A DNA stretch of 64,000 bases from an uncultured Rikenella sp. (GTDB lineage: Bacteria; Bacteroidota; Bacteroidia; Bacteroidales; VadinHA17), in NCBI GenBank assembly GCA_964455705.1, contig CAYVYM010000001.1, positions 131,930 to 195,929 of the forward strand. The letters are read 5' to 3'. Shown in pieces: positions 1 through 64,000 of this stretch (positions are counted from its first letter, which is position 1; the number at the start of each line of letters is the position of its first letter). The notes under the pieces are model-generated. The model saw only the letters and a list, made by a program, of their open reading frames with translations. It did no database searches and had not been told where the DNA came from. A program made the position numbers and the translations under genes.

Positions 1-54
1 ATCCCCGCAGTTAAAAATTATTATCCTGCTCCGGTTGAAAAAGAGAACATAGCG

Positions 55-2211
55 ATGACCATTGCAACTCCCTCACTGGAGATTGCTTATAAACTTGAAA
101 AAGTAAAAGTAATCAGAAGATTGATTTCTCCTTTACTATCCGGTGGAGAACAGACGTTGATGCCGCTCGGTGTTGAAGAATATTTAGTTGAAAATGTTAC
201 CGGATATGATCAACAGGTTACACTCGTAATACCAAGACCATCATTGGTCAATCTCCAGGAAAAAGAGCTTAAACCTACTGATCAGGACAGTGTTTTCGTA
301 GCCACTGCGGCGGTCAGGGGACAGAAGCATGAAGAATTCCGGCTGGACGGTATCCGTGGTGTAATTATGGGCAGCACTGATAGTCAAAACAGAATGGCGA
401 TTGCGGTTGCTGATGTTCCGGGTGTTTCAGTGGATACACAACCCTATTTCTGTCTCAATAAATACTCAGGTGATCTGCTTTTAACCGGAGATGGTAGTTT
501 TTATGAAAAAAAGGGACCAGTTATCCGTAGTGATTATGGCGCGGCTATCAGTTTAACTTTTACTTTGAATCCGAATGAATCCAAGACAATTCCTTTCGCT
601 GTTGTTTTTGATTTTCCTGTGCAGGATTACATTGATGGAAAGACATTTGACAGAATATACCTGAAAAACTTCAAAGACGAGGAAACACGCACTCCGGATT
701 TGGCAAGGATAGCCTTAAACAGTTACAGGCAATGGTGGGATCGCACATTGACAATTCAGAAACGGATCTTTGATCTGATCTCTTCTACTTCTTCCTACAA
801 GGATGACCGCGAAGGTGCATTTCGTCTGACAAGGCTGATGTTGAATGAACTCCATTTCCCTTTATCGAACGCAATTGTCTGGATAGAGAATGAAGAAGGA
901 AAAGAGCAGGCACGATTCCTGGAATGTTTTGACTATGCCTATATTGATCCTTCTGATGTGGATTGGTATTCAATGGTACTACTAATGCTTTTTCCCGAGG
1001 TGGAAAAAGACCTGTGCCAGGCATTTATAAATTCAATACAGGCAGTTGATCCTACACCCCGATGGTATCATCATCATGCTTCTTTTGTGCAGGCACAGAT
1101 GCATTTTAATGAACATCGCGAGGATTATGAAGGTGTATCCCTTACGCAGATCCGTGATGACTTCAAGACCAAAGGCAGTGTTGCCCATGATGTCGGTGCA
1201 ATGCCTAAGGGCCATCCGCTGCGTAACGTGAGTGATTACGCATGGTATAATAATAATTACTGGGTCGATCTGTATCCCAAACTGATGATGCGTGTGTTAC
1301 GCAATGTAAAATTCACGGGGGAAATTGAATTTCTTAAATCGAACTGGGAGACGCTGAAGTTCGGACTGGAATCGTTGCTGAAACTCGATTTTGACAATGA
1401 TGGTATTCCTGAAGGGCATCCGGACGATGTTAAAAACACGTTTGATAACCTGGTACTTTTCGGCGCCGATGCCTATGATGCAACTCAATTCCTGGGAGGC
1501 TGCCAGGCATTGATCAAAATGGCACAGATGCTTGGTGAAAAGGCTGATGAGGAACACATCAAAAAGGTGTACGATAAAGCCTGGAATAGTTTTGAGAAAT
1601 TATGGCGGGAAGATGTGAATATAAAAGGTGAGAAACTCGAATATTACGTTACCTGCTTTGATCCTGATTCAGGGAATACAAATACGGATGTATGGACTAA
1701 TCAACTTGATGCTTTGTGGTACTTAACTGCAATTGGAGAAGCACCTGCAATTCCGGAAGAACGTGTTAAAAAGATTCTCAAAGCTATCTATAATACAAAT
1801 CGTTCGTTTATGGGTTGGGCCATGTGCAAAACGAAGGATGGAGAGCCTGTTGAATCGGAACAGGGACAGGATGTGTATACAACTACGAATTATGTTTTTG
1901 CCCAGTTGCTGGATTATTACGGTATGGTTGAGGAAAGTAAAGAGGTATATAAATATATGGATCGCGTTGTATTTAACTATGCAAATACCCTGACAACTCC
2001 GGATAATCTTCGGGCAGAGCTGGAACTTGAAGCAGGCGAATCAAAAGCTAATCCACATTACATTGTTGCTGCCTATCCAAGGCCCGGTGCAGTATGGTCA
2101 CACCTGGTGTTGAATCACATCAAGGATCTGCAGGCGAAAAACAAAACCAAGACTATAGAGCCGAAAGACCTGATACCTTTCTATCCGTGGTTGATAGGTG
2201 ATTCTGAATAA
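55..2211 (+). CDS. Glycoside hydrolase, clan GH-O-like (GH116/GH52-type, DUF608 (alpha/alpha)6 domain)
   Basis: 718-aa ORF. The C-terminal half has motifs I associate with GH116/DUF608 enzymes (ECFDYAYIDPSDVDWYSMVLLMLFPEVEK, VAHDVGAMP, WVDLYPKLMMRVLR, DFDNDGIPEG...NTFD). Family assigned from remembered motifs only. Confidence 0.55.
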   Translation: MTIATPSLEIAYKLEKVKVIRRLISPLLSGGEQTLMPLGVEEYLVENVTGYDQQVTLVIPRPSLVNLQEKELKPTDQDSVFVATAAVRGQKHEEFRLDGIRGVIMGSTDSQNRMAIAVADVPGVSVDTQPYFCLNKYSGDLLLTGDGSFYEKKGPVIRSDYGAAISLTFTLNPNESKTIPFAVVFDFPVQDYIDGKTFDRIYLKNFKDEETRTPDLARIALNSYRQWWDRTLTIQKRIFDLISSTSSYKDDREGAFRLTRLMLNELHFPLSNAIVWIENEEGKEQARFLECFDYAYIDPSDVDWYSMVLLMLFPEVEKDLCQAFINSIQAVDPTPRWYHHHASFVQAQMHFNEHREDYEGVSLTQIRDDFKTKGSVAHDVGAMPKGHPLRNVSDYAWYNNNYWVDLYPKLMMRVLRNVKFTGEIEFLKSNWETLKFGLESLLKLDFDNDGIPEGHPDDVKNTFDNLVLFGADAYDATQFLGGCQALIKMAQMLGEKADEEHIKKVYDKAWNSFEKLWREDVNIKGEKLEYYVTCFDPDSGNTNTDVWTNQLDALWYLTAIGEAPAIPEERVKKILKAIYNTNRSFMGWAMCKTKDGEPVESEQGQDVYTTTNYVFAQLLDYYGMVEESKEVYKYMDRVVFNYANTLTTPDNLRAELELEAGESKANPHYIVAAYPRPGAVWSHLVLNHIKDLQAKNKTKTIEPKDLIPFYPWLIGDSE

Positions 2212-2231
2212 TATTTATATTATAAGTTGAA

Positions 2232-3131
2232 ATGATTATGAGCAAAAATTATGATATCACATTTGTGGGGCACATGTGCTTTGATGAGATCGTTCCCTTC
2301 GGAGGAAAATCACGTGTAGCTCCGGGAAGTGCTGTTTTATGCGGAGCCATGGTGGCGGCAAGGGTTGGCAAGAAGGTTGCTGTTGTTGCTAAAATGGCCA
2401 AAAAGGACGAGGAAATCCTTCAGCCCATGAAAGATCTGGGCATCGATTGTTATCTTATTCCCAGCGCAGAAACCTCGTATAACAGGGTGGTACACTTTTC
2501 AGCTAATGTCGATGAACGTGAAATGACCCTTATCAAATCGGCCGGAATAATCGACATCAAAGATGTTCCTGAATTGGATTCTACATGTGTTCACCTGGCC
2601 GGAATTTCGGATACCGAATTTGATATGCCACTCATGAAGGGATTGAAAGCCAGAAACTACCCGAGCCTGTCGGTTGATATGCAGAGCTTTGTGCGCCATA
2701 TCAATCCCGTGACAAAAAACCACGAGTTCAGCGACGTTGCAGATAAAAGGGAAATTGCTGCTATGATGAACAGACTAAAATTGGATGTTGTAGAAGCCAA
2801 ACTTCTTACCGGTACAGATGATCTTGAAAAGGCTGCAATAATCGTCGAATCATGGGGTTGTCCCGAAATTTTAATTACACATGCCGAGGGAGTGCTTGCG
2901 AGAGTTAAAGGGAAGACATATTATGAAAAATTCTCCAACAACAGTGTAGCTGGCAGAACTGGCAGGGGCGATACAACTTTTGCTGCATACCTCTCGCACA
3001 GATTGGATCACGAAATTCCTGAATCATTGAAGTTCGCTGCCGCACTTGTATCAATCAAGATGGAAACACCCGGCCCATTTAGCGGAACACTTGATGATGT
3101 CAATAAAAGACTGAAAGAAAAACATTCCTGA
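2232..3131 (+). CDS. PfkB-family carbohydrate kinase
   Basis: 299-aa ORF with a ribokinase-like C-terminal signature (GRTGRGDTTFAAYL). It lies 20 nt downstream of the hydrolase gene. Substrate cannot be assigned. Confidence 0.8.
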   Translation: MIMSKNYDITFVGHMCFDEIVPFGGKSRVAPGSAVLCGAMVAARVGKKVAVVAKMAKKDEEILQPMKDLGIDCYLIPSAETSYNRVVHFSANVDEREMTLIKSAGIIDIKDVPELDSTCVHLAGISDTEFDMPLMKGLKARNYPSLSVDMQSFVRHINPVTKNHEFSDVADKREIAAMMNRLKLDVVEAKLLTGTDDLEKAAIIVESWGCPEILITHAEGVLARVKGKTYYEKFSNNSVAGRTGRGDTTFAAYLSHRLDHEIPESLKFAAALVSIKMETPGPFSGTLDDVNKRLKEKHS

Positions 3132-3218
3132 AAAGACCAGATATGACCGGTCGGCCTGTATTGTAAGAAGTCTTTCAAAACGGTTTTTATATAGGTGCAG
3201 CGCTTGATGATTTAATTG

Positions 3219-3232
3219 CGCAACCGATTGCA
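3219..3232. promoter_or_regulatory. Candidate LacI-family operator (CGCAACCGATTGCA)
   Basis: Matches the LacI/CcpA-type consensus TGnAAnCGnTTnCA at 9 of its 10 specified positions (first base is C, not T). It sits 57 nt upstream of the LacI-family gene start at 3289. Confidence 0.4.
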
Positions 3233-3288
3233 AAAAATAATTCAAAATATTTCAATTTTATAGGTTTTATTATTTATTTTGAAGAATT

Positions 3289-4338
3289 ATGACCGGAATG
3301 AAGAAAAAAGGCGAGGTGACTATCTATGACATCTCGAAAGCGCTGAATATATCAGCATCAACGGTCTCCCGCGGCCTGAATAACAGTCCCCAGGTCAGGA
3401 AAGAGCTCAGGCGGAAGATAATGCTTACGGCCCAGGAGATGGGATACCAGCACAACAAGTTTGCCGCCAATCTGAGGCAGAAGAGAACACGCACGCTGGG
3501 GGTGGTCATCCCGCGGATTGACAGCCACTTCATGTCAACGGTTATATCAGGCATGGAAAATGTGGCAAACAAGGCAGGATACCAGCTGCTGATAAGCCAG
3601 AGCGAAGAATCGGCAGCACTTGAGGAGGCCAACATTCAGGCGTTGTTCAACAGCCGTGTTGACGGCCTGCTGGTATCACTTTCCTTTGAGACAAAAAACC
3701 AGGACGCCTTTAAAAACGTCTTCCGTAAGGACATGCCCCTCGTCTTCTTCGACAGGGTCTTCGAATGCAGTAACTGTGTCAGTGTCATCATTGATAACTA
3801 CAGGGCCGGCTATGATGCAACCAGGCATCTTATTGACCAGGGCTGCAGGAAAATTGTACATGTGGGTGGCAGCATGAACCGTAATGTCTATAACGACAGG
3901 TACCGCGGATACAGGCAGGCACTTGCCGACAGCTCCCTGGATTATGACGACAGGCTGCTGATCTTAACTGACCTGAGCGACAGGACCGGCGTATCTGTGA
4001 TTCGTCAGCTCCTTGGCAATGGCACGATGCCTGACGGCATCTTCAGCGCCAATGACACTTCAGCCGTCTCACTCATTTGTGAACTGAAGAAAAAGGGATA
4101 CAGAGTGCCTGACGATGTCGCGGTGGTGGGGTTCAATGACGACCCGGTGTCACGGATCGTCGAGCCCAACCTCACAACCATACATTATCCGGGAAGGGCT
4201 ATGGGAGAGGTGGCGGCGTCAACGATGATACGCATACTGGAGGGCACACAGTATGAAAAGGTGAATTCAATAATTCTTTCGCATGAACTGATTGTGAGGG
4301 AGTCATCAATCAGGGCCGGCAAACCTGTGCAACCATGA
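3289..4338 (+). CDS. LacI-family transcriptional regulator
   Basis: N-terminal HTH TIYDISKALNISASTVSRGLNN followed by a sugar-binding fold. Its stop overlaps the next start (ATGA at 4335-4338). Confidence 0.9.
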   Translation: MTGMKKKGEVTIYDISKALNISASTVSRGLNNSPQVRKELRRKIMLTAQEMGYQHNKFAANLRQKRTRTLGVVIPRIDSHFMSTVISGMENVANKAGYQLLISQSEESAALEEANIQALFNSRVDGLLVSLSFETKNQDAFKNVFRKDMPLVFFDRVFECSNCVSVIIDNYRAGYDATRHLIDQGCRKIVHVGGSMNRNVYNDRYRGYRQALADSSLDYDDRLLILTDLSDRTGVSVIRQLLGNGTMPDGIFSANDTSAVSLICELKKKGYRVPDDVAVVGFNDDPVSRIVEPNLTTIHYPGRAMGEVAASTMIRILEGTQYEKVNSIILSHELIVRESSIRAGKPVQP

Positions 4339-6491
4339 AAAAAGAAATTCTGGCAATAGTAATCCTGGCGGGTCTCGGCCTGTCTGCCCCGGCATTGGCT
4401 GACGACGGGTACAGGTTGTGGCTGAAGTATGATCAGATCACTGACAAAGCCTACCTGAAGGAGTGCAGCAAGACGCTGTCAGGTGTGATGATAACCGGAG
4501 ATTCCCCGGTAATAAGTGCTGCACATGATGAGCTTATTGCAGGACTCGTTGGCATGACCGGCAGGCAGGTCACTGAGGTCAGCTCACTTAAAAGGAACGG
4601 AACACTTGTTGCCGGAACCTTCCGGTCGTCACCTGTGGTAGCATCACTGCTTCCGGACGTGGCACCAGGAACAATCGGAGAGGAGGGATATATTATAAGG
4701 TCAGTCACCATGGGAGGGAAAAAAATCACTGTAATTGCCTCCGAAGGCGACAGGGGAGTCCTTTACGGGGTCTTTCATCTCCTCAGGCTGGTGAGTATGC
4801 AATCGTCCCTTGAGGACCTTTCAGTCACAGAGAAGCCCGCCACGGTCCTCAGGCTCCTCAACCACTGGGATAACCTCGACAGGAGCGTTGAACGCGGTTA
4901 TGCCGGCGAGTCTGTCTGGAACTGGCACCTTCTCCCGGGTTATATCTCGCCCCGGTACAGAGATTACGCAAGAGCCAACGCCTCCATTGGCATAAATGGT
5001 ACGGTCATCACCAACGTCAACGCCAATGCGCTGGTGCTCACCCCGCAGTATCTTGCAAAGGTAGCTGCGCTTGCCGATGTCATGAGGCCTTACGGGATAA
5101 AAGTCTATCTCACCGCACGTTTCAGTGCCCCGGCGGAGACAGGCGGACTGGCCACCTCTGACCCCCTTGATCCGGCTGTCGCCCGCTGGTGGAAGGAAAA
5201 GGCAACGGAGATATATGCCCTCATTCCCGATTTCGGGGGGTTCCTGGTCAAAGCCAACTCCGAGGGACAACCCGGTCCGCAGAATTACGGGCGCTCGCAT
5301 GCAGACGGGGCAAACATGCTTGCCGACGCCGTCGCGCCTTATGGAGGTGTGGTCATGTGGAGAGCATTTGTATACGACAATAACGTCCCGGTCGACAGGG
5401 CAAAACAGGCCTATAATGAGTTTGTTCCTCTCGACGGAACCTTCAGGAGCAATGTCCTGGTACAGGTCAAGAACGGAGCGGTGGACTTTCAGCCCCGGGA
5501 GCCCTTTCATCCGCTATTTGGCGCCATGCCTTCCACCCCGCTGATGATGGAATTCCAGATAACTCAGGAGTACCTTGGGTGTTCCACACACCTTGTCTTC
5601 CTGGCACCACTCTTTGAGGAATGCCTCAGGAGCGACACCCATGCCGCCGGTCCGGGATCGGAAGTCGCGAGGGTGATCGACGGCACACTCCATGGTCACA
5701 GCCTGACAGGCATGGCCGGAGTCGCAAATATTGGCAGTGAGAGGAACTGGACGGGACATCTCTTCGGACAGGCCAACTGGTATGCCTTCGGGCGCCTTGC
5801 CTGGCAGCCCTCCTTGTCTTCAGCCACAATCGCCTCCGAATGGATCAGGATGACACTGACGCATGATTATGAGATAGCAGAGGGGATAAGCACTATGATG
5901 CTAAGCTCGCGCGAGGCCGCAGTGAATTATATGACACCCCTTGGCCTTCACCACATCATGGCCGAAGGTCACCACTGGGGCCCCGGACCGTGGGTCAATC
6001 GCGGACGGCCTGACTGGACCTCGGTCTATTACCACAGGGCAGACACAAACGGTATCGGGTTTGACCGGACAAGAGAAGGCAGTGATGCCGTGAGCCAGTA
6101 CTTCCCTCCGCTGAATGATATTTTCAATGACCCGGATGAGTGCCCTGAAAATATGCTGCTGTGGTTCCATCATGTTCCCTGGGATCAAACGATGAAGTCG
6201 GGCAGAACACTCTGGGATGAAATGTGCATCAAATACCAGGAAGGGGTCAATCAGGCAGAAGCATACGGAGCTTACTGGGAGACACTTAACGGAAGGATTG
6301 ATGACGGCCAGTATGAACATGTAAGGCAGTTGCTTGAAATACAGGCCAGGGAGGCCCGCTGGTGGAAAGATGCCTGCCTGTTATATTTTCAGACATTCTC
6401 CCGCAGAACCATCCCGGCAGGGGTTGACAAGCCGGAACATGATCTTGACTATTACAGGGGATTGAGGTTTTACTATGTTCCGGGAATTTAA
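4335..6491 (+). CDS. aguA: Alpha-glucuronidase, GH67
   Basis: 718 aa with a signal peptide, then DDGYRLWLKY (the hallmark GH67 N-terminus). Also has the conserved EFQITQEYLG block and a typical length. Confidence 0.9.
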   Translation: MKKEILAIVILAGLGLSAPALADDGYRLWLKYDQITDKAYLKECSKTLSGVMITGDSPVISAAHDELIAGLVGMTGRQVTEVSSLKRNGTLVAGTFRSSPVVASLLPDVAPGTIGEEGYIIRSVTMGGKKITVIASEGDRGVLYGVFHLLRLVSMQSSLEDLSVTEKPATVLRLLNHWDNLDRSVERGYAGESVWNWHLLPGYISPRYRDYARANASIGINGTVITNVNANALVLTPQYLAKVAALADVMRPYGIKVYLTARFSAPAETGGLATSDPLDPAVARWWKEKATEIYALIPDFGGFLVKANSEGQPGPQNYGRSHADGANMLADAVAPYGGVVMWRAFVYDNNVPVDRAKQAYNEFVPLDGTFRSNVLVQVKNGAVDFQPREPFHPLFGAMPSTPLMMEFQITQEYLGCSTHLVFLAPLFEECLRSDTHAAGPGSEVARVIDGTLHGHSLTGMAGVANIGSERNWTGHLFGQANWYAFGRLAWQPSLSSATIASEWIRMTLTHDYEIAEGISTMMLSSREAAVNYMTPLGLHHIMAEGHHWGPGPWVNRGRPDWTSVYYHRADTNGIGFDRTREGSDAVSQYFPPLNDIFNDPDECPENMLLWFHHVPWDQTMKSGRTLWDEMCIKYQEGVNQAEAYGAYWETLNGRIDDGQYEHVRQLLEIQAREARWWKDACLLYFQTFSRRTIPAGVDKPEHDLDYYRGLRFYYVPGI

Positions 6492-6522
6492 ATACAATAA
6501 ATAAACGTCCAAAGAATATTCT

Positions 6523-7557
6523 ATGAATGACAGACACTGGGAGACCCTGCTGAGGGTCATTAACGGCGAGAAGTTACAGGACCGGCCTGTGGGATTCATT
6601 ATCGACAGCCCCTGGCTGCCTGGCTGGTACGGATCAACTATCCTTGATTATTTTACTGACCCTGTGACCTGGTATGAGGCAAATGTCAAGGCTTCAAAGA
6701 CATTCCCCGAGGTGCTGTTCCTCCCGGGTTACTGGGCCGAGTACGGTATGTGTACCGAACCTTCAGCATTTGGGACCAAGCTGGTCTGGACAGTGAACGA
6801 CTTCCCCCATCCGGTAAAACTGCAATGTACTGCGGAGGCAATTTCGAAGCTTGAGAAACCCAATGTGAGTACAGACGGGCTTCTTCCATTCGTTATGGCC
6901 AGGATGGCGAAATATGAGGAGAAGCTGAAGGAGAACGGGTGCCGGTACAGGTTCGCCTCGAGCCGCGGGCCGCTCAACATAGCCTCTTTCCTCTTTGGCA
7001 CCACCGACTTCATGCTGGCGCTGGCCATCACCCCCGAGGAGGCTGACAAGGCACTGACGGTGATAACTGATTTCGTAATTGACTGGCTGTCTCTCCAGTA
7101 TGAAAAATTCCCCGATATAGAGGGGGTATTACTCCTTGATGACATCGTCGGTTTCCTTGGTCAGCCCGATTTTGAAGCCTTTGTACTTCCACACCTTAAA
7201 AGGATATATCAGACCTTCAACCCGAAGGTTGGGTTCTTCCATAATGATGCCTCCGGAATAATTACTGCCGGATACCTTGAAGAGATAGGCATCAATCTCT
7301 TTAATTACAGCTTCAATCACCCTGTAGATGAGATGAGGAGGCTCACCGGCGACAGCGTCACCCTGCTTGGCAACCTCCCGCCCAGGGATGTGCTGGCCAT
7401 GGGTACTCCGGCCGAGGTGGAAGCCGGCGTCATTAGCATGATGCGTTCAGTGTCAGACGAGAAAAGAATCATCTGGTCATGCGGAGGAGGAATGCCCCCG
7501 GATGCTTCTACGGAAAATTTACGTACATTTATCACGACAGTGAGAAATTATTCGTAA
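6523..7557 (+). CDS. Uroporphyrinogen-decarboxylase (URO-D) family protein, MtaA/CmuA-like
   Basis: 344 aa. The N-terminus LLRVINGEKLQDRPVGF and the C-terminus GNLPPRDVLAMGTPAEVEAGV...CGGGMPP fit the URO-D fold family. It sits between aguA and xylB with 31-nt and 10-nt gaps. Confidence 0.75.
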   Translation: MNDRHWETLLRVINGEKLQDRPVGFIIDSPWLPGWYGSTILDYFTDPVTWYEANVKASKTFPEVLFLPGYWAEYGMCTEPSAFGTKLVWTVNDFPHPVKLQCTAEAISKLEKPNVSTDGLLPFVMARMAKYEEKLKENGCRYRFASSRGPLNIASFLFGTTDFMLALAITPEEADKALTVITDFVIDWLSLQYEKFPDIEGVLLLDDIVGFLGQPDFEAFVLPHLKRIYQTFNPKVGFFHNDASGIITAGYLEEIGINLFNYSFNHPVDEMRRLTGDSVTLLGNLPPRDVLAMGTPAEVEAGVISMMRSVSDEKRIIWSCGGGMPPDASTENLRTFITTVRNYS

Positions 7558-7567
7558 AAGGATCCTT

Positions 7568-9055
7568 ATGCTATTATTGGGTATTGACCTCGGCAGCTCA
7601 TCGGTGAAGGTCTCCGTTGTCAACGGAGAGACCGGCAGAGCACTATCATCCGCTTCCTATCCTCCCTCCGAGATGGAGATCTCCGCCCCCATGCCCGGGT
7701 GGGCTGAGCAGGACCCGGAAGTGTGGTGGAAGAACTTTGCCCTGGCCCTCGCAGCCTGTCTTAAACCTCTTGGCACAAAGAGAAAGGATATTGGCGCTAT
7801 CGGGGTAGCTTACCAGATGCACGGGCTGGTCATCATTGACAGTGACAGGAATGTGCTTCGGCCCTCAATAATATGGTGTGACAGCAGGGCTGTGGAGACC
7901 GGAGAGAAAGCGTTTGAGAAGATGGGGAAGGATTTCTGCCTGCATCACCTTTTGAACTCCCCGGGCAACTTCACCGCCTCGAAGCTGGCATGGGTCAGGG
8001 AGAACGAGCCTGCTATCTTCAAACGCATTCACAAGATCATGCTTCCCGGTGATTATCTTGCAATGAGACTTACCGATGAGATAAAAACTTCATATACAGG
8101 ACTTTCGGAAGGGATCTTCTGGGATTTCATGAGGAAAGAGATTTCGGAGGAGTTACTTGAATACTACGGCATTGCTCCTGAGCTGCTGGCTGAGCCTGCA
8201 GAGTCATTCTCAGTGCAGGGTCACCTTACCCCTGCCATGGCGGAGGAGCTCGGGCTTCCATCCGGCATACCCGTTTCGTACAGGGCAGGAGATCAGCCTA
8301 ACAATGCCCTGTCACTCAACGTACTGAACCCGGGAGAGGTAGCCACTACCGCCGGCACATCCGGGGTGATATACGGTGTCACTGACATTACTCAGTTTGA
8401 CCCCCTCTCGCGTATTAACACCTTCCTGCATGTCAACCACACTGATCGGAAAACACGTCTCGGAGTGCTGCTCTGCATAAACGGTACAGGCATTCTTAAC
8501 TCGTGGCTCCAGAAAAATACAGCATCCGGACTGTCATACCCCGGGATGAATGACCTGGCGGCATCAGTGGAGCCCGGCAGTGACGGACTCGTAATCCTTC
8601 CCTTTGGAAACGGTTCCGAGAGAATGTTTCGTAACAGCGACATAGGGGCATCGGTACACGGCCTGAACTTCAACATTCACCGGCAGGGCCATCTCTACCG
8701 GGCGGCACAGGAGTCGATAGCCTACTCGTTCCGGTTCGGCCTCGAAATTATGAAGGAGACGGGCATTAACCCGGCGGTGATCAGGGCCGGTGAGTCGAAC
8801 CTCTTCCTGAGCAGGGTCTTCAGGGAGGTGCTTTCCAGTCTCACATCGACCGTAATCACCCTTTACAATACCGACGGTTCTATCGGTGCAGCCCGCGGCG
8901 CAGGCATCGGATGCGGCTATTACAAGTCTGAACGGGATGCCTTCAATGGCCTTGAGATCACCGGGAAAAGCGAACCGGACAACAAACTGGCGGTACTCTA
9001 TGATGAGAAATACATGGAATGGCTTGATATTTTGGAGAATCAATTAAATGAATAG
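7568..9055 (+). CDS. xylB: Xylulokinase (FGGY family)
   Basis: 495 aa. FGGY N-terminal motif [15 protein letters not shown] and AYQMHGLV. It is adjacent to xylA. Confidence 0.85.
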
Positions 9056-9065
9056 AAACACTACT

Positions 9066-10388
9066 ATGGCAAAAAAGAAGACTGGTGAGGCTTTCCCGGG
9101 AATCGGGAAGATCAGGTATGAAGGCAGGGAATCAAAGAACCCTCTTGCATTCAAATGGTATGACCCCGAAGCAAAGGTCGGAGGTAAAAAAATGAAGGAT
9201 CTTTTGCGGTTTGCAATCGCATACTGGCATTCGTTCTGCGGCGACGGCACTGACACATTCGGGGCGAAGACAAGGGATTTTCCGTATGACGGAATGGAAG
9301 GCGACGAGCGGATAAAAGTCAAACTTGACATGGCCTTCGAGTTCTTTGACAAGATTGGAGCACCGTTCTATTGCTTTCATGATACTGACCTGGTTGGAGA
9401 CGGTTCTGTCTTCGAGATCGAAAAGCGCCTTGAGAAGTGGGTGCCGGTGATCAAGGCACGACAGAAGGAGACGGGCATGAAGCTGCTCTGGGGTACTGCC
9501 AACCTCTTTGGCAATCCCCGTTACATGAACGGCGCTGCCACCAATCCTGATTTCAACGTGGTCACCAATGCTGCCGTGCAGCTGAAGAATGCCATTGATG
9601 CTACCATTGCCCTGGGCGGGCAGGGGTATGTCTTCTGGGGAGGACGCGAAGGCTATCTTTCACTGCATAACACCGATATGAAGCGTGAGCTTGATCACCT
9701 GGCCATGATGCTTACCCTTGCGCGCGACTACGGCCGCAAGAAAGGCTTCAAAGGCACCTTCTACATCGAACCCAAACCGATGGAGCCCACCAAGCACCAG
9801 TACGACTTCGACGCAGCAACGGTAACAGGTTTTCTCCGTCACTATGGCCTTGACAAGGACTTCAAACTGAACGTGGAGGTCAACCATGCCACACTGGCAG
9901 GTCACTCGTTCCAGCATGACCTGCAGACGGCTGCTGATGCTGACATGCTCGGCAGCATAGATGCCAACAGGGGCGACTATCAAAACGGGTGGGATACTGA
10001 TGAGTTCCCCACCAACATCAATGAGATCACTGAAGCCATGCTTGTAATTCTCAGGGCTGGAGGATTCAAGACCGGGGGCATCAACTTCGACGCTCATGTG
10101 CGACGCAACTCCACCGACCCCGAGGATCTCTTTATTGCTCACATCAACGGCATGGATACTTTTGCCCGCGGGCTTGTAATAGCTGACCGCATTCTTAAGG
10201 AATCAGACTATCTGAAAATGCGCAAGACAAGGTATGCTTCGTTTGACAAGGGTGACGGCGCTCTCTATGAGAAGGGCAAACTGACTCTAGAAGACCTCCA
10301 TGCCATGGCCGGGAAGGTTGGAGAACCGAAGAAGATCAGCGGCAGGCAGGAGCTTTATGAGCAGCTCATAAACATGTATATCATCTGA
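9066..10388 (+). CDS. xylA: Xylose isomerase
   Basis: Motifs [44 protein letters not shown] and [16 protein letters not shown] are all present. The ORF opens at ATG 9048. I prefer ATG 9066 ([20 protein letters not shown]) because it matches the usual XylA N-terminus. Confidence 0.93.
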
Positions 10389-10395
10389 TAACATC

Positions 10396-11823
10396 ATGGC
10401 CCTGTTCACCCCCGTGCGACGGTGGCAGCCTGCCTTTCGTCCGTTCAGGAGGCTGTCTGCCGGGGGGCGGATGCTGGCATTTACAGAGAGGGTGGTCAAA
10501 GGGCCACTCTTCGGATGCAGGATGTGCGGTAACTGTCTCCTCCAGGAGACAGCCTACATCTGTCACATGGCGTGCCCAAAGGGGATACGTAACGGTCCCT
10601 GCGGGGGCGTGAACAAAGGGTATTGCTACGTTGACCCCACAAGACGCTGTGCGTGGCACCTCATATATGAGCGGTCGCGCAGGATGAACCGTGAGCATAA
10701 GCTTCTTGAGGTACTCCCGCCGGTAGACTGGGACAGGGCAGGGACAGAGACATGGGGCGAGGTGGTGAGAAAGGTAAGGGAGGCGGGGCTCCGGAGCTTT
10801 ATGCTTCCCTCTGCCAGAAAAGGGAAGAGCGTCGGGGCACAGCTCGAAGAAAAGGTTTTCAGGCCGATAAGGCAGCCCGACTGGTGGAGAGGTGATGCGC
10901 AGTATCACCCCCCGGCAGTGACTGAGCCGCAGTCGCGCCTTGAGGGCGGACTGCGCAGCGGAAGGTTCGTCATCACCGCCGAGGTACAACCGCCGCTGGG
11001 CGCGGCCACGGCAAGGCTTGAAGAAAAGATCAGGCTGGTCAAGCCCTGGGTCACCGCAATAAATTTTACCGACGGATCATCAGCTATCCCGAGAATGTCA
11101 AGCACCGCCTGCTCTGCCGTGGCCGCATCACTCGGTGCAGATCCGGTGATGCAGATCTCTGCCCGCGACAATACACGCAACAGCCTCCAGTCGCAGGCAA
11201 TAGGAGCAAACGCCCTGGGAATATATAATATCCTCTGCCTCTCGGGAGACAGTCCGGGCGTGGGACCAAAACCACGGGGTAACATGAACATCGTCGACAT
11301 CGATTCTGTGCAGATGCTATGGATCCTGAGACGCATGAGGGATGAAGGCATCTATCTCGACGGGCGTGAAATAAAAAACAGACCCCGGCTCTTCCTCGGA
11401 GCGGCAGCGGCCCCCCTGGCGCAGGATCCTTCACTGCAGGTCATACGTGACAGGAAGAAGATCTATGCAGGGGCTCAGTTCCTGCAGACAAACCTTGTCT
11501 TTGCCCCTGACATGCTTGACCCCTGGCTCGAATGCCTTGATAAGGAGGGTCTGCTTGACAAGGTGTATATCCTCGTGGGCATAAGCCCGCTCAGATCGCT
11601 GAAGCTGGCACGGTACCTCAATGACAAAATACCCGGGGTGACCATTCCCGATGCCGTGATGAAAAGACTGGAGGGTGCCGGTGACAGATTCCAGGAAGAG
11701 AGCATAGCTATCACGGTTGAGAATATAAAGCGTCTGCGCGGGAAGCACGGGGTCAGCGGTGTTCATCTCATGCCGCTGGGGTGGGAGGTCGCCATACCTC
11801 AAATCATGGGGGATGCACTATGA
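10396..11823 (+). CDS. Fused MetV-like (MTHFR C-terminal Cys-rich domain) / MetF-like methylenetetrahydrofolate reductase
   Basis: The N-terminal module is Cys-rich (CRMCGNCLL..CHMACPKGIRNGPCGG). The rest resembles the MTHFR TIM barrel (INFTDGSS, LCLSGD, GAQFLQTN, GVSGVHLMPLG). An alternative start is ATG 10471. The gene lies 7 nt after the xylA stop. Confidence 0.7.
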   Translation: MALFTPVRRWQPAFRPFRRLSAGGRMLAFTERVVKGPLFGCRMCGNCLLQETAYICHMACPKGIRNGPCGGVNKGYCYVDPTRRCAWHLIYERSRRMNREHKLLEVLPPVDWDRAGTETWGEVVRKVREAGLRSFMLPSARKGKSVGAQLEEKVFRPIRQPDWWRGDAQYHPPAVTEPQSRLEGGLRSGRFVITAEVQPPLGAATARLEEKIRLVKPWVTAINFTDGSSAIPRMSSTACSAVAASLGADPVMQISARDNTRNSLQSQAIGANALGIYNILCLSGDSPGVGPKPRGNMNIVDIDSVQMLWILRRMRDEGIYLDGREIKNRPRLFLGAAAAPLAQDPSLQVIRDRKKIYAGAQFLQTNLVFAPDMLDPWLECLDKEGLLDKVYILVGISPLRSLKLARYLNDKIPGVTIPDAVMKRLEGAGDRFQEESIAITVENIKRLRGKHGVSGVHLMPLGWEVAIPQIMGDAL

Positions 11824-13610
11824 AGCTGCTGACATCAAGGGAACTGGCCAGGGCCACTAACCTTGACACGCCGCGAGGGGTAATCATTGCCGAAGCCCTG
11901 ATGCAGATCTTCCGCTACAACAAGGTAAACAAGGTATACTCCAGCACCTATGACATTGACCCCCAGGTATTCATCAACTCCATCCTTGAACACCTTGACA
12001 TAAGGTATGAGGTTCCCGAAAAGGATCTTGCCAACCTGCCATCGTCAGGCCCTTTCGTCACCGTATCAAACCACCCCTTTGGAGGCATTGATGCCCTCAT
12101 ACTTTTAAAGATACTCATGTCTGGCCGCTCCGATGTCAGGGTGATGGCCAACTTCCTGCTTCAAAAAATCGATCCTTTGGGGAAGCATATCCTTCCTGCC
12201 GAACCTGCTGACAGTCAGGGAGAGAGAAGCTCATCATTCACCGGAATCAGGGAGGCGCTGAGGTATGTCAGTGAAGGGCATGTTGTGGCTCTCTTCCCGG
12301 CAGGAGAGGTATCAACCTACCAGTCTGACTCGAACCTGATCATTGACAGGGAGTGGCAGGAGCAGATCATCAGGGCCGTCAGGATGGCCGGGGTACCTGT
12401 GGTTCCGGTATATTTTCACGGCACCAACTCACGCTGGTTCCATATCCTCGGCCGCATTCATCCGCTGCTGCGAACAGCCAGGCTTGGGTCGGAACTGATT
12501 AACAAACGCCATAAGCTGATCAGGATTCGGATTGGCAAGCCTGTGAGCGTGAAGGAACAGGCAGACTTCAGTGACACCGCCCGCCTGGGACGTTATCTCC
12601 GGGCAAGGACCTATTCATTGGGTTCCTCCCTTGAAGCCAAACCTTTCTTTAGTGGCCTGAGGCGCAGAAAAAGCGCCAGACAGGAGCCGGTAGCCCCTGC
12701 GTCCGACAAGGCTCTGCTGAGGGAAGAGATAAACACGATGAGACCGTCGCATGAACTCTTCTCGACCAGGAACTATATCGTCTTGTTTGCCCCCACCAGG
12801 GTGATGCCAAACCTCATCAGGGAGATCGGCAGGCTTCGTGAGATAACCTTCAGGGCTGTGGGTGAAGGGACGAACAGGGCCAGTGACCTTGATGAATATG
12901 ACTTCTATTATCATCATCTTATTGTCTGGGATGACCAGGAAGGAGCGCTTGTAGGCGCATACAGGATAGGCAAAGGGAAGGAGATACTCAGTCAGTACGG
13001 CATCAAGGGGTTCTATATCAATACGCTGTTCCGTATCCGCAAGTCGTTTGCACCTGTTCTGGGTGAGTCACTCGAACTGGGCAGATCATTTATCGTTCAG
13101 GAATACCAACGCAAGGCAATGTCACTGTTCCTGCTCTGGAAAGGCCTCCTGACAGTACTTCTCAACCATGCCGAATACCGGTACCTGATAGGACCCGTCA
13201 GCATCAGCAACGACTTTTCCCCCCTGTCCAAATCGCTTATAGTCGAATTCGTCCGGAACAACCATTTTGACCCGGAGATGGCACGGTTTGTCAGACCGAG
13301 GAAGGAGTTCATCATGAAGGTCGATAAGCGCGTTGACAGCTCAATCATCATAGACTCCGCAGAAAAAGACATCAGCAGGGTCGAGAAGGTTGTAGGCGAT
13401 GTCGATAACGGATACCGGATACCCGTCCTGCTTAAAAAGTACCTTGAACTGAATGCCCGTATTATAGGTTTTAATGTGGATCCTGATTTCAATAACTGCC
13501 TTGACGGACTGATAATGGTTGATGTTTACATGATACCCGCAGAATTTGTCAATGCACTCTCCCGGGACCAGAGTGAGGAGGATATTGGTAAAAGATTCAG
13601 GCCAATGTAG
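11820..13610 (+). CDS. Bifunctional acyltransferase, OlsF-like (PlsC-type O-acyltransferase + GNAT-like N-acyltransferase; aminolipid synthesis)
   Basis: The N-terminal part has the acyltransferase motif VSNHPFGGIDALIL and FPAGEVS. The C-terminal ~270 aa are OlsB/hemolysin-like (GNAT-type). The start ATG 11820 overlaps the upstream stop (ATGA). The ORF-track start at 11781 was rejected. Confidence 0.65.
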   Translation: MKLLTSRELARATNLDTPRGVIIAEALMQIFRYNKVNKVYSSTYDIDPQVFINSILEHLDIRYEVPEKDLANLPSSGPFVTVSNHPFGGIDALILLKILMSGRSDVRVMANFLLQKIDPLGKHILPAEPADSQGERSSSFTGIREALRYVSEGHVVALFPAGEVSTYQSDSNLIIDREWQEQIIRAVRMAGVPVVPVYFHGTNSRWFHILGRIHPLLRTARLGSELINKRHKLIRIRIGKPVSVKEQADFSDTARLGRYLRARTYSLGSSLEAKPFFSGLRRRKSARQEPVAPASDKALLREEINTMRPSHELFSTRNYIVLFAPTRVMPNLIREIGRLREITFRAVGEGTNRASDLDEYDFYYHHLIVWDDQEGALVGAYRIGKGKEILSQYGIKGFYINTLFRIRKSFAPVLGESLELGRSFIVQEYQRKAMSLFLLWKGLLTVLLNHAEYRYLIGPVSISNDFSPLSKSLIVEFVRNNHFDPEMARFVRPRKEFIMKVDKRVDSSIIIDSAEKDISRVEKVVGDVDNGYRIPVLLKKYLELNARIIGFNVDPDFNNCLDGLIMVDVYMIPAEFVNALSRDQSEEDIGKRFRPM

Positions 13611-13666
13611 ACCTGATGTCGGTCTGTGGACCACGGATCCGACATAAAATGTGGATATGAAAACGC

Positions 13667-13691
13667 AGAGGCAGGTCCCGGATCTGCCTCT
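13667..13691 (-). terminator. Candidate terminator hairpin after ppiD
   Basis: 8-bp arms AGAGGCAG/CTGCCTCT with a 9-nt loop. Read on the minus strand it is followed by GCGTTTTC. Confidence 0.4.
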
Positions 13692-13715
13692 AGCTATTTA
13701 TCAAAGGATAATTTT

Positions 13716-15836
13716 CTAATAGAATTTATACCTCATATCCTCAACCTCTTTCTTGTCGCGGATAGCCTGGTAAGCCTCGTAGGAGGCGCGTATCTGGTAG
13801 TTGGAATTCAGCCTCTCACGGACCATTGCCATATCTTCAGCTGCTACCGGTTCAGCGGTATTGACCACGAACAGGTAGACACCGTTATTACCCTCAACCG
13901 GTTTAGAGAGCAATCCCGCTTCTGATGCCGATGCGGCCGAGATGAGACCCGGTTCGATGCCTGCTCCCGGCACTGAGAATGACCTGAAGTTGATGCCGGT
14001 TGCATCCTGTACAGTCGTATTATAGTGTGAGGCGATATCATAAATCGTTTTCCCTTCGGCGGCCAGTTTCTTCATCTCCGCTGAGATCACCTCCGCCTTC
14101 TTGTTTTTTGCCAGGATAAACCTGATGTCTGAAGTGACAGCTTCGATCGGAGCCGTTCCCTCTTCCTGAACCCTGCTGCAGTAAGCTACTACATACTTGT
14201 CAGGAAGCTCGAAGACCGCCTGGCTGCTGTTGTCAAGAACAATTGTCCCCTGCTTGCTGTTCTGGAAGAGAGCCATCACCAGCCCTCTTGCCTGCTCCAG
14301 TCCTGGAAGCTCTTTCTGATCAGGGGTGACATTCATGGCCAGCTTCTTGTTCAGGCTGCCGGCAGCAACTGCCTTGTTGAACTTCTCATATGTGTCATTC
14401 GTGCCTGCAAACTGTGATGCCTCAGCATAAATACGCTGCGTTGTCACGTTGCTTGGGATCACCTGGCGGTCAACAATGCCAATATCATATTTTTTCACCC
14501 TGCGGCTCTGATCAAGAATCTTGATAATATGCAGTCCGTATGTAGTCTCAACCGTTACAAGGTCTCCCTTCTGGCTGCTGAAGCATGCGTTATTGAAAGG
14601 TATGATCATCATCCCCTCACTGAACCATCCGAGATCACCCCCTACCTGGGCTGACCCCTGATCATCTGAGTTGGCCATGGCCAGTATATTGAAGTCGATC
14701 CCTGACCTGATGAGGCTTATCAGGCTGTCTGCCTCCCTCTTTGCCTGGGTCATGCTTCTGACAGCATTGGGCGACAGGAGTATGTGTGCTGCCCTCACGG
14801 AGTCCGGACGCTCGGCTATGTCAACGATGCGTGCGAGCTTATAGGCACCGTTTTCAAACCAGGGCCCTGCGACAGCATTTCTGTCACCTGAAAGTGCCAG
14901 CTCCCGGAGGTTCTCCGGGAGATCTGAAAGGGTGCTGTAGAAACCCGTATGACGATTGTCTGCCGTCAGGTTGATATACTGGGGCAGGTCGGTTGCAGCC
15001 GCGAAGTTCTCCGCCTCTCTCTTCGCCCAGTCTTCCGTCTCTTTCAGATCGGAGTCCGACGGAGCTACTTCAAATACCATGTATTCCATGTCACGCTGGG
15101 CCGGGCGCATATAGTTATCCTTATGCCCGTCGAAGTATTTTTTTATCTCATCAGAGGTAACAGTAACGGCACTGTCGGGCACTGTCGCATAGTTACGTGC
15201 CATATAGCTGAAGCTGACGGTATTGGCCAGGAGACTGGCTTCATATTCAGCCTGTTTGCCTGTGACGTATAGTCCCTTTGACATGAGGTTCACAAGCTTG
15301 GTGTTCAGCCTGTCATTGATGATCTGGTCCTCAAAGAAGAGCCAGTATCTTTTGGTAGCCTCATCGGTCTCAGTGGCCTTCAGAAAGTTGACAAGGAACG
15401 ATGCGTTAAACATGCCGGTGTTCGGATCAGTGAAAAGCTGCCTCACTATCGGATGCGGGTCATCTCCGAAGACCAGCATCTCGACCTCGTCAGGACTCAC
15501 TCCCAGGCCGATCTTTTTATATGTCTTGTCCATCAGTTTTTCGGTAAGCATCTGCTGCCATACCTGCTCCCTGATGCTGGTCAGCATCTCCTCATTCACC
15601 TCGGTGGTGCCTGACATTTTATATATCTCCACGAGGTCCTGCACCCTGGCTTCATAGTCCTGGTATGAAACAGACTCGCCGTCAATGCGCGCAAGCTCAT
15701 AGTATTTGCTTGCCTTCCGGCGCTGTGCAGTATTGTTTCCGAAAAAATCACTTACAACAAAGAGAAGCAGTGAAACCCCAATCACACCTGCAACAAGTGG
15801 TCCTGCCTTCTCTCTTAATGTCTGAAGTATTGCCAT
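13716..15836 (-). CDS. ppiD: Periplasmic chaperone / peptidyl-prolyl isomerase PpiD-like
   Basis: 706 aa. The N-terminus is a membrane anchor (GPLVAGVIGVSLLLFVV). It also has a SurA-N-like region and a parvulin-type segment (RAAHILL...GGDLGWF). Confidence 0.8.
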   Translation of the reverse strand: MAILQTLREKAGPLVAGVIGVSLLLFVVSDFFGNNTAQRRKASKYYELARIDGESVSYQDYEARVQDLVEIYKMSGTTEVNEEMLTSIREQVWQQMLTEKLMDKTYKKIGLGVSPDEVEMLVFGDDPHPIVRQLFTDPNTGMFNASFLVNFLKATETDEATKRYWLFFEDQIINDRLNTKLVNLMSKGLYVTGKQAEYEASLLANTVSFSYMARNYATVPDSAVTVTSDEIKKYFDGHKDNYMRPAQRDMEYMVFEVAPSDSDLKETEDWAKREAENFAAATDLPQYINLTADNRHTGFYSTLSDLPENLRELALSGDRNAVAGPWFENGAYKLARIVDIAERPDSVRAAHILLSPNAVRSMTQAKREADSLISLIRSGIDFNILAMANSDDQGSAQVGGDLGWFSEGMMIIPFNNACFSSQKGDLVTVETTYGLHIIKILDQSRRVKKYDIGIVDRQVIPSNVTTQRIYAEASQFAGTNDTYEKFNKAVAAGSLNKKLAMNVTPDQKELPGLEQARGLVMALFQNSKQGTIVLDNSSQAVFELPDKYVVAYCSRVQEEGTAPIEAVTSDIRFILAKNKKAEVISAEMKKLAAEGKTIYDIASHYNTTVQDATGINFRSFSVPGAGIEPGLISAASASEAGLLSKPVEGNNGVYLFVVNTAEPVAAEDMAMVRERLNSNYQIRASYEAYQAIRDKKEVEDMRYKFY

Positions 15837-16026
15837 CTGAAAACTAGTTAAATAATTGAATTTACCTCTTGAAAAATACAGGCGACAAATATAACAAAAT
15901 TCAGTTAAACAAAAGGATGGGGGTATCTTCTCATTTAATAAACCGGCGTCTGAATGTGATAATTCTCATGTTTCCTGTTTATCTTGCCGTAAGATAATAT
16001 ATTGTAACTATCTAAAAAATAAAGAT

Positions 16027-17646
16027 ATGTCAAGAAACCTGAGAGGCCTCTCTGCGCGAAAAGGTGTGGCAGTGGGGCTCTATGAAGAGGTTGTCAGGGC
16101 TACCGGCCAGGTTGATGCTTCGGGTGATGAGAGGCTGCTTACTGTTGCAGGTGATTTCATGACAGGCCATGCCGCTGTTATGGGAGCAAGCTCCTTTTAC
16201 GATTTCCTTCGCAGTGATCATATCGGGAAAAAGGTGTTCGTCTGTGACGGCACTGCCTGTCTCACTTCAGGCAGGCAGGCTGACGTTAAGCGAAGCCTGA
16301 TGGAGAGTTTCGCAGGGCATGAGATCGGGGTTGTGACATGCCTTGGGCACTGTCATACAAACGATGCATTCATGGTCAACGGTGAAGTACGGATCGTGGG
16401 CAGTGACGACACGGCCCCGGCTATGTTGACCTCAACCAATGCTGACAGGCCGGCACTGCTGACACCCACGGGTGATACCAGGGAATACTACTCCCTTGCA
16501 GACAGATGGGTGTCTGACACCGCAACTGCGCTTAAGGAGCTGGAGCTGTCAGGACTGAGGGGACGCGGCGGCGCCGGATTCCCGTATCATCTGAAGGTAA
16601 AATCATCACTTGAGGCGAAGTCCGCAAGGAAATACATTGTTTGTAATGCCGATGAGGGTGATCCAGGTGCTTTCTCTGACAAGTGGCTCCTCGAGGAGCG
16701 GCCTCACTCGGTGCTCTTCGGGATGTTGATGACGGGTATTATCACCGGGGCTGATACCGGCGTGGTTTATATCCGGGGCGAATATCCGCTTGCCGTGAGA
16801 AAAATGAGGGAGGCCGTGAGGGAGCTTGTGGACGCCGGAATCACTGCAGGCCCGGCAGGTCAGGGCGCCCTCCGGTTCCGCTTTCATGTTGTTGAAGGGT
16901 CAGGAGCATATATTTGTGGCGAAGAGACCTCGTTACTCAACTCCCTGGAGGGCCTGCGGCCCGAGGTCAGGACCCGTCCGCCTTTCCCGGCCGTCTATGG
17001 GCTCTTTGGAATGCCCACCGTGCTGAGCAACGTAGAGACCTTCGCCAACATACATTATATACTTAAGGAAGGCGGCTCCGTCTATGCCGCTCTTGGCACG
17101 GAGAAGTCGCCCGGCACAAAACTGGTCTCTCTTGACGGCGCCTTCAACAGGCCGGGACTGCTTGAAGTGAGGATGGGAACAGCGCTCCGAACCGTGCTCG
17201 ACGAAATGGGAGGAGGAACACGATACCCCGTCAAGGCGTTCCAGGTAGGAGGACCCCTGGGTGGCCTGGTGCCTGCCTCAAAGGTCGATGACCTGACACT
17301 CGATTTCGAGTCGTTCAGCAGGGAGGGGTTCCTGCTGGGCCATGCAGGAATAGTATCAATACCTGAGGACTTTCCGATCATTAAACTCCTTGAGCACCTG
17401 TTTGAATTTACAGAGAGAGAGTCATGCGGAAAATGCTTCCCCTGCCGAATCGGATCCGTACGTGGTCATGAACTGCTGTCCGGAGCTGCTGAAAAAGGCC
17501 GGAAGATAGACAGGCAGCTCTTTGATGATCTCCTGGAGACGATGCAAATTGGCTCACTGTGCGCACTTGGCGGTGGCCTGCCATTGCCTGTAATGAATGC
17601 GCTGCACTATTTCAGCGATGAACTTGAAGAGTACTTCACAGCCTAG
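16027..17646 (+). CDS. NAD(P)H-binding flavoprotein subunit of formate dehydrogenase (fused NuoE-like 2Fe-2S + NuoF-like)
   Basis: NuoE-type cysteine pattern VCDGTAC...CLGHCH. NuoF FMN/NAD motif GLRGRGGAGFP. 4Fe-4S motif ESCGKCFPCRIG. Confidence 0.85.
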   Translation: MSRNLRGLSARKGVAVGLYEEVVRATGQVDASGDERLLTVAGDFMTGHAAVMGASSFYDFLRSDHIGKKVFVCDGTACLTSGRQADVKRSLMESFAGHEIGVVTCLGHCHTNDAFMVNGEVRIVGSDDTAPAMLTSTNADRPALLTPTGDTREYYSLADRWVSDTATALKELELSGLRGRGGAGFPYHLKVKSSLEAKSARKYIVCNADEGDPGAFSDKWLLEERPHSVLFGMLMTGIITGADTGVVYIRGEYPLAVRKMREAVRELVDAGITAGPAGQGALRFRFHVVEGSGAYICGEETSLLNSLEGLRPEVRTRPPFPAVYGLFGMPTVLSNVETFANIHYILKEGGSVYAALGTEKSPGTKLVSLDGAFNRPGLLEVRMGTALRTVLDEMGGGTRYPVKAFQVGGPLGGLVPASKVDDLTLDFESFSREGFLLGHAGIVSIPEDFPIIKLLEHLFEFTERESCGKCFPCRIGSVRGHELLSGAAEKGRKIDRQLFDDLLETMQIGSLCALGGGLPLPVMNALHYFSDELEEYFTA

Positions 17647-17650
17647 GAGG
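17645..17650 (+). promoter_or_regulatory. Shine-Dalgarno-like AGGAGG
   Basis: A perfect AGGAGG lies 7 nt upstream of the ATG at 17658. No comparable site was seen before the other genes I inspected in this window. Confidence 0.5.
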
Positions 17651-17657
17651 AGTAACC

Positions 17658-20402
17658 ATGGAAAACACAGCATATATTGACAACCGGCCATACCCTGTCA
17701 TAGCAGGTGAGACAATACTTGAGTTCGTAAGAAGGATACAGGGCCGGGAGGTGATACCCACCCTGTGCCAGGCAGATAACCTCGAGAATTACGGATCATG
17801 CAGGATCTGCTCCGTGGAGGTGGCCCTGAAAGAGAACGGACCGGCCAGGGTGATGGCATCTTGTCATACGCCGGCGGCTCCGGGCTATTATATCTATCCC
17901 TCCACTGAAAAAATCAGGAGACTGAGACGTAATATAATCGAACTGGTTCTTTCAGAATACCCTCCCGGTAGGCTGAAGCCTGATCCCGGCATGCTCCCGA
18001 CGGAGTTTCAGAGTGTTGTGGCTGAAGCCGGCAGTCCTGAGGTAAGATACCAACGGTCGGTCAGTGAATTCGAAAAGGACAGGAGCCATCCTTATATATG
18101 GTCTGACTTCACTGAATGCATCAAGTGCTACCGGTGTGTCAGAGCCTGTGACGAACTGCAGGCCGAGCATGTCCTCGGGATCTACGGAAGGGGTCATGAG
18201 AGTCGCATTATAAAAGGATATGACCGTACTTTCAGGGAATCTCCATGTGTCTCATGCGGCGCATGTGTTCAGACCTGTCCGACCAATGCGATTTCAGACA
18301 GGTACTCAACAAAAACACTTGCGGCAGACAGCATCGTACGGACCACCTGCACCTACTGCGGCGTTGGATGTAACCTGGATGTCAAGGTGATTGACGGCAT
18401 CGTGAGGGGCATACAGGCTCCGCTCGACGGTGCGACAAACAGAGGGCATACATGTCTTAAGGGGAGGTATGCCTTCGAATTCTATAACCACCCTGAAAGG
18501 CTCCATTCACCGCTGGTGAGGAAAAATGGTGTACTCACGGAGGTCTCCTGGGATGAGGCGTATGATTATACCGCAGCCAGATTCAAGGAGATCAGGGAGA
18601 AGTATGGTCCTGATGCACTGGCTGGTATCTCCTCGGCACGCTGCACCAATGAGGAGAACTATCTCATGCAGAAGTTCTTCAGGATTGTCATCGGGACAAA
18701 CAACATTGACGGATGTGCGCGTGTATGCCATGCTCCCACGGCCATGGGCATGCAGTGGGCATACGGTACCGGAGCAGCCACCAATTCAATTGACGAGCTC
18801 TACAAAACAGGTTGCATACTCATAATCGGAGCCAACCCGTCGGCTGCCCACCCGGTGACCGGGGCCCGAATCAGGGCGCTGGCTGAATCAGGGATACCCC
18901 TCATCGTCATTGATCCTCTGAAGATAGAGCTGGCCAGACTGGCAAAATATCATCTTCAGATCAACCCCGGCACCAATGTAGCCGCGCTTAACATGTTTGC
19001 CTGGTATCTCTTAAGCGAAGGACTGACTGACGAGAAGTTCATCAGCTCTCGCACAGAAGGGTGGGAAGATTTCAGGCGATACCTCACGGAACTTGATATT
19101 GATGCCCTTGAAGCGATATGCGGTGTTGACCGCGAACTTGTGAGAGCCGCGGCTCGCGAGTACGGAACGGCACATGCTGCCATGGAGTTTCACGGACTGG
19201 GTGTGACGGAGCACTGGCAGGCTACCAAGGCGATAACCCTTATCTCAAACATTGCCATGATGACCGGCAATATTGGCAGGGAGGGTGTTGGGGTCAACCC
19301 GCTGCGCGGACAGAATAATGTGCAGGGGGCAGCCGACATGGGCGTTCAGCCTCACCAGGGTGCCGGTTACCTTGATGTGACAAAACCTGAAAACCTGGCT
19401 GTGTATAAGGCATTTTACGGAGTTGACCACCCGTCAAAGCCTGGATATAAGATCCCGGAGATGTTCTTTGCCGCAGGCAGGGGCGACCTGAAAGCAATGT
19501 GGATCATGGGAGAAGATTTGCTGCAGACAGATCCCAACACCTGCCATGTGAAGAGCTCGCTTCAGGAACTTGAGTTCCTGGTTGTCCAGGAGCTCTTCAT
19601 GACCGAGACGGCAAAGATAGCCGATGTGATCTTCCCGGCGTCATCTTTTCTTGAGAAGGAGGGAACCTTTACCAATGGCGAGCGCCGGATACAAAAGGTT
19701 CAGAAGGCAGTGGAACCGCTTGAGGGAACCAGGCCCGACGGCCAGATTGTGGTTGATATGATGAACCGCATGGGCTACAGCCAGGAGGGATACTCGGCAG
19801 ATGTGTTACTTAAGGAGATATCTGGCATCGTGCCCTTCTTCAAGGGGGTGAAATGGGATGAGCTCGGCAACAACGGCAAACAATGGCCTGTCAGGGAGGA
19901 TGGCACTGACACAAAGATTCTCCACACAGAAACATTCAAGCGGGGAAAGGGCAAGTTTCATTCATGGGACTATGACATGTCCCCTGAACTAAATGAGAAT
20001 GCCGCTCGTTTCCCCTATATCCTTACCACGGGGAGGCTGCTGGAACATTACAACAGCGGTACCATGACCCGCCGTACACCGAACAGGGAGCTTGTTACGG
20101 AAGATATTTTATTTGTGCATCCTCATGATGCCGGGCAGAAGGGCCTGGTCACGGGAGACTTTGCCCGGATATTCTCGGCGCGAGGTATGACCACCATGAA
20201 GGTACAGGTTACCGATGTCGTCAAGCCCGGGGTGATATACACCACATTCCACTTCCCCGAGGCTGCGATAAACTTCCTCACAAGCAATGTGGGCGATGAG
20301 TTTACCCTCACCCCGGAGTATAAGGTTGTGGCGGTTGATTTTGAGAAATCTTTATATGGGATCTTCCAGCGTGCCGAATGCATTACCGATCTAAAAAGTT
20401 GA
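17658..20402 (+). CDS. fdhA: Formate dehydrogenase alpha subunit (molybdopterin, NuoG-like N-terminus, Cys type)
   Basis: 914 aa. It has an N-terminal 2Fe-2S domain and 4Fe-4S ferredoxin motifs (CIKCYRCVRAC, CVSCGACVQTCP). The MopB domain contains TCTYCGVGC and the active-site stretch GCARVCHAPT, with Cys where Sec occurs in FdhH. There is no in-frame TGA. Confidence 0.9.
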   Translation: MENTAYIDNRPYPVIAGETILEFVRRIQGREVIPTLCQADNLENYGSCRICSVEVALKENGPARVMASCHTPAAPGYYIYPSTEKIRRLRRNIIELVLSEYPPGRLKPDPGMLPTEFQSVVAEAGSPEVRYQRSVSEFEKDRSHPYIWSDFTECIKCYRCVRACDELQAEHVLGIYGRGHESRIIKGYDRTFRESPCVSCGACVQTCPTNAISDRYSTKTLAADSIVRTTCTYCGVGCNLDVKVIDGIVRGIQAPLDGATNRGHTCLKGRYAFEFYNHPERLHSPLVRKNGVLTEVSWDEAYDYTAARFKEIREKYGPDALAGISSARCTNEENYLMQKFFRIVIGTNNIDGCARVCHAPTAMGMQWAYGTGAATNSIDELYKTGCILIIGANPSAAHPVTGARIRALAESGIPLIVIDPLKIELARLAKYHLQINPGTNVAALNMFAWYLLSEGLTDEKFISSRTEGWEDFRRYLTELDIDALEAICGVDRELVRAAAREYGTAHAAMEFHGLGVTEHWQATKAITLISNIAMMTGNIGREGVGVNPLRGQNNVQGAADMGVQPHQGAGYLDVTKPENLAVYKAFYGVDHPSKPGYKIPEMFFAAGRGDLKAMWIMGEDLLQTDPNTCHVKSSLQELEFLVVQELFMTETAKIADVIFPASSFLEKEGTFTNGERRIQKVQKAVEPLEGTRPDGQIVVDMMNRMGYSQEGYSADVLLKEISGIVPFFKGVKWDELGNNGKQWPVREDGTDTKILHTETFKRGKGKFHSWDYDMSPELNENAARFPYILTTGRLLEHYNSGTMTRRTPNRELVTEDILFVHPHDAGQKGLVTGDFARIFSARGMTTMKVQVTDVVKPGVIYTTFHFPEAAINFLTSNVGDEFTLTPEYKVVAVDFEKSLYGIFQRAECITDLKS

Positions 20403-20526
20403 ATTATTCTGATTTTACCCTTAAAAAATGGGGGTTGATCTATAAAATTTTATAAAAAATTAAAAAATACCTCAAAAAATAGGGGGTATATTCTAAAATG
20501 ATCTATTTTTGCAAGAAAAACAGATC

Positions 20527-22716
20527 ATGGCAGAATTACGTTTCAGTGCATTGAAGGAGGTATTCAACAGGGAGACTGTAGAGGTTTCCGTTCCTAAGGA
20601 GACAGTATCCTCCTATTTTTCAGAGAATGTTTTTGACAAATTGAAGATGGAGCGCTATCTGAGCCGGGAAGCTTACAAAGCTGTATTGACGGCGATAGAT
20701 GAGGGGACTCCCATCACCAGGCAGATAGCCGATCAGGTTGCAACAGGCATGCAGGCATGGGCCATGGAGCATGGTGTCACCCATTTTACCCACTGGTTCC
20801 ATCCTCTTACTGATGCCACGGCAGAGAAGCATGACTCCTTTGTAGGCAGGGGTGAGCGCGGCTCGATCATCGAGAGCTTCTCCGGGGAGGTGTTGGTTCA
20901 GCAGGAGCCTGACGCCTCAAGCTTTCCCAGCGGTGGCATCAGGAACACTTTTGAGGCAAGGGGATATACGGCATGGGACGTGTCGTCACCCGCATTCATC
21001 GTCGGGAGCACGCTCTGTATACCGACGGTCTTTGTCTCCTACACAGGTGAGGCCCTCGATTACAAGACTCCCCTGCTTCGCTCGCTGGCCGCTCTTGACC
21101 GCGCTGCAGTTGAAGTATGTCATCTCTTTGACAAGGACGTAAAAAAGGTCATTGCAACCCTCGGATGGGAACAGGAATACTTCCTTATAGACGAAGCTCT
21201 TTATTATGCTCGTCCTGATCTGATGCTGGCTGACCGGACCATGATGGGGCATCCTTCCTCAAAGGATCAGCAGCTCTCAGACCACTACTTCGGTTCAATC
21301 CCGGAGAGGGTGAAGGCATTCATGACGGAGTTCGAGTATGAGGCATACAAGCTCGGCATCCCGGTAAAGACACGCCATAACGAGGTGGCTCCTAACCAGT
21401 TTGAGTGTGCCCCGGTGTTCGAGGAGGCCAACCTGGCCGTGGACCACAACCAGCTCATCATGGATATAATGCGACGGGTGGCCAGGACACATAAGTTCAG
21501 GGTCCTGTTCCATGAGAAGCCTTTCGCAGAGATCAACGGTTCAGGCAAGCACAACAACTGGTCGATGGCGACAGATACCGGAGTAAACCTCCTGTCGCCA
21601 GGCAAGAACCCGAAGACCAACATGCAGTTTCTTACATTCCTCGTTAACGTGGTCAAGGCCGTCAACGATAACCAGGAGCTGCTCAGGGCAAGCGTCACCA
21701 ACGAAAACAACTCTTACAGGCTGGGCGGACATGAGGCTCCCCCGTCAATCATCTCTGTCTTCCTGGGGACCTATATCTCCAACATACTTGACGGTATTGC
21801 CAGCAAGGTTAAAGACAAGAAGATGACCCCGCAGGAAAAGACGGAGATCAAGCTTGGTCTCGGCAAGATACCGGGTATCTTCCTTGACAATACCGATCGT
21901 AACCGTACTTCACCCTTTGCCTTCACAGGCAACAGGTTCGAGTTCAGGGCTGTGGGCTCATCGGCCAACTGCAGCTCCGCAATGATTGTACTTAATGCAG
22001 CAGTCGCCCGCCAGCTGAAGACCTTCGCTGAGGATGTCAACGTACTGGTTAACAAAGGCGTGAAAAAGGATGAGGCTATCTTTCAGGTGCTGAAAAAATG
22101 CATTACCGATTCAAAACGAATAAGATTTGAGGGTGACGGATACAGTGAGGAATGGCACCGTGAAGCGGCACGAAGGGGTCTGTCGTCGGAGGAGAGCGTG
22201 CCTAAAACACTCAAGGCATACGTTACCGCCTCGTCGCGCGAGACCCTTGTTGGGACCGGCACCTTGACCGACCGTGAACTGGAGAGCAGGGTAGAGGTTG
22301 AACTGGAGAAGTTCACGAAGAAGCTGCAGATAGAATCACGGGTTCTGGGAGACCTGGCAATCAATCATATCATACCTACAGCCGTGAGGTACATGACATC
22401 GTTGGTTGAAAATGTCAGAGGACTGCGTGAGATCTTTGACGACAACGAATACATAAGACTGGCCGGAGCGCGTAAGGAACTCATAATCAGTATCTCGGAT
22501 CATATAACAATGATAAAGAAGCTGGTGGCTGATATGATTGAGGAACGAAAAAAGGCAAACGTCATCGGCGACCTTTACAAGAAGGCTGTTGCCTACGAGA
22601 GCAAGGTCAAACCCTATCTGAATGAGATCAGAATCCACATTGACAAACTTGAACTCGTGGTTGACAACGAGTTATGGCCACTACCCAAGTACCGTGAACT
22701 GCTGTTTACAAGATAA
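20527..22716 (+). CDS. glnN: Glutamine synthetase type III
   Basis: About 729 aa from ATG 20527 (the ORF track opens at TTG 20509). The length and the motifs WEQEYFLID, NEVAPNQFE and GSGKHNNWS are typical of GSIII. Confidence 0.9.
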   Translation: MAELRFSALKEVFNRETVEVSVPKETVSSYFSENVFDKLKMERYLSREAYKAVLTAIDEGTPITRQIADQVATGMQAWAMEHGVTHFTHWFHPLTDATAEKHDSFVGRGERGSIIESFSGEVLVQQEPDASSFPSGGIRNTFEARGYTAWDVSSPAFIVGSTLCIPTVFVSYTGEALDYKTPLLRSLAALDRAAVEVCHLFDKDVKKVIATLGWEQEYFLIDEALYYARPDLMLADRTMMGHPSSKDQQLSDHYFGSIPERVKAFMTEFEYEAYKLGIPVKTRHNEVAPNQFECAPVFEEANLAVDHNQLIMDIMRRVARTHKFRVLFHEKPFAEINGSGKHNNWSMATDTGVNLLSPGKNPKTNMQFLTFLVNVVKAVNDNQELLRASVTNENNSYRLGGHEAPPSIISVFLGTYISNILDGIASKVKDKKMTPQEKTEIKLGLGKIPGIFLDNTDRNRTSPFAFTGNRFEFRAVGSSANCSSAMIVLNAAVARQLKTFAEDVNVLVNKGVKKDEAIFQVLKKCITDSKRIRFEGDGYSEEWHREAARRGLSSEESVPKTLKAYVTASSRETLVGTGTLTDRELESRVEVELEKFTKKLQIESRVLGDLAINHIIPTAVRYMTSLVENVRGLREIFDDNEYIRLAGARKELIISISDHITMIKKLVADMIEERKKANVIGDLYKKAVAYESKVKPYLNEIRIHIDKLELVVDNELWPLPKYRELLFTR

Positions 22717-22745
22717 TTTTTTTTCATAGTTTTTGTGGTTTTAAG

Positions 22746-22775
22746 TGCCCTCCTCCGGGAGGGCATTATTTTTGC
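22746..22775 (+). terminator. Rho-independent terminator after glnN
   Basis: GCCCTCC-tccg-GGAGGGC hairpin (22747-22764), followed by ATTATTTTT. Confidence 0.6.
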
Positions 22776-22865
22776 TGTAAGGTCATCAGGAAGGTAATTA
22801 TTGGAATGGCGGTACGTTAACATTAATAACAATCATTACTTTTGCATTTAACTAAGGTGATCAGC

Positions 22866-24842
22866 ATGAACAGACCATTAATCCTCATATTTACACTGGT
22901 TTTACTTCTTCCTGTTGCTCTCAGTGCGCAGAAACAAAAGACTGAGCGTGCTTACTCAGCCTACCAGGCCGGAAGCTACTATGATGCCATAGACCTCTTC
23001 AAGGATGTCTACTCGAAGACCCGTGACAAACAGGCGAAGGCTGAGATGGTCTTCATGGTTTCTGAGTGCTACCGTCTGATAAACGACCCGAAGAATGCAG
23101 AGCTCTGGTACAAGAGAGCCGTCAGGTCGGCATTCCCCAGGCCTGAGGCGCAGTACTGGCTGGCTGAGAGCACGAAGAAGCTGGGACGGTACCCCCAGGC
23201 CATAGAGGAGTTCCGCAAGTACCGGCAGCTTGTGCCCGGCGACCCCCGTACCGAGCAGCAGATACGCGCCTGTGAGCTTGCCATCGAATGGCAGGCCTCC
23301 CCGGAATCGTATAACGTCGAGGAGCTGAAGGAGGTCAACTCCAGGAACTCCGACTTCAGCCCTGCATTCGGGCGCGATGATAATGGGCTCCTCTGGTTTA
23401 CCTCATCACGTGATGACGCCCAGGGTAACAAGGAGCACGGTGCCACAGGACAGAGCTTTTCGGATATTTTTGAGACCAGGCTTGACAAGAAGGCCAAGTG
23501 GAGCACCCCTGTGCCGGTTGATTTCCTCAACAGTGAGTTTGAGGATGGTACTCCATCATTCTCTTCAGACTTCACAGAGGTATATTTCACCCGTTGCGAG
23601 GCTGGCAAGCGCGAGAGCAAGGGGTGTGTGATAATGTATTCCACCCGTGAGGGCACACGCTGGTCGAACCCGGTGAAGCTGGAGCTGCTTGCCGACTCGC
23701 TTGTTGCTGCCCACCCCTCAGTCTCTCCTGACGGCCAGACGCTCTATTTTGTCTCCGACATGCCGGGCGGACTGGGCGGAAAAGACCTATACCGTTCCAC
23801 CCGCACCTCGCCCGGCAGCCCGTGGTCGAGGCCCGAGAACCTGGGAACCGACATTAATACCAGGGGCAATGAGCTCTTCCCATTCATCCGCGAGGACGGA
23901 ACACTCTATTTCGCTTCTGACGGTCACATCGGAATGGGCGGTCTGGATATCTTCAGGGCGACGCCCCAGGCTGGCGACAGCTGGATTGTCAATAACATGA
24001 GGCCGCCGATAAACAGCCCGGCAGATGACTTTGGCATCACCTTCGAGAAAGGCGCCGAGAAGGGCATCTTCAGCTCGTCACGCAAGGGACGCGGAGTTGA
24101 TGACCTCTATACCTTCGAGATGCCTCCGCTGCTCTTCAGCATCACCGGACTCGTGAAGGATGAAAAGAGCGGGCTGCCCGTTCAGGGCGCAACGGTACAG
24201 CTCATCGCCAGCGATGGCGCCAACATGCAGACAGAGACAGGCAATGCAGGCGATTTCAAATTCAGCCTCAGACCGGAGGTTGACTATATCTTCCTGGCCT
24301 CAATGAGGGGCTTCCTGAACGGCAAGGAGAAAGAGACAACAAGGGGACAGGACAAGAGCCGTGAGTTTATGGCTACAATCCTTCTGACACCTATTGACAG
24401 GCCTATTGAGCTGCCGAACATATTCTACGACTTCGGGAAGTGGGACCTGCGTCCCGAATCCATGGTCTCACTTGATAAGCTGGTAGAGACCCTGAATGAC
24501 AATCCGAACGTTACAATTGAGCTGATGTCGCACACTGACTCGCGTGATACCGAGGAGTACAACATGGATCTTTCACAGAAAAGGGCGCAGTCGGTTGTGA
24601 ATTACCTCATCGGTAAGGGAATCGCTTCTGACAGGCTCACTGCCAGGGGTTATGGTGAGGGCAGCCCGAAAGTGGTGGATGCAGTCATCATTGAGGACGC
24701 TCCGTTCCTTCGTTCCGAAGCCACACTTAACGAACAGTACATCAACTCACTCGCCAGCGAGGAACAGAAGGAGATAGCACACCAGATCAACCGACGCACT
24801 GAATTCAGGGTGTTGAGGACCGACTATGTTCCTGCAAACTAA
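22866..24842 (+). CDS. OmpA-family protein with TPR, TolB-like beta-propeller repeats and C-terminal OmpA domain
   Basis: Signal peptide MNRPLILIFTLVLLLPVALSAQ. TPR-like N-terminus. Repeated ..LYF.SD..GG.GG.D.. propeller-type motifs. C-terminus is OmpA-like (MSHTDSRDTEEYNMDLSQKRAQSVVNYL...NRRTEF). I prefer ATG 22866 over TTG 22842. Confidence 0.8.
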   Translation: MNRPLILIFTLVLLLPVALSAQKQKTERAYSAYQAGSYYDAIDLFKDVYSKTRDKQAKAEMVFMVSECYRLINDPKNAELWYKRAVRSAFPRPEAQYWLAESTKKLGRYPQAIEEFRKYRQLVPGDPRTEQQIRACELAIEWQASPESYNVEELKEVNSRNSDFSPAFGRDDNGLLWFTSSRDDAQGNKEHGATGQSFSDIFETRLDKKAKWSTPVPVDFLNSEFEDGTPSFSSDFTEVYFTRCEAGKRESKGCVIMYSTREGTRWSNPVKLELLADSLVAAHPSVSPDGQTLYFVSDMPGGLGGKDLYRSTRTSPGSPWSRPENLGTDINTRGNELFPFIREDGTLYFASDGHIGMGGLDIFRATPQAGDSWIVNNMRPPINSPADDFGITFEKGAEKGIFSSSRKGRGVDDLYTFEMPPLLFSITGLVKDEKSGLPVQGATVQLIASDGANMQTETGNAGDFKFSLRPEVDYIFLASMRGFLNGKEKETTRGQDKSREFMATILLTPIDRPIELPNIFYDFGKWDLRPESMVSLDKLVETLNDNPNVTIELMSHTDSRDTEEYNMDLSQKRAQSVVNYLIGKGIASDRLTARGYGEGSPKVVDAVIIEDAPFLRSEATLNEQYINSLASEEQKEIAHQINRRTEFRVLRTDYVPAN

Positions 24843-24868
24843 AGAGGGAAAGGATCTTTATAACCATC

Positions 24869-26041
24869 ATGACTGACAGGTCGCGCTATGCAATGAGAGG
24901 TGTCTCCCCGGGCAAGGAAGAGGTTCATGCTGCCATCAGCGGGGTTGACCCCGGACTCTTCCCAAAGGCATTCTGCAAGGTCATTCCTGATATTCTGGGC
25001 GGAGACCCCGGCTGGTGCAATATAATGCATGCCGACGGTGCCGGCACCAAATCGTCACTTGCATATGTCTACTGGAAGGAGACCGGAGACCTCTCCGTCT
25101 GGAAGGGTATAGCCCGGGATGCCGTGGTGATGAACCTCGACGATCTGCTATGTGTCGGCGTGACAGATAACATCCTCCTGTCGTCAACAATAGGGAGGAA
25201 TAAGAACCTTATCCCCGGCGAGGTCATCAAAACGATCATTGAGGGTACCGAGGAGTTCCTCAGCCGGATGCGCGATGCAGGGATAGGGATATGGTCAACC
25301 GGTGGAGAGACGGCGGATGTCGGAGACCTGGTGAGGACAGTGATCGTTGACTCCACCGTCACTGCCCGGATGAGGAGAGCTGACGTCATTGATAACGCCC
25401 GGATAAGTCCGGGTGATGTTATAGTGGGCCTGGCATCGTTCGGTCAGACAAACTACGAAGACGGGTATAACGGTGGTATGGGAAGCAACGGGCTGACCTC
25501 GGCAAGGCATGATGTCTTTCATGGGTATCTCACCAGCCTCTATCCTGAGAGTTTTGACGGTGCGATACCTGACTCCCTGGTTTATTCAGGCAGCATGAGG
25601 CTCACTGACGCGACAAACGTTCCGGGGGTGAATGCCGCGATGCTGGTCCTGTCACCCACACGCACCTACGCACCGGTGATAAAAAAGGTGCTTGAGGTGA
25701 TGAGGCCTGCCATCCATGGAATGGTACACTGTTCAGGAGGCGGTCAGACGAAGATCCTTCACTTCATTGACAGGGTGCATGTCATTAAGGATTATCTCTT
25801 TCCTGTGCCACCCCTGTTCGAAATGATTCAGTCCGAATCAGGGACCCCGTGGGAGGAGATGTACCGCGTCTTCAACATGGGGCACAGAATGGAACTGTAT
25901 GTTGGCCGGGATGATGCCCGGGCCATCATTGAAATTGCCTCAGCATTTAACCTTGACGCACAGATCATCGGACGGTGCGAATCTTCTCCTTCCCCGAAAC
26001 TTACAATTAGCAGCGGACATGGGGAATTTCACTATTTCTAG
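24869..26041 (+). CDS. purM: AIR synthase-related protein (PurM-like)
   Basis: 390 aa. DGAGTK motif plus PurM N- and C-domain-like organisation. Confidence 0.75.
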   Translation: MTDRSRYAMRGVSPGKEEVHAAISGVDPGLFPKAFCKVIPDILGGDPGWCNIMHADGAGTKSSLAYVYWKETGDLSVWKGIARDAVVMNLDDLLCVGVTDNILLSSTIGRNKNLIPGEVIKTIIEGTEEFLSRMRDAGIGIWSTGGETADVGDLVRTVIVDSTVTARMRRADVIDNARISPGDVIVGLASFGQTNYEDGYNGGMGSNGLTSARHDVFHGYLTSLYPESFDGAIPDSLVYSGSMRLTDATNVPGVNAAMLVLSPTRTYAPVIKKVLEVMRPAIHGMVHCSGGGQTKILHFIDRVHVIKDYLFPVPPLFEMIQSESGTPWEEMYRVFNMGHRMELYVGRDDARAIIEIASAFNLDAQIIGRCESSPSPKLTISSGHGEFHYF

Positions 26042-26071
26042 TTACCTTTGTGCCCTGAAATTTGGCAAGTA

Positions 26072-27157
26072 ATGGCAAACAATCTTATTCTTGACAGGCT
26101 GCTGGGTGTGAAGAAGCGCTTTGTGGAGGTTGGTGAACAGCTGAACTCCCCTGACGTGATGTCGGACATGAAACGCTATGTCAGGCTGAACAAGGAATAC
26201 AAGGAGCTGAAGCCGGTTATTGAGGCTTACGAGAAATACAAAAGCGCAATCGATAACCTTGAGAGCGCAAGAGCACTGCTGGCCACAGAGAAGGATGAGG
26301 AGATGCGCGAGATGGCTAAGGCTGAGATAGATCAGCTGGTCAACACCATCCCCGATATGGAGGAGGATATCAGGTACCTCCTGTTACCTGTTGATCCGGA
26401 GGATGACAAGAATGCGGTGATTGAGATACGTGCCGGTACCGGTGGTGATGAAGCGAGCATCTTTGCGGGCGACCTGTTCCGGATGTATTCAAAGTATATC
26501 GAATCGCAGGGATGGAGGCTCGACCTGAACTACTTCACTGACGGCACTGCAGGTGGCTATAAGGAGATTGTATTTACAGTCGTTGGCGAGGGCGTCTACG
26601 GCATCATGAAATATGAGTCCGGCGTGCACCGTGTGCAGCGGGTACCCCAGACCGAAACCCAGGGACGCATCCACACCTCTGCTGCCACGGTGGCAGTACT
26701 GCCTGAGGCAGATGAGTTTGACATCGATGTGCGCAGCGAGGATATCCGAAAGGACACCTACTGTTCATCTGGCCCTGGCGGACAGAGTGTTAACACAACC
26801 TACTCAGCCATCAGGCTCACGCATGTGCCAACAGGCATCGTGGTCACATGCCAGGACGAGAAATCGCAGATCAAGAACCTGGAGAAGGCTATGAAGGAAC
26901 TGCGTACGAGGCTCTACAACCTCGAGTACCAGAAGTATCTTGACGAGATCTCTCAAAAACGCAAGACAATGGTTTCAACCGGCGACCGGTCGGCCAAGAT
27001 CAGAACATACAACTATCCCCAGGGGAGGGTCACTGACCACCGCATCAACCTGACGATATACAACCTTCCGGTGGTGCTCGACGGGAATATACAGGAACTG
27101 CTCGATAAGCTTCAGATGGCAGAGAATGCTGAGCGTCTGAAGGTAAGTGATTATTAA
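26072..27157 (+). CDS. prfA: Peptide chain release factor 1
   Basis: GGQ motif ([10 protein letters not shown]). RF1-type decoding region [18 protein letters not shown]. Start is at ATG 26072 (MANNLIL). Confidence 0.95.
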
Positions 27158-27164
27158 AAACCCA

Positions 27165-27995
27165 ATGATGCATTCAAAAGATATCTTTCAGCAGATACTG
27201 AAGAAGAGATCCTTCCTTTGCGTAGGACTGGATCCTGAAATATCAAGGCTGCCCGCATGCCTGTCAGGAATGGAGGAACCTATTTTTGAGTTCAACAGGC
27301 GGATCATTGATGCAACTCATAAATATGCAGTTGCCTACAAGCCCAATTTCGCTTTTTATGAGTCTTACGGGGTACGAGGGATGGCAGCTCTCGACAAGAC
27401 GGCACGCTATATCAACAAGCTAGATACCAATATCTTTATTATAGCCGACGCAAAGCGTGGTGACATTGGCAATACCTCAAAGATGTACGCCCGGGCGGTT
27501 TTCGGGGAGATGCCCTTTGACGCCGTGACCGTTGCTCCGTACATGGGTGAGGATTCCGTGACGCCCTTCCTTTCATACCCGGGCAAATGGGCTGTCATAC
27601 TGGCTCTCACCTCAAACAGGGGGGCCGAGGACTTTCAGTACCACACTGACAAGGGCCAGAGATTGTTTGAAAGAGTTCTGACGCTGACACAAAGGTGGGG
27701 AACGACAGAAAACTTAATGTATGTTGTGGGAGCCACCAGGGCTGAGATGCTGGCCGATATCCGTAAGATCGTGCCTGATCACTTCCTCCTGGTACCGGGC
27801 GTCGGTGCCCAGGGGGGCAGCCTGGAAGAGGTGGTGAAGTACGGAATGAACAGTCGTTGCGGACTGCTGGTGAACTCATCACGCGCTATCATCTACGCTG
27901 ACAGTACCGAGAACTTCGCCGAAGTGGCCGGGGAGAAAGCCAGGGAGATACAGGAGGAGATGGCCGGTTATCTGGCAGGCAGGTTCAATGTCTGA
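27165..27995 (+). CDS. pyrF: Orotidine 5'-phosphate decarboxylase (type 2)
   Basis: Motifs [19 protein letters not shown] and [14 protein letters not shown] 27165 lies 7 nt after the prfA stop. The ORF track opens at GTG 27147. Confidence 0.9.
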
Positions 27996-28160
27996 GGTCT
28001 GAGGTCTGAAGGTCTAAAGTCTGAAGGTCTATAAAGTCCATAAAGTCCTAAAAGTCGAAAGTCAAAAGTCTGAAGGATTTGCGATTTGCGATTTGCGAAT
28101 TTTGATTAAATCGACAATCGAAAATCTGAAATCGAAAATTCCTCTACTGCCTACTGCCTG
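27990..28160. repeat. Composite tract of four successive degenerate 7-9-nt tandem repeat families
   Basis: Read directly from the sequence: 11 GTC-initiated units (GTCTGAG, GTCTGAAG, GTCTAAA, GTCCATAAA, GTCGAAA...), then 3x GATTTGC, then about 5 GAnAATC-like units, then CTACTGC repeats. The tract fills the whole spacer between convergent pyrF and the MFS gene and overlaps both stop codons. Confidence 0.85.
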
Positions 28161-29377
28161 GTCCCAACCTCTGCTGCCACCATCTTCCTTATCGGGGGAA
28201 TAAGAAGAAATGCGGCGATGCCCAGTGAGGCAATGCCGCTGCCGGAGATGATAAATGCGTTCCCTATCCCTATCGTGTCAGCAATATATCCTGTTGCCAG
28301 CAAGCCTATCATTGAGGGGAGCAGGGTTATGCTGGAGTAAAGGGAGAACACCCTTCCGAGGGCTGTCGGTTCCACCATGGTCTGCATTACAACCGTGAAG
28401 GAACCTGAATAGAGGGTCATGGTGATACCGCCTACAGCAGTGATGGCGGCGAAGATGGCGAACCCTGAAGGAGGCAGTAACCCGGAAAAGATGAAAGTGA
28501 GTCCCAGTATAAGATAGGTCATGTTGATGAGAACCACCTTATAGTTATTTAGGCGGCGGTGCCCTATAATAGCTCCTCCGATCAGCATTCCTATACCCCA
28601 TGCTATCTCGACAATGCTCATCATGTACGTCGTGCCGCTGAAGTGCTCGAGAGTCATCAGCGGGAAAAGTGCTGCAACAGGCATGATGAAGAACATGGCT
28701 GACAGAGCCAGGATGAACAGCCAGAGCAGTCCCGGCTTGCTGTAGATCTCCCTCAGCCCTTCCATGAGCTCTCTGCCAAGATGAGGCTTGGCTGTTTCCG
28801 ACCTGTCAGGATCGGGAATGTGAACCATGAGTAGTGTTGTCACGGCAATAAGGGCGCCTGCCACGTCAATCAGAAGTATCCATTGCAGTTGGAAGAGGCT
28901 TATCAGCAGGGCAGCCAGGGCAGGACTGGCAATAGTACTGACAGAGTGTATCATATTGTTTATGCCCGCTATCCTCATCAGCTTGTCCTTTGGTGCCAGC
29001 AGCGGAACCGAAGCCTGCATGGCGGGTACATGGAAAGCCATCCCGGCAGAGCGCATCATCAGAAGCAGATAGATATAGAAGATTCGCGGCTCGGTAATCC
29101 AGAAGAGCGCAGCCAGTGCCAGGGTACATAACGCAATGAAGAGATCGGCGAAGATCATCGTTCGCTTACGGTTCCAGCGGTCAATGAACACACCGGTGAA
29201 GAGCCCGAGAACCATCTGTGGCAGCAGGGAGGCAATGACCGCATAGGCCAGCACCTCCGCCGACCTGGTCTCAATGCTGAGCCAGAAGATGACAGCATAA
29301 GCCACCACGTAGCTGCTCAGTGTTGAGAACAACTGCCCCGTAAATATTATTGTGAAGACTCTTTTCCAGTCTGACAT
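28151..29377 (-). CDS. MFS transporter (EntS/macrolide-efflux-like)
   Basis: About 408 aa with roughly 12 hydrophobic spans and the MFS loop motif GVFIDRWNRKR. I prefer ATG 29377; the ORF track opens at GTG 29386. Confidence 0.85.
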   Translation of the reverse strand: MSDWKRVFTIIFTGQLFSTLSSYVVAYAVIFWLSIETRSAEVLAYAVIASLLPQMVLGLFTGVFIDRWNRKRTMIFADLFIALCTLALAALFWITEPRIFYIYLLLMMRSAGMAFHVPAMQASVPLLAPKDKLMRIAGINNMIHSVSTIASPALAALLISLFQLQWILLIDVAGALIAVTTLLMVHIPDPDRSETAKPHLGRELMEGLREIYSKPGLLWLFILALSAMFFIMPVAALFPLMTLEHFSGTTYMMSIVEIAWGIGMLIGGAIIGHRRLNNYKVVLINMTYLILGLTFIFSGLLPPSGFAIFAAITAVGGITMTLYSGSFTVVMQTMVEPTALGRVFSLYSSITLLPSMIGLLATGYIADTIGIGNAFIISGSGIASLGIAAFLLIPPIRKMVAAEVGTRQ

Positions 29378-29665
29378 GATGCCCACTGATGATTTCCAGC
29401 CGTTAATAATGACAACACAAATATAATCTCTTTTGTTCCAGACATGAAAGATGGCACATCAAAGTGGCCATCCTGCTTCCACATCAGGCAGAATTCGCCC
29501 AGTATAAAAATGTGGTAATTTTCCCTGGAGCAGGAGCCGGCGAAATTCCGGCAACATGTGAATAATGTAATTCTTTCAACAAATTGTGTAACAGCGCAAA
29601 GGTAAAAATGATTCAACTTTGCAGTGTAATCTGGGAGATCACGCAAACAATTAAAATTCCGGTAT

Positions 29666-29824
29666 ATGCAAAAGAAGTACATACAATTAGAGGAGGACCC
29701 TGACACAAATGCCAAATTATCATTTGCGATCCTTCTGGCGTATGGGATTGTAGTAACCGGATTTCTGGCGATTGTAGGGTTAATTTACGGATTTTCCCAG
29801 ATGATAAATAAACTTGCCTTGTGA
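29666..29824 (+). CDS. Possible small single-pass membrane protein (52 aa)
   Basis: ATG-to-TGA ORF, hand-translated as MQKKYIQLEEDPDTNAKLSFAILLAYGIVVTGFLAIVGLIYGFSQMINKLAL. It has one clear hydrophobic helix. It is below the ORF-track length cutoff and divergent from the MFS gene. A hairpin with a T-tract follows at 29989-30039. Confidence 0.3.
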   Translation: MQKKYIQLEEDPDTNAKLSFAILLAYGIVVTGFLAIVGLIYGFSQMINKLAL

Positions 29825-29988
29825 TAAGGTAAGGATTCAGGGGCAGATTTACTGCCTCAGCGTTCTATGAAGGAAGAGTTTTATTTGAGTTTTTGGGGTT
29901 TAGTTTTCGTTGGTTAGAAGTGTTCCCCCGGTGCTGAAACCCCGGCGGACAAATCAGGGTTAAAGGGTTACAGGTTTCAGGATTAAAA

Positions 29989-30039
29989 GGGTATTCAGAA
30001 TTCAGTTTAACTGATGACTGAATACCCATTTTTCTTTTC
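29989..30039. terminator. Bidirectional terminator-like hairpin
   Basis: 10-bp arms GGGTATTCAG (29989-29998) and CTGAATACCC (30018-30027). On the plus strand TTTTTCTTTT follows. On the minus strand TTTTAATCC follows. It lies downstream of the seven-gene minus-strand operon and of the small plus-strand ORF. Confidence 0.5.
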
Positions 30040-30137
30040 TCCCCCGGACACAACCTGGTGTCCTGAGTTCATGAAGTGTAATACCCTGACTATCAATTCC
30101 TAAATTCGCCCTTACTGCCTGCTGCCTGATTGATTTT

Positions 30138-31109
30138 TCAATTCCCGATCAGCGGCAACAGTCTGCTGATGTCTTCCATACTAAATGCCTCCTTAAACCT
30201 CAAAAGATCGTGACTAGTACTGTTCTTTTCCAGGTACTCTTCCTTCAAATTCCGCAGATACTCCTTATTCTGAATTGCATTAAAGTTTATTATCTGGATT
30301 GTGGACCTTGGCAGTTCCCTGTTCCAGTATTCGGGGTTGACTTTTACTATACGCGGGAATAGGCTGTCCTGGCCGCCATACCCATGCTGGTAGGTAACCC
30401 GTGAGACACCTCCGCCGAAGTATGCCTGTTTATCACGAAATTCCTCAGGAATCTCATTCCAATCCTTCTCAATGAAATCAATCAGGTACTGGGAGGCATC
30501 TTCGTTTTTTGATTCTTCCCTCACCGCTGCGAAGGCCTCACTCACTGTGACTGGAATCCAATAGGGGGGCCTTGACGGATCATAAATAACGAACCACTCA
30601 CCGTCGTAAACATCGATTCCAGGCTCGACAGTCCTTTTTCTTAAAGGGGCTGTAAAATACCCGTGTTTGGCGTTATGGTTGTACGTCGCCTCCCAGCCGG
30701 GTTTAGCCTGGTTGATGTATAATGACCACTCCGGGGGCTCAATGGCATTCATGACTATTGTTCCGTCTTTCCTTCTGAACCATGAGCTGAACTCAAAGCT
30801 GATCCTTGATGGTATCCCATATCCTGCAACCTCTTTGCAGTTGAGATTATAGATCCTTGCCCTGCCTTCGAATCCCCTGATGTCACTCAGGACGGGATTC
30901 TGGCGGATCACACTGACCACATCAGTAATTCTCTCCAGGTTTGTGGTGATCTCACTCTTTGTGAAGCCACAGTCATACCCTACATAGTTTGTGCGGCTAA
31001 GGATTGTGAAAGTGCCGGGTTTATCGCGTACCAATGACGATTCCTGGGCAATCAGCCCGGGGAGTAGTCCTGTTGCAAAAACAAGGCATATGGCAATTTT
31101 CTTTTTCAT
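30138..31109 (-). CDS. Secreted hypothetical protein, paralog 1 (operon gene 7)
   Basis: 323 aa. Signal peptide MKKKIAICLVFATGLLPGLIAQ. About two-thirds identical by eye to the upstream neighbour (shared blocks GEWFVIYDPSRPPYWIPVTVSEAF, AYFGGGVSRVTY, FPRIVKVNP.YWNRELPRS.IQIINF). I recognise no family. Confidence 0.8.
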   Translation of the reverse strand: MKKKIAICLVFATGLLPGLIAQESSLVRDKPGTFTILSRTNYVGYDCGFTKSEITTNLERITDVVSVIRQNPVLSDIRGFEGRARIYNLNCKEVAGYGIPSRISFEFSSWFRRKDGTIVMNAIEPPEWSLYINQAKPGWEATYNHNAKHGYFTAPLRKRTVEPGIDVYDGEWFVIYDPSRPPYWIPVTVSEAFAAVREESKNEDASQYLIDFIEKDWNEIPEEFRDKQAYFGGGVSRVTYQHGYGGQDSLFPRIVKVNPEYWNRELPRSTIQIINFNAIQNKEYLRNLKEEYLEKNSTSHDLLRFKEAFSMEDISRLLPLIGN

Positions 31110-31202
31110 ACATGTATAATTCCAAAATTAGGTTTTACAGAGTCAACAATGACAGTAAGGGCTGATCTCAGGACTTCATTCCGGCAGGCACAGTGTGCAG
31201 GA

Positions 31203-32183
31203 CTATTTCCCGATCAGTGGTACCAGCCTCTTGATTTCTTCCAGATCAAATGTCTCCTCAAAGCGATACAGATCATGAGCTATACTGTTCTTCTCCCGGG
31301 CTTCCTCCCTCGATCGCCTGAGATATTCCTTATTCTGGACTGCGGTGAAATTAATGATCTGGATTGCAGAACGGGGCAGCTCCCTGTTCCAGTAATCCGG
31401 ATTCACCTTTACTATACGCGGGAAGATGCTATCCTGATTGTCAGACCCGGGCCTGTAAGTAACCCGTGAGACACCCCCGCCGAAGTATGCAGGCTTGTCG
31501 CGAAAATCTTCCGGAATTTCATTCCACTCCTTTTCAACTAAATCATTCAGCATCTTGACGGCTGTTTCGTTTTTTTCTTCATTTATATTTTCCCTTGCCG
31601 CAACGAAAGCCTCACTCACCGTGACGGGGATCCAGTAGGGGGGTCTGGACGGATCATAAATAACAAACCACTCACCGCCATAGACATCGATGCCGGGTTC
31701 AGGAGTCTTCTTGTCCAGTGGTGCGGTGAAATACCCGCGTTTGGCGGCATGACTGTATGTCGCCTGAAATCTTGGCTCAACTTTGTTGATAAGAAGAGAG
31801 AATTCGGGCACTTCATATGGATGCATTGTCACTGTTCCATCTCTCTTTCGGTACCACGAGCTGAATTCAAAGCTGACCCTTGATGGTATTCCGTATCTCC
31901 CGGGCTCTTTACAGCCGGGGTTGTAGATTATTGCCCTGCCTTCGAATCCCACAGGATTCGCGAGGACAGGATTTTGCCTGACAATGTTGATGAGGTCCGT
32001 TAGTATCTGAGCGTTAGCGGCTACCTCTGCTTTTGTGTATCCGCAGTTGGAGTTAACATAATCAGGATGACTCCGGATAGTGAAAGTGCCGGGTTTGTCG
32101 GTTACCAGAGGCAACTCCTGGGCAATCAGCCCTGTGACCAGTCCGGTTGCAAGGACAAGGCATATGGCAATCTTCATTTTCAT
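31203..32183 (-). CDS. Secreted hypothetical protein, paralog 2 (operon gene 6)
   Basis: 326 aa. Signal peptide MKMKIAICLVLATGLVTGLIAQ. It is a paralog of 30138..31109. Confidence 0.8.
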   Translation of the reverse strand: MKMKIAICLVLATGLVTGLIAQELPLVTDKPGTFTIRSHPDYVNSNCGYTKAEVAANAQILTDLINIVRQNPVLANPVGFEGRAIIYNPGCKEPGRYGIPSRVSFEFSSWYRKRDGTVTMHPYEVPEFSLLINKVEPRFQATYSHAAKRGYFTAPLDKKTPEPGIDVYGGEWFVIYDPSRPPYWIPVTVSEAFVAARENINEEKNETAVKMLNDLVEKEWNEIPEDFRDKPAYFGGGVSRVTYRPGSDNQDSIFPRIVKVNPDYWNRELPRSAIQIINFTAVQNKEYLRRSREEAREKNSIAHDLYRFEETFDLEEIKRLVPLIGK

Positions 32184-32195
32184 TACATTGAAGTT

Positions 32196-34565
32196 TTAAT
32201 ATTTTGTACTGACAGAATCAACTGTGACAGTAATAGCCGACTTGAGAACATCCATCCCGGCAGAGACTGACTCAGGGCATTTTTCAAACTGGTTCAGGAA
32301 ATCCTTCCCGGCTTTGTCGTAGTCTTTTGTACGTTCAATTAACGAATCAAGCTGAGGTTTTACCTCTGTGACCCTCCTCTGGAATGTGGCAGGATCTTCA
32401 ACAGCAGCAGCCTGGATTGTATCTGTCAGTGCTGACAGCTCATTCAGGGCGATTGAATAATCATTTACTGCAATACTATTGAACTTTTCAACGCAGTCAC
32501 CGATATACTTGATTCCTGCCTGCAGAGTAGATATCCCCTCAATGTCAGGGGTAATGCCCTGAGTCTTATCGCATCCGCACTCTCCCGGTGAATATGGCAG
32601 ACCCACCTGCAGTGGCTCGCTTGTCGGCGGTGGCGGTGAGATTGGGGGTTCTTCATCTCCCGGCTCCGGTTTTGGTTGCTCCGTTGGGGGCTCCTGTACC
32701 GGAGGGGTGTCGGTCTTAGGTTTGGGGTCAACAGGAGGTTTCGGTTCAGGTGGCTCAGGAGTGGGGTCTGTCTTTGGTTCTTCCGTTTTCTGAGGTTCGG
32801 TTTTATCGCCCTTGCAGATCTGTTGAAGTTGTTCTATTCTCTTAAGGTTCTTTAGAGCTTGATCCCAGTTTTCATGCGCACCCTTCAGAGCCTCCTCATG
32901 GGACCATATCTTCCCGATGTTATCTCCGAATCTGGTCCCGGCCTGGGCAACACCGTAGATCCCGGTCAGTGTGCTCATGGCTCCTCCTGCAAGCAGACCC
33001 GCTGCACCTATAATGGCATCCTGTGACTGTGCCGACCCGTTGAAACTACCAATCATTTCTGAGATTACCGCTCCTGCATTAGCGATCTCTGAGGCGGCTT
33101 TAATTGCTCCCGAAGTCTTTCCGCCTGATATGATTGTAAGTCCTGCCTTAGCAAGCAGGTCCACAGCTGATGCGGTAAGGTCATCTACTGCTTTTTCAAA
33201 TTCTTTTGAGCCGGTAACCTTCTTTATTTTCTCCGCTGCTTCCTGCAGGTTTTCAATTGCGGCCTGCTTCATCCTCTCAAGCGCTTCCACAGTCTCCTTA
33301 TCACAGTTAACAACTTCCACTTCAACGGTCGGACCTGTAGCATGGCCACAGTTTGTTTTTGCCTGAAGGGTGGTATTTCCTGCACGTGAACCTGTTAATT
33401 CAACTGCTCCTGGTAGTCCAACAGCCGACAGAACGGATTTATCAGCGGCGACGAAATCGACCAGTTCTTCCAGATTCGATGGTTGGGCCGTAACAGGAAT
33501 TTTAAGTACACCTGAAAGTCTCTTTCCATCTATATCGAAGAGTGCAATCTGCGGAATCTCCTGCCCGCCATTGTAATTTTCGATATTCACATAGGAAGCA
33601 GGTTGAGATGCTGTATTCGTTTTCCCTGTAGGGGTGGTGTACTCCACATACACCGTACCTTTTCCCGGTGTTGCACCTGTCAGTATAGCAGAAGATTCAC
33701 CGTCGGCTTCAACATTGAGTAAAGTGCCTGGCTCGACCCAGAACCGAAACTTTCCGCCTTCAGGTTTTCCGGATGCCATAACCTCGGTTTGTTCTCCTGT
33801 GCCGAGTTCAGAACAACCGTATAGAGACACCTCCGGTTTGTCTGGTTCCTTATAGGGGCTGATTGTAATATCCAGAGTGGTTTCTCTGTTGATAAATGCT
33901 GTGCCATCAACTGAATGTCTTTGTTTTTGTTCATTGAATTTCCATGTTGCCTGGTAACCCGAAGCAGTTTTAATAATTTTGCATTTATTGTCGGAGCCCA
34001 CATCGCAGCCACCTGCACATGAAATATAATACTCATCAATATCACCTCCATAATCTTTCCATTCACCGTTAAACATGCGTCCCTTATCCGACCCTGTTGC
34101 AATGATTCCGGTATTGATGCTGACTGATTTGCTATCGTCGGCATAATAGAATTGTACAGCAGCATTAGGCGCCGAAGAGCCGGAAACATTAATATCCCTG
34201 TTATCAGCATGTATCATCGTACCATCAATGGTTTCAAGGAAAGTTGAAGATTCAGAGTGTGATCCCTGTCCTGTAATAGAAAGGGTTACCTGATCACCAG
34301 CGTCTGAATCGAATGTGAAATCCTTGTCCGGGCTTTCAGCCTGATTTTCGATGATAGCCGTAATAACGCAACTCGACACGGTTCTTACTGTAGCGTGTTT
34401 TTCTTTATCCCATTTTTTATTCCCGGCCATAAAACTTATAAGCGTATCCCTCTGCATAGAGTAGCTAACAGATATTTTAGCTGTAAGCAACCACAATCCC
34501 GTATCCTGAGCAAGAGAAGTAATGCTCATTATCAGCAGAGCGAAAAGAACGGTAGACTTTTTCAT
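32196..34565 (-). CDS. Large secreted protein: beta-rich N-terminus, two Ig-like (Big_2-like) segments, Gly/Ala-rich hydrophobic helical segment, Pro-rich linker, helical C-terminus (operon gene 5)
   Basis: 789 aa. Signal peptide MKKSTVLFALLIMSITSLAQ. Ig-like stretches (e.g. VELTGSRAGNTTLQAKTN...TVEVEVV). Residues ~474-547 read GLTIISGGKTSGAIKAASEIANAGAVISEMIG...AIIGAAGLLAGGAMSTLTGIYGVAQAG. Residues ~588-651 form a PEPK-type proline-rich spacer. Confidence 0.8.
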   Translation of the reverse strand: MKKSTVLFALLIMSITSLAQDTGLWLLTAKISVSYSMQRDTLISFMAGNKKWDKEKHATVRTVSSCVITAIIENQAESPDKDFTFDSDAGDQVTLSITGQGSHSESSTFLETIDGTMIHADNRDINVSGSSAPNAAVQFYYADDSKSVSINTGIIATGSDKGRMFNGEWKDYGGDIDEYYISCAGGCDVGSDNKCKIIKTASGYQATWKFNEQKQRHSVDGTAFINRETTLDITISPYKEPDKPEVSLYGCSELGTGEQTEVMASGKPEGGKFRFWVEPGTLLNVEADGESSAILTGATPGKGTVYVEYTTPTGKTNTASQPASYVNIENYNGGQEIPQIALFDIDGKRLSGVLKIPVTAQPSNLEELVDFVAADKSVLSAVGLPGAVELTGSRAGNTTLQAKTNCGHATGPTVEVEVVNCDKETVEALERMKQAAIENLQEAAEKIKKVTGSKEFEKAVDDLTASAVDLLAKAGLTIISGGKTSGAIKAASEIANAGAVISEMIGSFNGSAQSQDAIIGAAGLLAGGAMSTLTGIYGVAQAGTRFGDNIGKIWSHEEALKGAHENWDQALKNLKRIEQLQQICKGDKTEPQKTEEPKTDPTPEPPEPKPPVDPKPKTDTPPVQEPPTEQPKPEPGDEEPPISPPPPTSEPLQVGLPYSPGECGCDKTQGITPDIEGISTLQAGIKYIGDCVEKFNSIAVNDYSIALNELSALTDTIQAAAVEDPATFQRRVTEVKPQLDSLIERTKDYDKAGKDFLNQFEKCPESVSAGMDVLKSAITVTVDSVSTKY

Positions 34566-34584
34566 ATTTTATATTTATCTGATT

Positions 34585-35739
34585 TCAATTGCGTACCAGA
34601 CTGAAGTCAATTTTTACCGTTGTCTTCTCCGTCCCCTGTGATACATCTTTTTCTTCATTCTGACTCAACACCTTATCCTCAGGGGTACCCTGGTATGGCC
34701 CGAAGACTGCAGTAAACGGCACATCTATGCTCTTGGTTATTGTATCAGGTGGTTCGTTCTCATTATTACCGGTACACGGCCCGTCAACTTTCTTCTCCGT
34801 GGTAATCTTCATCGTTCCCTTTTCGGAAGTGGCCTTTACAGTCAGGAGGTAAGTGCCATCATCAAGAAAAGTAATCCTGATTCTGGCATCAGATACCTGT
34901 GCCCCGTCAGAAACGCTTTCCCTTGAAAGACCCTGGACCTTTGCCTCTGATTCTTTCGTTTGGGTAATTTTTGCATGACCTTTAATACCATCCTTACAGA
35001 CATAGCAGGAGTGGCTGATGATTGTCCTGTAATTCTCCTTGAGATCATATGTGACAGTACCGGAAGCACCTGCCAGGGATTCCTTTACCAGCTCCCATCT
35101 GAGGGTCGAATTGCTCTTAATCTCCACATCCGTGGCAATCAGGCCGGCGTCGCACGGGATAGAACTGGATGACGATTCATCCTTCTCGCTTTTAACTTCG
35201 ATGTTTACGGTGCCTGTATAAGGGCAGATCTCATATTTCTTCAGCTGATCCATCAGCCTTTTTACTGGCTTTATGGTTGATTCCCCTGTGACTTCTGCGG
35301 GTGAGAACGGCTCACTGAAATCTGCGATTATCTCTCCCTCTTTGTTTGTGCAGACTACTGTAGCCTGGGCCATATCCTCGGAATTGACGAACATGCTGTA
35401 TTTTACGGCTAAGTCAGGGTTGGCCAGGGATTGGGCGATTTTACTGACAACAGGTTTTATATCGCGGCCTCCGAATTCCGGGGTTGACTGCAGGCGCAAT
35501 TCATTCATGCTTGACTGTATCGCCTTAGGATCGGTCACCCCCACACAGGGGTAATTCCTTTCCATTTCACTAACCATGTCGGTGATGAATATATCATTAA
35601 GACCTCTTGACAGGTAAAGGAGATTACTGTCCGCCGAACCAGCTTTTGGCACCAACAGCATCCTCAGATCCTGGCAGGAAACCTGCTGAACAGGCAGCAA
35701 CATCAGTGCGAAAAGGAAAACCGGGATTGAACACTTCAT
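34585..35739 (-). CDS. Secreted Cys-containing hypothetical protein (operon gene 4)
   Basis: 384 aa. Signal peptide MKCSIPVFLFALMLLPVQQVSCQ. The start overlaps the upstream stop (ATGA). I recognise no family. Confidence 0.75.
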   Translation of the reverse strand: MKCSIPVFLFALMLLPVQQVSCQDLRMLLVPKAGSADSNLLYLSRGLNDIFITDMVSEMERNYPCVGVTDPKAIQSSMNELRLQSTPEFGGRDIKPVVSKIAQSLANPDLAVKYSMFVNSEDMAQATVVCTNKEGEIIADFSEPFSPAEVTGESTIKPVKRLMDQLKKYEICPYTGTVNIEVKSEKDESSSSSIPCDAGLIATDVEIKSNSTLRWELVKESLAGASGTVTYDLKENYRTIISHSCYVCKDGIKGHAKITQTKESEAKVQGLSRESVSDGAQVSDARIRITFLDDGTYLLTVKATSEKGTMKITTEKKVDGPCTGNNENEPPDTITKSIDVPFTAVFGPYQGTPEDKVLSQNEEKDVSQGTEKTTVKIDFSLVRN

Positions 35740-36740
35740 CTGGTAATGACTTTACAGGCAGGATACATGTTTTCAAGCTGGGCTATTTCAGATTCCGGCA
35801 CCTCGGTATTTATCAACCCAAGTTCCTCCAGGTTTTTGAGTTTATTCAGTACCGGAAAGGTCGACATTAACGGATTATTGTCGGCATATAGTTTCTTCAG
35901 TCCTGGCAGCTCTTCAATCACCCCGGGCAGTGAAGTCAGGCTGTTATTGAAGATGCCGAGGGTCTTAAGATTTCTGAACAGCGATATCTCCTGTGGGAGT
36001 GTGGTGACAAATACCCCAAGGTTTACGATATATAGTTCATCAAGTGGATAGTCAGCGGCGTTCTTCACTATTGTTGTCAGGTCAACCGGCACCGGGCTCT
36101 GAGTGTTTGTTATAACCAGGGTCCTTATGGATTTGTACAGAGGCATGATGTCGATGATAGCCTGTATTCCCCTCATTGATACATCTATCACCAGCACCTC
36201 CAGCTCCCCGGCGACCCAGGGAATAGGCTCTATTGCATCATCCTGCCGGTATTCCTCAACGATCTCCTCTCGCAACGGTTCTGCTAATAATATGTCCGCT
36301 CCCTTACCACCGCCAGCAGCCTTTATTATCTGACCAAAAATGTCAATCTTCTGCTGTGCCATGTCCTGGCTTATCTCCGCCATCTTCTCAGCGTCATCAG
36401 AGGAGTCCTGTCCCGATTGGTTCCCTGATCCGGAACCTGTTCCGGCTCCGGACCCGGCAGGCGCACCGGATCTGCCCTGCATGTTTGTGCCGGACAACAA
36501 CTGTTTTGCCAGATCACGGATCTGCTCGTTGGCCTTTTTTGCAGCCGCAGGGTCATCCCAGTTGGTTGTACGCCTGATCTCAGCCATCCGTTGCCTGATC
36601 TGGTCGGGTGACTGTGTGCTCTGTGCAGTGACAAGAGCTGACACGCATATCATCATCACCATAAGCCAACGCTTCACCTGACCAGGGTTTGACAGAATGT
36701 TCAACCTCCGCCTTCCCACCGTGGGAGAGTCGCTATTCAT
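35736..36740 (-). CDS. Leucine-rich-repeat protein with N-terminal helical and Gly/Ser-rich regions (operon gene 3)
   Basis: C-terminal LRRs (LPQEISLFRNLKTLGIFNNSLTSLPGVIEELPGLKKLYADNNPL...LKNLEELGLINTEV). The hydrophobic signal-like segment is WLMVMMICVSALVTAQ. The start is ambiguous. ATG 36740 overlaps the upstream stop by 8 nt (ATGAATAG). The alternatives are GTG 36677 and ATG 36662. The ORF-track start at 36845 is unlikely. Confidence 0.7.
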   Translation of the reverse strand: MNSDSPTVGRRRLNILSNPGQVKRWLMVMMICVSALVTAQSTQSPDQIRQRMAEIRRTTNWDDPAAAKKANEQIRDLAKQLLSGTNMQGRSGAPAGSGAGTGSGSGNQSGQDSSDDAEKMAEISQDMAQQKIDIFGQIIKAAGGGKGADILLAEPLREEIVEEYRQDDAIEPIPWVAGELEVLVIDVSMRGIQAIIDIMPLYKSIRTLVITNTQSPVPVDLTTIVKNAADYPLDELYIVNLGVFVTTLPQEISLFRNLKTLGIFNNSLTSLPGVIEELPGLKKLYADNNPLMSTFPVLNKLKNLEELGLINTEVPESEIAQLENMYPACKVITR

Positions 36741-37725
36741 CCTCAGCGAAGTAGAGCTTATATTGATAGGCGGCCTCCAATTTTTCAAGGTATCCGTCAA
36801 TAGCCCCCAGGGCCGGAATCTCCCTCCCCTCAGCAGGCATTTCAATGCCTGACTGTGCTTTGATTGCTTCGGCCGAAATGTTGCCCAGGTTCTGATAGTC
36901 CGGTATGGAAGACTTTATGATTTCCAGGTGTTTGCGGAGTGCGGCACGGTACTTTGGAGTATACTTGTTGCAGTATGCTATTTTTTCATTCTTAATCAAA
37001 AGTGCCAGCGAATCCATCTGCTTCCCCTGACCGTAGTCGATTCCTGTCATTGACATCCTCTTATTATGCCAGGCATCCATCCTGTCAAGCATTTTCTGCC
37101 GCTCAGGATCAGATTCGAGAGGCGTGTAAAGCGCTGCAATCTTATTGGTTATTTCAGATATCTTACTGTTTGCTGCCTGCTGTGATATAACTGACTGATA
37201 CATGCTTTGCGCGTTCCTGTTCCTCGCTTCCTGGTTCGGATCAGCCTGATGGGTTGCTATTGCTTCCGTTGCGTAGGCTTCAGCATAGGCTTTTTTCCCT
37301 GCCTCGCTCATTTTTCCAATACTTTGCGCGTCATCCATCGTCATATTGGTCTGCTGTGACATCATCTTGTTTGCCAGAGCCTGCTTTTCGGCAGCAGACA
37401 TGTTCTTCGAGTTCTTCATCTTCTCGAGGTCTGCCTGGGAGATACCGTACATCTCCGACATCTGCTTCATGGCATTGTCACGAGCATTGCCTTCATTGGC
37501 TTTCATATGCGTGTCAACCCTCTTATTGATTGCATGGAGCTCTTCCTTTAGCTGCTTCTGCAGTCCTGCAACCGCAGATTTAAAGTCTTCCGCCGCCACC
37601 CTTGTGATGTTGCATGAATCCTTCGGCAGCACCGGGAGTTTCTTCAGATAATCGGCCGTTCTGGTCTGTGCCAATGACAATGATCCTATGCCCAGTGTGA
37701 TGAGCATGAGAAAAACCTGCCTCAT
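36733..37725 (-). CDS. Secreted alpha-helical Met/Gln/Ala-rich hypothetical protein (operon gene 2)
   Basis: 330 aa. Signal peptide MRQVFLMLITLGIGSLSLAQ. Its start lies 3 nt after the upstream stop (TAAaccATG). I recognise no family. Confidence 0.75.
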   Translation of the reverse strand: MRQVFLMLITLGIGSLSLAQTRTADYLKKLPVLPKDSCNITRVAAEDFKSAVAGLQKQLKEELHAINKRVDTHMKANEGNARDNAMKQMSEMYGISQADLEKMKNSKNMSAAEKQALANKMMSQQTNMTMDDAQSIGKMSEAGKKAYAEAYATEAIATHQADPNQEARNRNAQSMYQSVISQQAANSKISEITNKIAALYTPLESDPERQKMLDRMDAWHNKRMSMTGIDYGQGKQMDSLALLIKNEKIAYCNKYTPKYRAALRKHLEIIKSSIPDYQNLGNISAEAIKAQSGIEMPAEGREIPALGAIDGYLEKLEAAYQYKLYFAEDE

Positions 37726-37728
37726 GGT

Positions 37729-39033
37729 TTAGAGTTTTATGAACTCAACCCTGCGGTTCAGTGCCTTGTTGGCGGGGGTGTCATTGGGTGCAACGGGTTG
37801 GCCTTCGCCCATACCGTCGGTCACAAGACGGTCGCCGTTCACTCCGAACGACTTCACCAGCTCGTTCTTCACTGATGCGGCCCTGCGTTTTGAAAGATCA
37901 AGGTTGGCAGCATCGGCGCCGTCGGCATCGGTATGGCCTACAATTTTGACCTTGACATCGGGGACTTCATTGAGGATACCTGCTATCTCCTTGAGCGTCC
38001 CGTATGACTCCGGTTTTACAACATCCTTGTTTACATCGAAATAAATCCCGTAGGTAATAAGCTTGCCTTCGGTCATCAGCTTATTGCGCATGTCAGGTGC
38101 ACCCACGGCAATGCGTACATTGCTGATCATGGCGGCACCGTACTCAAACCTCAGCCTGTCTGGCTTAACGCAACCTGCCGGAAATGCCCTTGGAAGATCA
38201 ATGATCTTGTTCTGATCCTGGTAAACGCGTACCCTGGTTTTCTGAACCCATATTGCAATATGGTATTTCTGGTTCATCTTCTCCTTCAGGTTGTCTCCGT
38301 CGATATAACCGGTCAGCTTGGCAGGAACGCATGCCTCACCGTAGAACCAGGTACCGTAACTGGGCCTGCCGAAATATTCAACCTGGAAATGGAATCCACC
38401 CTGGCCGGGTGCCGATCCATGGTCAAAAGCATTTACGTTTCTCGCCTGCATCAGTCTCATATGCCATCCTGACATACCCGGACCCTCCAGTCCGCCTATG
38501 GGAATAATATCATATTCAATTGTATAATTCTCAGGCAGCTTAAGCAACCCGTCAGTCCAGACGCTCTCATCCATCACAAATCTCATCCAGTTGCCCGGGT
38601 AGAGATTAGTGGTTACCACCTCAGCTGAGCCGTTGGTGTTCCACAATGCCGGGAAGTCGCCCACGGCATCCTGGCTGAAATCGTCATAAAAGATTACCTT
38701 CTCACCCGGGATAAAGTCATATTTGGAATAGCTCTCCAGTGAGGTCCCTGACTGGCTTCCGGCCTTCTGGTCGCTCTTGCCCTGAGCCTGTCCGTCTGCG
38801 GTGTTCTGGCCACCTGCTGCCTGTCCTGATCCGTCATCAGCTTTGAGTCCGGCTGCGATACTGTCCTCTGCAGTATCAAGCACCTTGTTGATAGCCTGGT
38901 CAGTCTTCTGGTTGAGCCGCCTGTTTACATTCTGCTCAAGTTTTTTCTTAAGATCAACCTTGATCTGTGCTTCTGCATTAATGGTCATGCTAAATAAAAT
39001 CAGCACAGCCATAATCCTGGTTAGGGTCTTCAT
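37729..39033 (-). CDS. OmpA-family protein with central beta-sandwich domain (operon gene 1)
   Basis: 434 aa. Signal peptide MKTLTRIMAVLILFSMTINAEAQ. A low-complexity Gly/Gln/Ala segment is followed by the SYSKYDFIPGEKVIFYDDF block. The C-terminal OmpA-like domain reads VKIVGHTDADGADAANLDLSKRRAASVKNEL...NRRVEFIK. Confidence 0.85.
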   Translation of the reverse strand: MKTLTRIMAVLILFSMTINAEAQIKVDLKKKLEQNVNRRLNQKTDQAINKVLDTAEDSIAAGLKADDGSGQAAGGQNTADGQAQGKSDQKAGSQSGTSLESYSKYDFIPGEKVIFYDDFSQDAVGDFPALWNTNGSAEVVTTNLYPGNWMRFVMDESVWTDGLLKLPENYTIEYDIIPIGGLEGPGMSGWHMRLMQARNVNAFDHGSAPGQGGFHFQVEYFGRPSYGTWFYGEACVPAKLTGYIDGDNLKEKMNQKYHIAIWVQKTRVRVYQDQNKIIDLPRAFPAGCVKPDRLRFEYGAAMISNVRIAVGAPDMRNKLMTEGKLITYGIYFDVNKDVVKPESYGTLKEIAGILNEVPDVKVKIVGHTDADGADAANLDLSKRRAASVKNELVKSFGVNGDRLVTDGMGEGQPVAPNDTPANKALNRRVEFIKL

Positions 39034-39345
39034 TTTCGTACGTGGATAAAATAAATTTTACTATAGTTTCTGGTTAATAGTAAATTTAAAGCTTTTCTTC
39101 GATTCGTTGTCTTCCCTTTCATCTACATTTTAAAAGGCTTCGTCAAAAAAAACAGGGGAGTGATCACCGGTAGCCTGTAATGCGGGATTCAGATCCTCTT
39201 CCTGGAGAGCCGTCTGTGACCGCACCGGATACGTCCCGGTTTTTCTTTAATTCAGGTTCCCGGAGCATTTTTTGTCCATTCTTGTTTTGTCCTTTTGTTT
39301 CATTGTTCGTAACTTTGGGTAGCTGCATTTTTAAATATACCGACA

Positions 39346-40668
39346 ATGAAGGAAGAGTTCCTCCACTGGGTGTGGAAAAACCGGTTCTTTGATGCCGGTC
39401 GTCTGTGCGACAGGGAAGCAGGACCGATAGAGGTGATCACTACGGGAGATTATAACCGTGACTCAGGTCCCGATTTCTTCAACACCCGCCTCACAGTTGA
39501 CGGCACCGCCTGGGCTGGTAACACGGAGATACACATCAACGCATCCGACTGGTACCGGCACGGTCACCACACTGACCATGCCTATGACAACGTCATCCTG
39601 CATCTCGTTCATAATAACGATGCGGAGGTCTATACGGCATCGGGCCGCAGGCTGCTTACCTTACCCCTGGAGTTTGATCCGTCGCTCTGGGAGAACTACA
39701 TCGATTTTGTGAATAACCCGTCAGTTCTGGCTTGTGCGGGACTGATAGGCAAGACCGACGGGTTCATGACAAAACACTGGCTCTGGTCGCTTGCCGTCGA
39801 TCGCCTGGAGAGGAAGAGCAATGAGATCAGGGAGATGCTGGGGAAGACAGGCAGCGACTGGGAGGAGACGCTCTACAGGCTAATATCGCGTTATTTCGGT
39901 TTCAGGGTCAACACCGGTCCTTTTGAGATGCTCTCTTCGCGTCTGCCTCTGAAGATCATCCGGAAACACTCAGACAACATGATCCAGGTTGAGGCGCTTC
40001 TCTTTGGCACGGCCGGACTCCTTGACGAGGCGCTCTTCAGGGAGGCGGTCACTGATGACTATTACCTGCTCCTCACCAGGGAGTACCGTGTGCTGAAAGC
40101 AAAATACTCACTGCAGCCTGTCGATGGCTGGATGTGGAAGTTCCACCGGCTGCGACCGGCAAATTTCCCGACGGTGAGGTTGTCGCAGCTGGCATCGCTG
40201 CTGACCCACAGTGACGGTCTCTTCTCGAGGGTACTAGAATCACGCGACAGAGAGAGTCTCAGGGTGCTCCTCGGCGTCAGAGCCTCGGCATACTGGAACA
40301 ACCACTACATCTTCGGCAGGGAGGTGCCCACAACCGCAGGCCGGGCAGGAAGACAATCAGCCGACCTGCTCATCATAAATGCAATTGGCCCGATCGTTTT
40401 TGTTTACGGTAAACTTAAACAACAACAGGAGAGATGTGACTGGGCCCTTAATATCCTCGATTCACTCCCTCCGGAAGAAAACAGCGTGGTATCCGATTTT
40501 ACTGAAGCCGGCCTGAGGCCGGAATCGGCGATGGCATCACAGGCTCTCATTGAACTGAGAACCCTGTGGTGCAGATATCACAAATGCCTCGATTGCCTGA
40601 TAGGCTCTTCACTGATAAGCATGGGACATAAAATAAGAGGCTCAAGCTCCATTTTCCTGGAACCTTGA
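39346..40668 (+). CDS. DUF2851-family protein
   Basis: 440 aa. The N-terminus MKEEFLHWVWKNRFF matches my recollection of Bacteroidota DUF2851 proteins. Function unknown. Confidence 0.6.
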   Translation: MKEEFLHWVWKNRFFDAGRLCDREAGPIEVITTGDYNRDSGPDFFNTRLTVDGTAWAGNTEIHINASDWYRHGHHTDHAYDNVILHLVHNNDAEVYTASGRRLLTLPLEFDPSLWENYIDFVNNPSVLACAGLIGKTDGFMTKHWLWSLAVDRLERKSNEIREMLGKTGSDWEETLYRLISRYFGFRVNTGPFEMLSSRLPLKIIRKHSDNMIQVEALLFGTAGLLDEALFREAVTDDYYLLLTREYRVLKAKYSLQPVDGWMWKFHRLRPANFPTVRLSQLASLLTHSDGLFSRVLESRDRESLRVLLGVRASAYWNNHYIFGREVPTTAGRAGRQSADLLIINAIGPIVFVYGKLKQQQERCDWALNILDSLPPEENSVVSDFTEAGLRPESAMASQALIELRTLWCRYHKCLDCLIGSSLISMGHKIRGSSSIFLEP

Positions 40669-40840
40669 ACTGCCGGCAGCGAACAAGGATAATTACCTGA
40701 AAAATATTTCAATAAAGTTTTCATCAGGCGCAACTTTTGGTATTATTCTTGCGTCTATTCTATAGAGGCTTCCTGATAAATTATTTTATTCGGAAAGTTA
40801 AAGCCCGCAGGCTGTCAAATGCAAAAAAATATTTGAATTG

Positions 40841-40873
40841 TTTGAAATATTACAAATAAGAGTTGTATCTTTG
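40841..40873 (+). promoter_or_regulatory. Bacteroidota-type promoter for rpsO (-33 TTTG / -7 TATCTTTG)
   Basis: TATCTTTG (40866-40873) fits the TAnnTTTG -7 consensus. TTTG at 40841-40844 lies 21 nt upstream of it. The start codon is 46 nt downstream. Confidence 0.4.
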
Positions 40874-40918
40874 CGATCCAAAATTGAGGAATTTATTAAC
40901 AATCTATTGGATAAGAAT

Positions 40919-41188
40919 ATGTATTTGACAGCGGAGAAAAAACAGGAATTTTTCAAGACATTCGGATCTTCAGATATGGATACAGGCAACGCTGAAGGTC
41001 AGATTGCTCTTTTCTCCTACAGGATCGCGCACCTGACTGAACACCTGAAGAAGAACAAGAAGGATTTCAGCACCCAGAGATCGCTCATTAAACTCGTCGG
41101 AAAGAGAAGGCGTTTACTTGACTATCTGAAAGTAAAAGATATTGCAAGGTACCGTGAAATAATCAAAGCACTGAACCTTCGTAAGTAG
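40919..41188 (+). CDS. rpsO: 30S ribosomal protein S15
   Basis: 89 aa from ATG 40919 (MYLTAEKKQEFFKTFG...HLKKNKKDFSTQRSLIKLVGKRRRLLDYL). The ORF-track start at 40838 was rejected. Confidence 0.95.
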   Translation: MYLTAEKKQEFFKTFGSSDMDTGNAEGQIALFSYRIAHLTEHLKKNKKDFSTQRSLIKLVGKRRRLLDYLKVKDIARYREIIKALNLRK

Positions 41189-41190
41189 AG

Positions 41191-41219
41191 AAAAAAGGCA
41201 ATTTCAGATTGCCTTTTTT
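41191..41219 (+). terminator. Rho-independent terminator after rpsO
   Basis: AAAAAAGGCAAT-ttcag-ATTGCCTTTTTT, a perfect 12-bp symmetric stem that includes the U-tract. Confidence 0.75.
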
Positions 41220-41279
41220 AATTCCCCGTAGAAGACTCCCCCTTATTTATCATTTATTGCGAATCAATCAATAATTCAA

Positions 41280-43550
41280 ATGTATAAGTTAATTGAAAAA
41301 AGCATTGACCTTGGCGATGGCCGGTCAATCGTAATTGAGACGGGCAAGCTGGCAAAGCAGGCTGACGGCTCCGTGGTTGTAAGGATGGGCAAGACTATGC
41401 TTCTGGCCACAGTCGTTGCCGCCAAAGATGCAAAGGAAGACACAGACTTCATGCCGCTTTCCGTAGAGTACAAAGAAAAGTATGCGGCATCGGGCCGCTT
41501 CCCGGGCGGATTTCTCAAGAGAGAAGCCAGACCCGGAGACAATGAGGTACTAATCTCGCGACTGGTAGACAGGGTTCTCCGCCCTCTCTTCCCGGACGAC
41601 TATCATGCAGATGTTTTTGTGACAATAAACCTTATCTCTGCAGAGAAGGATATCATGCCAGACTCACTCGCCGGACTGGCTGCTTCGGCAGCTCTGGCAG
41701 TCTCTGACATACCGTTCCATGGTCCCATTTCAGAGGTCAGGGTGGCAAGGGTCAACGGCGAATTCATTGTCAACCCGACATTTGACCAGGTGGAGGTTGC
41801 TGATCTTGACATCATCGTTGGTGCAACCTATGAGAACATCATGATGGTTGAGGGCGAAATGCATGAGGTCTCTGAAGAGGTCATGCTTGAGGCTCTGCGC
41901 ATTGCCCATGAGGCTATCAAACCACAGTGCACCGCACAGAAGGAACTCTCCGAGATGGTTGGCAAGACAGTCAAGAGAGAATATAGCCACGAGAAGAATG
42001 ATGAAGATCTGCGCAAGAAGATCTGGGACGAGACATACAAAAAGTGCTATGCCCTTGCAGCCAGCGGTTCAGACAAGAAGACCCGCACTGATGGCTTTGA
42101 TGCCATCAAGGCTGAGTTCCTCGCCCAGTTTCCTGAAGATGCGCCGGCAGATAAGATGCTGGTAAGCAGGTATTTCCACGATGTGGAGAAAGAAGCCGCA
42201 CGCCGCCTCGTTCTTGATGAGCACAAGCGTCTTGACGGCCGCAAACTGGACGAAATTCGTCAGATATGGTGTGAGATAGATCCTCTCCCGGCAGCTCATG
42301 GATCAGCAATTTTCACGCGCGGTGAGACACAGGCGCTCACTACCGTCACCCTCGGCACCAAGCTCGATCAAAAGATGATTGACGAGGTTCTGAAACAGGG
42401 ATCGGAGAAATTTACCCTTCACTATAACTTTCCACCCTTTGCCACCGGCGAAGCCAAACCTGCCCGCGGTACCAGCCGCAGGGAGATAGGCCACGGCAAC
42501 CTGGCTCACAGAGCACTGAAGACCATGATGCCTCCGGACGAAATTAACCCGTATGCAATCCGTATAGTGTCAGATATTCTTGAGTCGAATGGCTCATCAT
42601 CAATGGCAACAGTATGTGCCGGTACCCTGGCACTTATGGATGCGGGGATCAGGCTGGCCAAACCGGTTTCGGGTATTGCAATGGGCCTCATATCCGACAA
42701 GGACGGTAAGAAATTTGCCGTGCTGTCAGATATCCTGGGCGATGAGGATCACCTGGGCGACATGGACTTCAAGGTCACCGGTACACGTGACGGTATAACC
42801 GCCACACAGATGGACATAAAGGTAGACGGACTCTCATTCGAGGTGCTGAAGCAGGCTCTTGACCAGGCACGCAAGGGGAGACTCCATATACTTGACATCA
42901 TGGAACAGACTATCGCTGAGCCCAGGCCCGAACTCAAACCTCATGCTCCGAGAATAGAGAAGATCTATATCCCCAAGGAGATGATAGGCGCAGTTATCGG
43001 ACCCGGCGGAAAAATCATCCAGGATATTCAGGCAACCACAGGTGCAACCATCGTTATCGAGGAGATAAACGGCCAGGGTATGGTCGATGTCTTCGGCGAC
43101 AACTACGAGGTAATCAGAGCTGCACTCGACAGAATCAACGCCATTTGTGCTGTCCCCGAAGTCGGCAAAGTCTATACCGGCAAGGTGAAAACAATCACTC
43201 AGTTCGGAGCTTTTGTGGAGATTCTTCCAAATAAGGACGGACTTCTTCACATCTCAGAGATGGATTGGAAGAAGGTCGGCACCGTGGAGGAACTTTTCAA
43301 GGAAGGCGATATCGTTGAGGTGCAGCTGATTGAAGTCGATCAGAAGACCGGCAAGCTGAGACTCTCACGCAAGCCGCTGATTCCCAAGCCTGAAGGTTAT
43401 GTAGAACCTCCCAAACGCGAGCATTCCGAAAGAAGAGATTATCAGGGATCACGTGAAGGCGGAAGAGGCGGATATGACCGTGACCGAGGCGACCGTGGTG
43501 ACCGCGGTGACCGCCGCTCAAATGACCGCAGGAGGGACGATAACAGGTAG
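41280..43550 (+). CDS. pnp: Polynucleotide phosphorylase with Arg/Asp/Gly-rich C-terminal extension
   Basis: 756 aa. Two RNase PH domains, then KH ([20 protein letters not shown]) and S1 ([20 protein letters not shown]). It sits in the classic rpsO-pnp arrangement. Confidence 0.95.
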
Positions 43551-43606
43551 TTTTCCCCGGATATAATATCCGGCGAAGCCCCACTCGGCATCGCTTAAGA
43601 TAAACG

Positions 43607-43641
43607 GCAGAGACGCGCAACATGTGCGTCCCTGCTTTTTT
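43607..43641 (+). terminator. Rho-independent terminator after pnp
   Basis: GCAGAGACGC (43607-43616) pairs with GCGTCCCTGC (43626-43635) with one mismatch, followed by TTTTTT. Confidence 0.65.
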
Positions 43642-43698
43642 ATTGCTATTGTGAGCGTCAAATGTTATTTTTGATAATGATTGCAATGAGGGAACGAA

Positions 43699-44343
43699 AT
43701 GGAGACCGTAAGGTATAACTATATAGTCATTGAGGGAAATATCGGGGCAGGCAAGACCACCCTGGCTTCGATGATCGCCAGGGATTACAACGCAAAACTG
43801 ATCCTCGAGCGGTTTGCAGATAACCCTTTTCTTCCCAAATTCTACAGTGACCCCACCAGATACTCTTTTCCCCTGGAACTTTCATTTCTGGCTGACCGCT
43901 ACAGGCAACTGAAGGAGGAGCTGGTGGAACAGGACCTCTTCAGAAGTTTTACCGTGGCAGACTATTATTTCATGAAGTCACTCGTATTCTCCTCACAAAC
44001 ACTGGAGAAGGATGAATTCAGCCTCTACAGGCAGATTTTTTATATCATATACAGCTCACTGCCAAAGCCCGATCTCTATGTCTATCTGCATGTGCCCCCG
44101 GAGAGACTCCTTAAAAACATCGCCACCAGAGGCCGGGAGTACGAGAGGTCGATCACTGCAGAATACCTCTCAGGTATACAGGAGAGCTATTTTAATTTCT
44201 TCAGGCAGAACCCGGAAAACCGTTATCTGGTGCTTAATGTGTCAGGCATTGACTTCGTGGCCAACAAAGAAGATTACCTCAAAGTGACGGATATGATCTT
44301 CAAAGAACCAGTAGAGACGGGAATTAATCTCCGTGATTTCTGA
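43699..44343 (+). CDS. Deoxynucleoside kinase family protein
   Basis: 214 aa. P-loop IEGNIGAGKTTL and dNK-like ERF..NPFL and RGR.YE motifs. Confidence 0.85.
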   Translation: METVRYNYIVIEGNIGAGKTTLASMIARDYNAKLILERFADNPFLPKFYSDPTRYSFPLELSFLADRYRQLKEELVEQDLFRSFTVADYYFMKSLVFSSQTLEKDEFSLYRQIFYIIYSSLPKPDLYVYLHVPPERLLKNIATRGREYERSITAEYLSGIQESYFNFFRQNPENRYLVLNVSGIDFVANKEDYLKVTDMIFKEPVETGINLRDF

Positions 44344-44464
44344 ATTTTTAATATGATGGTTGAAGGTATTGACTAAAAATTATCTTAAATTTGTAACCAA
44401 ATCAGAAATATTGTATAATTGTTATAATTAACAGAAACTGATCGCAACTAATAAAAAACAAATT

Positions 44465-46171
44465 ATGAAAAATTTCACCAGACTTTTTGTCATTCTGCTC
44501 GCTGCTGTACTTATGTCAGGTTGCAGCAGTCTTGACAAGATGAAGAAAAACGCAAATCTTGTCCAGTATGAGATCACTCCCAAGGTACTTGAAACCCATG
44601 CAGGAATTGTTGCCGCACAGGTAAAAGCCACCTATCCGGAGAAGTACTTTGACAAGAACACCACACTTAAGATCACCCCCGTCCTTGTTTATGAAGGCGG
44701 TGAAACAGCCTTTGATGAAATCCTCTATGCCCAGGGTGAGAAGGTTCTGGCTAACAACAAGTCAATCAGCTGGGAAGGCGGTAACATCAACTGGACCGGT
44801 GACGTCGACTACAAACCTGAGATGAAGGTATCTGAGTTCATGCTCCGCGTTGAGGCATCTAAAAAAGACAAGACGCTGGAATTTGATCCTATCAAGCTGG
44901 CTGACGGTGTAATTGCCACCTCTACACTGGTTGAAGATCACGCAATGCCAATATCACTGAAGGACAACTACCAGCGCATAGTTCCCGAGCAGAAGATGGC
45001 TGATATTCTCTATATGATAAACAGGGCAGATATCAGGACTTCTGAACTGAAGTCTACCGATATTCAGGCTCTTAAGGATTATATTGCCCTCGTTATGCAG
45101 AATGAGAGAATGGCAGTCAAAGGCGTCACCGCCAGCTCATACGCTTCACCTGACGGTCCGCTCACACTCAATGAAAGACTGTCAGAGCAGAGAGGCAAAG
45201 CTGCTGAGAAGTATCTCCAGAAAGAGTACGGCAAGATCCCCGAACTGAAAGAACTGTTTGCGACCCAAACAACTGCTGAAGACTGGGATGGTTTCAAAAC
45301 CCTCGTTCAGGAGTCGTCGATGGCTGATAAGGAGCTTGTCCTGAGAGTCCTTTCAATGTATCAGGATCCTGTCGTCCGCGAACAGGAGATTAAAAACATG
45401 GCTACAGCCTATGAGACTCTCGCAGAGGAAATTCTCCCCTTGCTGAGAAGATCAAAATTCATTGTCGACGTTGACCTTATTGGCCTCACCGATGATGAGA
45501 TCCTTACAGCAATCAAGGGCGATGCATCAGTGCTCAGCCTTGAGCAGCTGCTTTATGCTGCCACACTCACTGAAGATCCCAATGAGATGCTCAAGTACTA
45601 CCAGATGGCTGCCGAGAAGGAGCCCAAGTGCTTCCGCGCATGGAACAACATAGGATGGACATACCTGAGCATGGGCAAGAATGAAGAGGCTATGGTAGCC
45701 CTCGAAAAAGCCAAGGCTCTCAAGAATGATGATGTTGTCAAGAACAACATGGGCTTTGCCGCTCTCCTCAAGGGTGACATCAAGGCTTCTGCCGAGTATT
45801 TCAACTCGATGTCAGCCGCCACCCCCGAATCAAAATTCGGACTGGGTACCATCGCTATCCATGAAGGCAAATATGACCAGGCTGTCAACCTGCTTGGCGA
45901 CAAGCCCACGATGAACCTTGCTCTTGCACAGCTTCTGAAGGGTGACATCAATAAAGCCAAGACAACCATGGAGTCAGTTAAGCCATGCAAATGCGGTGCT
46001 CCTTCATACTTAAATGCTGTCATTGCAGCACGCCTCGACAATAAGGATGGTGTTCTCAACGGCCTCCGCGAAGCTATCGGCTACAACTCTGACTGGAAGA
46101 ACTATGCTCAGACTGATCTTGAGTTTGCCAAGTTCTTTATGGATGACACATTCAGGTCTGTTACACAGTAA
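44465..46171 (+). CDS. TPR-repeat lipoprotein
   Basis: Lipobox LMSGC after the signal peptide. The C-terminal half has TPR-like repeats (AWNNIGWTYLSMGKNEEAMVALEKA...). Confidence 0.7.
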   Translation: MKNFTRLFVILLAAVLMSGCSSLDKMKKNANLVQYEITPKVLETHAGIVAAQVKATYPEKYFDKNTTLKITPVLVYEGGETAFDEILYAQGEKVLANNKSISWEGGNINWTGDVDYKPEMKVSEFMLRVEASKKDKTLEFDPIKLADGVIATSTLVEDHAMPISLKDNYQRIVPEQKMADILYMINRADIRTSELKSTDIQALKDYIALVMQNERMAVKGVTASSYASPDGPLTLNERLSEQRGKAAEKYLQKEYGKIPELKELFATQTTAEDWDGFKTLVQESSMADKELVLRVLSMYQDPVVREQEIKNMATAYETLAEEILPLLRRSKFIVDVDLIGLTDDEILTAIKGDASVLSLEQLLYAATLTEDPNEMLKYYQMAAEKEPKCFRAWNNIGWTYLSMGKNEEAMVALEKAKALKNDDVVKNNMGFAALLKGDIKASAEYFNSMSAATPESKFGLGTIAIHEGKYDQAVNLLGDKPTMNLALAQLLKGDINKAKTTMESVKPCKCGAPSYLNAVIAARLDNKDGVLNGLREAIGYNSDWKNYAQTDLEFAKFFMDDTFRSVTQ

Positions 46172-46188
46172 TAAGGCTACATAATCAT

Positions 46189-46225
46189 AAAACCCCGTTC
46201 GCCGACAGGCAGACGGGGTTTTTTT
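46189..46225. terminator. Bidirectional rho-independent terminator
   Basis: AAAACCCCGT (46189-46198) pairs with ACGGGGTTTT (46213-46222), followed by a T-tract. It lies between convergent genes and overlaps the stop of the minus-strand gene. Confidence 0.75.
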
Positions 46226-46760
46226 ACCTCTTGTCGCTGATCCTGCCTGCCAGCTCCCATAGTACTATGCCGGCGCTGACAGCAATGTTGAATGAATGCT
46301 TGGTGCCATACTGCGGGATCTCTATGCAGGCATCGGAGAGATTAACCACCTCGTCACTTACGCCCCTGACCTCATGCCCGAACACCAGTGCATAGCTGAC
46401 CCCGGCTTCAGCAGTGAACCTGTCCAGAGGAAGAGCCTCATCCGCCTGCTCCACGGAGACAATTACATAACCATTCGCCTTCAGCTCCCTGACCGCCTCA
46501 GGAGCACTGTCAAAATATCTCCAGGCAACTGATTCAGTGGCTCCCAGGGCGGTTTTATGTATCTCCCTGTGGGGAGGAGTGGCAGTGATGCCGCACAGAT
46601 AAACAGCCTCCACAAGGAAAGCGTCAGCCGTGCGGAAGATAGATCCCACATTGTTCAGACTCCGTACATTGTCGAGCACAATGATGAAGGGCGACTTGAC
46701 TGATGCCCTGAATTCCGTAACGCTTTTACGGTTAAGCTCATCATTGGAAAGCTTCCTCAT
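46224..46760 (-). CDS. SpoU/TrmH-family RNA 2'-O-methyltransferase
   Basis: 178 aa. Motifs LDNVRSLNNVGSIFRTADAF, FGHEVRGV and IPQYGTKHSFNIAVSAGIVL are typical of SPOUT methylases. Confidence 0.85.
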   Translation of the reverse strand: MRKLSNDELNRKSVTEFRASVKSPFIIVLDNVRSLNNVGSIFRTADAFLVEAVYLCGITATPPHREIHKTALGATESVAWRYFDSAPEAVRELKANGYVIVSVEQADEALPLDRFTAEAGVSYALVFGHEVRGVSDEVVNLSDACIEIPQYGTKHSFNIAVSAGIVLWELAGRISDKR

Positions 46761-46852
46761 TCAGAAAATTTTAACGAAAATAATTATAAAAAAGAGTAAA
46801 TTACATACCTTATTGCGAAGAGACAATATAACCCCTTATCACATACCTTGTC

Positions 46853-48043
46853 ATGAATATTCACGAATACCAGGGAAAGTCAATACTGCAGGCCCACGGA
46901 GTACAGGTGCAGGAAGGATTTGTGGCTGAGACAGCCGAACAGGCAAAACTCATTGCCGAAGAACTTCAGAAGAAATTCGGGACGGAGATCTTCGTCATAA
47001 AGGCCCAGATCCATGCCGGAGGCCGGGGCAAGGGCGGAGGGGTGAAGATAGCCCGCTCACCACAGGAGACAGCAGAGGTGGCTTCACGCATGCTGGGCAT
47101 GACACTTGTGACACATCAGACCGGCCCTGAAGGGAAGGTGGTAAGAAAAGTCCTTATCGCCCAGGATGTATATTACAAGGGTGAGTCGGATATAAGGGAG
47201 TTTTACCTGTCTGTGCTTCTTGACCGGAAAAGGTCTGCCTTCGTTGTTATCTATTCCACTGAAGGAGGCATGGATATTGAGGAAGTAGCTGCAAAAACAC
47301 CGGAAGCAATCTTTACTGAGGTTGTTGATTCCTCGTGCTGCCTGCATGAATTCCAGATGAGAACAATAGCCTCCAACCTGGGCCTTCGTGGCAAGGCCTA
47401 CAGGGAGATGACCCGCTTCATAAGCGGTCTGTGGGATGCCTTTATCAGTTCCGATGCATCACTGATGGAGATTAATCCTCTCCTGAAAACAAGTGATGCC
47501 AGGGTGCTGGCCGTTGATTGCAAGGTCTCACTTGATGATAACGCGCTGTACCGCCACCCGGAGCTTGCTGCGATGCGTGACCTTACAGAGGAGGATCCCA
47601 CAGAGGTGGAGGCGTCGGCTAGTAACCTCAACTATGTCAAGCTCGACGGCGATGTGGGATGCATGGTTAACGGCGCCGGCCTTGCCATGGCAACAATGGA
47701 CCTGATACAACTCTCAGGAGGCCGACCGGCAAACTTCCTTGATGTGGGTGGCGGAGCAAACCCACAAACAGTGGAGGCCGGATTCAGGATAATACTCAAG
47801 GACCCGAATGTCAGGGCCATACTTGTCAATATCTTCGGAGGGATTGTCAGGTGTGACCGCGTGGCATCAGGAATAATAGAAGCATACAAAACAATTGGTG
47901 ATATCAGCGTTCCGGTAATAGTGAGGCTCCAGGGCACCAATGCCATCGAGGCAAAGGAGCTTATTGACAGCTCGGGGCTGAAGGTGATTGCTGCTTCAAC
48001 CTTCACCGATGCTGCCGAAAAAGTAAGGGCGGCGCTGGTTTAA
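46853..48043 (+). CDS. sucC: Succinyl-CoA synthetase beta subunit (ADP-forming)
   Basis: MNIHEYQGKSIL N-terminus, ATP-grasp fold, and the GGIVRCD motif. Confidence 0.93.
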   Translation: MNIHEYQGKSILQAHGVQVQEGFVAETAEQAKLIAEELQKKFGTEIFVIKAQIHAGGRGKGGGVKIARSPQETAEVASRMLGMTLVTHQTGPEGKVVRKVLIAQDVYYKGESDIREFYLSVLLDRKRSAFVVIYSTEGGMDIEEVAAKTPEAIFTEVVDSSCCLHEFQMRTIASNLGLRGKAYREMTRFISGLWDAFISSDASLMEINPLLKTSDARVLAVDCKVSLDDNALYRHPELAAMRDLTEEDPTEVEASASNLNYVKLDGDVGCMVNGAGLAMATMDLIQLSGGRPANFLDVGGGANPQTVEAGFRIILKDPNVRAILVNIFGGIVRCDRVASGIIEAYKTIGDISVPVIVRLQGTNAIEAKELIDSSGLKVIAASTFTDAAEKVRAALV

Positions 48044-48129
48044 CAGTACATTAAGACCTTGGTTGATAAAATCTGGCATTTGAGCCGGTCCTTGCGGCCT
48101 TTTATTTATAATTTGGCAGCACATCCGGT

Positions 48130-50142
48130 ATGCAAAAAGAGTTCGCTGATATTGTCATTCCTGTTGCCGTCAGCGGCAGCTATACTTATGGCATACCTCA
48201 GGAGCTGAGAGGTGCCCTGAGGCGCGGCAGCATCGTGACCGTGCCGTTTGGACAGAGCAGTAATGCAACGGGCCTCGTGGTAAGCATCCACAATACCCCT
48301 CCGTCAGAGTTTACCCCTAAGGAGATAACCGCAATGCTGCCGGAAGAGGCATGGGTCAATGACCGGCTGGTTGATTTTATTCTCTGGATATCAGATTATT
48401 ACATGGCTTACCCCGGAGAGGTTATGAAGGCTGCTATTCCATCGGCCGACGATCTGCCGGGAGGAAAGATATCAGGAAGGAAAAAGAGCGGTAAGACGGT
48501 AGCCGACGGTGAGGTAATCACGCCTGCCAGCCTGAATGATGTCCAGTCCGGGGCCTGCAACACCATCAGGGAACTGTTCAGTGACCACGAGGCAGTGCTG
48601 CTGCATGGTGTGACCTCCAGCGGGAAGACGGAGATCTATATCCATCTTATGCAGGAGCAGCTTGCTCAGGGCAGACAGGTTCTTTACATGCTGCCTGAGA
48701 TAGCCTTGACAAGCCAGATCATCGAGCGTCTTCAACGGCACTTCGGAGACTCAATAGGGGTCTTTCATTCCCGGCTGACCCCGGCCGCACGTCGTGAGGT
48801 CCGGAGAAGAGTCAGTGACGGCACTCTCAGTGCAGTCCTGGGCGTCAGGTCTTCGCTCTTCCTTCCCTTCAGGGAGATTGGACTGATCATCGTTGATGAA
48901 GAACATGATTCATCATATAAACAGTATGACCCGGCACCCCGGTATCATGCCCGTGACGCCGCCATGATGCTCTCGCGGATCCATGGGGGCAGAACCCTGC
49001 TGGGGTCAGCCACACCATCACTTGAGAGCTATCATAACGCCTCTGCCGGACGGTTCGGGTTTGTTGAGCTGATGACCCGCTACGGTGATGTCATGATGCC
49101 GGAGATGATCGTCGCCGACACTCGATCATTCGGCAGGAAGACGAAAATGGTTTCACACTTTACTCCCCGACTCATTGAGGCCATTGAGGAGGCGCTGGGC
49201 AAGAACGAACAGGTGATACTATTCCAGAACAGGAGGGGATTCTCTCCCTACCTGATGTGCCCTGATTGCGGATGGGTGCCGGGCTGTACAAACTGCTCCG
49301 TAAGCTATACATATCACAAGAGCATTGGCAAAATGGTCTGCCACTACTGCGGCCGGAGCATGAAGCTGCCGTCAGCATGCCCGGAGTGCGGATCGGAAGC
49401 CCTTACAACAAAAGGGTTCGGTACAGAGAAGATCGAAGAGGAGGTCAGGTTGATCTTCCCTTCAGCCAGAGTGGCAAGGATGGATCAGGATACAACACGG
49501 AAGAGGCGCGCCTCATCGGAGATACTGTCTGACTTCGCCGCCGGCGCCACAGACATCCTCATCGGAACACAGATGATATCCAAGGGGCTTGACTTCGAGA
49601 GGCTGACGGTGGTGGGTATTCTCGACGCCGACAATATGATGCATTTCCCCGATTTCAGAGCCTTTGAGCGCAGCTTCCAGCTGATGGAACAGGTCAGCGG
49701 CAGAGCCGGGAGACGCACCCGCAGGGGCAAGGTGATCATACAAACGGCCGACCCGTCCCATATCATCCTCCGGCAGGTGCTTAAGCATGACTATAAGGCA
49801 ATGTGCCGCACACAGCTTGAGGAGAGAGCCCTGTTTGGTTATCCTCCCTTCACGAAGATCATCAGGCTTTCAGTCCGGCATCGTGATCTGGATGAACTGA
49901 ATGTGTCAGCAGCATGGCTTGCAGAGAGTCTCCGCAAGCAGCTGGGCAGCCATGTGCTCGGACCGGAGTTTCCCGTAATCATGCAGGTCCAGAAGTGGTA
50001 TATCAAGACAATAATGGTCAAGGTAGAAAGCAGCCTCTCACCTTCCAGGGTAAAGGAGGTGGTGCGCAGGGCCATGGAGACCGGGATGAAGAAACCAAGG
50101 AAAGGCATTCTGCGCATCCATGCCGATGTTGACCCTCAGTGA
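48130..50142 (+). CDS. priA: Primosomal protein N' (replication restart helicase PriA)
   Basis: Walker A GVTSSGKTE and DEEHD box. Cys-rich Zn-binding region CPDCGWVPGCTNCSVSYTYHK...CHYCG...CPECGS. Confidence 0.9.
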   Translation: MQKEFADIVIPVAVSGSYTYGIPQELRGALRRGSIVTVPFGQSSNATGLVVSIHNTPPSEFTPKEITAMLPEEAWVNDRLVDFILWISDYYMAYPGEVMKAAIPSADDLPGGKISGRKKSGKTVADGEVITPASLNDVQSGACNTIRELFSDHEAVLLHGVTSSGKTEIYIHLMQEQLAQGRQVLYMLPEIALTSQIIERLQRHFGDSIGVFHSRLTPAARREVRRRVSDGTLSAVLGVRSSLFLPFREIGLIIVDEEHDSSYKQYDPAPRYHARDAAMMLSRIHGGRTLLGSATPSLESYHNASAGRFGFVELMTRYGDVMMPEMIVADTRSFGRKTKMVSHFTPRLIEAIEEALGKNEQVILFQNRRGFSPYLMCPDCGWVPGCTNCSVSYTYHKSIGKMVCHYCGRSMKLPSACPECGSEALTTKGFGTEKIEEEVRLIFPSARVARMDQDTTRKRRASSEILSDFAAGATDILIGTQMISKGLDFERLTVVGILDADNMMHFPDFRAFERSFQLMEQVSGRAGRRTRRGKVIIQTADPSHIILRQVLKHDYKAMCRTQLEERALFGYPPFTKIIRLSVRHRDLDELNVSAAWLAESLRKQLGSHVLGPEFPVIMQVQKWYIKTIMVKVESSLSPSRVKEVVRRAMETGMKKPRKGILRIHADVDPQ

Positions 50143-50204
50143 CAGCGGATCACACCGGAGAGGGTCCTGGAGAAGAAGTTTAAAAAACACAAGTAATCTG
50201 AAAA

Positions 50205-52523
50205 ATGAACTTATCGATTGAAAAAACAAGCCGGATTGACAGGGCTGCAGTACTGGCAGCGCTCCTGTTACTGTCACTCTCCGGATGCAGGCAGCAGGAG
50301 GTGATCTTGACAGAGCCTGCTAACCTGGTGAATACACTGATGGGCACCGATTCGGAATATCTCCTCTCGCATGGCAACACCTATCCTGCTGTGGCCCTGC
50401 CCTTCGGGATGAATTTCTGGACGCCGCAAACTCGCCGCAATGGTGATGGATGGGGATATACCTATGATGATCATAAGATTACCGGGATTAAACAAACGCA
50501 CCAACCGAGCCCGTGGATAAATGATTACGCTGCCTTCTCACTGATGCCTGTCACGGGAGTCGGCAGGATCACAGAGGAAGAACGCGCTTCATGGTTCTCA
50601 CACAAGGCCGAGGAGGCACGGCCCTATTATTATAGCGTCTATCTGGCTGATTATGACATCACTGCGGAGGTAACGCCCACAGAAAGGTCAGCACTGTTCA
50701 GGTTTACCTTCCCGAAGAGTGATTCCTCGGCAGTAGTCATCGATGCCTTCGCCGGTGGCTCTATGGTAAAGATCCTCCCTGAAGAGAGAAAAATCATCGG
50801 TTATTGCCGCAACAACCACGGTGGCGTGCCGGAGAACTTCCACAACTACTTCGTGATCGTCTTTGACAGGGAGTTTGAATTCCTCTCGGTGTGGTTGGAT
50901 GGAAAGATCATGCCTGGCAGCACCGGGGGACAGGGCGATCGTGCAGCGGCGGTGGTTGGGTTCCGGACAGACAGGGGAGAGCAGGTATCTGCAAGGGTGG
51001 CATCATCATTTATTTCACACGAACAGGCAGTGCTTAACCTTGAACGGGAGACCGGGGGCCGCAGCTTTGACGATGTCCGCGATGCCGCCAGGGAGAGATG
51101 GAACAGCGAGCTCGGACGCATAAGGGTTGAAGGCGGTACCGATGATCAGATACGCACGTTCTATTCAACACTGTACCGCACGCTGCTGTTTCCGAGGATG
51201 TTTTATGAATATGACAGCGAAGAGAATATCATACACTACAGTCCGTACAACGGACAGGTTCTTCCCGGGCGGCTCTTCACCGACAACGGCTTCTGGGACA
51301 CATTCAGGGCTGCCATGCCGCTGATAACCCTGCTCTACCCTGAAATGAGCTCACATATTATGGAGGGGCTGGTGAATGCCTACCTCGAGAGCGGATGGCT
51401 TCCCGAATGGGCTAGTCCCGGCCATCGCAATTGCATGATTGGCAGCAACTCAGCCTCTCTCATCGCTGACGCCTGGCTTAAGGGCATCAGGGGTTATGAG
51501 ATTGACACCCTGTGGAATGCGATGGTGAAGAACACAAAAGGACACGGCCCCGTTCATTCAGTGGGCAGGTACGGCGCTGAGTACTACAACAGCCTGGGAT
51601 ATGTCCCCTATGATGCAGGCATCAATGAGAATGTGGCACGCACCCTTGAGTATGCCTACGCCGACTGGTGCCTGTGGCGGCTGGCGAAGGAACTGGGCAA
51701 ACCTCAGGAGGAAGTTGAAATCTATGCAAAAAGGTCTCAGAACTACAGGAATGTTTTCGACAGTGAACGTTTGCTCATGAGAGGAAAGAACAGTGACGGA
51801 ACCTTCCAGTCGCCCTTTAGCCCTTACAAGTGGGGTGACGCATTCACCGAGGGCAACAGCTGGCATTACACCTGGAGCGTTTTTCATGACGTGGCAGGAC
51901 TGGCTGACCTTATGGGCGGCACAAAAATGATGGCACGGATGCTCGACTCGGTCTTTGTGGTGCCGCCACTGTTTGATGATTCCTATTATGGGTTCCCCAT
52001 ACATGAGATTCGGGAGATGCAGATCATGAACATGGGTAACTATGCTCACGGCAACCAGCCGGTGCAGCATATGATCTACCTCTACAAATACACCCCTGAG
52101 CCGTGGAAGACGGAGATGAGGGTCAGGGAGGTGATGGAAAAGCTATATAATTATACTCCCGACGGTTATTGCGGTGATGAAGACAACGGACAGACATCAG
52201 CATGGTATGTCTTCAGCGCCCTCGGTTTTTACCCTGTCACCCCCGGGACGGGTGAATATGTACTGGGCTCGCCCCTCTTCAGAAAGGCAACAGTTACCCT
52301 TTCTGACGGACAAAAACTGGTGATTTCAGCACCGGAGAACAGCAGCGAGAACATATATGTTAATGATGTGCTTCTCAACGGCAGGAAGACCGGAGTCAGT
52401 TTTATCACTCATTCGCAGCTCCAGGAAGGAGGGAGACTGGAGTTCAGGATGAACCCGCGCCCCGATACTGTCAGAGGCGTCTCCCCGGCATGGTGGCCAT
52501 ATTCGATGAGCGCTGAATTGTGA
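50205..52523 (+). CDS. GH92 alpha-mannosidase
   Basis: 772 aa. Lipoprotein signal (LLSLSGC). GH92-type motifs GNTYPAVALPFGMNFWTPQT, HQPSPWINDY and GNYAHGNQPVQHMIYLY. Confidence 0.9.
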   Translation: MNLSIEKTSRIDRAAVLAALLLLSLSGCRQQEVILTEPANLVNTLMGTDSEYLLSHGNTYPAVALPFGMNFWTPQTRRNGDGWGYTYDDHKITGIKQTHQPSPWINDYAAFSLMPVTGVGRITEEERASWFSHKAEEARPYYYSVYLADYDITAEVTPTERSALFRFTFPKSDSSAVVIDAFAGGSMVKILPEERKIIGYCRNNHGGVPENFHNYFVIVFDREFEFLSVWLDGKIMPGSTGGQGDRAAAVVGFRTDRGEQVSARVASSFISHEQAVLNLERETGGRSFDDVRDAARERWNSELGRIRVEGGTDDQIRTFYSTLYRTLLFPRMFYEYDSEENIIHYSPYNGQVLPGRLFTDNGFWDTFRAAMPLITLLYPEMSSHIMEGLVNAYLESGWLPEWASPGHRNCMIGSNSASLIADAWLKGIRGYEIDTLWNAMVKNTKGHGPVHSVGRYGAEYYNSLGYVPYDAGINENVARTLEYAYADWCLWRLAKELGKPQEEVEIYAKRSQNYRNVFDSERLLMRGKNSDGTFQSPFSPYKWGDAFTEGNSWHYTWSVFHDVAGLADLMGGTKMMARMLDSVFVVPPLFDDSYYGFPIHEIREMQIMNMGNYAHGNQPVQHMIYLYKYTPEPWKTEMRVREVMEKLYNYTPDGYCGDEDNGQTSAWYVFSALGFYPVTPGTGEYVLGSPLFRKATVTLSDGQKLVISAPENSSENIYVNDVLLNGRKTGVSFITHSQLQEGGRLEFRMNPRPDTVRGVSPAWWPYSMSAEL

Positions 52524-52624
52524 TGGATGGTGGCAGGGAGATATCTGCAAGGGTTAAGGAACTCCAGGGCTGACACACCCTCGATTGTCCGGCCTTGGTA
52601 TCACTGAGATAGATTTGAGGCGAA

Positions 52625-53170
52625 TTACAGGATGTGCAGGATACTTCTCCGCTTGGCGATAAGATCGGTAAGCTCAATGAGCATATCGGAACTGACCCTA
52701 CTCGCCATTGGTAAAACATACTTTTCCGTCTGGTCAAGATACCCGGAGATTCTCTGTTCCGTCTGTATGTCACGGTGAAGGTCGGTAAGATTGCTGATTC
52801 TGTCAGCACATTTGAGCAACAGTGCATTATCCGAACCCTGCTCCAACACCCGCTGGAGATACTCTGACTTTGTCTCCTCTTTTCGCTTGGTCACCTCAAG
52901 TACGAGCTCCACCACCGCTGTCCCGTCACTGTCTATCCACCTTATCTCATCAAACTGTGTCTCGGGCAGGTCTTCAAGCAGGTCGTGAAGCAGCGCGGCT
53001 TTCAGGAGGATGCCGTTGTCGTAGAACTTATAGTCGAGCAGGATCCCCAGGGTTGAGAAGCAGTGACGGAACTGGTTGCCGCCGACCTCCCTCTCGACTC
53101 CTATGAGGGCTGTCGCCTTAAGTATATATGGCGCAAGGACGAGGTTCCTGAGGTTTTCGAGTGCGGTCAT
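52625..53170 (-). CDS. Stand-alone HD-domain protein, RelA/SpoT-hydrolase-like (small alarmone hydrolase-like)
   Basis: 181 aa. FRHCFSTLGILL, AALLHDLLEDLPET and LLKCADRISNL match the HD_4 (p)ppGpp-hydrolase pattern. Confidence 0.7.
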   Translation of the reverse strand: MTALENLRNLVLAPYILKATALIGVEREVGGNQFRHCFSTLGILLDYKFYDNGILLKAALLHDLLEDLPETQFDEIRWIDSDGTAVVELVLEVTKRKEETKSEYLQRVLEQGSDNALLLKCADRISNLTDLHRDIQTEQRISGYLDQTEKYVLPMASRVSSDMLIELTDLIAKRRSILHIL

Positions 53171-53343
53171 AGGTATTATTACAAAGCTGCAAAATTAAAG
53201 AAACCATTGTGCCGCAGAGGGTATGATACAGCACTATTTATAAACACTGTTTTCACAATTTTAACAGAGGGCATAATGCCATGCACTCCATGCGTGAACT
53301 TATTGGCCTATCTTTGCATTTCTGATGTTATAAGTGTCACGAA

Positions 53344-55113
53344 ATGTCTGAAGCATCCATCAAGATACCCACAGGTTCAGGACTGAAACAACTGGCGAAG
53401 CTCTACAGATTCCTGAGGCCGTACAGATGGAAGTTTGGCCTCGGCCTGCTGTTCCTGTTGCTATCCACGGCGGCAAGCCTCATGTTCCCCAAGCTTCTGG
53501 GTGACATGGTTGACATAGCCAACAGGGGGATGGTCATTTCAGAGATTAACCGCACCGGGTTTCTGCTGCTTGCCATTCTTACGGGTCAGGCTCTCTTTTC
53601 ATACACCCGGACCAGGCTTTTCGTCTATGTGACCGAGAAGACTCTTGCCTCCATCAGGCAGCATATTTATAATCACCTGATCAGGCTGCCGATGTCGTTT
53701 TTCTCATCGCGGAGGGTGGGGGCGCTTAACAGCCGGATCTCGTCTGACATATCCTTACTTCAGGACTCGCTCACGAGCACTCTCGCTGACCTGCTCTCTC
53801 AGATGCTGGTCATTGTGGGTGGCATAACCCTTATGATGATCAGTTCCTTCAGACTGACCATCTTCACGCTTGCAATCATTCCGGCGATATCACTCATGGC
53901 CTTTTTCTCAGGGAGGGCCATCCGGCGCTACTCAAAGAAGGCGCAGGCTTTTGTTGCCGAGTCGAATACCATCGTGGAGGAGACACTTCAGGGTATTCAG
54001 AATGTAAAGGCTTTTACCAATGAGGCTTTTGAAAGCAACCGCTACCGGCAGAAAACAGAAGAGGTGGCAAAGGCAGGTATCAAGGGCGGGAAGTATCAGG
54101 CAGCGATCTCATTCATTGTACTGGGCTTCTTTATCTCGATGGCTGCTGTCATCTGGCGGGGAGCCGCTATGATAGCCGGCGGACAGATGGAGGCCGGCCA
54201 GCTCTTTTCATTTGTCATTTATTCAGGTTTCATAGGAGGAAACATTGCCGGAATGGCCGGTGTCTACACGAGGCTGCAGAAGACGATAGGAGCCTCTGAG
54301 AACCTTTTGCAGATCGTCGATGAAAAGACGGAGGCGATTGATCAGGTCTACACACCGGATAGTGCACATACTCTTCAGGGAGAGATTACATTTAACGGTG
54401 TCGGGTTCAGATACCCCTCTCGTAATGAGGTGGTTGTACTCAGGGATGTAAGCTTCAAAGTCGCCCCCGGGCAACAAATAGCCCTGGTAGGGCCGAGCGG
54501 CGCCGGCAAGTCGACCGTTGCATCGCTTCTGCTCAGGTTTTACGATCCGGGTGAAGGGACGATCCTGTTCGACGGACGTGACAGCATGAGCTTCCCGGTG
54601 ACTGCACTGCGTGCACAGATGGCGGTGGTAATGCAGGATGTCTTCCTCTTCGGAGGCACCATCAGGGAGAATATCGCTTACGGAAAACCCGGATCGGATG
54701 AAGAGGAGATAATGGAGGCTGCGATACAGGCCAACGCGTGGAACTTTATTCAATCATTTCCTGATAAACTTGAGACCGTGGTGGGAGAGAGGGGCGTACA
54801 ACTCTCCGGAGGCCAGCGTCAGCGCATAGCTATTGCCCGGGCAGTGCTCAAGAACCCCAGGATCCTGATACTTGATGAGGCCACCTCGTCACTCGACTCC
54901 GAATCTGAAAGACTGGTACAGGAGGCGCTGGAGAAGCTGATGAAGGGCCGTACCTCCCTTGTGATAGCACACAGGCTCTCAACGGTCCGGAAGGCCGACA
55001 GGATAATTGTGCTGAGTGACGGAAAGATTGTTGAGCAGGGCACTCATTCAGAGCTCCTTGCCAATGGCACGGGTCTTTACAGGACGCTCACGGAGCTTCA
55101 GTTCAATGGATGA
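53344..55113 (+). CDS. ABC transporter, fused permease/ATPase (MsbA-like exporter)
   Basis: Six N-terminal TM helices. Walker A GPSGAGKST, signature LSGGQRQRIAIARA, Walker B ILILDEATS. Confidence 0.9.
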   Translation: MSEASIKIPTGSGLKQLAKLYRFLRPYRWKFGLGLLFLLLSTAASLMFPKLLGDMVDIANRGMVISEINRTGFLLLAILTGQALFSYTRTRLFVYVTEKTLASIRQHIYNHLIRLPMSFFSSRRVGALNSRISSDISLLQDSLTSTLADLLSQMLVIVGGITLMMISSFRLTIFTLAIIPAISLMAFFSGRAIRRYSKKAQAFVAESNTIVEETLQGIQNVKAFTNEAFESNRYRQKTEEVAKAGIKGGKYQAAISFIVLGFFISMAAVIWRGAAMIAGGQMEAGQLFSFVIYSGFIGGNIAGMAGVYTRLQKTIGASENLLQIVDEKTEAIDQVYTPDSAHTLQGEITFNGVGFRYPSRNEVVVLRDVSFKVAPGQQIALVGPSGAGKSTVASLLLRFYDPGEGTILFDGRDSMSFPVTALRAQMAVVMQDVFLFGGTIRENIAYGKPGSDEEEIMEAAIQANAWNFIQSFPDKLETVVGERGVQLSGGQRQRIAIARAVLKNPRILILDEATSSLDSESERLVQEALEKLMKGRTSLVIAHRLSTVRKADRIIVLSDGKIVEQGTHSELLANGTGLYRTLTELQFNG

Positions 55114-55170
55114 ACAGACAGCATAATTATTGTAGTAAAAGGATAATGCACCGGCTCTCTCTGGTGAGCC

Positions 55171-55827
55171 TTAGGGGTAGAGGAGTCTGATGGCCCAGCT
55201 GCCATCATGTCCTGCTCTGATGTATTGAAGCCTGTCATGTAACCGATGTTCTCTGCCCTGCCAGAACTCGATATATTCGGGCACAAGGTAATAGCCGCCC
55301 CAGTTATCGGGTCTTGGCACCGGGCGGTCCCTGTATTTTTCATCAGTCTCGGAAGTTGTTTTTTCAAGCAGCGCCCTGTTTTCGAGGACCCGGCTCTGCA
55401 GTGAGGCAACTGCGCTAATCTGGCTCTCCCGCGGGCGGCTCCGGAAATAGGCATCGGACTCTGCGACCGGCAGCCTGTAGGCCTTACCGCCTATCCTGAT
55501 CTGGCGGAAGAGTTCACTCCAGAAGAACGTCATCGAAGCATTGTTGTTTTGCTGCAGGTCCTCCCCCTTCCTGCTGCCATAGCTGGTAAAGAAGGAGAAT
55601 CCCCTTTCATTGAAGTCCCTCAGGAGAACGATTCTCCCAGAGGGTATTCCTGAAGCATCGACTGTTGCCAGGTGTAAGGCGTTGGGTTCCTTTACATTAT
55701 GAGCTATGGCCTCTTCCATCCATCTCTCAAACTGTACGATCGGATTTTCGGCAAAATTGCCCAGGTCGATGCCTTCGCCATGGTATTCATTCCTGAGAAT
55801 GCTGGTCATCCTGCGTGTGTGGTTCAT
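55171..55827 (-). CDS. pdxH: Pyridoxamine 5'-phosphate oxidase
   Basis: Motifs LRNEY, EPNALHLATVDASGIPSGRIVLL, RQIRIGG, IEFWQG..HRLHDR and a C-terminal RLLYP. Confidence 0.92.
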   Translation of the reverse strand: MNHTRRMTSILRNEYHGEGIDLGNFAENPIVQFERWMEEAIAHNVKEPNALHLATVDASGIPSGRIVLLRDFNERGFSFFTSYGSRKGEDLQQNNNASMTFFWSELFRQIRIGGKAYRLPVAESDAYFRSRPRESQISAVASLQSRVLENRALLEKTTSETDEKYRDRPVPRPDNWGGYYLVPEYIEFWQGREHRLHDRLQYIRAGHDGSWAIRLLYP

Positions 55828-55952
55828 CTCGGGATTTTTATTATGGGTTTATAATCAAATACAACAACCGGCTGGTAATTATGTTTAACTTCTTCACAAC
55901 GGTGTTCAATTATATGAAAATATTACCTTTACCCCTGTTAAAACGCCCTGAT

Positions 55953-56975
55953 ATGTCTAAAATACCCATTTTACCGTTTATTGCATTGATGATAGCATTG
56001 ATGCTCCCCGCCCCCCTCAGCGCCCAGGTGGCTGTTGAGGTGTCAAACGAAAAAATGATCTACGGCGGCAAGGTCTTTTACATGCATGATGTGCAGAAAG
56101 GCCAGACGCTCCACTCTATCTCCCGGGCATACAAGGTATCAATTGATGCCATCACCCGGAATAACGTGATCACCTCAAGCGGTATACAGGCGGGACAGGT
56201 GCTCCGGATACCTTCAGTGGCAGAAAATACCGGGATACCGTCTCAGCCTGGTCCGTCAGCACAGCCCGCACAGCGTTCAACGGCTGTTGCATCGCCGACC
56301 CCGTCTTTTTCGCCGGCATCCGATCCGGCAACAGGAATCCGCCTGGCCAGGGAGCGGATCATGTTCAACGGCAAGGCATATTACATGCATGAGGTGCTGA
56401 AGGGTCAGACACTCTATTCCCTTGCCAGGGCCTACAAGGTGACCATACTTGATATTGACCGTGAAAATGCTATTCCTGCCGGAGGCATACAGGCGGGACA
56501 GGTACTGAGAATACCGGCGTCATCCTCCCTGACGGCTCAGGAAGAGGTAGTGCCAGGAGATATAACTGCTCAGGAGAGGTCTGCGGCATCCGGGTCTTCC
56601 CTCCCTTCTGCTGAGACGACCAAGCCTGCAGATTCCGGGACGGCTGAAGTGCAGGCGACAACTGCCGGGGCAGGGAGTCAGCCGGATCGCCGACCACAGA
56701 CAGATGTGGCAGTTCCTTCTGATGGTCCGGCCCCCCAGGCTGAAGCCACAAACCAGTCCACCGCCGCTGCACGCGGGCCTGCGGTTAAAAAGGCACCACC
56801 GGCGAAAAAGAAGATTCACAAGGTGCAGAAGGGAGAATCACTGGCTGACATAGCCAGGAAGTACGATTTGACCCTCCAGGAGCTGAAGCAGGCAAATAAG
56901 GGTGTGATCTTCGCCATGCCTGATATGAGGCTTGTTATTCCTGTCAATGGGGATCAGGAGCCGGATATTCAATAA
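55953..56975 (+). CDS. LysM-repeat secreted protein with Pro/Ala/Ser-rich linkers
   Basis: Signal peptide MSKIPILPFIALMIALMLPAPLSAQ. Three LysM units (YMHDVQKGQTLHSISRAYKVSIDAI..., YMHEVLKGQTLYSLARAYKVTILDI..., HKVQKGESLADIARKYDLTLQEL). I prefer ATG 55953; the ORF-track start at 55815 overlaps pdxH. Confidence 0.8.
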   Translation: MSKIPILPFIALMIALMLPAPLSAQVAVEVSNEKMIYGGKVFYMHDVQKGQTLHSISRAYKVSIDAITRNNVITSSGIQAGQVLRIPSVAENTGIPSQPGPSAQPAQRSTAVASPTPSFSPASDPATGIRLARERIMFNGKAYYMHEVLKGQTLYSLARAYKVTILDIDRENAIPAGGIQAGQVLRIPASSSLTAQEEVVPGDITAQERSAASGSSLPSAETTKPADSGTAEVQATTAGAGSQPDRRPQTDVAVPSDGPAPQAEATNQSTAAARGPAVKKAPPAKKKIHKVQKGESLADIARKYDLTLQELKQANKGVIFAMPDMRLVIPVNGDQEPDIQ

Positions 56976-57066
56976 CAGCCATAACAATTGTTACCCTGCT
57001 GACGGAGTCATCCGTCAGCGGGTACATTGTTACCCCTGTCGGGGCCGGTAAGAGAAGGGAGTCTTG

Positions 57067-57471
57067 TTATTTCTCTTTTCCCCAGGTCAGGACTATCACC
57101 AGGCCGACCACGGCCATGACGACTGTTGACACTAGGATGTCGGTTACCATCGCCCCTGCGTTCATGTACATCGTGCTCATTGACCAGTAGGAAAATGCGA
57201 TACCCGAACCGAAAAGCAATCCGAACAGTCCTCCGAACTTAAGGCCGTCAATGACAGTTTTGGCTTTGGCCCAGTGCAGGATCAGGGTCAGCAGACAAGC
57301 TAACACCAGGTTTGACAGGATAATTGCCCACCAGACCATCTCTTCAGGTGGCCTGCTGGCACATTGATTCATGTTGGCTGAAAAGAAATTCATGAGGAGG
57401 ATCCCCCATACCAGCCATCCCAGGAGAAAGTACGCTATTCCCCCAAAAATGGTTCCTCTGAGAATTTTCAT
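57067..57471 (-). CDS. Small integral membrane protein (about 4 TM)
   Basis: 134 aa with four hydrophobic spans. It is divergent from the TetR gene. Family uncertain. Confidence 0.6.
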   Translation of the reverse strand: MKILRGTIFGGIAYFLLGWLVWGILLMNFFSANMNQCASRPPEEMVWWAIILSNLVLACLLTLILHWAKAKTVIDGLKFGGLFGLLFGSGIAFSYWSMSTMYMNAGAMVTDILVSTVVMAVVGLVIVLTWGKEK

Positions 57472-57644
57472 AGGTCTTTGATTTTAAGTTAAACCAATTA
57501 GCAATTATAACAAAAACTATTAAGGATATTGTAATTCAAACTAAAACAAAATTAAGGTAAGGTTGTTCAGGGTACGCCTCAAGGAGGATTGGCAGAAGTA
57601 TTCCTTTGTCAGCAGGGCTTTTGCTACGATTTCCCTTGTTTTAT

Positions 57645-57661
57645 CAAAGCAAATGCTTAGA
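57645..57661. promoter_or_regulatory. Candidate TetR operator (CAAAGCAAATGCTTAGA)
   Basis: Near-palindrome CAAAGCA-AA-TGCTTAG (7-bp arms, one mismatch). It lies 20 nt upstream of the TetR start, in the divergent intergenic region. An identical 17-mer recurs at 61103-61119. Confidence 0.45.
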
Positions 57662-57680
57662 TTTGTTAAAAGTAAATACA

Positions 57681-58259
57681 ATGCCCCGGAAAAAGCGATA
57701 TAATTCTGATGATGTCCTTGAGAAAGCAATGCATGTTTTCTGGAATAACGGTTATGAACAGACATCAGTAAGAATGCTTGAAAAGGAGATGGGCATCAAT
57801 CAGTTTTCAATCTATGCAAGTTTCACCTGTAAGCATAATCTTTTCATTGAATCATTAAGAAAATACAGGGAGTATGTAATTAAGAATGTCTACAGCGAAC
57901 TGTTAAAACCCGAAGCCAGACTAAAAGACCTTGAAATATTTCTGAACCGTCTGGTTGAGGACAGGAGCCGGGGCAAAGAGTACAGGGGTTGCCTGGCGGT
58001 TAACACTACCGGGGAGATCAATCCTACGGACAAAGAGGTTACTGTTGAACTTACTGATTACTATATGTTTATCAGGGAGATGCTTAAGAAAATACTTATG
58101 AATTCAATTGAGGCCAAAGATATTTCAGCTGATACTGATCTTGAAAAGTACTCAAGCTTTCTATTAGGCGCTATGCAGGGATTATTATTGGGTGCTAAAG
58201 TACTTCCCGAAAAACAGATACGTGACCAGATAGAGGTGTCATTATCAGTCTTTGAATAA
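57681..58259 (+). CDS. TetR/AcrR-family transcriptional regulator
   Basis: 192 aa from ATG 57681. HTH region VLEKAMHVFWNNGYEQTSVRMLEKEMGINQFSIYASF. Confidence 0.88.
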   Translation: MPRKKRYNSDDVLEKAMHVFWNNGYEQTSVRMLEKEMGINQFSIYASFTCKHNLFIESLRKYREYVIKNVYSELLKPEARLKDLEIFLNRLVEDRSRGKEYRGCLAVNTTGEINPTDKEVTVELTDYYMFIREMLKKILMNSIEAKDISADTDLEKYSSFLLGAMQGLLLGAKVLPEKQIRDQIEVSLSVFE

Positions 58260-58304
58260 TTTTTTACATAGTTCCAGGCAAGTTCTGCGATAACATCCTA
58301 CCTA

Positions 58305-60980
58305 TCAGTTCCGCAATAAAAATGTATCTTTTATAAGTTTTAACAGCTCCTCCTTGCTGACCGGTTTGGAGATGTAGCTGTTGCATCCCGCCTCCATTAC
58401 TTTCAGTCTGTCCGTATCAAGAGCCAGTGCTGTCTGTGCTATGATCACAATCTTTTTGTTGAATTCACGGATTTTTTGTGTTGCCTCATAACCATTTAAT
58501 TCCGGCATTCGCATATCCATCAGCACCAGATCTGAATCGGGATTCAATTTGCATAATTCAACAGCTTCTATACCATTACGAGCAAATACTATTTTTCCGG
58601 CTATGTCCCGCAAAGTTATCTCAAGAAATCTGCTGCTTACTTCATCATCCTCAGCAATTACAATATTCAGTTTTCTGTCGAAACTATCACTGATAATCTC
58701 TTCGGTACCGGGTACAGGAGTTTGTGTATCAGGTTTGCGATTGAAGCGAGGCAGTGTGAACCGGAAGGTAGATCCTGTTCCGGAATAAGATTCAAGCCAG
58801 ACCTTACCTCCAAGTAAATGCACATATGCTTCAACAATTGACAGGCCTATTCCTGAACCTTCGTAATTTTTTGATAACTCATTTTCGACCTGGACAAAAC
58901 GTTTAAAAATTTCTTTCTGCATGTTCTCGGGAATACCAATGCCGGTGTCGCTTATGAAGAATTCGATAAAATCTCCCTTGATCCGGCACCCAAATCCGAT
59001 TCTACCGTAATCAGTGAATTTGAGCGCATTCTTGATCAGGTTTGAAAGAATGGAATCAAGCTTGGTTTTATCTGTTTTTATCACAGCTGTTTCCGGGGGG
59101 AGAGCAGATTCAAGAACCAGGTTAAGACCTTTTTTGTCCGCCTGAGCTCTGAAAAGCTCATGGTAATAAGTAAGCTGATCATTAATATTTACTTCTGAAA
59201 CAGATATTTCTAGTTGCCCGGTCTCTATTTTTGACATATCAACCAGGTCAGTCAAAGTGCTTAGCATACGGTTACCGCTTTCCTGTATGATGTCAATAAA
59301 TTGCCCCTGCTCGGTGCCTGTCAGTCCGGGTGATCTTAAAAGGTCAGTAAATCCCAAAATTCCATTCATGGGTGTGCGGATCTCATGACTTAAATTTGCA
59401 AGAAAAGCCGATTTCAGCCGATCGCTTTCCTCTGCCTTGTCCCTCGCTTTTACAACCTGATCATACAGTTTTCTCTCGGAGGTGACATCCATCACAGTTG
59501 ACACCATAATATTCTGTTCAGGGAGAGGAATGTTAACGGCATTAACTATGGCATTCGATCCGTCCTTCCTTGTAATAGTATTGTTCTCCCAGTGCATTCG
59601 GGAAGCATCACCTGAAGATAAGTCTTCTATAATAGCCGACATAATCTTTTCTCTGTAAACCTCATCAGGGTAAACTTTTTCAAAAAAATCATTAACACCT
59701 TTGATCTCATCTCCGTCCCAGCCGTAGATTTCCTCAAACCGGCGATTCATATAGATTGCAGACCCATCATCTGTTTTGTTAAGTGCCACCCCGATGGGAA
59801 GATTATCCATGACCGTTTGAATAAACTGCGTCTTCTCCGATAGCGCAAGCTCGGCATTCTTCCTGTCCGTAATGTCAAACATTAAACCTCTCAGGGTTGC
59901 AGGCTTCCCGTTTTTCAACTCCACACTTACAACATCCCTGATCCATACGAAAGAACCATCCTTCTTACCAAACCTGTATTCAATCTCATGAGACTCCATC
60001 TTATCATTGAATGACAAGAATTGACCGGAGGCATTCTCCCTGTCATCAAGATGGAGATTTGTTATCCAGAAGTCGAGATTTGTCCACTCATCCGGATGCC
60101 ATCCCAGCAAAGAGGTTGACTGGGGTGCAACATAAACCCACCTGTCTTCTGAAATACTGTATTCCCAAACTACAGCTTTAACCGATTCAACAAGCTCCCT
60201 GTATTTCTTTTCATTTAACTCCAGTTTCTCCTGAATCATATACTGCCTGGTCACATCGCGAAACACCAGTACAACTCCTGTAATGTTTCCATTTCGATCA
60301 CTGATGGGTGACCCTGAATCAGCAATCTGATACTCCCTGCCATCCCTGGAAATAAGTTTGGTATGATTAGCCAGACCAATACAAGCTCCCGTTTGAAATA
60401 CCTTCCTAACAGGATTAACTACCTTTCTGCCATTTTTGGCATTTACTACATTGAAGACAGTTGTAATCGATTGATTTAATGCTTCATCAACTGACCACCC
60501 CGTAAGATCACATGCTACAGAATTCAAGCTTGTAACATTACCATCAAGATCAGTTGTGATAACACCGTCACCAATTGAATTTAATGTGGTACTGAGATGC
60601 TCCTTGCTTCTGTATAGTTCTTCTTCGGCTATTAACCGGTCACCTATATCCCTGATAAGACCGATAAAACCCTTTATCTCCCCTTTAGGATCTCTAAAAT
60701 AAAATACATTTGTTTCGCCGGAGAATATTTCGCCTGTTTTTTTCTTGTACTGAACGGTATGAAGCTTAGTCGGGTCATCGATATTATCCTTTATCTTTTT
60801 CCCCATTTCTCTGAACTCGTCCATATCCTTGTAGATATGGAAGATCTTCATTCCCCTGATCTCTTCATTAGTATACCCAAACAAATCTGTAAATGCAGGA
60901 TTGGAGTCAATTATTATGCTGTCGGTATCAGCTATGAGGATGGAATCGCGGATACTTCTGAATAAATCGTCATAAAACAT
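58305..60980 (-). CDS. Hybrid sensor histidine kinase/response regulator with multiple PAS domains
   Basis: 891 aa. There are 4-5 PAS-like units. H-box SHEIRTPMNGILGF. HATPase motif (GSGIGLSIV). C-terminal receiver (DLVLMDMRMPELNGYE). Confidence 0.9.
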   Translation of the reverse strand: MFYDDLFRSIRDSILIADTDSIIIDSNPAFTDLFGYTNEEIRGMKIFHIYKDMDEFREMGKKIKDNIDDPTKLHTVQYKKKTGEIFSGETNVFYFRDPKGEIKGFIGLIRDIGDRLIAEEELYRSKEHLSTTLNSIGDGVITTDLDGNVTSLNSVACDLTGWSVDEALNQSITTVFNVVNAKNGRKVVNPVRKVFQTGACIGLANHTKLISRDGREYQIADSGSPISDRNGNITGVVLVFRDVTRQYMIQEKLELNEKKYRELVESVKAVVWEYSISEDRWVYVAPQSTSLLGWHPDEWTNLDFWITNLHLDDRENASGQFLSFNDKMESHEIEYRFGKKDGSFVWIRDVVSVELKNGKPATLRGLMFDITDRKNAELALSEKTQFIQTVMDNLPIGVALNKTDDGSAIYMNRRFEEIYGWDGDEIKGVNDFFEKVYPDEVYREKIMSAIIEDLSSGDASRMHWENNTITRKDGSNAIVNAVNIPLPEQNIMVSTVMDVTSERKLYDQVVKARDKAEESDRLKSAFLANLSHEIRTPMNGILGFTDLLRSPGLTGTEQGQFIDIIQESGNRMLSTLTDLVDMSKIETGQLEISVSEVNINDQLTYYHELFRAQADKKGLNLVLESALPPETAVIKTDKTKLDSILSNLIKNALKFTDYGRIGFGCRIKGDFIEFFISDTGIGIPENMQKEIFKRFVQVENELSKNYEGSGIGLSIVEAYVHLLGGKVWLESYSGTGSTFRFTLPRFNRKPDTQTPVPGTEEIISDSFDRKLNIVIAEDDEVSSRFLEITLRDIAGKIVFARNGIEAVELCKLNPDSDLVLMDMRMPELNGYEATQKIREFNKKIVIIAQTALALDTDRLKVMEAGCNSYISKPVSKEELLKLIKDTFLLRN

Positions 60981-61102
60981 TGTGCTATGATTGTAAATTG
61001 AAATCTCTAATATCTGAAAGGTCTTCAGAGGTCTGGCAAAAACACCAGGATCATCTGGAACTAAACTCTAATGTTCAAAATTACAACTAATTAATGTGAT
61101 TA

Positions 61103-61119
61103 CAAAGCAAATGCTTAGA
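61103..61119. promoter_or_regulatory. Second copy of candidate TetR operator
   Basis: Exact 17-nt repeat of 57645-57661. It lies in the 320-bp divergent region between the hybrid kinase (start 60980, minus) and the TauE gene (start 61301, plus). Confidence 0.4.
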
Positions 61120-61300
61120 AATAATACTATAATTGCCTTGTATAAAAATTTAGCGCGGAATACGTTGTAAGGTATTTTAATGATATGTATCTTATTGTCC
61201 CAACACTGAAAGCAGGAGATTGTTCAGGTTGTGTCTCCGGGCGCAGGTTAAAATTTGAACCATATCACTTCAAAACGTGTTCTGATTAAAACATCTTCAT

Positions 61301-62074
61301 ATGGATATTTTTATCATTAGTCTGGCCGCCTTTTTTACTGCCATTCTTACATTCTTTTCCGGATTTGGACTTGGGACCATTCTGACTCCGGTTTTTGCAA
61401 TCTTTTTCCCGGTTGAAATTGCCATTGCATTAACCGGAGTGGTTCATTTTGCAAATAATCTTTTCAAGATTACACTGGTCGGAAAAAATACGGACAGAGC
61501 AGTTTTATTAAGGTTTGGAATTCCGGCTATTCTTGCCTCATTTGCCGGTGCATGGTTATTACTCAGAATAACAGATATGCCGTCACTTTTTAACTATCAC
61601 ATTTGGGGTAAAGAATATGAAGTCATGCCGGTGAAACTTGTTATCGCAGTGCTGTTGGTTATTTTTTCGGTACTTGAAATTGCCCCTTCAATGCAAAGAG
61701 TGCAATTTAAAAGGAACAAGCTTGCTCTGGGTGGGGTTCTGAGTGGTTTTTTTGGCGGGCTGACCGGAATTCAGGGTGCAATCCGTAGTGCCTTCCTTAT
61801 CAAAAGCGGTTTATCCAAGGAAGCATATATTGCAACTGGGGTAGTCATTGCATCTCTTGTTGATTTTACAAGACTTTCGGTCTATGCTTCACGATTTAAG
61901 GTGGCAAACCTTCATGAGCATTGGATACTTATTCTCTCGGCTGTATCTGCAGCCATACTCGGGGCATTTATCGGGAATAAACTGTTAAAGAAAGTGACAT
62001 TAAGGTTTGTTCAGGTGTTAGTGGCAATATTGTTGTTTTTGATTGCAATCGTTCTGGGGGCAGGAATTATCTAG
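61301..62074 (+). CDS. TauE/SafE-family sulfite/anion exporter
   Basis: 257 aa with about 8 TM spans. Gly-rich internal repeats (FFSGFGLGTILTP / GFFGGLTGIQGA) are typical of TauE. Confidence 0.75.
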   Translation: MDIFIISLAAFFTAILTFFSGFGLGTILTPVFAIFFPVEIAIALTGVVHFANNLFKITLVGKNTDRAVLLRFGIPAILASFAGAWLLLRITDMPSLFNYHIWGKEYEVMPVKLVIAVLLVIFSVLEIAPSMQRVQFKRNKLALGGVLSGFFGGLTGIQGAIRSAFLIKSGLSKEAYIATGVVIASLVDFTRLSVYASRFKVANLHEHWILILSAVSAAILGAFIGNKLLKKVTLRFVQVLVAILLFLIAIVLGAGII

Positions 62075-62087
62075 AAATAAAGAAACC

Positions 62088-62534
62088 ATGGTAAAGTTAC
62101 AAAATGCTGTTTTCAAATCAGTTGATGATTACAGGTCAATCTTGCCAAGATTAATTGTTGGTTTGGTGTTTCTATCCGAAGGAATCCAGAAATTTCTTTT
62201 TCCTGAACTTGTTGGTGCGGGACGGTTTGAAAAAATTGGATTTACGAATCCGGAATTTCTGGCAGCACTGGTAGCATCGTTTGAAATTGTTTGCGGTGTG
62301 CTAATTCTGATTGGGTTTTCAGTCCGTGTGACTGTAATTCCTTTGCTTATAATAATGATAACAGCAATCACAACAACCAAGATACCGATTTTGCAGGAAA
62401 AAGGATTCTGGCAGATGGCACATGATTCAAGAACCGACTTTGCCATGACAATGCTTATTATTTTTCTTCTTATTTATGGGGCAGGCAAACTATCTGTAGA
62501 TTGCTTTATAAAACGAAAATTCATATCAGTGTAA
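62088..62534 (+). CDS. DoxX-family membrane protein
   Basis: 148 aa from ATG 62088, 13 nt after the TauE stop. LPRLIVGLVFLSEGIQKF and four TM spans are typical of DoxX. Confidence 0.7.
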   Translation: MVKLQNAVFKSVDDYRSILPRLIVGLVFLSEGIQKFLFPELVGAGRFEKIGFTNPEFLAALVASFEIVCGVLILIGFSVRVTVIPLLIIMITAITTTKIPILQEKGFWQMAHDSRTDFAMTMLIIFLLIYGAGKLSVDCFIKRKFISV

Positions 62535-62581
62535 TCCTCACCTGTTTCATTAAATTTGTCTTACAAATATTTAACGGAATT

Positions 62582-62944
62582 ATGAAGGCACAGAAAATCC
62601 TTATCCTGATCAATGATGCTCCTTACGGAACAGAAAAGGCATATAATGCCCTTAGACTGGCAATGCAACTCGGTAAAGACCATGCGGATACTGAAGTGCG
62701 GGTATTTTTAATGGCTGATGCCGCAAATTGCGCCCTGGCAAATCAAAATACCCCCAATGGTTATTATAATATCGAAAGAATGCTAAAAGCCGTACTGGCC
62801 AAGGGCGGAAAGGTTAAAATATGCGGTGGCTGCGCTGAATCAAGGGGTTTAAAGAGTGCTCCGCTGATTGAAGGGACAGAGATCAGTACCATGGCTGAAC
62901 TCACCAACTGGGTCGCAGAAAGTGACAAGGTGATTACATTTTGA
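62582..62944 (+). CDS. DsrE/DsrF-like sulfur-relay family protein
   Basis: 120 aa from ATG 62582. N-terminus KILILINDAPYGTEKAYNALRLA and VKICGGCAESRG resemble DsrE-fold proteins. Confidence 0.65.
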   Translation: MKAQKILILINDAPYGTEKAYNALRLAMQLGKDHADTEVRVFLMADAANCALANQNTPNGYYNIERMLKAVLAKGGKVKICGGCAESRGLKSAPLIEGTEISTMAELTNWVAESDKVITF

Positions 62945-62972
62945 TTCAAACTGATCAAACATTCTGTAACTT

Positions 62973-64000
62973 TTGGATCTGACTGAAAGGCTGACTTACC
63001 GGAGGGTAGCTCTTTTCTGGGCGCCGCTGGCACTTACCTGGCTGATAATGGCCATAGAGCAGCCATTCCTAATTGCATTTATCGCCCGGCTGGGTGAAGC
63101 AAAGCTCAACCTTGCCGCCTTTGGTATTGCCGGATCTTTTGCCATGATCATTGAAGCCCCGATAATAATGCTGATGAGTGCCTCCACGGCTCTTGTAACG
63201 GGGCGCAATTCATACATGAGGCTGAAACGCTTTACGGATATCCTGAATGCCGCGATTACAGGCATACAGCTTATCATCCTCATTCCGCCAGTTTTCAACT
63301 TCATTGTTATTGATCTCATGGAAGTTCCGGAAGAAGTTGCAGGACTTGCTCATATTGCGCTGATTATCTTCCTTCCCTGGGCTGCATCGATTGGTTACAG
63401 GAGGTTCTACCAGGGTATCCTTATCAGGAACAACCTTACAAGACGTGTAACTTACGGGACTATGGTCCGGCTGTTAGTAATTGTGGTGACAGGATTGCTT
63501 CTCTATTCAGCCGGAGTGCCGGGGGCATATGTTGGTGCAGGGGCTATGTCGCTGGCAGTCATTGTTGAAGCGATAGTAACGAGGCTAATGGTGTCAGGGA
63601 CCCTGAAGTACCTGATACAGAAGGAAGACACGGAGAACGGCAATCTTAATCTCAGATCTATAACAAAGTTCTATTACCCGCTTGCAATCACCTCAATCTT
63701 ATCACTTGGCGTGCATCCGTTTGTCACATTCTTTCTGGGGCGGAGTAGTATGGCAGTGGAGTCGCTGGCTGTTCTGCCTGTTGTGGGTTCGCTTGTATTT
63801 ATTTTCAGAAGCCTGGGATTATCGTACCAGGAGGTGAATATTGCCCTGATGGGAACATATAAACAGAACTTCCGGGTATTAAGGAATTTTGCAGTTTACC
63901 TTGGCATCGTGGTAACGGTTTTGATTACAATCCTGGCATTCACTCCACTCGCTGACCTGTGGTTCATAAAAGTCTCCGGACTTAGCAAGGAGCTTGCAGA
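62973..64000 (+). CDS. Polytopic membrane protein, MATE/MOP-superfamily-like (3' partial, runs off window)
   Basis: I hand-translated the frame and it is open from 62970 to the window end (…FWAPLALTWLIMAIEQPFLIAFIARLGEAKLNLAAFGIAGSFAMIIEAPIIMLMSAS…). It has many hydrophobic spans. It is absent from the ORF track because it is incomplete. The start is uncertain (TTG 62973 or ATG 63048). Confidence 0.45.
   Translation, partial: MDLTERLTYRRVALFWAPLALTWLIMAIEQPFLIAFIARLGEAKLNLAAFGIAGSFAMIIEAPIIMLMSASTALVTGRNSYMRLKRFTDILNAAITGIQLIILIPPVFNFIVIDLMEVPEEVAGLAHIALIIFLPWAASIGYRRFYQGILIRNNLTRRVTYGTMVRLLVIVVTGLLLYSAGVPGAYVGAGAMSLAVIVEAIVTRLMVSGTLKYLIQKEDTENGNLNLRSITKFYYPLAITSILSLGVHPFVTFFLGRSSMAVESLAVLPVVGSLVFIFRSLGLSYQEVNIALMGTYKQNFRVLRNFAVYLGIVVTVLITILAFTPLADLWFIKVSGLSKELA

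Follow-up and report, generated by a model that had tools for sequence, protein, structure and literature searches.

The gene under study lies at 6523-7557 on the + strand of the window (the whole 64-kb stretch of DNA that was analysed). It begins with ATG and encodes a cytoplasmic protein of 344 aa, P0001, which belongs to the URO-D superfamily and is a candidate methyltransferase I (MT I, substrate:corrinoid methyltransferase) for 4-O-methyl-glucuronate. The operon opens with a LacI-family regulator gene (3289-4338, +; Pfam LacI and Peripla_BP_1/3/4), followed by a gene for a GH67 alpha-glucuronidase (4335-6491, +), whose N, M and C domains match Pfam at 84, 501 and 306 bits. The N-terminus of the GH67 protein, MKKEILAIVILAGLGLSAPALADD, resembles a signal peptide and points to a periplasmic location. 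Enzymes of this family free (4-O-methyl-)glucuronate from the non-reducing end of xylo-oligosaccharides. Downstream of the URO-D gene are an FGGY kinase gene (7568-9055, +; FGGY_N and FGGY_C domains), the xylose isomerase gene xylA (9048-10388, +; NF003998 664 bits and TIGR02630 641 bits, both above the cut-offs) and a fusion of a MetV-like domain with a MetF methylene-THF reductase (10396-11823, +; Pfam DUF5981 97 bits, MTHFR 92 bits). The kinase is xylulokinase-like and closest to XylB, with a TIGR01312 score of 302 bits that falls below the cut-off of 380. The gaps on either side of the URO-D gene are 31 nt (from GH67) and 10 nt (to the kinase). The open reading frame, these gaps and the Pfam matches confirm the initial annotation, which had placed a URO-D-fold gene between GH67 and xylB and a MetV-MetF fusion in the same operon.

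The strongest terminator-like hairpin on the + strand is located 3' of OlsF (13667-13691, +) and has an 11-pair stem with 6 G-C pairs. It comes from a consensus scan only, in which the total number of such sites equals the level in shuffled sequence, and is the probable end of a transcription unit running from LacI to OlsF. The formate dehydrogenase that had been proposed to complete a route from the methyl ether to CO2 is present as a gene pair at 16027-20402 with NuoE/NuoF-like and molybdopterin formate-dehydrogenase-type domains, but this pair lies outside the operon. FolD, Fhs and formate dehydrogenase are all present in the genome.

Fold and conserved residues of P0001

P0001 matches Pfam URO-D (PF01208) over its full length at 111 bits (cut-off 23.9), and its database name, uroporphyrinogen decarboxylase, is a consequence of this match. 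Scores against the more specific families are far lower relative to their cut-offs: 52 bits for TIGR01464 (HemE; cut-off 303), 43 bits for NF040654 (MtaA/MtbA/CmuA type; cut-off 400), and 55 bits for the top NCBIfam match, MtaA/CmuA (TIGR01463; cut-off 235), which is thus a weak one. Among its sequence relatives, every one with a solved structure is a UroD decarboxylase (best profile E-value 6.5e-9). The AF2 model (pLDDT 90.8) is a TIM barrel, for which Foldseek gives TM scores of 0.76-0.80 to UroD structures and 0.79-0.80 to the MtaA-type structure 4AY7. The two types match equally, and no URO-D-type MT I is among the matches listed.

Although the barrel is shared with HemE/UroD, the residues that define the decarboxylase are not. 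In a HMMER alignment to 6W2O, the NLGHG of UroD aligns to SCGGG in P0001, so that the catalytic His339 is replaced by the invariant G322; with the alignment extended by one residue, the catalytic Asp86 falls on the invariant G75. The Arg-rich N-terminal motif PVWxMRQAGR, which contains Arg37 and Arg41, is replaced by PVGFIIDSPW. A role in haem synthesis, dismissed in the initial annotation, was rejected on the grounds of the absent UroD catalytic residues, a TIGR01464 score that falls far short of the HemE cut-off and the position of the gene within a xylan operon. Conservation within the P0001 family itself is strongly polar in character, with two arginines and many Asp, Glu, Asn and His residues. 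Invariant polar residues number 21, R148 and R288 among them, and every one lies at the C-terminal end of one of the eight barrel strands or just past it.

The His-x-Cys...Cys zinc site of MtaA-type enzymes is absent from P0001, as judged by profile alignment to P0122, the other URO-D protein of the genome. This paralogue is MtaA-like and carries the H-I-C and G-C motifs; in the profile alignment, its zinc ligands fall on D242, S244 and G322 of P0001, and S244 is variable. The possibility that H240-x-D242...C320 forms a variant zinc site was considered and rejected, since the P0122 ligands align at D242/S244/G322 and C320 is not conserved, being A or V in 6 of 43 sequences. The P0001 sequence yielded no assignable metal or cofactor motif. 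On this point the likeness to MtaA drawn in the initial annotation does not hold, and P0001 is better compared with the MT I of O-demethylases.

The corrinoid cluster and a shared operator

No B12-binding protein is encoded within the 64-kb window, as had been noted at the outset. A search of the genome for corrinoid partners located one 14.6 kb upstream of the window on the same contig, in a cluster (G000:C1:117285-119693) that belongs to the same xylan super-locus. The cluster contains a corrinoid protein (117285-117953; B12-binding_2 and B12-binding domains), a Pterin_bind methyltransferase (118153-119004) and a Met_synt_B12-like protein (119064-119693) resembling the activation domain of MetH. 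It is flanked by SusC/SusD and by SASA esterase/GH115 genes, and the surrounding 50 kb consists entirely of xylan genes, including a GH51-like arabinofuranosidase (a domain-based label), GH3, GH43, GH30-like, MFS_2, GH10 and GH116.

The corrinoid protein has 222 aa, and its PDB matches 1Y80, 7XCN and 4JGI rank above the B12 domain of MetH. The pterin-binding protein, a putative methyltransferase II (MT II; Pfam Pterin_bind, 79 bits), has as its best solved relative the O-demethylase MT II of Desulfitobacterium hafniense (4O0Q/4O1E, E 1.4e-37). The activator-like protein has 209 aa, and in relatives its gene remains beside that of the corrinoid protein. An ATP-dependent RACE-type activator (PF14574) was not found in the genome, which is 98.4% complete, nor was a cobalamin riboswitch or other known RNA found near the corrinoid genes.

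It was also considered whether these genes represent a split housekeeping methionine synthase. This was rejected for the present genome because a complete MetH (1216 aa) and a canonical MetF (207 bits) adjoin each other on contig 7, and no stand-alone homocysteine-binding module is present. The MetV-MetF fusion is therefore a second methylene-THF reductase beside the contig 7 pair. Since housekeeping MetH-MetF is encoded elsewhere, and neither a stand-alone homocysteine methyltransferase (HcyMT) nor MtaB was found in the genome, the two URO-D proteins are the sole donor partners left for the corrinoid set. In relatives that carry HcyMT, the corrinoid system may also feed methionine synthesis.

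The two loci appear to be connected by a regulatory sequence. A LacI-type operator candidate, CGCAACCGATTGCA (reverse complement TGCAATCGGTTGCG), is located at 3219-3232, 57 nt upstream of the LacI regulator gene. Within the 3.2-Mb genome there are only two exact copies of its core, TGnAATCGGTTGC, one upstream of each locus, where about 0.4 exact matches are expected by chance according to our own arithmetic. The second copy (G000:C1:111568) stands upstream of SusC-SusD, the gene pair in front of the corrinoid cluster. Matches with one mismatch number 14, compared to 4 for a reversed control. The two exact copies suggest that the URO-D and corrinoid loci are co-regulated through a common LacI operator. 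Separately, and as a weak lead only, one copy with a single mismatch lies 124 bp upstream of a UxaE-UxaC hexuronate operon.

Conservation and genomic associations

Ten related genomes share the order LacI-GH67-URO-D-XylB-XylA-MetVF, with 79-89% identity. An eleventh genome (L013) also has the operon, with GH67 undetected there, and in another (L088) LacI-GH67-URO-D is retained up to the end of the contig. The linkage of GH67 to the URO-D gene, first noticed in the window, is more than a chance juxtaposition. A LacI orthologue adjoins the URO-D gene even where GH67 is missing (L022-L024, L127, L129 and L130), and in these loci, as well as in L136, GH115 stands beside the family member. Other uronate genes take similar positions among these more distant members of the family: UxaC is 18 bp from the URO-D gene in L135, the order URO-D-UxuA occurs in L136, and UxaE-UxaC is beside URO-D in L124.

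Among 300 other genomes of the order, an orthologue of the corrinoid protein is present in 26 of the 27 that carry the URO-D family and in 21 of the 273 that lack it, counts in which the signal is overstated as related genomes are not independent. The lone URO-D-positive genome without the corrinoid protein is 79% complete. Association with alpha-glucuronidases is looser, with GH115 or GH67 present in 22 of 27 URO-D-positive and 39 of 273 URO-D-negative genomes, and neither in the remaining 5 of 27. Only 22 of the 61 alpha-glucuronidase-positive genomes have the URO-D family, so that it is not generally required for xylan use. Within these same genomes the corrinoid protein accompanies the URO-D family in 21 of 22 cases, versus 6 of 39 where the family is absent.

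The association extends beyond the order. Of 50 genomes with homologues, from at least 4 phyla, 48-49 have an orthologous stand-alone corrinoid protein. Within the order, seven genomes representing six families have the URO-D gene and the corrinoid protein gene in divergent orientation, 0.1-1.3 kb apart. The order HcyMT-corrinoid protein-activator is seen in relatives such as L124-L128, and in L128 a series MetVF-MT II-activator-corrinoid protein-HcyMT stands divergently next to the URO-D gene. Of the 300 genomes, 11 carry an orthologue of the fused MetVF; 8 of the 11 also have the URO-D family, and in 9 of the 11 the fusion is 0.1-6 kb from the corrinoid protein gene.

Proposed function and alternatives

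Based on these genomic associations, P0001 is most likely the substrate-binding part of a B12-dependent methyl-transfer system that removes the methyl group of 4-O-methyl-glucuronate without oxygen. More specifically, it is probably the MT I component of a cobalamin-dependent O-demethylase whose substrate is 4-O-methyl-D-glucuronate, or a uronate intermediate directly derived from it, and which passes the methyl group by way of methyl-THF to MetVF. The earlier proposal of a methyl-transferring enzyme for the 4-O-methyl group gains support here from genomic evidence only, namely the corrinoid partners, the co-occurrence and the linkage to uronate genes.

In the proposed scheme, periplasmic GH67 and GH115 would free 4-O-methyl-glucuronate from glucuronoxylan fragments, as known for these families, and the sugar acid would be imported into the cytoplasm, possibly by the MFS_2 transporter of the locus or an ExuT-like MFS protein of the hexuronate operon. 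P0001 would bind it and present the methyl ether to the Co(I) corrinoid protein, producing methyl-Co(III) and glucuronate, the latter a likely substrate of the UxaC pathway. By homology to the Desulfitobacterium MT II and MeTr, the pterin-binding MT II would move the methyl group to tetrahydrofolate. The dedicated MetV-MetF fusion could then oxidise methyl-THF to methylene-THF for entry into the C1 pool; alternatively, methyl-THF may be used by MetH for methionine synthesis. Corrinoid oxidised to Co(II) would be rescued by the MetH-activation-domain-like protein, presumably through SAM-dependent reductive methylation as in MetH.

Several observations count against this O-demethylase assignment. 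GH67 appears to be periplasmic but P0001 cytoplasmic, so an importer would be needed, for which only candidates can be named. The substrates of the known MT I enzymes of the URO-D type are aryl methyl ethers or halomethanes, and for methanol the unrelated MtaB is the activating enzyme; we know of no characterised precedent for attack of Co(I) on an aliphatic sugar methyl ether. Furthermore, with no recognisable zinc motif and an unconserved C320, activation of the alkoxide leaving group is left without explanation.

The corrinoid system could instead be an aryl methyl ether O-demethylase for ferulate, sinapate or vanillate released from xylan or lignin-carbohydrate complexes. All of the characterised O-demethylases with a URO-D-type MT I (MtvB, OdmB, VdmB and MtoB) take methoxylated aromatics (PMC13222342), the MT II of the cluster is closest to that of an aryl O-demethylase, and the arabinofuranosidases and esterases of the locus process feruloylated arabinoxylan. 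However, the recurrent neighbours of the family are the uronate genes GH67, GH115, UxaC, UxuA and UxaE, rather than feruloyl esterases or aromatic-acid genes, and the polar invariant residues would be a better match for a sugar acid than for an aromatic ring, a judgement made without a ligand model. An aromatic substrate is considered unlikely. Somewhat less probable again is a corrinoid-independent role in the metabolism of uronates or pentoses, for example as a decarboxylase, isomerase or hydrolase, with the corrinoid co-occurrence reflecting shared ecology. Such a role would agree with the UroD decarboxylases being the only solved sequence relatives, with the lack of a nearby corrinoid gene in the majority of distant homologues and with the lack of an assignable metal or cofactor motif. 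It is difficult to reconcile with the missing UroD catalytic residues, with a corrinoid co-occurrence that is far tighter than that with alpha-glucuronidases and holds inside alpha-glucuronidase-positive genomes, or with the divergent adjacency to the corrinoid protein gene in several families.

P0001 might also work in the opposite direction as an MtaA-like MT II, moving methyl groups to an acceptor from a corrinoid protein loaded by methyl-THF or, in some relatives, by methanol and MtaB. The fold is common to MtaA and Mlp proteins, the top NCBIfam match, if weak, is MtaA/CmuA, and in L127 an MtaB homologue (515 bits) lies in the corrinoid cluster beside the URO-D gene in an MtaABC-like arrangement. 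This seems very unlikely, given that P0001 lacks the zinc site that defines thiol-methylating MT II enzymes and the window's genome lacks MtaB. The clusters of relatives already hold two acceptor-side methyltransferases (HcyMT and the pterin-binding MT II), and a methylating enzyme would have no obvious role in a catabolic xylan/uronate operon. A further variant, to which we give the least credence, replaces the 4-O-methyl ether with a uronate methyl ester, present on imported galacturonate or glucuronate oligomers or monomers, as the methyl donor. SN2 demethylation is chemically easier for esters than for alkyl ethers, and L124 has an operon, located beside UxaE-UxaC, in which URO-D is the first gene and is accompanied by genes for a CE8 pectinesterase and a GDSL esterase. 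CE8 is a neighbour in this one locus only, though, and the dominant linkage is to GH67/GH115, whose product is a methyl ether. In addition, such esters are already removed as methanol by periplasmic esterases, and no appreciable methyl esterification is known for natural glucuronoxylan.

The O-demethylase proposed here would resemble Moorella MtvABC, Acetobacterium dehalogenans Odm/Vdm, D. hafniense Dhaf4610-4612 and archaeal MtoABCD in combining a URO-D MT I and a pterin-binding MT II with a corrinoid protein that is small and of the MtaC type; the likeness of P0001 to MtvB, OdmB, VdmB, MtoB and CdmB is one of superfamily and gene set. Unlike these systems, it would act on an aliphatic sugar rather than an aryl methyl ether. 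Its activator is MetH-activation-domain-like instead of an ATP-dependent RACE type, and its genes are divided between two operons of a Bacteroidota polysaccharide utilisation locus, under apparent LacI control and with a dedicated MetV-MetF fusion attached. The CdmBCA chloromethane dehalogenase of A. dehalogenans also consists of a zinc-free URO-D-fold MT I, a corrinoid protein and a pterin-binding MT II (PMC13222342), but CdmB has a hydrophobic haloalkane channel where the invariant residues of P0001 are polar and rich in Arg, Asp and His. The methylcobamide:thiol methyltransferases MtaA, MtbA and Mlp (4AY7; PMC10418091) share the fold and an MtaC-type partner, and differ in their zinc site and in transferring methyl from cobalt to a thiol, the reverse of the donor-to-cobalt direction proposed for P0001.

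In Ruegeria pomeroyi, the hub of the split methionine synthase/MtgBCD glycine-betaine demethylase is formed by a corrinoid protein that stands alone and a THF methyltransferase that works in both directions (PMC12478193). The present system would likewise be a corrinoid/THF hub serving a substrate-specific methyltransferase, and HcyMT joins the cluster in relatives of this locus. In contrast, the R. pomeroyi donor enzyme MtgB is of the MttB superfamily rather than the URO-D fold, the context here is glycan catabolism and the window's genome has no stand-alone HcyMT. A functional parallel is the cytochrome P450 6-O-methyl-D-galactose demethylase of marine porphyran degraders, which is O2-dependent and oxidative and releases formaldehyde (PMC6292453). 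Both would be enzymes of glycan loci whose dedicated task is to demethylate the ether of a sugar derived from a polysaccharide and so open it to catabolism; the system proposed here would be independent of O2 and would conserve the methyl group as methyl-THF.

Few polysaccharides on land are as abundant as glucuronoxylan, in which a 4-O-methyl ether is present on most of the glucuronate side chains. We know of no description of how anaerobes dispose of this methyl group. A literature search, largely outside subscription journals, found no description of an enzyme for O2-free demethylation of 4-O-methyl-glucuronate and no paper on corrinoid-dependent demethylation of methylated sugars. If correct, the proposed function would represent the first O2-independent carbohydrate O-demethylase and the first corrinoid methyl-transfer system built into polysaccharide utilisation loci, extending corrinoid O-demethylases from aromatic to carbohydrate ethers. 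In anaerobic fibre degraders the methyl ether carried by xylan side chains would neither be a dead end nor be lost as methanol but would be kept as methyl-THF, available for energy, formate or methionine, and this would fill a gap in anoxic xylan catabolism in guts, digesters and sediments. Plant methyl groups would thereby gain a new route to the folate pool, to methionine and, via formate or hydrogen, to methanogenic food webs, and fibre degradation would be tied to the availability of vitamin B12. The recurrent 'uroporphyrinogen decarboxylase' mis-annotation in loci or organisms where haem synthesis is implausible would be explained, and the enzyme might serve as an oxygen-free biocatalyst for sugar demethylation.

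The substrates of many URO-D clades are unknown (PMC13222342). The P0001 family was matched at a minimum of 594 places in a collection of species-representative genomes, and the 80 loci kept for analysis span Bacteroidota, Planctomycetota, Verrucomicrobiota, Kiritimatiellales and Sumerlaeota. The chances are about even that the members of this large clade of the UroD superfamily, as yet uncharacterised, are cobalamin-dependent demethylases of methylated sugars, with 4-O-methyl-glucuronate as the putative substrate in the lineage of the window. Most of the Planctomycetota homologues (51-57% identity) occur beside genes for an Nramp-like transporter, Gfo/Idh/MocA, ThuA, DUF6807 or gcvP, and lack CAZyme and corrinoid protein genes within a distance of 10 kb. 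These deviating contexts indicate that the substrate may differ across the family. Linkage to uronate genes is found in three deep clades of the family tree.

The xylan super-locus and its probable transcription units

P0001, the URO-D-superfamily protein under study (344 aa; 6523–7557, + strand), matches the Pfam URO-D profile over its full length (111 bits). Coordinates and domain searches confirm the neighbours named in the initial annotation: a three-domain GH67 alpha-glucuronidase (Pfam; 4335–6491, +) ends 31 nt upstream, and a xylulokinase-like FGGY kinase (domain and NCBIfam searches; 7568–9055, +) begins 10 nt downstream. XylA (NCBIfam; 9048–10388, +) is followed by the MetV-MetF fusion that had also been placed in this operon (MetVF; DUF5981, MetV-like, plus MTHFR, Pfam; 10396–11823, +) and by an OlsF-like acyltransferase (domain search; 11781–13610, +). 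At the 5' end, a LacI-family regulator (3289–4338, +) overlaps the start of GH67. A terminator-like hairpin, best on the + strand, lies 3' of the OlsF-like gene (13667–13691), and 3289–13610 therefore looks like a single transcription unit. The formate-dehydrogenase-type pair (NuoE/F-like and molybdopterin domains, by domain search; 16027–20402) is outside the operon, with a minus-strand PpiD-like gene in between. Positions 55–3131, just 5' of the LacI gene, encode GH116 and a kinase with weak similarity to PfkB (299 aa, 32 bits); both are kept at 89–94% identity in three other loci (L012, L019, L020). The kinase could be a candidate for a KDG-kinase-like step in uronate catabolism.

The window (C1:131930–195929) encodes no corrinoid protein (CP), as the initial annotation had stated; the rest of the genome has one 14.6 kb upstream of it (C1:117285–117953; 222 aa, B12-binding_2 plus B12-binding). 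Next come a pterin-binding methyltransferase (MT II, methylcorrinoid:THF methyltransferase; 283 aa) and a 209-aa activation-like protein (L008:13065–13694) matching the SAM-binding half of the MetH activation domain. A SusC/SusD pair flanks this trio on one side, and a SASA-type esterase and a GH115 alpha-glucuronidase on the other. The flanks also contain GH43, GH3-CBM6, a GH51-like arabinofuranosidase (a domain-based label), a GH30-like gene, an MFS_2 transporter, GH10, GH3, GH116 and a PfkB kinase. Given these xylan genes, the contig from ~96 to 145 kb is a single xylan super-locus holding both the corrinoid trio and the P0001 gene set.

In PDB searches, MT II best matches the O-demethylase MT II of Desulfitobacterium hafniense (4O0Q/4O1E/4O1F; E 1.4e-37), which ranks above MeTr and the MetH pterin domain. 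The corrinoid protein best matches 1Y80, 7XCN, 4JGI and 3EZX, all above the MetH B12 domain. The activation-like protein has a weak match to 1J6R; its Cys-rich C-terminal tail (YQCHICGDRTCIYRNR), outside the MetH activation domain, could provide a metal or Fe-S site that bears on corrinoid re-reduction. GH67 has a signal peptide, and P0001, the corrinoid protein, MT II and the activator have none. Contig 7 encodes a complete MetH (1216 aa) with a canonical MetF immediately after it, so the trio and MetVF are extra copies. FolD and Fhs are also encoded. No stand-alone homocysteine methyltransferase (HcyMT), MtaB or RACE-type activator was found in this genome; its two URO-D proteins are therefore the only possible donor-side partners of the trio.

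A candidate LacI-type operator (3219–3232; reverse complement TGCAATCGGTTGCG) is nearly duplicated by TGAAATCGGTTGCA, which lies in the intergenic stretch ahead of SusC, the first gene of the SusC-SusD/corrinoid run. The 3.2-Mb genome contains exactly two instances of the core common to both copies, TGnAATCGGTTGC, namely these; our own arithmetic puts the chance expectation at about 0.4 exact matches. SusD and the corrinoid gene are separated by a strong hairpin terminator and then a perfect TAnnTTTG element of the Bacteroidota type, about 130 nt before the start of the corrinoid protein (L008:11103–11158, equivalent to C1:117102–117157); Rfam detects no riboswitch in this region of the trio. 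The trio may be under its own promoter, and with the terminator and promoter-like element standing between SusD and the trio, it is no more than plausible that the corrinoid genes are themselves co-regulated with the P0001 operon. A hexuronate operon downstream of a GH28 gene (UxaE-UxaC-KDPG aldolase-MFS-SDR; C6:83082–87865, L138:5082–9865) has a one-mismatch operator copy, TGCAATCGGTTGTA, 124 bp upstream of UxaE and may belong to the same LacI regulon, but one-mismatch matches are only about four times as many as for a reversed-pattern control.

Fold and conserved residues of P0001

Against NCBIfam, P0001 scores 55 bits for MtaA/CmuA (cut-off 235) and 52 bits for HemE (cut-off 303), and is far under every curated cut-off. 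PDB sequence and profile searches match UroD alone (E 1e-6 to 6e-9). The AF2 model is confident (pLDDT 90.8) and fits UroD structures as well as it fits the MtaA structure 4AY7 (TM 0.78–0.80); fold alone therefore cannot separate the two. An identity as UroD (HemE) is contradicted by the low HemE score and by the replacement of catalytic-site residues by glycines. In the alignment to HemE 6W2O, UroD NLGHG corresponds to SCGGG of P0001, with the catalytic-site His falling on G322, a residue unchanged across 43 family members; with the alignment extended by one residue, UroD Asp86 falls on the invariant G75. The Arg-rich N-terminal motif was not found in P0001 when aligned to UroD. An MtaA-type zinc enzyme is also rejected: the second URO-D paralogue of the genome, P0122 (342 aa, 171 bits; C4:35046–36014, L009:9035–10063), has the canonical MtaA-type H-I-C ... 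G-C motif, and in a profile alignment its zinc-ligand positions fall on D242, S244 (variable across the 43 sequences) and G322 of P0001. C320 is discounted as a zinc ligand, being Ala or Val in 6 of the 43. In the residue comparison suggested with the initial annotation, the UroD catalytic residues and the MtaA-type zinc ligands are thus both absent.

The invariant polar residues are D28, S29, E73, C77, E79, S81, D118, R148, N152, Q192, D206, D207, H240, N241, D242, N261, H266, N284, R288, S319 and N332. By alignment and AF2 model, every one sits at or just past the C-terminal ends of the eight predicted barrel strands, the usual active-site face of a TIM barrel. This polar, Arg-containing set would suit a sugar acid.

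Synteny and co-occurrence in relatives

A pattern scan with one genome per species gave at least 594 loci encoding P0001 relatives, and 80 were kept (51–89% identity; Bacteroidales, Prolixibacteraceae, Planctomycetota, Verrucomicrobiota, Kiritimatiellales and Sumerlaeota). The linkage of GH67 and URO-D noted initially recurs in other genomes: the order LacI-GH67-URO-D-XylB-XylA-MetVF is kept in ten relatives at 79–89% identity, and L088 has LacI-GH67-URO-D up to the contig end. L013 has the same order with GH67 not detected. Three relatives at 66–68% show GH115 ... MFS-GH10-GH3 | LacI-URO-D, and L129 and L130 show SusCD-GH115-SASA-LacI-URO-D. L136 reads GH115-MFS_2-GH10-GH43-URO-D-UxuA-SASA, and in L135 UxaC is 18 bp from URO-D. 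In seven genomes of six families the URO-D and corrinoid protein genes are divergent and 0.1–1.3 kb apart. Arrangements include MetVF-MT II-activator-CP-HcyMT | URO-D (L128), LacI | UxaE-UxaC | CE8-GDSL-URO-D | HcyMT-CP-activator ... MT II-MetVF (L124) and GH115-GH3-GH10-MFS | LacI | URO-D | HcyMT-CP-MtaB-activator (L127). In a midpoint-rooted tree built from 82 family members, three deep clades have members next to uronate or alpha-glucuronidase genes, and two of these clades have members next to corrinoid genes. Fused MetVF occurs in 11 genomes and is 0.1–6 kb away from the corrinoid gene in 9 of them, whereas in the window's lineage it is beside the URO-D gene instead; URO-D, MetVF, the corrinoid protein and MT II are thus linked from three directions.

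A stand-alone corrinoid protein of 210–230 aa, orthologous at 44–86% identity, is present in 48–49 of 50 genomes carrying a P0001 homologue. Among 300 other genomes of the order, 27 are URO-D-positive (over 18 family codes), and a close corrinoid-protein orthologue is found in 26 of these versus 21 of the 273 negatives; the lone exception is 79% complete. GH115 or GH67 occurs in 22/27 versus 39/273, and fused MetVF in 8/27 versus 3/273. Of the 61 alpha-glucuronidase-positive genomes, 21/22 with URO-D have the corrinoid protein versus 6/39 without. Counts are given instead of Fisher p-values because related genomes are not independent. Together with the absent UroD residues and the nearby trio, the corrinoid counts uphold the initial view of the URO-D-like protein as a methyl-transfer candidate.

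Proposed demethylation and other contexts of the family

It is likely that P0001 is a 'corrinoid-dependent methyltransferase'. The fuller statement, a corrinoid-dependent O-demethylase with P0001 as MT I (substrate:corrinoid methyltransferase) and 4-O-methyl-glucuronate as substrate, is the most economical reading and is on balance favoured. P0001 would take the methyl group from 4-O-methyl-glucuronate, the small corrinoid protein would carry it, and MT II would hand it to THF, giving methyl-THF for oxidation by MetVF. Cobalt that had become oxidised would be repaired by the MetH-type activation protein. Plain glucuronate would then enter the UxaC pathway, whose genes are located elsewhere in this genome. 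The reading is built on gene content, homology, synteny, co-occurrence and the missing UroD and MtaA signature residues. The direction of methyl transfer, the substrate, the transporter and the fate of methyl-THF we infer. Two weaknesses are that no metal site is assignable in P0001 and that we know of no precedent for Co(I) cleaving an aliphatic ether of a sugar.

Well-established systems for aryl methyl ethers and halomethanes combine a URO-D-superfamily MT I enzyme (MtvB, OdmB, VdmB, MtoB, CdmB or CmuA) with a corrinoid protein, an MT II and an activator; not all of these MT I enzymes use zinc, and clades of unknown substrate are acknowledged (PMC13222342; PMC10418091). For glycine betaine, a split methionine-synthase hub serves a substrate-specific methyltransferase (PMC12478193), and 6-O-methyl-galactose is demethylated by a P450 in aerobic marine bacteria (PMC6292453). 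A literature search turned up no paper describing corrinoid-dependent demethylation of sugars or URO-D/corrinoid genes in xylan loci. Such methyl-transfer systems are thus known, and the proposed sugar-ether substrate and xylan-locus setting would be new.

A further weakness of the proposed reading is that the family probably spans several substrates. Many Planctomycetota homologues occur in other settings (Gfo/Idh/MocA, ThuA, DUF6807, gcvP, a second URO-D paralogue, an Nramp-like transporter). In L027:4656–11026, L060:258–6780 and ~20 more Planctomycetota loci, homologues at 51–57% identity are translationally coupled, by a 4-nt overlap, to a weakly Nramp-like 587-aa membrane protein, often with an SSF symporter, an NAD_binding_2 dehydrogenase and a second, shorter URO-D paralogue (327 aa) upstream. 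No corrinoid gene lies within 10 kb of these homologues; the orthologous corrinoid protein is encoded elsewhere in the genomes. In one Bacteroidales subclade (L036:6972–12442, L037, L046, L047, L131, L132), the homologue lies between gcvP, encoding the glycine-cleavage P-protein, a THF-linked C1 enzyme, and an Oxidoreduct_C/Gfo-type gene, with no CAZymes nearby. The P0122 cluster contains two beta-lactamase-fold/DUF3471 proteins, an amidohydrolase, a ROK kinase, an MFS transporter, a SIS_2 protein and a patatin-like lipase; it looks like an amino-sugar or muropeptide-type pathway in which the corrinoid protein may have a second client. In L127, a Bacteroidales xylan locus, a full-length homologue of the methanol:cobalamin methyltransferase MtaB (L127:11824–13197, 515 bits) lies between the corrinoid and activation proteins, beside the URO-D gene and a stand-alone HcyMT, an arrangement that hints at methanol as a further methyl donor to this corrinoid hub.

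Follow-up and report, generated by a model that had tools for sequence, protein, structure and literature searches.

A conserved, modular gene cluster for exported proteins, headed by an OmpA_C-domain protein, in uncultured Bacteroidales

Seven genes (g1 to g7) occupy positions 30138–39033 of the window, that is, the whole 64,000-nucleotide stretch of DNA that was analysed. All are on the minus strand, between a 312-bp divergent region and a strong terminator hairpin, and each was present at the coordinates claimed in the sequence-only reading. The features are as follows.

39034–39345, no strand: divergent intergenic region between g1 (minus) and a DUF2851 gene (plus)
37729–39033, minus strand: g1, 434 aa
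36733–37725, minus strand: g2, 330 aa
35736–36740, minus strand: g3, 334 aa
34585–35739, minus strand: g4, 384 aa
32196–34565, minus strand: g5, 789 aa
31203–32183, minus strand: g6, 326 aa
31123–31130, minus strand: exact match to the Bacteroidota -7 box, TAATTTTG, in the 93-nt g6–g7 gap, 14 nt before the g7 ATG (consensus match only)
30138–31109, minus strand: g7, 323 aa
29989–30027 (stem), no strand: bidirectional hairpin resembling an intrinsic terminator, where the g7 and MFS genes converge

The junctions consist of a 3-nt gap, an 8-nt overlap, a 4-nt overlap and gaps of 19, 12 and 93 nt, as had been described, and the upstream region has the claimed length. It should be mentioned that the 8-nt overlap between g2 and g3 is start-dependent: it requires the upstream ATG at 36740 as the g3 start. 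The in-frame ATG at 36662 corresponds to the start of most homologues, and with this start the two genes would be separated by about 70 nt. The hairpin downstream of g7 was confirmed, with a folding energy of -25.3 kcal/mol (z = -4.0; 0 of 200 shuffles folded equally well). Its outer stem has 10 bp, with an A-run on the 5' side and a T-run on the 3' side.

The divergent region probably carries the g1 promoter. A -7-like box, TAAATTTAC, lies on the minus strand at approximately 39080–39088, upstream of g1, and a homologous box, TGTAG(A/G)TTTAC, is kept 5' of g1 in relatives. A sigma-70-like match is also found in this region, at 39084–39055. Within the cluster, TAATTTTG is the sole TAnnTTTG on the coding (minus) strand; elsewhere in the window, many such matches are located directly 5' of gene starts. 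This exact box in the g6–g7 gap may be an internal promoter, so that g7 may also be transcribed alone. In many relatives, g1 is directly preceded by genes for a TPR-HisKA_3 histidine kinase and a LuxR-type regulator, which adjoin a TCCCC-N6-GGGGA palindrome upstream of g1. The window contains neither a two-component system of this TPR histidine kinase/LuxR type nor the palindrome.

All seven products begin with a signal peptide followed directly by Gln, as had been pointed out: each shows the n/h/c layout, with a small residue at both -3 and -1 and Gln as residue +1. This Gln is invariant or nearly so among homologues (Q22, Q23 and Q20 in alignments A1, A2 and A3, respectively). Such a pattern of signal peptidase I cleavage before Gln has been described as the Bacteroidetes Q-rule (PMC5837995, PMC10653852), by which the N-terminal Gln is predicted to be cyclised after export. 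No transmembrane segment remains after cleavage in any of the seven products (maximum 19-residue hydropathy ≤1.57), and none has a conserved lipobox. Homologues of g4 do not keep the Cys found at the end of its signal peptide, and g4 is therefore probably not a lipoprotein. Conserved Cys residues occur in even sets (C235/C288 in g1, C38/C252 in g2, six in g4, eight in g5 and C47/C91 in g6), which implies an oxidising compartment.

The only known domains detectable in the cluster are OmpA_C in g1 and leucine-rich repeats (LRR) in g3. Both had been recognised before and were borne out by Pfam, whereas the Ig-like segments proposed for g5 reached the threshold of no Pfam profile and g5 had no PDB match by sequence. 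Searches of Pfam, NCBIfam and PADLOC agreed: they yielded no family for an enzyme, ATPase, transporter or T9SS C-terminal domain and none of the fimbrial or SusC/D type, and genes 2, 4, 6 and 7 match nothing there or in the PDB. The same is true of g5, so the g2, g4, g5 and g6/g7 families have zero matches in these four resources, and five of the six exported proteins downstream of g1 belong to uncharacterised families. Profile, PDB and structure searches placed none of the members in a characterised system.

The OmpA_C domain of g1 is C-terminal, at residues 331–427 (Pfam OmpA, 4.7e-22), with PDB matches down to 6.6e-21. It is preceded by the signal peptide (..NAEA|Q), a basic amphipathic helix and a G/Q/A-rich linker, each of about 40 residues, and a β-rich domain of about 210 residues with unassigned fold. 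The family is large (2576 matches, 80% mean column identity); homologues keep the TD..G / RRA peptidoglycan-binding motif and both cysteines, and the OmpA_C domain is near-invariant between lineages. AF2 gave no usable model for the first 313 residues (pLDDT about 25), so that a β-barrel or another kind of membrane association is conceivable there. By eye, residues 1–320 resemble a soluble β-sandwich, and no β-barrel family matched them in profile searches. Of 13 homologues, 7 showed a weak but recurrent DUF6250 match in this region, with a lowest E value of 0.014.

The next three genes form the middle of the cluster. The g2 protein is Met/Gln/Ala-rich and helical by eye, with the motif LPxLPxDSCN and its two cysteines invariant. 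It represents a new family (alignment A3, 21 members, lowest identity 22%), for which NCBIfam gave no match and Pfam no consistent one, and is present in 36 of 68 clusters. The g3 protein consists of a conserved N-terminal segment (QIRxxMAEIRRTTNWDDPAAA; helical by eye), a Gly/Ser linker and a C-terminal LRR region (LRR_4, 32.4 bits; cut-off 27). In other genomes, its N-terminal module (residues 22–84) carries, in place of the LRR, a TPR domain of about 600 residues. The exported, Cys-rich g4 protein is also a member of a new family, with six invariant cysteines, the motifs EICPYxG and CYxCxxG (alignment A5) and zero Pfam or NCBIfam matches.

The large g5 protein has an N-terminal head, an Ala/Gly-rich middle (helical by eye), a Pro-rich spacer and a conserved C-terminal Cys domain. 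Its homologues number 175, and no Pfam domain scored above threshold in the 120 of them that were listed. Four alternative heads are found on the conserved body (alignment A6), and a cluster contains zero to two copies.

The g6 protein is an exported single-domain α/β protein of subtype g6a and a member of a new family. All 237 homologues are "hypothetical" or unnamed and none has a Pfam match; 196 representatives were found among 1.84 billion proteins, and the 150 of these that were listed are all ≤395 aa. The AF2 model (pLDDT 86, pTM 0.83) gave nothing at E≤1e-3 against the PDB and BFVD in Foldseek. Mean column identity is 61%, and the conserved positions of the superfamily are only of the Gly, Pro, Asn, Tyr and Gln type, which argues against catalysis. 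A g6-type gene is present in 68 of 68 clusters, a count biased by ascertainment because these loci were found through g6, and in two of the four loci found through g1; no other partner of g1 is as constant as g6. The g7 protein is a further paralogue of the g6a type and shares 68% identity with g6 (BLASTP), a relationship absent from the sequence-only reading. It is identical to the database protein P0011, as seen on inspection of alignment A1. Between one and four divergent g6-type copies occur per locus.

The genes constitute a real conserved cluster in uncultured Bacteroidales. It is kept in more than 65 MAGs, mostly at one chromosomal site, and all carriers are uncultured MAGs. The survey comprised 66 genome loci together with metagenome contigs, most loci being ascertained through g6 and four through g1; co-occurrence of the genes was strong, with nine recurrent families. 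At the head of the cluster, g1 is intact in 37 loci, or about 45 when fragmented copies are counted. In the g6-ascertained loci, the constant members are g1 and a g6-type protein, and the other genes are interchangeable cassettes, the middle being g2 with LRR and g4, g2 with TPR, MORN with TPR, or a DUF3108-like protein. Co-variation within these cassettes is strict: g4 is restricted, among surveyed loci, to clusters with the LRR form of g3, and MORN-322 goes with TPR-1036. The median intergenic gap is about 30 nt (306 junctions). The relative order of the nine families is fixed down to about 45–50% identity and at other chromosomal sites (L004, L031, L078, L079); synteny with g1 at the head extends to the distant L078 and L079 and to the g1-found loci. 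On the other hand, g1 homologues occur without g6 in L008 and L082, and a few distant genomes (L049, L058, L071) have g6 homologues but no g1, so that any complex of the two may not be obligate. No phage, plasmid or viral-contig links of the cluster were found.

Several known systems share the OmpA_C domain with this cluster. In Tol-Pal, Pal is the OmpA_C anchor, CpoB/YbgF is an exported protein with an N-terminal coiled coil and TPR, and TolB is a soluble periplasmic partner. The likeness lies in a peptidoglycan-binding protein encoded with soluble Sec-exported partners; moreover, the TPR form of g3 in relatives resembles CpoB in its N-terminal segment (helical by eye), linker and TPR. However, g1 has no lipobox and scores 64 bits on the Pal model (cut-off 125), TolQRA and TolB genes are absent from the cluster, the accessory TPR proteins fail on the YbgF model, and for five of the seven genes (four families) no relatives are known. 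Vibrio MotY is a soluble protein exported through signal peptidase I, with an N-terminal domain and OmpA_C, in the flagellar T/H-ring; together with the exported repeat protein MotX and the α/β protein FlgT, it forms a periplasmic structure. The logic of these three proteins parallels that of g1, the repeat proteins and g6, but there are no flagellar genes here, g1 reaches 44 bits on the MotY model (cut-off 400), and the Foldseek similarity of g6 to FlgT or to the LPHT ring was at noise level (E 0.4–0.7, probability ≤0.08). PorE, a peptidoglycan-anchored T9SS component, and CHU_0125-type OmpA-like proteins are likewise Bacteroidota-specific envelope proteins with interaction modules and a C-terminal OmpA_C domain. 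In contrast to these, g1 lacks TPR, β-propeller and CarboxypepD_reg domains, and its scores are 59 bits for PorE (cut-off 600) and 61 bits for CHU_0125 (cut-off 620). The true PorE of this genome is encoded at another place in the window, 22842–24842 (697.8 bits). The outer-membrane proteins OmpA and OprF have the C-terminal domain in common with g1, but differ in that g1 has no barrel match. Polymorphic toxin/immunity loci and acquired interbacterial defence islands of Bacteroidales resemble the cluster in variable content at one locus, exported paralogue arrays, repeat proteins and domain swaps on a conserved body. They differ from it in that the cluster has no toxin domain, immunity family or recombinase, that g5 varies N-terminally, and that the families are few, conserved and in a core-genome setting.

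Taken from these sequence features, the cluster might encode a peptidoglycan-anchored modular assembly in the periplasm, a reading held tentatively and with somewhat less than even confidence. In this model, g1 would hold the cell wall via OmpA_C, and its conserved N-terminal helix and β-domain would serve as a hub for soluble partners, with the g6-type protein as a constant, non-catalytic one. The adaptor cassette (g2, LRR-type g3 and g4 here; g2 and TPR, MORN and TPR, or the DUF3108-like protein in other genomes) would offer protein-binding surfaces. The g5 protein would be extended: its Cys domain would dock, its TonB-like Pro-rich spacer would span the periplasm, and its swappable head would decide the binding target. 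The role would most likely be structural or ligand-capturing in the envelope, in integrity, linkage or surveillance. In many relatives, the adjacent TPR histidine kinase, sensing the periplasm, and the LuxR-type regulator would induce the assembly. The earlier idea of an envelope assembly thus fits as regards a peptidoglycan anchor with exported partners, but not as a fixed seven-gene system, the other genes being interchangeable. The cluster can be regarded as an envelope module of the "dark-matter" kind. Heads that vary and paralogues in several copies, being more typical of conflict or surface systems, speak against a housekeeping periplasmic scaffold. The separate occurrence of g1 and g6 homologues, the possible promoter of g7 and the lack of the two-component system and palindrome in the window also count against this reading.

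An antagonism module seems unlikely, and the earlier alternative of an effector with accessory proteins has little support. Here g5 would be a secreted bacteriocin-like effector whose head binds a competitor's receptor and whose middle and C-terminal domain hit the target envelope, the g6-type and repeat proteins being protective or accessory. The four heads do resemble colicin-type receptor-binding modules, but head and g6 subtype are uncoupled (g6a occurs with heads A, B and C alike), and the variation of g5 is N-terminal, not at a C-terminal toxin domain. A g6-type gene always adjoins g5 where g5 is present, and g6-type genes, in one to four divergent copies, also occur without it, like orphan immunity genes; however, many clusters keep g1 and g6 without g5, and g6 is strongly conserved, unlike fast-evolving immunity proteins. 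LRR, TPR and MORN_2 proteins are kinds that serve as immunity proteins in polymorphic-toxin systems, and the repeat families of the cluster are of these kinds. No toxin, lysis or release function was found in any library searched, the hydrophobic stretch at g5 518–536 is not conserved among homologues, and the locus is core-genome and non-mobile.

Of similarly low probability is a surface or extracellular structure, in which the proteins reach the outside through vesicles or by some unrecognised path across the outer membrane and form an adhesive coat or fibril, wall-held by g1, with g5 as stalk and variable tip. The architecture of g5 and the LRR/TPR/MORN modules resemble adhesins, the MORN proteins weakly match Leptospira LIC20035-family adhesins, and variable head content among close relatives would suit an exposed, selected surface; in addition, the organism has a T9SS. 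However, none of the seven products has a T9SS C-terminal domain, lipoprotein signal, outer-membrane barrel signature or pilin match; a T9SS-CTD protein of 648 aa inside the cluster of one relative (L044) indicates that such domains are detectable when present. Furthermore, OmpA_C works on the periplasmic face of the wall.

It is doubtful to the same degree that there is no system, g1 being a housekeeping OmpA-family protein beside unrelated exported genes gathered at a permissive locus. The g1 family is far more widespread than g6 or g5, g1 has wholly different neighbours in L008, downstream content varies, and g7 may own a promoter. Against this stand the fixed order of nine families across lineages and sites, the strict sub-module co-variation, the short gaps and the many loci headed by g1. 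Slightly less probable again is a periplasmic island of decoys, soluble binders kept close to the wall by g1 that neutralise incoming periplasm-acting toxins or phage parts: exported repeat proteins and divergent paralogues differ among close relatives at one site, and the adjacent two-component genes of relatives point to envelope signals as inducers, but the PADLOC matches were only to OmpA-domain (ZorB-like) models with no ZorA, no recombinase or mobile context was found, the nine families are well conserved and not an open-ended collection, and g5, with its roughly 800 aa, does not resemble an immunity protein.

Finally, existing labels in these families should be mentioned. Homologues of g1 are called "OOP family OmpA-OmpF porin" by some automatic pipelines, and one source labels a g5 homologue "TonB", which is attributed to the Pro-rich spacer.

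The seven genes g1 to g7 (in operon order), together with their counterparts in relatives, form a well-defined, conserved and modular piece of envelope "dark matter". All seven minus-strand ORFs claimed in the sequence-only reading were found, with exactly the coordinates proposed there. They are listed below with a possible promoter element in the cluster.

Genes g1 to g7 and an exact -7 box match in the cluster
37729-39033, minus strand: g1, 434 aa
36733-37725, minus strand: g2, 330 aa
35736-36740, minus strand: g3, 334 aa
34585-35739, minus strand: g4, 384 aa
32196-34565, minus strand: g5, 789 aa
31203-32183, minus strand: g6, 326 aa
30138-31109, minus strand: g7, 323 aa
31123-31130, minus strand: exact Bacteroidota -7 box TAATTTTG in the g6-g7 gap, 14 nt upstream of the g7 start

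The described junctions (a 3-nt gap, an 8-nt overlap, a 4-nt overlap, and gaps of 19, 12 and 93 nt) were reproduced, except that the 8-nt g2/g3 overlap hangs on the ATG at 36740. This upstream ATG gives g3 a 25-residue n-region in addition to the overlap, and the in-frame ATG at 36662 is the start in most homologues (MRYVLMV...); at the sequence level, the g3 start is ambiguous between 36740 and 36662 (minus strand). The divergent upstream region of 312 bp was also confirmed; it extends to a DUF2851 gene, and the downstream hairpin is strong (stem 29989-30027 after g7, dG -25.3 kcal/mol, z = -4.0). Within the cluster, the coding strand has no exact -7 match other than the box TAATTTTG; elsewhere in the window, matches often lie directly upstream of gene starts. 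Since an exact box sits in the g6-g7 gap, g7 may also have its own promoter, which is predicted at 31123-31130.

Signal peptides ending just before Gln had been noted for every product. All seven indeed show the n/h/c layout, small residues at -3 and -1, and Gln at +1, and this Gln is conserved among homologues. Gln directly after an SPI signal peptide is what the Bacteroidetes Q-rule describes (PMC5837995, PMC10653852). All seven products agree with this SPI-substrate pattern, and cleavage and cyclisation are predicted. No membrane-spanning segment was found in any of the seven mature proteins. Cysteines are conserved in even-numbered sets in all of them, which is what an oxidising extracytoplasmic compartment would lead one to expect. 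A T9SS C-terminal sorting domain (Por_Secre_tail or TIGR04183-type) was absent from all seven at E<=1 in Pfam and NCBIfam. As a positive control, this domain was detected in an unrelated gene inserted in the cluster of a relative, L044 (L handles denote related loci in MAGs or metagenome contigs); the gene lies between g4 and g6-type genes (L044:6950-8893) and encodes a 648-aa protein with Por_Secre_tail (5.6e-13). Exported proteins of this kind might alternatively build an adhesive structure, on the surface or borne on vesicles. We consider this improbable; FimA/Mfa pilin lipoproteins of type V pili were found in none of the seven products.

In g1, the signal peptide is followed by a ~40-residue basic amphipathic helix; a low-complexity linker of G/Q/A leads on to a ~210-residue beta-rich domain, and an OmpA_C domain comes last. 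This last domain, recognised already by eye, was confirmed as OmpA_C/MotB (PF00691; residues 331-427) with 78.6 bits against a cut-off of 27.2, and OmpA_C domains in the PDB match g1 at up to 6.6e-21. In the peptidoglycan-contact motif of OmpA_C, TD..G...N..LS..RA, the Asp and Arg bind diaminopimelate. This motif is present in g1 (GHTDADGADAANLDLSKRRAASV), a predicted peptidoglycan binder, and no variation occurs at T368, D369, D371, G372, N377, L380, S381, R383, R384 and A386 in two sets of 31 and 13 homologues. The OmpA_C part is almost invariant even where the identity of the whole protein is only about 50%, and the g1 family (2576 hits) has a mean column identity of 80%. Prolixibacteraceae homologues of g1 are 47-52% identical. 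Classical OmpA/OprF outer-membrane proteins have an N-terminal beta-barrel embedded in the membrane, and Pfam at E<=1 gave no barrel family for g1. For residues 14-313, the AF2 model was poor (pLDDT about 25), the underlying 31-sequence alignment, of 73-94% identity, being too low in diversity, and a recurring sub-threshold match to DUF6250 is the sole hint on the fold of the N-terminal part.

The amphipathic helix follows the signal peptide at residues 23-60 (window about 38854-38967, minus strand) with the pattern Q-I-x-x-x-L-K-x-K-x-x-N-x-x-N-x-R-x-N-x-K-x-D-x-x-I-x-K-x-L-D. It also occurs in DUF4412-like exported proteins of ~300 aa and in a 164-aa protein encoded beside g1 homologues (L004:11062-12006, L008:11364-12245, L036:13413-14360 and L042:2282-2773). 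This common helix may be a docking or sorting module. A relationship of the g1 beta-domain to the DUF4412-like proteins was rejected (local hhalign probability 0.5%).

Neither Pal nor PorE accommodates g1. Pal carries a lipoprotein Cys at +1, whereas the g1 cleavage site (AEA/Q) has no Cys, and g1 scored 64.4 bits against the cut-off of 125 for the Pal equivalog TIGR02802. The tolQRAB neighbours of Tol-Pal are missing, there being no tol genes in the cluster, and the accessory TPR proteins of relatives gave no match to the CpoB/YbgF model. PorE combines TPR, beta-propeller, CarboxypepD_reg and OmpA_C; g1 differs from this architecture and reached 59.1 bits against 600 for NF052230. A genuine PorE with TPR, PD40, CarboxypepD_reg and OmpA domains is encoded at 22842-24842 (plus strand; 697.8 bits against the same cut-off), from which it follows that the organism has a type IX secretion system. 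Assignment of g1 to the Pal, PorE, MotY or CHU_0125 type is supported by none of the curated models. With PADLOC, only ZorB-type matches were obtained for Zorya (ZorA plus ZorB), all on the OmpA domain of g1; the ZorA match on g2 (0.037) is noise, and no complete anti-phage defence system was detected. No TonB-dependent receptor or SusD of a SusCD PUL occurs among the seven.

The g2 protein is rich in Met, Gln and Ala, helical in appearance (by eye), and carries the conserved motif LPxLPxDSCN along with two cysteines that are invariant. The leucine-rich repeats attributed to g3 were substantiated by LRR_4 (32.4 bits, cut-off 27) in the C-terminal residues 257-295; LRR_8 and LRR_14 remained below their cut-offs. 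Across the seven proteins, OmpA_C in g1 and LRR in g3 were the only domains recognised by profile searches in Pfam, NCBIfam and PADLOC. The g4 protein has six invariant cysteines. It is probably not a lipoprotein, as its VSC/Q junction might have suggested, because the Cys ending the signal peptide varies among homologues. The Ig-like segments proposed for g5 found no support in profile searches: no Ig family of Pfam or NCBIfam and no PDB sequence match was found in g5, and precomputed Pfam annotation was empty for 120 listed homologues.

Among homologues, g5 carries one of four unrelated heads (types A-D) on a common body, and its variation is N-terminal. Such heads could be read as those of an antagonism module centred on g5, which seems quite unlikely: a polymorphic toxin/immunity pair was rejected, as there is no toxin family, the variation is N-terminal, and the head type is not tied to the g6 subtype. 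An immunity-like pairing would predict co-variation of g5 head type with g6 subtype, and none was found. To a periplasmic decoy or immunity island, for which the multiple g6-type copies might speak, we give little credence.

The g6 and g7 proteins are paralogues with 68% identity. Their family is small and single-domain, with 196 representatives among 1.84 billion proteins, and none of 150 listed representatives exceeds 395 aa. The AF2 model of g6 is confident (pLDDT 86, pTM 0.83), and with it a Foldseek search of PDB and BFVD gave no match at E<=1e-3; CsgG, PelC, LptE-like and FlgT came highest, at noise level, and were set aside as structural relatives. In profile searches, neither the 196 representatives nor an alignment of 47 distant relatives yielded a PDB match or a consistent Pfam match. 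Conservation across the superfamily is confined to Gly, Pro, Asn, Tyr and Gln positions, a pattern that speaks against enzymatic activity. Some g6-family genes are on short contigs in non-Bacteroidota bins (L032 and L072, Chloroflexota; L071, Spirochaetota), L032 also having an ORF of purM size (389 aa). This is probably binning contamination rather than horizontal transfer.

One genome per species was scanned for g6 relatives, and metagenome contigs were added. Relatives of g6 were found at 66 loci, all in MAGs labelled Bacteroidales, "Rikenellaceae", Prolixibacteraceae/Draconibacterium or Lentimicrobiaceae. Source habitats include methanogenic hydrocarbon enrichments (JGI 3300002446 and 3300002821) and anaerobic digesters. 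Protein clustering over 68 clusters yielded only nine recurrent families: g6, g1, g5, g3, g2, g4, MORN_2, a TPR protein of ~1036 aa (TPR-1036) and a DUF3108-like protein. The gene order is stereotyped. An intact g1 heads the cluster in 37 loci (about 45 with fragmented copies included) and is followed by one of four "adaptor" cassettes, then by 1-4 g6-type genes and 0-2 g5 genes.

Adaptor cassettes
Cassette 1, the version in the window: g2, g3 (LRR) and g4
Cassette 2: g2 and a ~700-aa protein having only the g3 N-terminal module in common, then TPR
Cassette 3: MORN and TPR-1036
Cassette 4: DUF3108-like

The g4 gene was found only alongside the LRR form of g3, and the order in the distant genomes L078 and L079 is g1-g2-LRR-g4-MORN-g6-g5. 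Intergenic gaps have a median of about 30 nt. Most clusters occupy one core-genome site (pnp-rpsO-DUF2851 / cluster / MFS-pyrF-prfA-purM-PorE), and the same architecture also occurs in distant genomes and at other chromosomal sites. No link to mobile elements emerged when phage, plasmid and IMG/VR sequences were searched. As g6 was the means by which the surveyed loci were found, its universality is in part artefactual. Among four loci found through g1, g6 is present in two, g5 with a 38-aa ORF, perhaps what is left of a g6 gene, in one, and only a DUF4412-like neighbour in one. Such variation would suit the explanation that the genes form no functional unit at all, to which we assign a low probability in view of the stereotyped order.

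Directly upstream of g1, many relatives encode, in divergent orientation, a TPR-HisKA_3 histidine kinase together with a response regulator of the LuxR/NarL type; by a crude heuristic, several of the kinases begin with a hydrophobic N-terminal segment. Within about 30-260 nt ahead of the g1 homologue, the palindrome TCCCC-N6-GGGGA occurs once or twice, followed by a conserved TGTAG(A/G)TTTAC box (L001, L027, L034, L046, L052, L057, L059, L062, L070, L074, L075, L080 and L081). The palindrome is present in about 10 of 11 loci with an adjacent kinase-regulator pair, compared with 1-2 of about 20 without it, and looks like a candidate operator for the adjacent LuxR-type regulator. Both the two-component system and the palindrome (39034-39345) are absent from the window, the pair and the palindrome having been lost in this lineage as in its closest relatives.

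The evidence lends partial support to the wall-anchored assembly that the sequence-only reading had suggested; from sequence features, domain identities and comparative anatomy, we infer the hub role of g1, the export route, location, complex formation and purpose. In the model that we tentatively put forward, at somewhat less than even confidence, the products would make up a periplasmic, non-enzymatic assembly. Here g1 would be the peptidoglycan-bound hub and the g6-type protein its constant partner; the adaptor cassette would supply protein-binding surfaces, and g5 would serve as an extended arm with an exchangeable head. This model accounts least well for the variable heads and the multi-copy paralogues. 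Two assemblies of the periplasm that are anchored through OmpA_C follow a similar logic: Pal with its partners CpoB and TolB, and the Vibrio set of MotY, MotX and FlgT. The cluster fails every membership test for both. We therefore regard it as a variant form of envelope assembly anchored through OmpA_C, built almost entirely of uncharacterised families.

Literature searches found no description of this cluster. It is rather doubtful, yet conceivable, that it represents a novel class: an undescribed envelope system of environmental Bacteroidales and related Bacteroidota, in which a wall-bound hub would carry swappable periplasmic modules (LRR, TPR or MORN adaptors and an extended exchangeable-head protein) as a recognition or maintenance apparatus. 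A dedicated TPR-sensor two-component switch would control the ancestral arrangement, and the system would include four families without known relatives and at least one fold without match in PDB or BFVD. If this is true, widespread Bacteroidales of anaerobic digesters, sediment and soil organise part of their periplasm around such a hub with exchangeable binding modules, a design that, to our knowledge, is seen in no model organism. The analysis defines four uncharacterised protein families (g2, g4, g5 and g6), one having a confidently predicted fold unmatched in these databases, and provides a parts list, a constant core (g1 and the g6-type protein) and a candidate pair of regulator and operator. 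With all carriers uncultured, the practical impact is limited for the time being.

In MFD-labelled MAGs (L013, L015, L021, L024, L043, L056, L075 and L077), cluster genes are in multiple fragments, which looks like assembly frameshift errors and not real pseudogenes; because these assemblies split cluster genes, the apparent gene counts in synteny tables are lowered. Rfam and tRNA scans of the whole window gave no matches. The G+C content of the cluster (0.45-0.51) is slightly below that of its flanks, and the window ends (1-4000 and 58000-64000) have 0.40-0.455 against about 0.51-0.56 in the centre. The left end (1-4000) encodes a GH116-family glycosidase, a PfkB kinase and a LacI regulator, and the right end a multi-PAS hybrid histidine kinase (58305-60980). 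In the Prolixibacteraceae-type loci L042, L067 and L078, a conserved convergent set adjoins the cluster downstream on the opposite strand; it consists of an ECF sigma factor, a FecR-like anti-sigma and three large exported proteins (MG2/CarboxypepD_reg; about 858, 525 and 540 aa).

Follow-up and report, generated by a model that had tools for sequence, protein, structure and literature searches.

An exported mosaic protein in a hypervariable island of environmental Bacteroidales-type genomes and its possible docking on an OmpA-like partner

Introduction

Replacement flexible genomic islands, as described by Rodriguez-Valera and colleagues, occupy the same position across genomes, carry different cassettes there without mobile elements and show homologous recombination; by the published definition they are generally cell-envelope-related (PMC6060240). 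The classic examples encode glycans (O-antigen), pili or flagellar glycosylation. The locus that we describe here corresponds to this definition, with differing envelope cassettes at the same site in different genomes, no mobile-element genes and evident homologous recombination, whereas it encodes a set of exported proteins. One of these is a 789-aa protein, here called T, whose gene lies in a stretch of DNA of 64,000 nucleotides (the window). A preliminary description of this stretch had considered T as either a membrane-inserting effector or a periplasm-spanning strut of an envelope assembly. The locus also shares traits with the TraA/TraB system of Myxococcus, in which a polymorphic, Cys-containing exported recognition protein stands beside an OmpA-domain partner and the swapping of a variable domain defines alleles. 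However, the sequence link to that system is limited to the OmpA domain (NCBIfam TraB, profile positions 389–496), T contains neither a PA14 domain nor a MYXO-CTERM, and the phylum is a different one. In the literature, we found no description of the T gene cluster.

Results

The gene of T belongs to a tightly packed operon with the order OmpA434–hel330–LRR–b384–T–p32–p32:

37729..39033, minus strand: OmpA434, with signal peptide, middle domain and OmpA_C peptidoglycan-binding domain (Pfam OmpA, 4.7e-22)
36733..37725, minus strand: hel330, exported, helix-rich by composition, no family match
35736..36662, minus strand: exported LRR protein (Pfam LRR_4)
34585..35739, minus strand: b384, exported, beta-rich by composition, no family match
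32196..34565, minus strand: T, 789-aa exported protein (open reading frame with ATG start, homologs, dN/dS, AlphaFold2 model)
30138..32183, minus strand: p326 and p323, paralogs in tandem that belong to the most frequent family of T loci (1–5 copies per locus), no family match in database searches

When T and its six operon neighbors were compared with Pfam, NCBIfam, PADLOC and PHROGs, only OmpA_C and LRR were recognized. All seven products carry type I signal peptides without a conserved lipobox, none has a known outer-membrane export signal, the neighbors of T are signal-peptide proteins without transmembrane segments, and the operon contains no ExbBD-like genes. The LRR protein probably starts at M62 of the listed 369-aa reading frame, as judged from homolog N-termini, and is homologous in its N-terminal half to f16 of other loci. 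OmpA434, the product of the first gene, is the constant partner of T: among 47 compared T copies it accompanies 30, and the contigs of many remaining copies are truncated. An assignment of its middle domain as DUF1080/lectin-like was not supported by Pfam. A sigma-70 promoter scan, which is ill-suited to Bacteroidetes, gave a result at chance level (13 versus 13.1).

The operon recurs in MAGs of several families, with alternative middle cassettes (three cassette types) and also in minimal OmpA–T forms. The site of the island is fixed between DUF2851 and MFS/pyrF, with DUF2851 in 16 and MFS in 20 ORF-family members, and these flanks were seen in many longer MAG contigs. Median identities are 79–90% for the flanking genes and 30–55% for the inner genes, namely 55% for the Ig-like part of T, 47% for its segment helA, 46% for its C-terminal domain, 35% for its segment helB, 39% for hel330 and 30% for b384. 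No integrase or transposase was found at the island among the window ORFs. Related loci encode MORN_2, LRR and TPR proteins and optionally a papain-like protease; tandem copies of T occur in some loci, and the p32 subfamilies hold conserved positions.

That T is a real gene is confirmed, at the level of sequence comparison, by more than 175 full-length homologs and by a dN/dS of about 0.2 (0.19–0.22 against three close relatives). The secreted 789-aa protein of the preliminary description was recovered with its reading frame and signal peptide, and the peptide coordinates given there were exact (residues 474–547 at nt 32925–33146, residues 588–651 at nt 32613–32804). The parts of T are as follows:

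34506..34565, minus strand: Sec signal peptide (residues 1–20; type I cleavage between SLA and QD, read from the sequence)
33855..34496, minus strand: N-terminal domain (residues 24–237; eight antiparallel strands of 16–27 residues each; AlphaFold2)
33309..33833, minus strand: two Ig-like domains (residues 245–419; AlphaFold2 and Foldseek matches to Ig tandems)
33303..33335, minus strand: near-invariant junction GPxVEVEVVNC (residues 411–421; invariant columns in the alignment)
32811..33299, minus strand: helical domain (residues 423–585; helices 423–451, 454–478, 491–506 and 512–585; DSSP of the AlphaFold2 model)
32886..33125, minus strand: hypervariable segment (residues 481–560), which holds the Gly/Ala stretch, with the core hot spot at residues 511–540
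32616..32807, minus strand: Pro-rich disordered spacer (residues 587–650; pLDDT below 50)
32199..32612, minus strand: C-terminal domain (residues 652–789; QVGLPYxPxxCGC motif and three-helix bundle with 4 invariant Cys)

The N-terminus of T is the signal peptide MKKSTVLFALLIMSITSLA, followed by QD. T as a lipoprotein was rejected, since the T family has no conserved lipobox and only 6 of the 85 homologs compared for this trait have a Cys near the cleavage site. The AlphaFold2 model of full-length T has a pLDDT of 80 and a pTM of 0.41, so that the inter-domain geometry is unreliable; it consists of a beta domain (24–237), two Ig-like domains (245–331 and 353–419), helices, a disordered region (587–650) and three helices (675–788). 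Ig-like domains had already been proposed from the sequence, and we find two of them: the predicted strands of residues 245–419 form Ig-like beta-sandwiches, and Foldseek matched them to the Ig tandems of SraP, SbsB, EA1, SGBP-B, Ldt, NCAM and invasin (E 1e-6 to 1e-3). The Pfam Big models all stay below their cut-offs with T. With 53–91% identity, the Ig-like domains are the best-conserved part of the protein. The N-terminal domain, modeled on its own with a pLDDT of 94 and a pTM of 0.84, is swappable, as at least four unrelated types exist within the T family, and 49 of 140 full-length homologs have a domain other than type 0 while the rest of the protein is retained.

The PEPK-type proline-rich spacer is a family-wide feature that shares the Pro-rich trait of the TonB family. 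It comprises 64 aa in T and 66–97 aa (median 71, 30% Pro) in 109 homologs, and its length is conserved across the family, whereas its sequence is not. The expected Cys-containing helical domain follows, predicted as three helices. Eight Cys are invariant in the family alignment. In an exhaustive profile search of 1.84e9 proteins, the C-terminal domain gave 60 matches, mostly T-like proteins or fragments; it was C-terminal in nearly all of them and in none fused to another architecture, and a word-indexed homolog search with this domain returned only 4 fragments. Within this search, the domain is exclusive to the T family.

The family, with about 60 representatives among 1.84 billion proteins, appears to be uncharacterised and was found only in environmental Bacteroidales-type MAGs, as all 58 genome loci are from MAGs of such lineages. 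Every family search of T for a function by homology was negative: there was no sequence match of the family in Pfam, NCBIfam, PADLOC, PHROG or PDB, and no Pfam domain in its distant members. A phage or plasmid origin of T was rejected, as tblastn gave no match to phages or plasmids.

Mantel tests showed how the parts of the operon co-vary. Within T, the N-terminal domain correlates with the Ig-like domains (rho 0.59), and helA, helB and the C-terminal domain correlate with each other (rho 0.72–0.82), whereas the N-terminal and C-terminal domains are not significantly correlated (rho 0.09). T thus evolves as two uncoupled modules, one formed by the N-terminal beta domain with the two Ig-like domains and the other by the helical with the C-terminal domain, and the GPxVEVEVVNC junction is the boundary between them. 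The co-variation of helB with the C-terminal domain could be due to simple linkage. The C-terminal domain also correlates with OmpA434 (rho 0.38–0.41, p 0.002–0.004, from non-independent pairs), despite the uncoupled N-terminal module that separates the two, and its correlation with the flanking genes is about zero. The gene hel330 co-varies with the LRR protein and b384. For the p32 proteins, there was no meaningful co-variation with T domains (rho 0.04–0.19 with the C-terminal domain, at most 0.19 with helA and helB), and an immunity-like partnership of p32 with T was rejected because of this result.

The most variable region of T is the segment of residues 481–560, which has 40% amino acid identity in a homolog that is otherwise 78% identical. 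At residues 511–540, nucleotide identity sharply dips to 37–39% in genes that are otherwise 82–93% identical, and this hot spot includes indels. In the hypervariable segment, dS is about 1.4–1.7, compared with 0.34–0.5 in the N-terminal domain, the Ig-like domains, helA and, for relative P0002, the linker; dN/dS is below 1 in every part of T despite this heterogeneity. A diversity-generating retroelement and a silent-cassette mechanism were both rejected for the hot spot, as the window contains no reverse transcriptase among its ORFs and no second copy of any T part. The Gly/Ala stretch, which had been considered to be a pore-forming hairpin with glycine-zipper-like GxxxG/A spacing, appears to be the window allele's version of these most variable 30–90 codons. 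The segment is indeed present at residues 474–547, but its hydrophobicity is allele-specific: the uncharged run of 28 residues (517–544) is shared only with the 92%-identical relative P0001, the longest uncharged run has a median of 9 residues in the 109 homologs, and the aligned positions carry K, E or D in others. The maximal Kyte–Doolittle value over 19 residues is 1.57 in T and has a median of 1.17 in the homologs, of which 5 of 109 reach 1.6. The spacing is at chance level, with 18 [GAS]xxx[GAS] motifs against 18.3 ± 2.2 and 4 GxxxG motifs against 2.7 ± 1.3 in shuffled sequences, and the small-xxx-small pattern is not conserved in the homolog alignment. In the AlphaFold2 model, the stretch sits inside one 74-residue helix, and there is no hydrophobic helical hairpin. 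Rather than a membrane-insertion element, it is probably a patch for protein contacts that is specific to this allele; its place in the fold (tip or core), taken here as the distal part of the helical domain, is estimated from the modeled helix lengths and the invariant C421 and C584.

Discussion

We propose, with a probability of about 0.4, that T is an exported, disulfide-stapled envelope protein that is docked on OmpA434 by its C-terminal module, has a spacer of conserved length and exposes an exchangeable N-terminal module. T would stand, as a mosaic, at the center of a hypervariable island of the replacement type, and OmpA434, as a soluble peptidoglycan-binding OmpA-like protein, would be the constant partner of the island. 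The helical domain and the Cys-stapled three-helix domain, which co-evolve, would together dock T onto the peptidoglycan-bound OmpA434 layer, the Pro-rich segment of about 70 residues would serve as an extended tether, and the N-terminal module of the long-stranded beta domain and two Ig-like domains, freely swapped between lineages, would present a variable binding or contact end toward the outer membrane or the exterior. The docking on OmpA434 is suggested by co-occurrence and by moderate correlations from non-independent pairs. Of the two functions originally considered for T, the effector found no support, whereas a strut or spacer of an envelope assembly remains compatible with our data, because the spacer length is conserved, OmpA434 is the partner and the C-terminal module co-varies with it. 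Proteins confined to the periplasm rarely diversify so strongly, which hints at surface exposure by some route or at contact with incoming agents.

Alternatively, an OmpA-like topology may be distributed over two genes, with the N-terminal domain as an integral outer-membrane beta-barrel with protruding hairpins and the rest of T reaching through the periplasm to OmpA434; T would then be a strut from the outer membrane to the wall, whose exposed part is a target of phages or competitors. OmpA itself consists of an N-terminal barrel, a Pro-rich hinge and a periplasmic domain, an order that T would share if its N-terminal domain were a barrel. The Foldseek neighbors of the N-terminal domain are almost all outer-membrane barrels (pOmpT with E 4e-5 and prob 1.0, OpcA, Pla, OmpT, Ail, a Dot/Icm porin, FadL and autotransporters; a viral library gave similar matches), and on several strands about four alternate residues near the termini side form a hydrophobic face, with the aromatic residues W25, Y204 and W208 and with polar tips. 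Nevertheless, the TM-scores are only 0.14–0.35 at an rmsd of 13–29 Å (0.19 for the 8-stranded Ail), and in a one-dimensional reading of the sequence a charge-free lipid-facing belt is plausible on five strands but missing on 96–113, 136–146 and 190–200, where K199 is invariant and E105 usually charged. Moreover, both faces of the LWLL and AVIEN segments are hydrophobic and W25 and A29 do not vary, as would be expected for a protein core, a terminal aromatic beta-signal was not found (the last strand ends with ITISPYKE), the tips of hairpins 2–4 are conserved and not hypervariable, and the 49 homologs with a non-barrel-like N-terminal domain keep the remaining protein. We thus regard such a barrel as unlikely. 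Less likely still, in our view, is a periplasmic surveillance or defence assembly, in which peptidoglycan-anchored LRR, TPR, MORN, Ig and variable T modules would bind incoming proteins of phages or T6SS, a conflict that would drive diversification. All components are exported without a known outer-membrane export signal, protein-binding repeats are numerous, the optional protease would fit, and diversification at the fixed locus is extreme; however, the OmpA domain was all that PADLOC recognized, the locus encodes neither an effector nor an ATPase or nuclease, and the idea is purely inferential.

Toxin functions are harder to reconcile with the data. A secreted polymorphic toxin or bacteriocin-like protein, in which the VEVVNC junction bounds an exchangeable C-terminal effector and the p32 paralogs are immunity or orphan-immunity proteins, would account for the module boundary at an invariant motif, the tandem duplications of T, the varying p32 copy number and the MORN_2, LRR and TPR proteins of related loci. 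We consider it very improbable, as no toxin domain was found in T, its C-terminal module, a simple helical bundle by prediction, is under purifying selection, the p32 proteins hold their positions and do not co-vary with that module, dedicated genes for secretion or lysis and a T9SS C-terminal domain are missing, and tblastn found no phage or plasmid relatives. The membrane-damaging effector, with Gly/Ala helices 474–547 inserting like pore-forming colicins or glycine-zipper toxins, draws on the polymorphism of the locus, as often seen for toxin loci, and on the window allele with its uncharged run, Kyte–Doolittle maximum and Eisenberg <H> of 0.62 at a low hydrophobic moment. It is nevertheless largely refuted by non-conservation, the run being missing in 107 of 109 homologs, and it is hardly tenable: the pore or glycine-zipper reading is unsupported because the stretch is not conserved, lies in one long helix without motif enrichment, overlaps the hot spot and has no family match. 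Specifically, Pfam (E up to 1) and NCBIfam gave no match of T to colicin, glycine-zipper or TonB_C families, a profile search of PDB sequences returned only low-complexity poly-Q/Pro artefacts, and no colicin pore domain was among the Foldseek top 50 of the full model, in which Ig tandems dominate and which is uninformative for the helical part. A membrane immunity gene is also missing. For annotation, this case calls for caution, as the hydrophobic low-complexity run of one allele mimicked a pore-former until homolog comparison removed it.

A broader and decidedly speculative reading, which we judge unlikely and slightly less probable than the barrel, would see OmpA434, T and the swappable LRR, TPR, MORN and Ig proteins as a previously unrecognised polymorphic, wall-anchored recognition apparatus of Bacteroidales, whose modules (N-terminal types, helix-tip alleles and C-terminal alleles) are reshuffled by recombination and serve kin/non-kin discrimination or the interception of phages or T6SS; the N-terminal domain would be a new long-hairpin beta fold that locally resembles outer-membrane barrels or secretin-like sheets.

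Among known systems, pore-forming colicins and glycine-zipper toxins share with T the helical character and, in the window allele, one long uncharged Gly/Ala run. However, colicins have a bundle of about 10 helices with a conserved uncharged hairpin of about 40 residues, compared with 4 helices in 165 residues and a run of 28 in T, and T has no motif enrichment, family match or immunity gene. Polymorphic toxin systems of the CdiA/Rhs type likewise have a boundary motif, but differ in the toxin domain, which was not found in T, and in the coupling that is not seen between the C-terminal domain and p32. Inverse autotransporters (intimin/invasin) have the same succession of an N-terminal beta domain and tandem Ig-like domains, and invasin is among the Foldseek matches, but T has no 12-stranded IAT_beta barrel and no LysM, the Ig fold is the only match, and T is helical toward its C-terminus. 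With TonB/TolA, T shares an EP/KP-type Pro-rich spacer of about 70 residues, a long helix, a small C-terminal domain and an OmpA/Pal-type partner gene. Unlike them, T has only a cleaved signal peptide and no N-terminal membrane anchor, ExbBD/TolQR genes and a TonB_C match are missing, the C-terminal domain is predicted to be all-helical with disulfides, and a large N-terminal beta and Ig module is added. The likeness to OmpA comprises the element order, if the N-terminal domain is a barrel, the barrels as structural neighbors and peptidoglycan binding within the operon; unlike in OmpA, peptidoglycan is bound by a domain of another protein, the structural matches have low TM-scores, the belt is incomplete, and unrelated domains can replace the N-terminal one. 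If our docking model is true, T would found a new exported family with a modular recombination grammar (the GPxVEVEVVNC boundary and a 30-codon hot spot), and the island of these abundant yet uncultured Bacteroidales of sediment, soil and digesters would represent, in protein form, an equivalent of the glycan-type replacement islands by which phage–host and strain–strain interactions are shaped.

Domain anatomy of the exported protein

The protein studied here (T) is encoded by a minus-strand ORF (32196-34565) that starts with ATG and gives 789 aa with the N-terminus MKKSTVLFALLIMSITSLA|QD. The sequence bore out this ORF as well as the positions of the two peptides quoted in the preliminary description, residues 474-547 (nt 32925-33146) and 588-651 (nt 32613-32804). 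T is a genuine gene: more than 175 full-length relatives (740-850 aa) were retrieved from 5.8 billion proteins, and a codon comparison with three close relatives gave a dN/dS of 0.19-0.22. None of these full-length relatives has a functional annotation, apart from a single JGI entry auto-labelled TonB, or a precomputed Pfam domain, and no Pfam domain was found in distant family members. AlphaFold2, with a 39-sequence alignment (mean pLDDT 80), predicted the following anatomy:

N-terminus, signal peptide
Residues 24-237, beta domain with very long strands (pLDDT >90)
Residues 245-331 and 353-419, two Ig-like sandwiches
Residues 423-451, 454-478, 491-506 and 512-585, helices, the last of 74 residues
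Residues 587-650, disordered Pro-rich segment
Residues 675-788, C-terminal domain of three helices

Foldseek matches of the whole model were Ig tandems (SraP, S-layer SbsB/EA1, SGBP-B, L,D-transpeptidases, invasin). Eight cysteines are invariant in the homolog alignment (C251, C406, C421, C584, C663, C665, C691, C763), a pattern compatible with an oxidising, exported location. In 109 homologs, the Pro-rich segment spans 66-97 aa (median 71) with 30% Pro, and its length and composition are conserved, but not its sequence. Ig-like domains, a Pro-rich spacer and a Cys-containing helical end had thus been recognized correctly. A few homologs have a Cys at the cleavage site, which is not conserved, and in 25 of 85 type-1 homologs (P0018, P0021, P0026, P0043 and others) the signal peptide is followed by ~30 extra residues, rich in Ser/Thr/Pro/Glu/Lys/Asn, before the N-terminal domain begins with its first strand.

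Membrane readings of the Gly/Ala stretch and the N-terminal domain

The Gly/Ala stretch had been read as a membrane-inserting hairpin of the pore-former or glycine-zipper type with GxxxG/A spacing. In the window allele, residues 517-544 are indeed without charge, the stretch has an Eisenberg <H> of 0.62 with a low hydrophobic moment, and the Kyte-Doolittle 19-residue maximum of 1.57 (518-536) is slightly below the usual threshold of 1.6. This character is not conserved. Among 109 full-length homologs, the median length of the longest uncharged run in this helical part is 9 residues, the 28-residue run is found only in the window protein and in P0001 (92% identical), one other homolog (P0110) has a run of 25, and only five attain 1.6; K, E or D occupy the aligned positions in other homologs. 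Motif spacing is at chance level, with 18 small-xxx-small pairs versus 18.3+-2.2 in shuffles and four GxxxG versus 2.7+-1.3. In the AlphaFold2 model, the stretch runs from the end of helix 2 across a loop and a 16-residue helix into the single 74-residue helix, of which it takes up the first third; this is not the colicin-type arrangement of a two-hydrophobic-helix hairpin inside a 10-helix bundle. Family and PDB-sequence searches gave no match to colicin, glycine-zipper or TonB_C families or to any PDB sequence. For these four reasons we abandoned the membrane-inserting reading, and insertion of these helices to form a pore is now very improbable.

A different membrane association, in which T would be a strut with an integral outer-membrane barrel as N-terminal domain, is unlikely but deserves more weight. 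Modelled alone (pLDDT 94, pTM 0.84), this domain is predicted as a hairpin meander of eight strands with 16-27 residues each. Almost all of its Foldseek PDB neighbours are outer-membrane barrels with protruding strands, among them pOmpT (7xw0, E 4e-5), OpcA, Pla, OmpT and Ail, followed by a Legionella Dot/Icm porin, FadL, autotransporter barrels and secretins, and face-by-face analysis revealed five strands with polar tips and a hydrophobic face of ~4 alternate residues near the termini side. However, TM-scores to these neighbours are only 0.14-0.35 with rmsd values of 13-29 A, and a viral library gave an equally weak resemblance to outer-membrane proteins. Several further features argue against a membrane barrel: on three strands, no charge-free face is long enough to span a membrane, both faces of LWLL and of AVIEN are hydrophobic, and the conserved tips of hairpins 2-4 carry charges. 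K199 is also invariant, and 49 of 140 full-length homologs have unrelated sequence in place of the domain.

Mosaic ancestry and modular evolution

By domain-wise identity, residues 481-560 are the most variable part of T: they are 40% identical in P0002, compared to 83% for the N-terminal domain, 91% for the Ig domains and 88% for helix A. Sliding nucleotide identity of the window gene to P0002 and P0003 is 82-93% and mostly 79-96%, respectively, up to residue 480 (with one 68% window in P0003 at 121-150), falls to 64-66% at 481-510 and 37-39% at 511-540, and is 68-69% at 541-570. The stalk end and linker reach 80-84% and 74-82%, and the C-terminal domain 66-73% and 66-79%. By these profiles, the Gly/Ala stretch is the hot spot of the gene. 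Synonymous divergence from P0002 is 0.34-0.50 in conserved parts and about 1.7 (saturated) in the second helical part (helB) and the C-terminal domain; in the stalk, synonymous sites are saturated beyond Jukes-Cantor correction (pS 0.80). Throughout the gene, dN/dS is below 1. From this pattern of divergence, helB, stalk and C-terminal domain are of different, older ancestry. The gene is thus a mosaic, assembled by recombination from long-lived alleles under purifying selection, and its variable region is neither locally relaxed nor driven by point mutation. Neither a reverse transcriptase nor a silent copy of any T segment is present in the window; the hot spot may be renewed by ordinary homologous exchange between genomes or by another mechanism.

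Pairwise-distance correlations (Mantel permutation) were calculated for 47 T copies, whose loci are non-independent and come from partly fragmentary MAGs. The N-terminal domain correlates with the Ig domains (rho 0.59, p 0.0005), the first helical part (helA) with helB (0.82) and with the C-terminal domain (0.73), and helB with the C-terminal domain (0.72, p 0.0005), while N- and C-terminal domains show no significant correlation (0.09). T evolves as two modules with a boundary at the nearly invariant GPxVEVEVVNC (residues 411-421). The N-terminal domain comes in at least four unrelated types (clusters of 91, 18, 8 and 3 sequences), which pair with two major helix classes in several combinations, and some loci have tandem T genes with differing N-terminal domains. 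Tandem duplications are present in L011, L012, L016, L031, L033 and L042, and in several of these loci the alignment of the second copy begins only near residue 245. In L004/L036, a 459-aa protein with an alternative N-terminal domain and Ig domains precedes a separate gene for the remainder of T, which may reflect either a genuine split or a frameshift in the assembly. A profile of the C-terminal domain, searched against 1.84 billion representative proteins, matched 60 proteins, mostly T-like (700-900 aa) or fragments with the domain C-terminal, plus a few multi-stretch oddities; by this search, the domain is exclusive to the T family.

Operon context and co-variation

T occupies the fifth position in a compact operon on the minus strand, with these neighbours:

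37729-39033, minus strand, OmpA434 (signal peptide, middle domain without a Pfam assignment, OmpA_C)
36733-37725, minus strand, hel330
35736-36662, minus strand, LRR protein
34585-35739, minus strand, b384
31203-32183 and 30138-31109, minus strand, two p32 paralogs (p326, p323)

All seven products have type I signal peptides; a conserved lipobox and a T9SS C-terminal domain are absent from all of them. The LRR ORF was listed as 35736-36845(-), with a TTG start and a 113-nt overlap with the hel330 end; since homologs begin MRYVLMVLML..., translation probably starts at M62 (nt 36662), which leaves an exported protein of 308 aa. The p32 family is the largest in T loci (82 members in 62 loci, 1-5 copies per locus), has at least three subfamilies with conserved positions, and has no match in Pfam, NCBIfam or PHROG.

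The cluster was found again in 58 GTDB loci and in several metagenome contigs. All matching genomes are MAGs of Bacteroidales-type lineages (labels include Prolixibacteraceae, Draconibacterium, Maribellus, Sunxiuqinia, Mariniphaga and "Rikenellaceae"), with no isolate among the matches of a scan with two peptide patterns, which may have overlooked members that are divergent or borne by isolates. In many longer contigs it is flanked by DUF2851 and MFS/pyrF. The following locus forms were found:

Type I, as in the window; Fn3 and MORN_2 proteins optional
Type II, a 700-aa TPR protein, homologous to the LRR protein in its N-terminal half (hhalign prob 100), replaces LRR protein and b384
Type III, Fn3+MORN protein and 1040-aa TPR protein
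Minimal, OmpA-T or OmpA-p32-T
Extras, papain-like C1 peptidase; DUF3108-like protein

Alternative same-site cassettes lie in L013 (6760-8916), L017 (5872-9989), L005 (3755-4825) and L020 (3028-3711). They include the 700-aa TPR protein, which ends ...DVIGIGF with an OMP-like C-terminal Phe, the Fn3+MORN_2 protein with the 1040-aa TPR protein, whose beta C-terminus is Gly/Ser-rich, a papain-family C1 peptidase and a DUF3108-like protein. Median pairwise identity is 79-90% in flanking genes and 85% in the OmpA_C domain; inside the island it is 65% for the rest of OmpA434, 55% for the Ig domains, 47% for helA, 46% for the C-terminal domain, 35% for helB, 39% for hel330, 41% for LRR, 30% for b384 and 30-37% for p32. 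No mobile-element genes were found among the window ORFs, and no T relatives on phages or plasmids. A 666-aa protein (22842-24842(+), family f7) with TPR, PD40 beta-propeller, CarboxypepD_reg and OmpA_C, the domain set of the T9SS component PorE/PG1058 (PMC5053529), is a conserved island flank in many MAGs. The genes at 16027-20402(+), a Nuo51-like FMN/4Fe-4S subunit followed by a 914-aa molybdopterin oxidoreductase (2Fe-2S and 4Fe-4S domains), are an NAD-linked formate-dehydrogenase-type pair, and the remaining window is ordinary Bacteroidales chromosome (GH116, GH67, GH92, LacI, GS type III, prfA, pyrF, PNPase, PriA).

Hel330, LRR and b384 co-vary as a block (rho 0.59-0.77). This block also correlates with OmpA434 outside its OmpA domain (0.35-0.50) and shows no co-variation with T. 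For the C-terminal domain of T, distances correlate with those of OmpA434 (rho 0.41 and 0.38; Mantel p 0.004 and 0.002), and the housekeeping genes of the flanks show no such correlation (-0.12 to 0.09). As the uncoupled N-terminal module of T lies between the two on the chromosome, this argues moderately for co-adaptation rather than mere linkage.

Working model and comparison with known systems

From the anatomy, mosaicism, locus structure and co-variation that we observed, we infer T's localisation, docking, tether role and hairpin geometry in a tentative working model (probability roughly 0.4). T would be exported by Sec and stapled by disulfides, its C-terminal module would dock onto peptidoglycan-bound OmpA434, the Pro-rich segment would be an extended tether, the N-terminal module (beta domain and two Ig domains) an exchangeable contact end, and the hot spot an allele-specific contact patch. 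The helices of 423-478 (56 residues) are probably antiparallel to helix 512-585, which would bring the invariant C421 and C584 together at the base of a hairpin and place residues of about 470-530, the Gly/Ala stretch, at its distal end. We consider a role in periplasmic surveillance improbable, and a polymorphic toxin somewhat more so, as no T domain co-varies with the p32 genes (rho <=0.25), which speaks against a toxin-immunity relationship.

T represents a dark family of uncultured organisms that is well delimited and recombines by a clear modular grammar. Replacement islands for envelope components are an already known kind of locus, and the pattern seen here agrees with their published definition (PMC6060240); the cargo and the T family are undescribed. 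T is outside the colicin, TonB/TolA, OmpA and TraA/TraB families. No likeness to colicins survives testing, and what T has in common with TonB/TolA is limited to the spacer and to being associated with a Pal/OmpA-type binder. The order of elements is possibly the same as in OmpA, and the logic shared with TraA/TraB is that of a polymorphic exported protein with an OmpA-domain partner.
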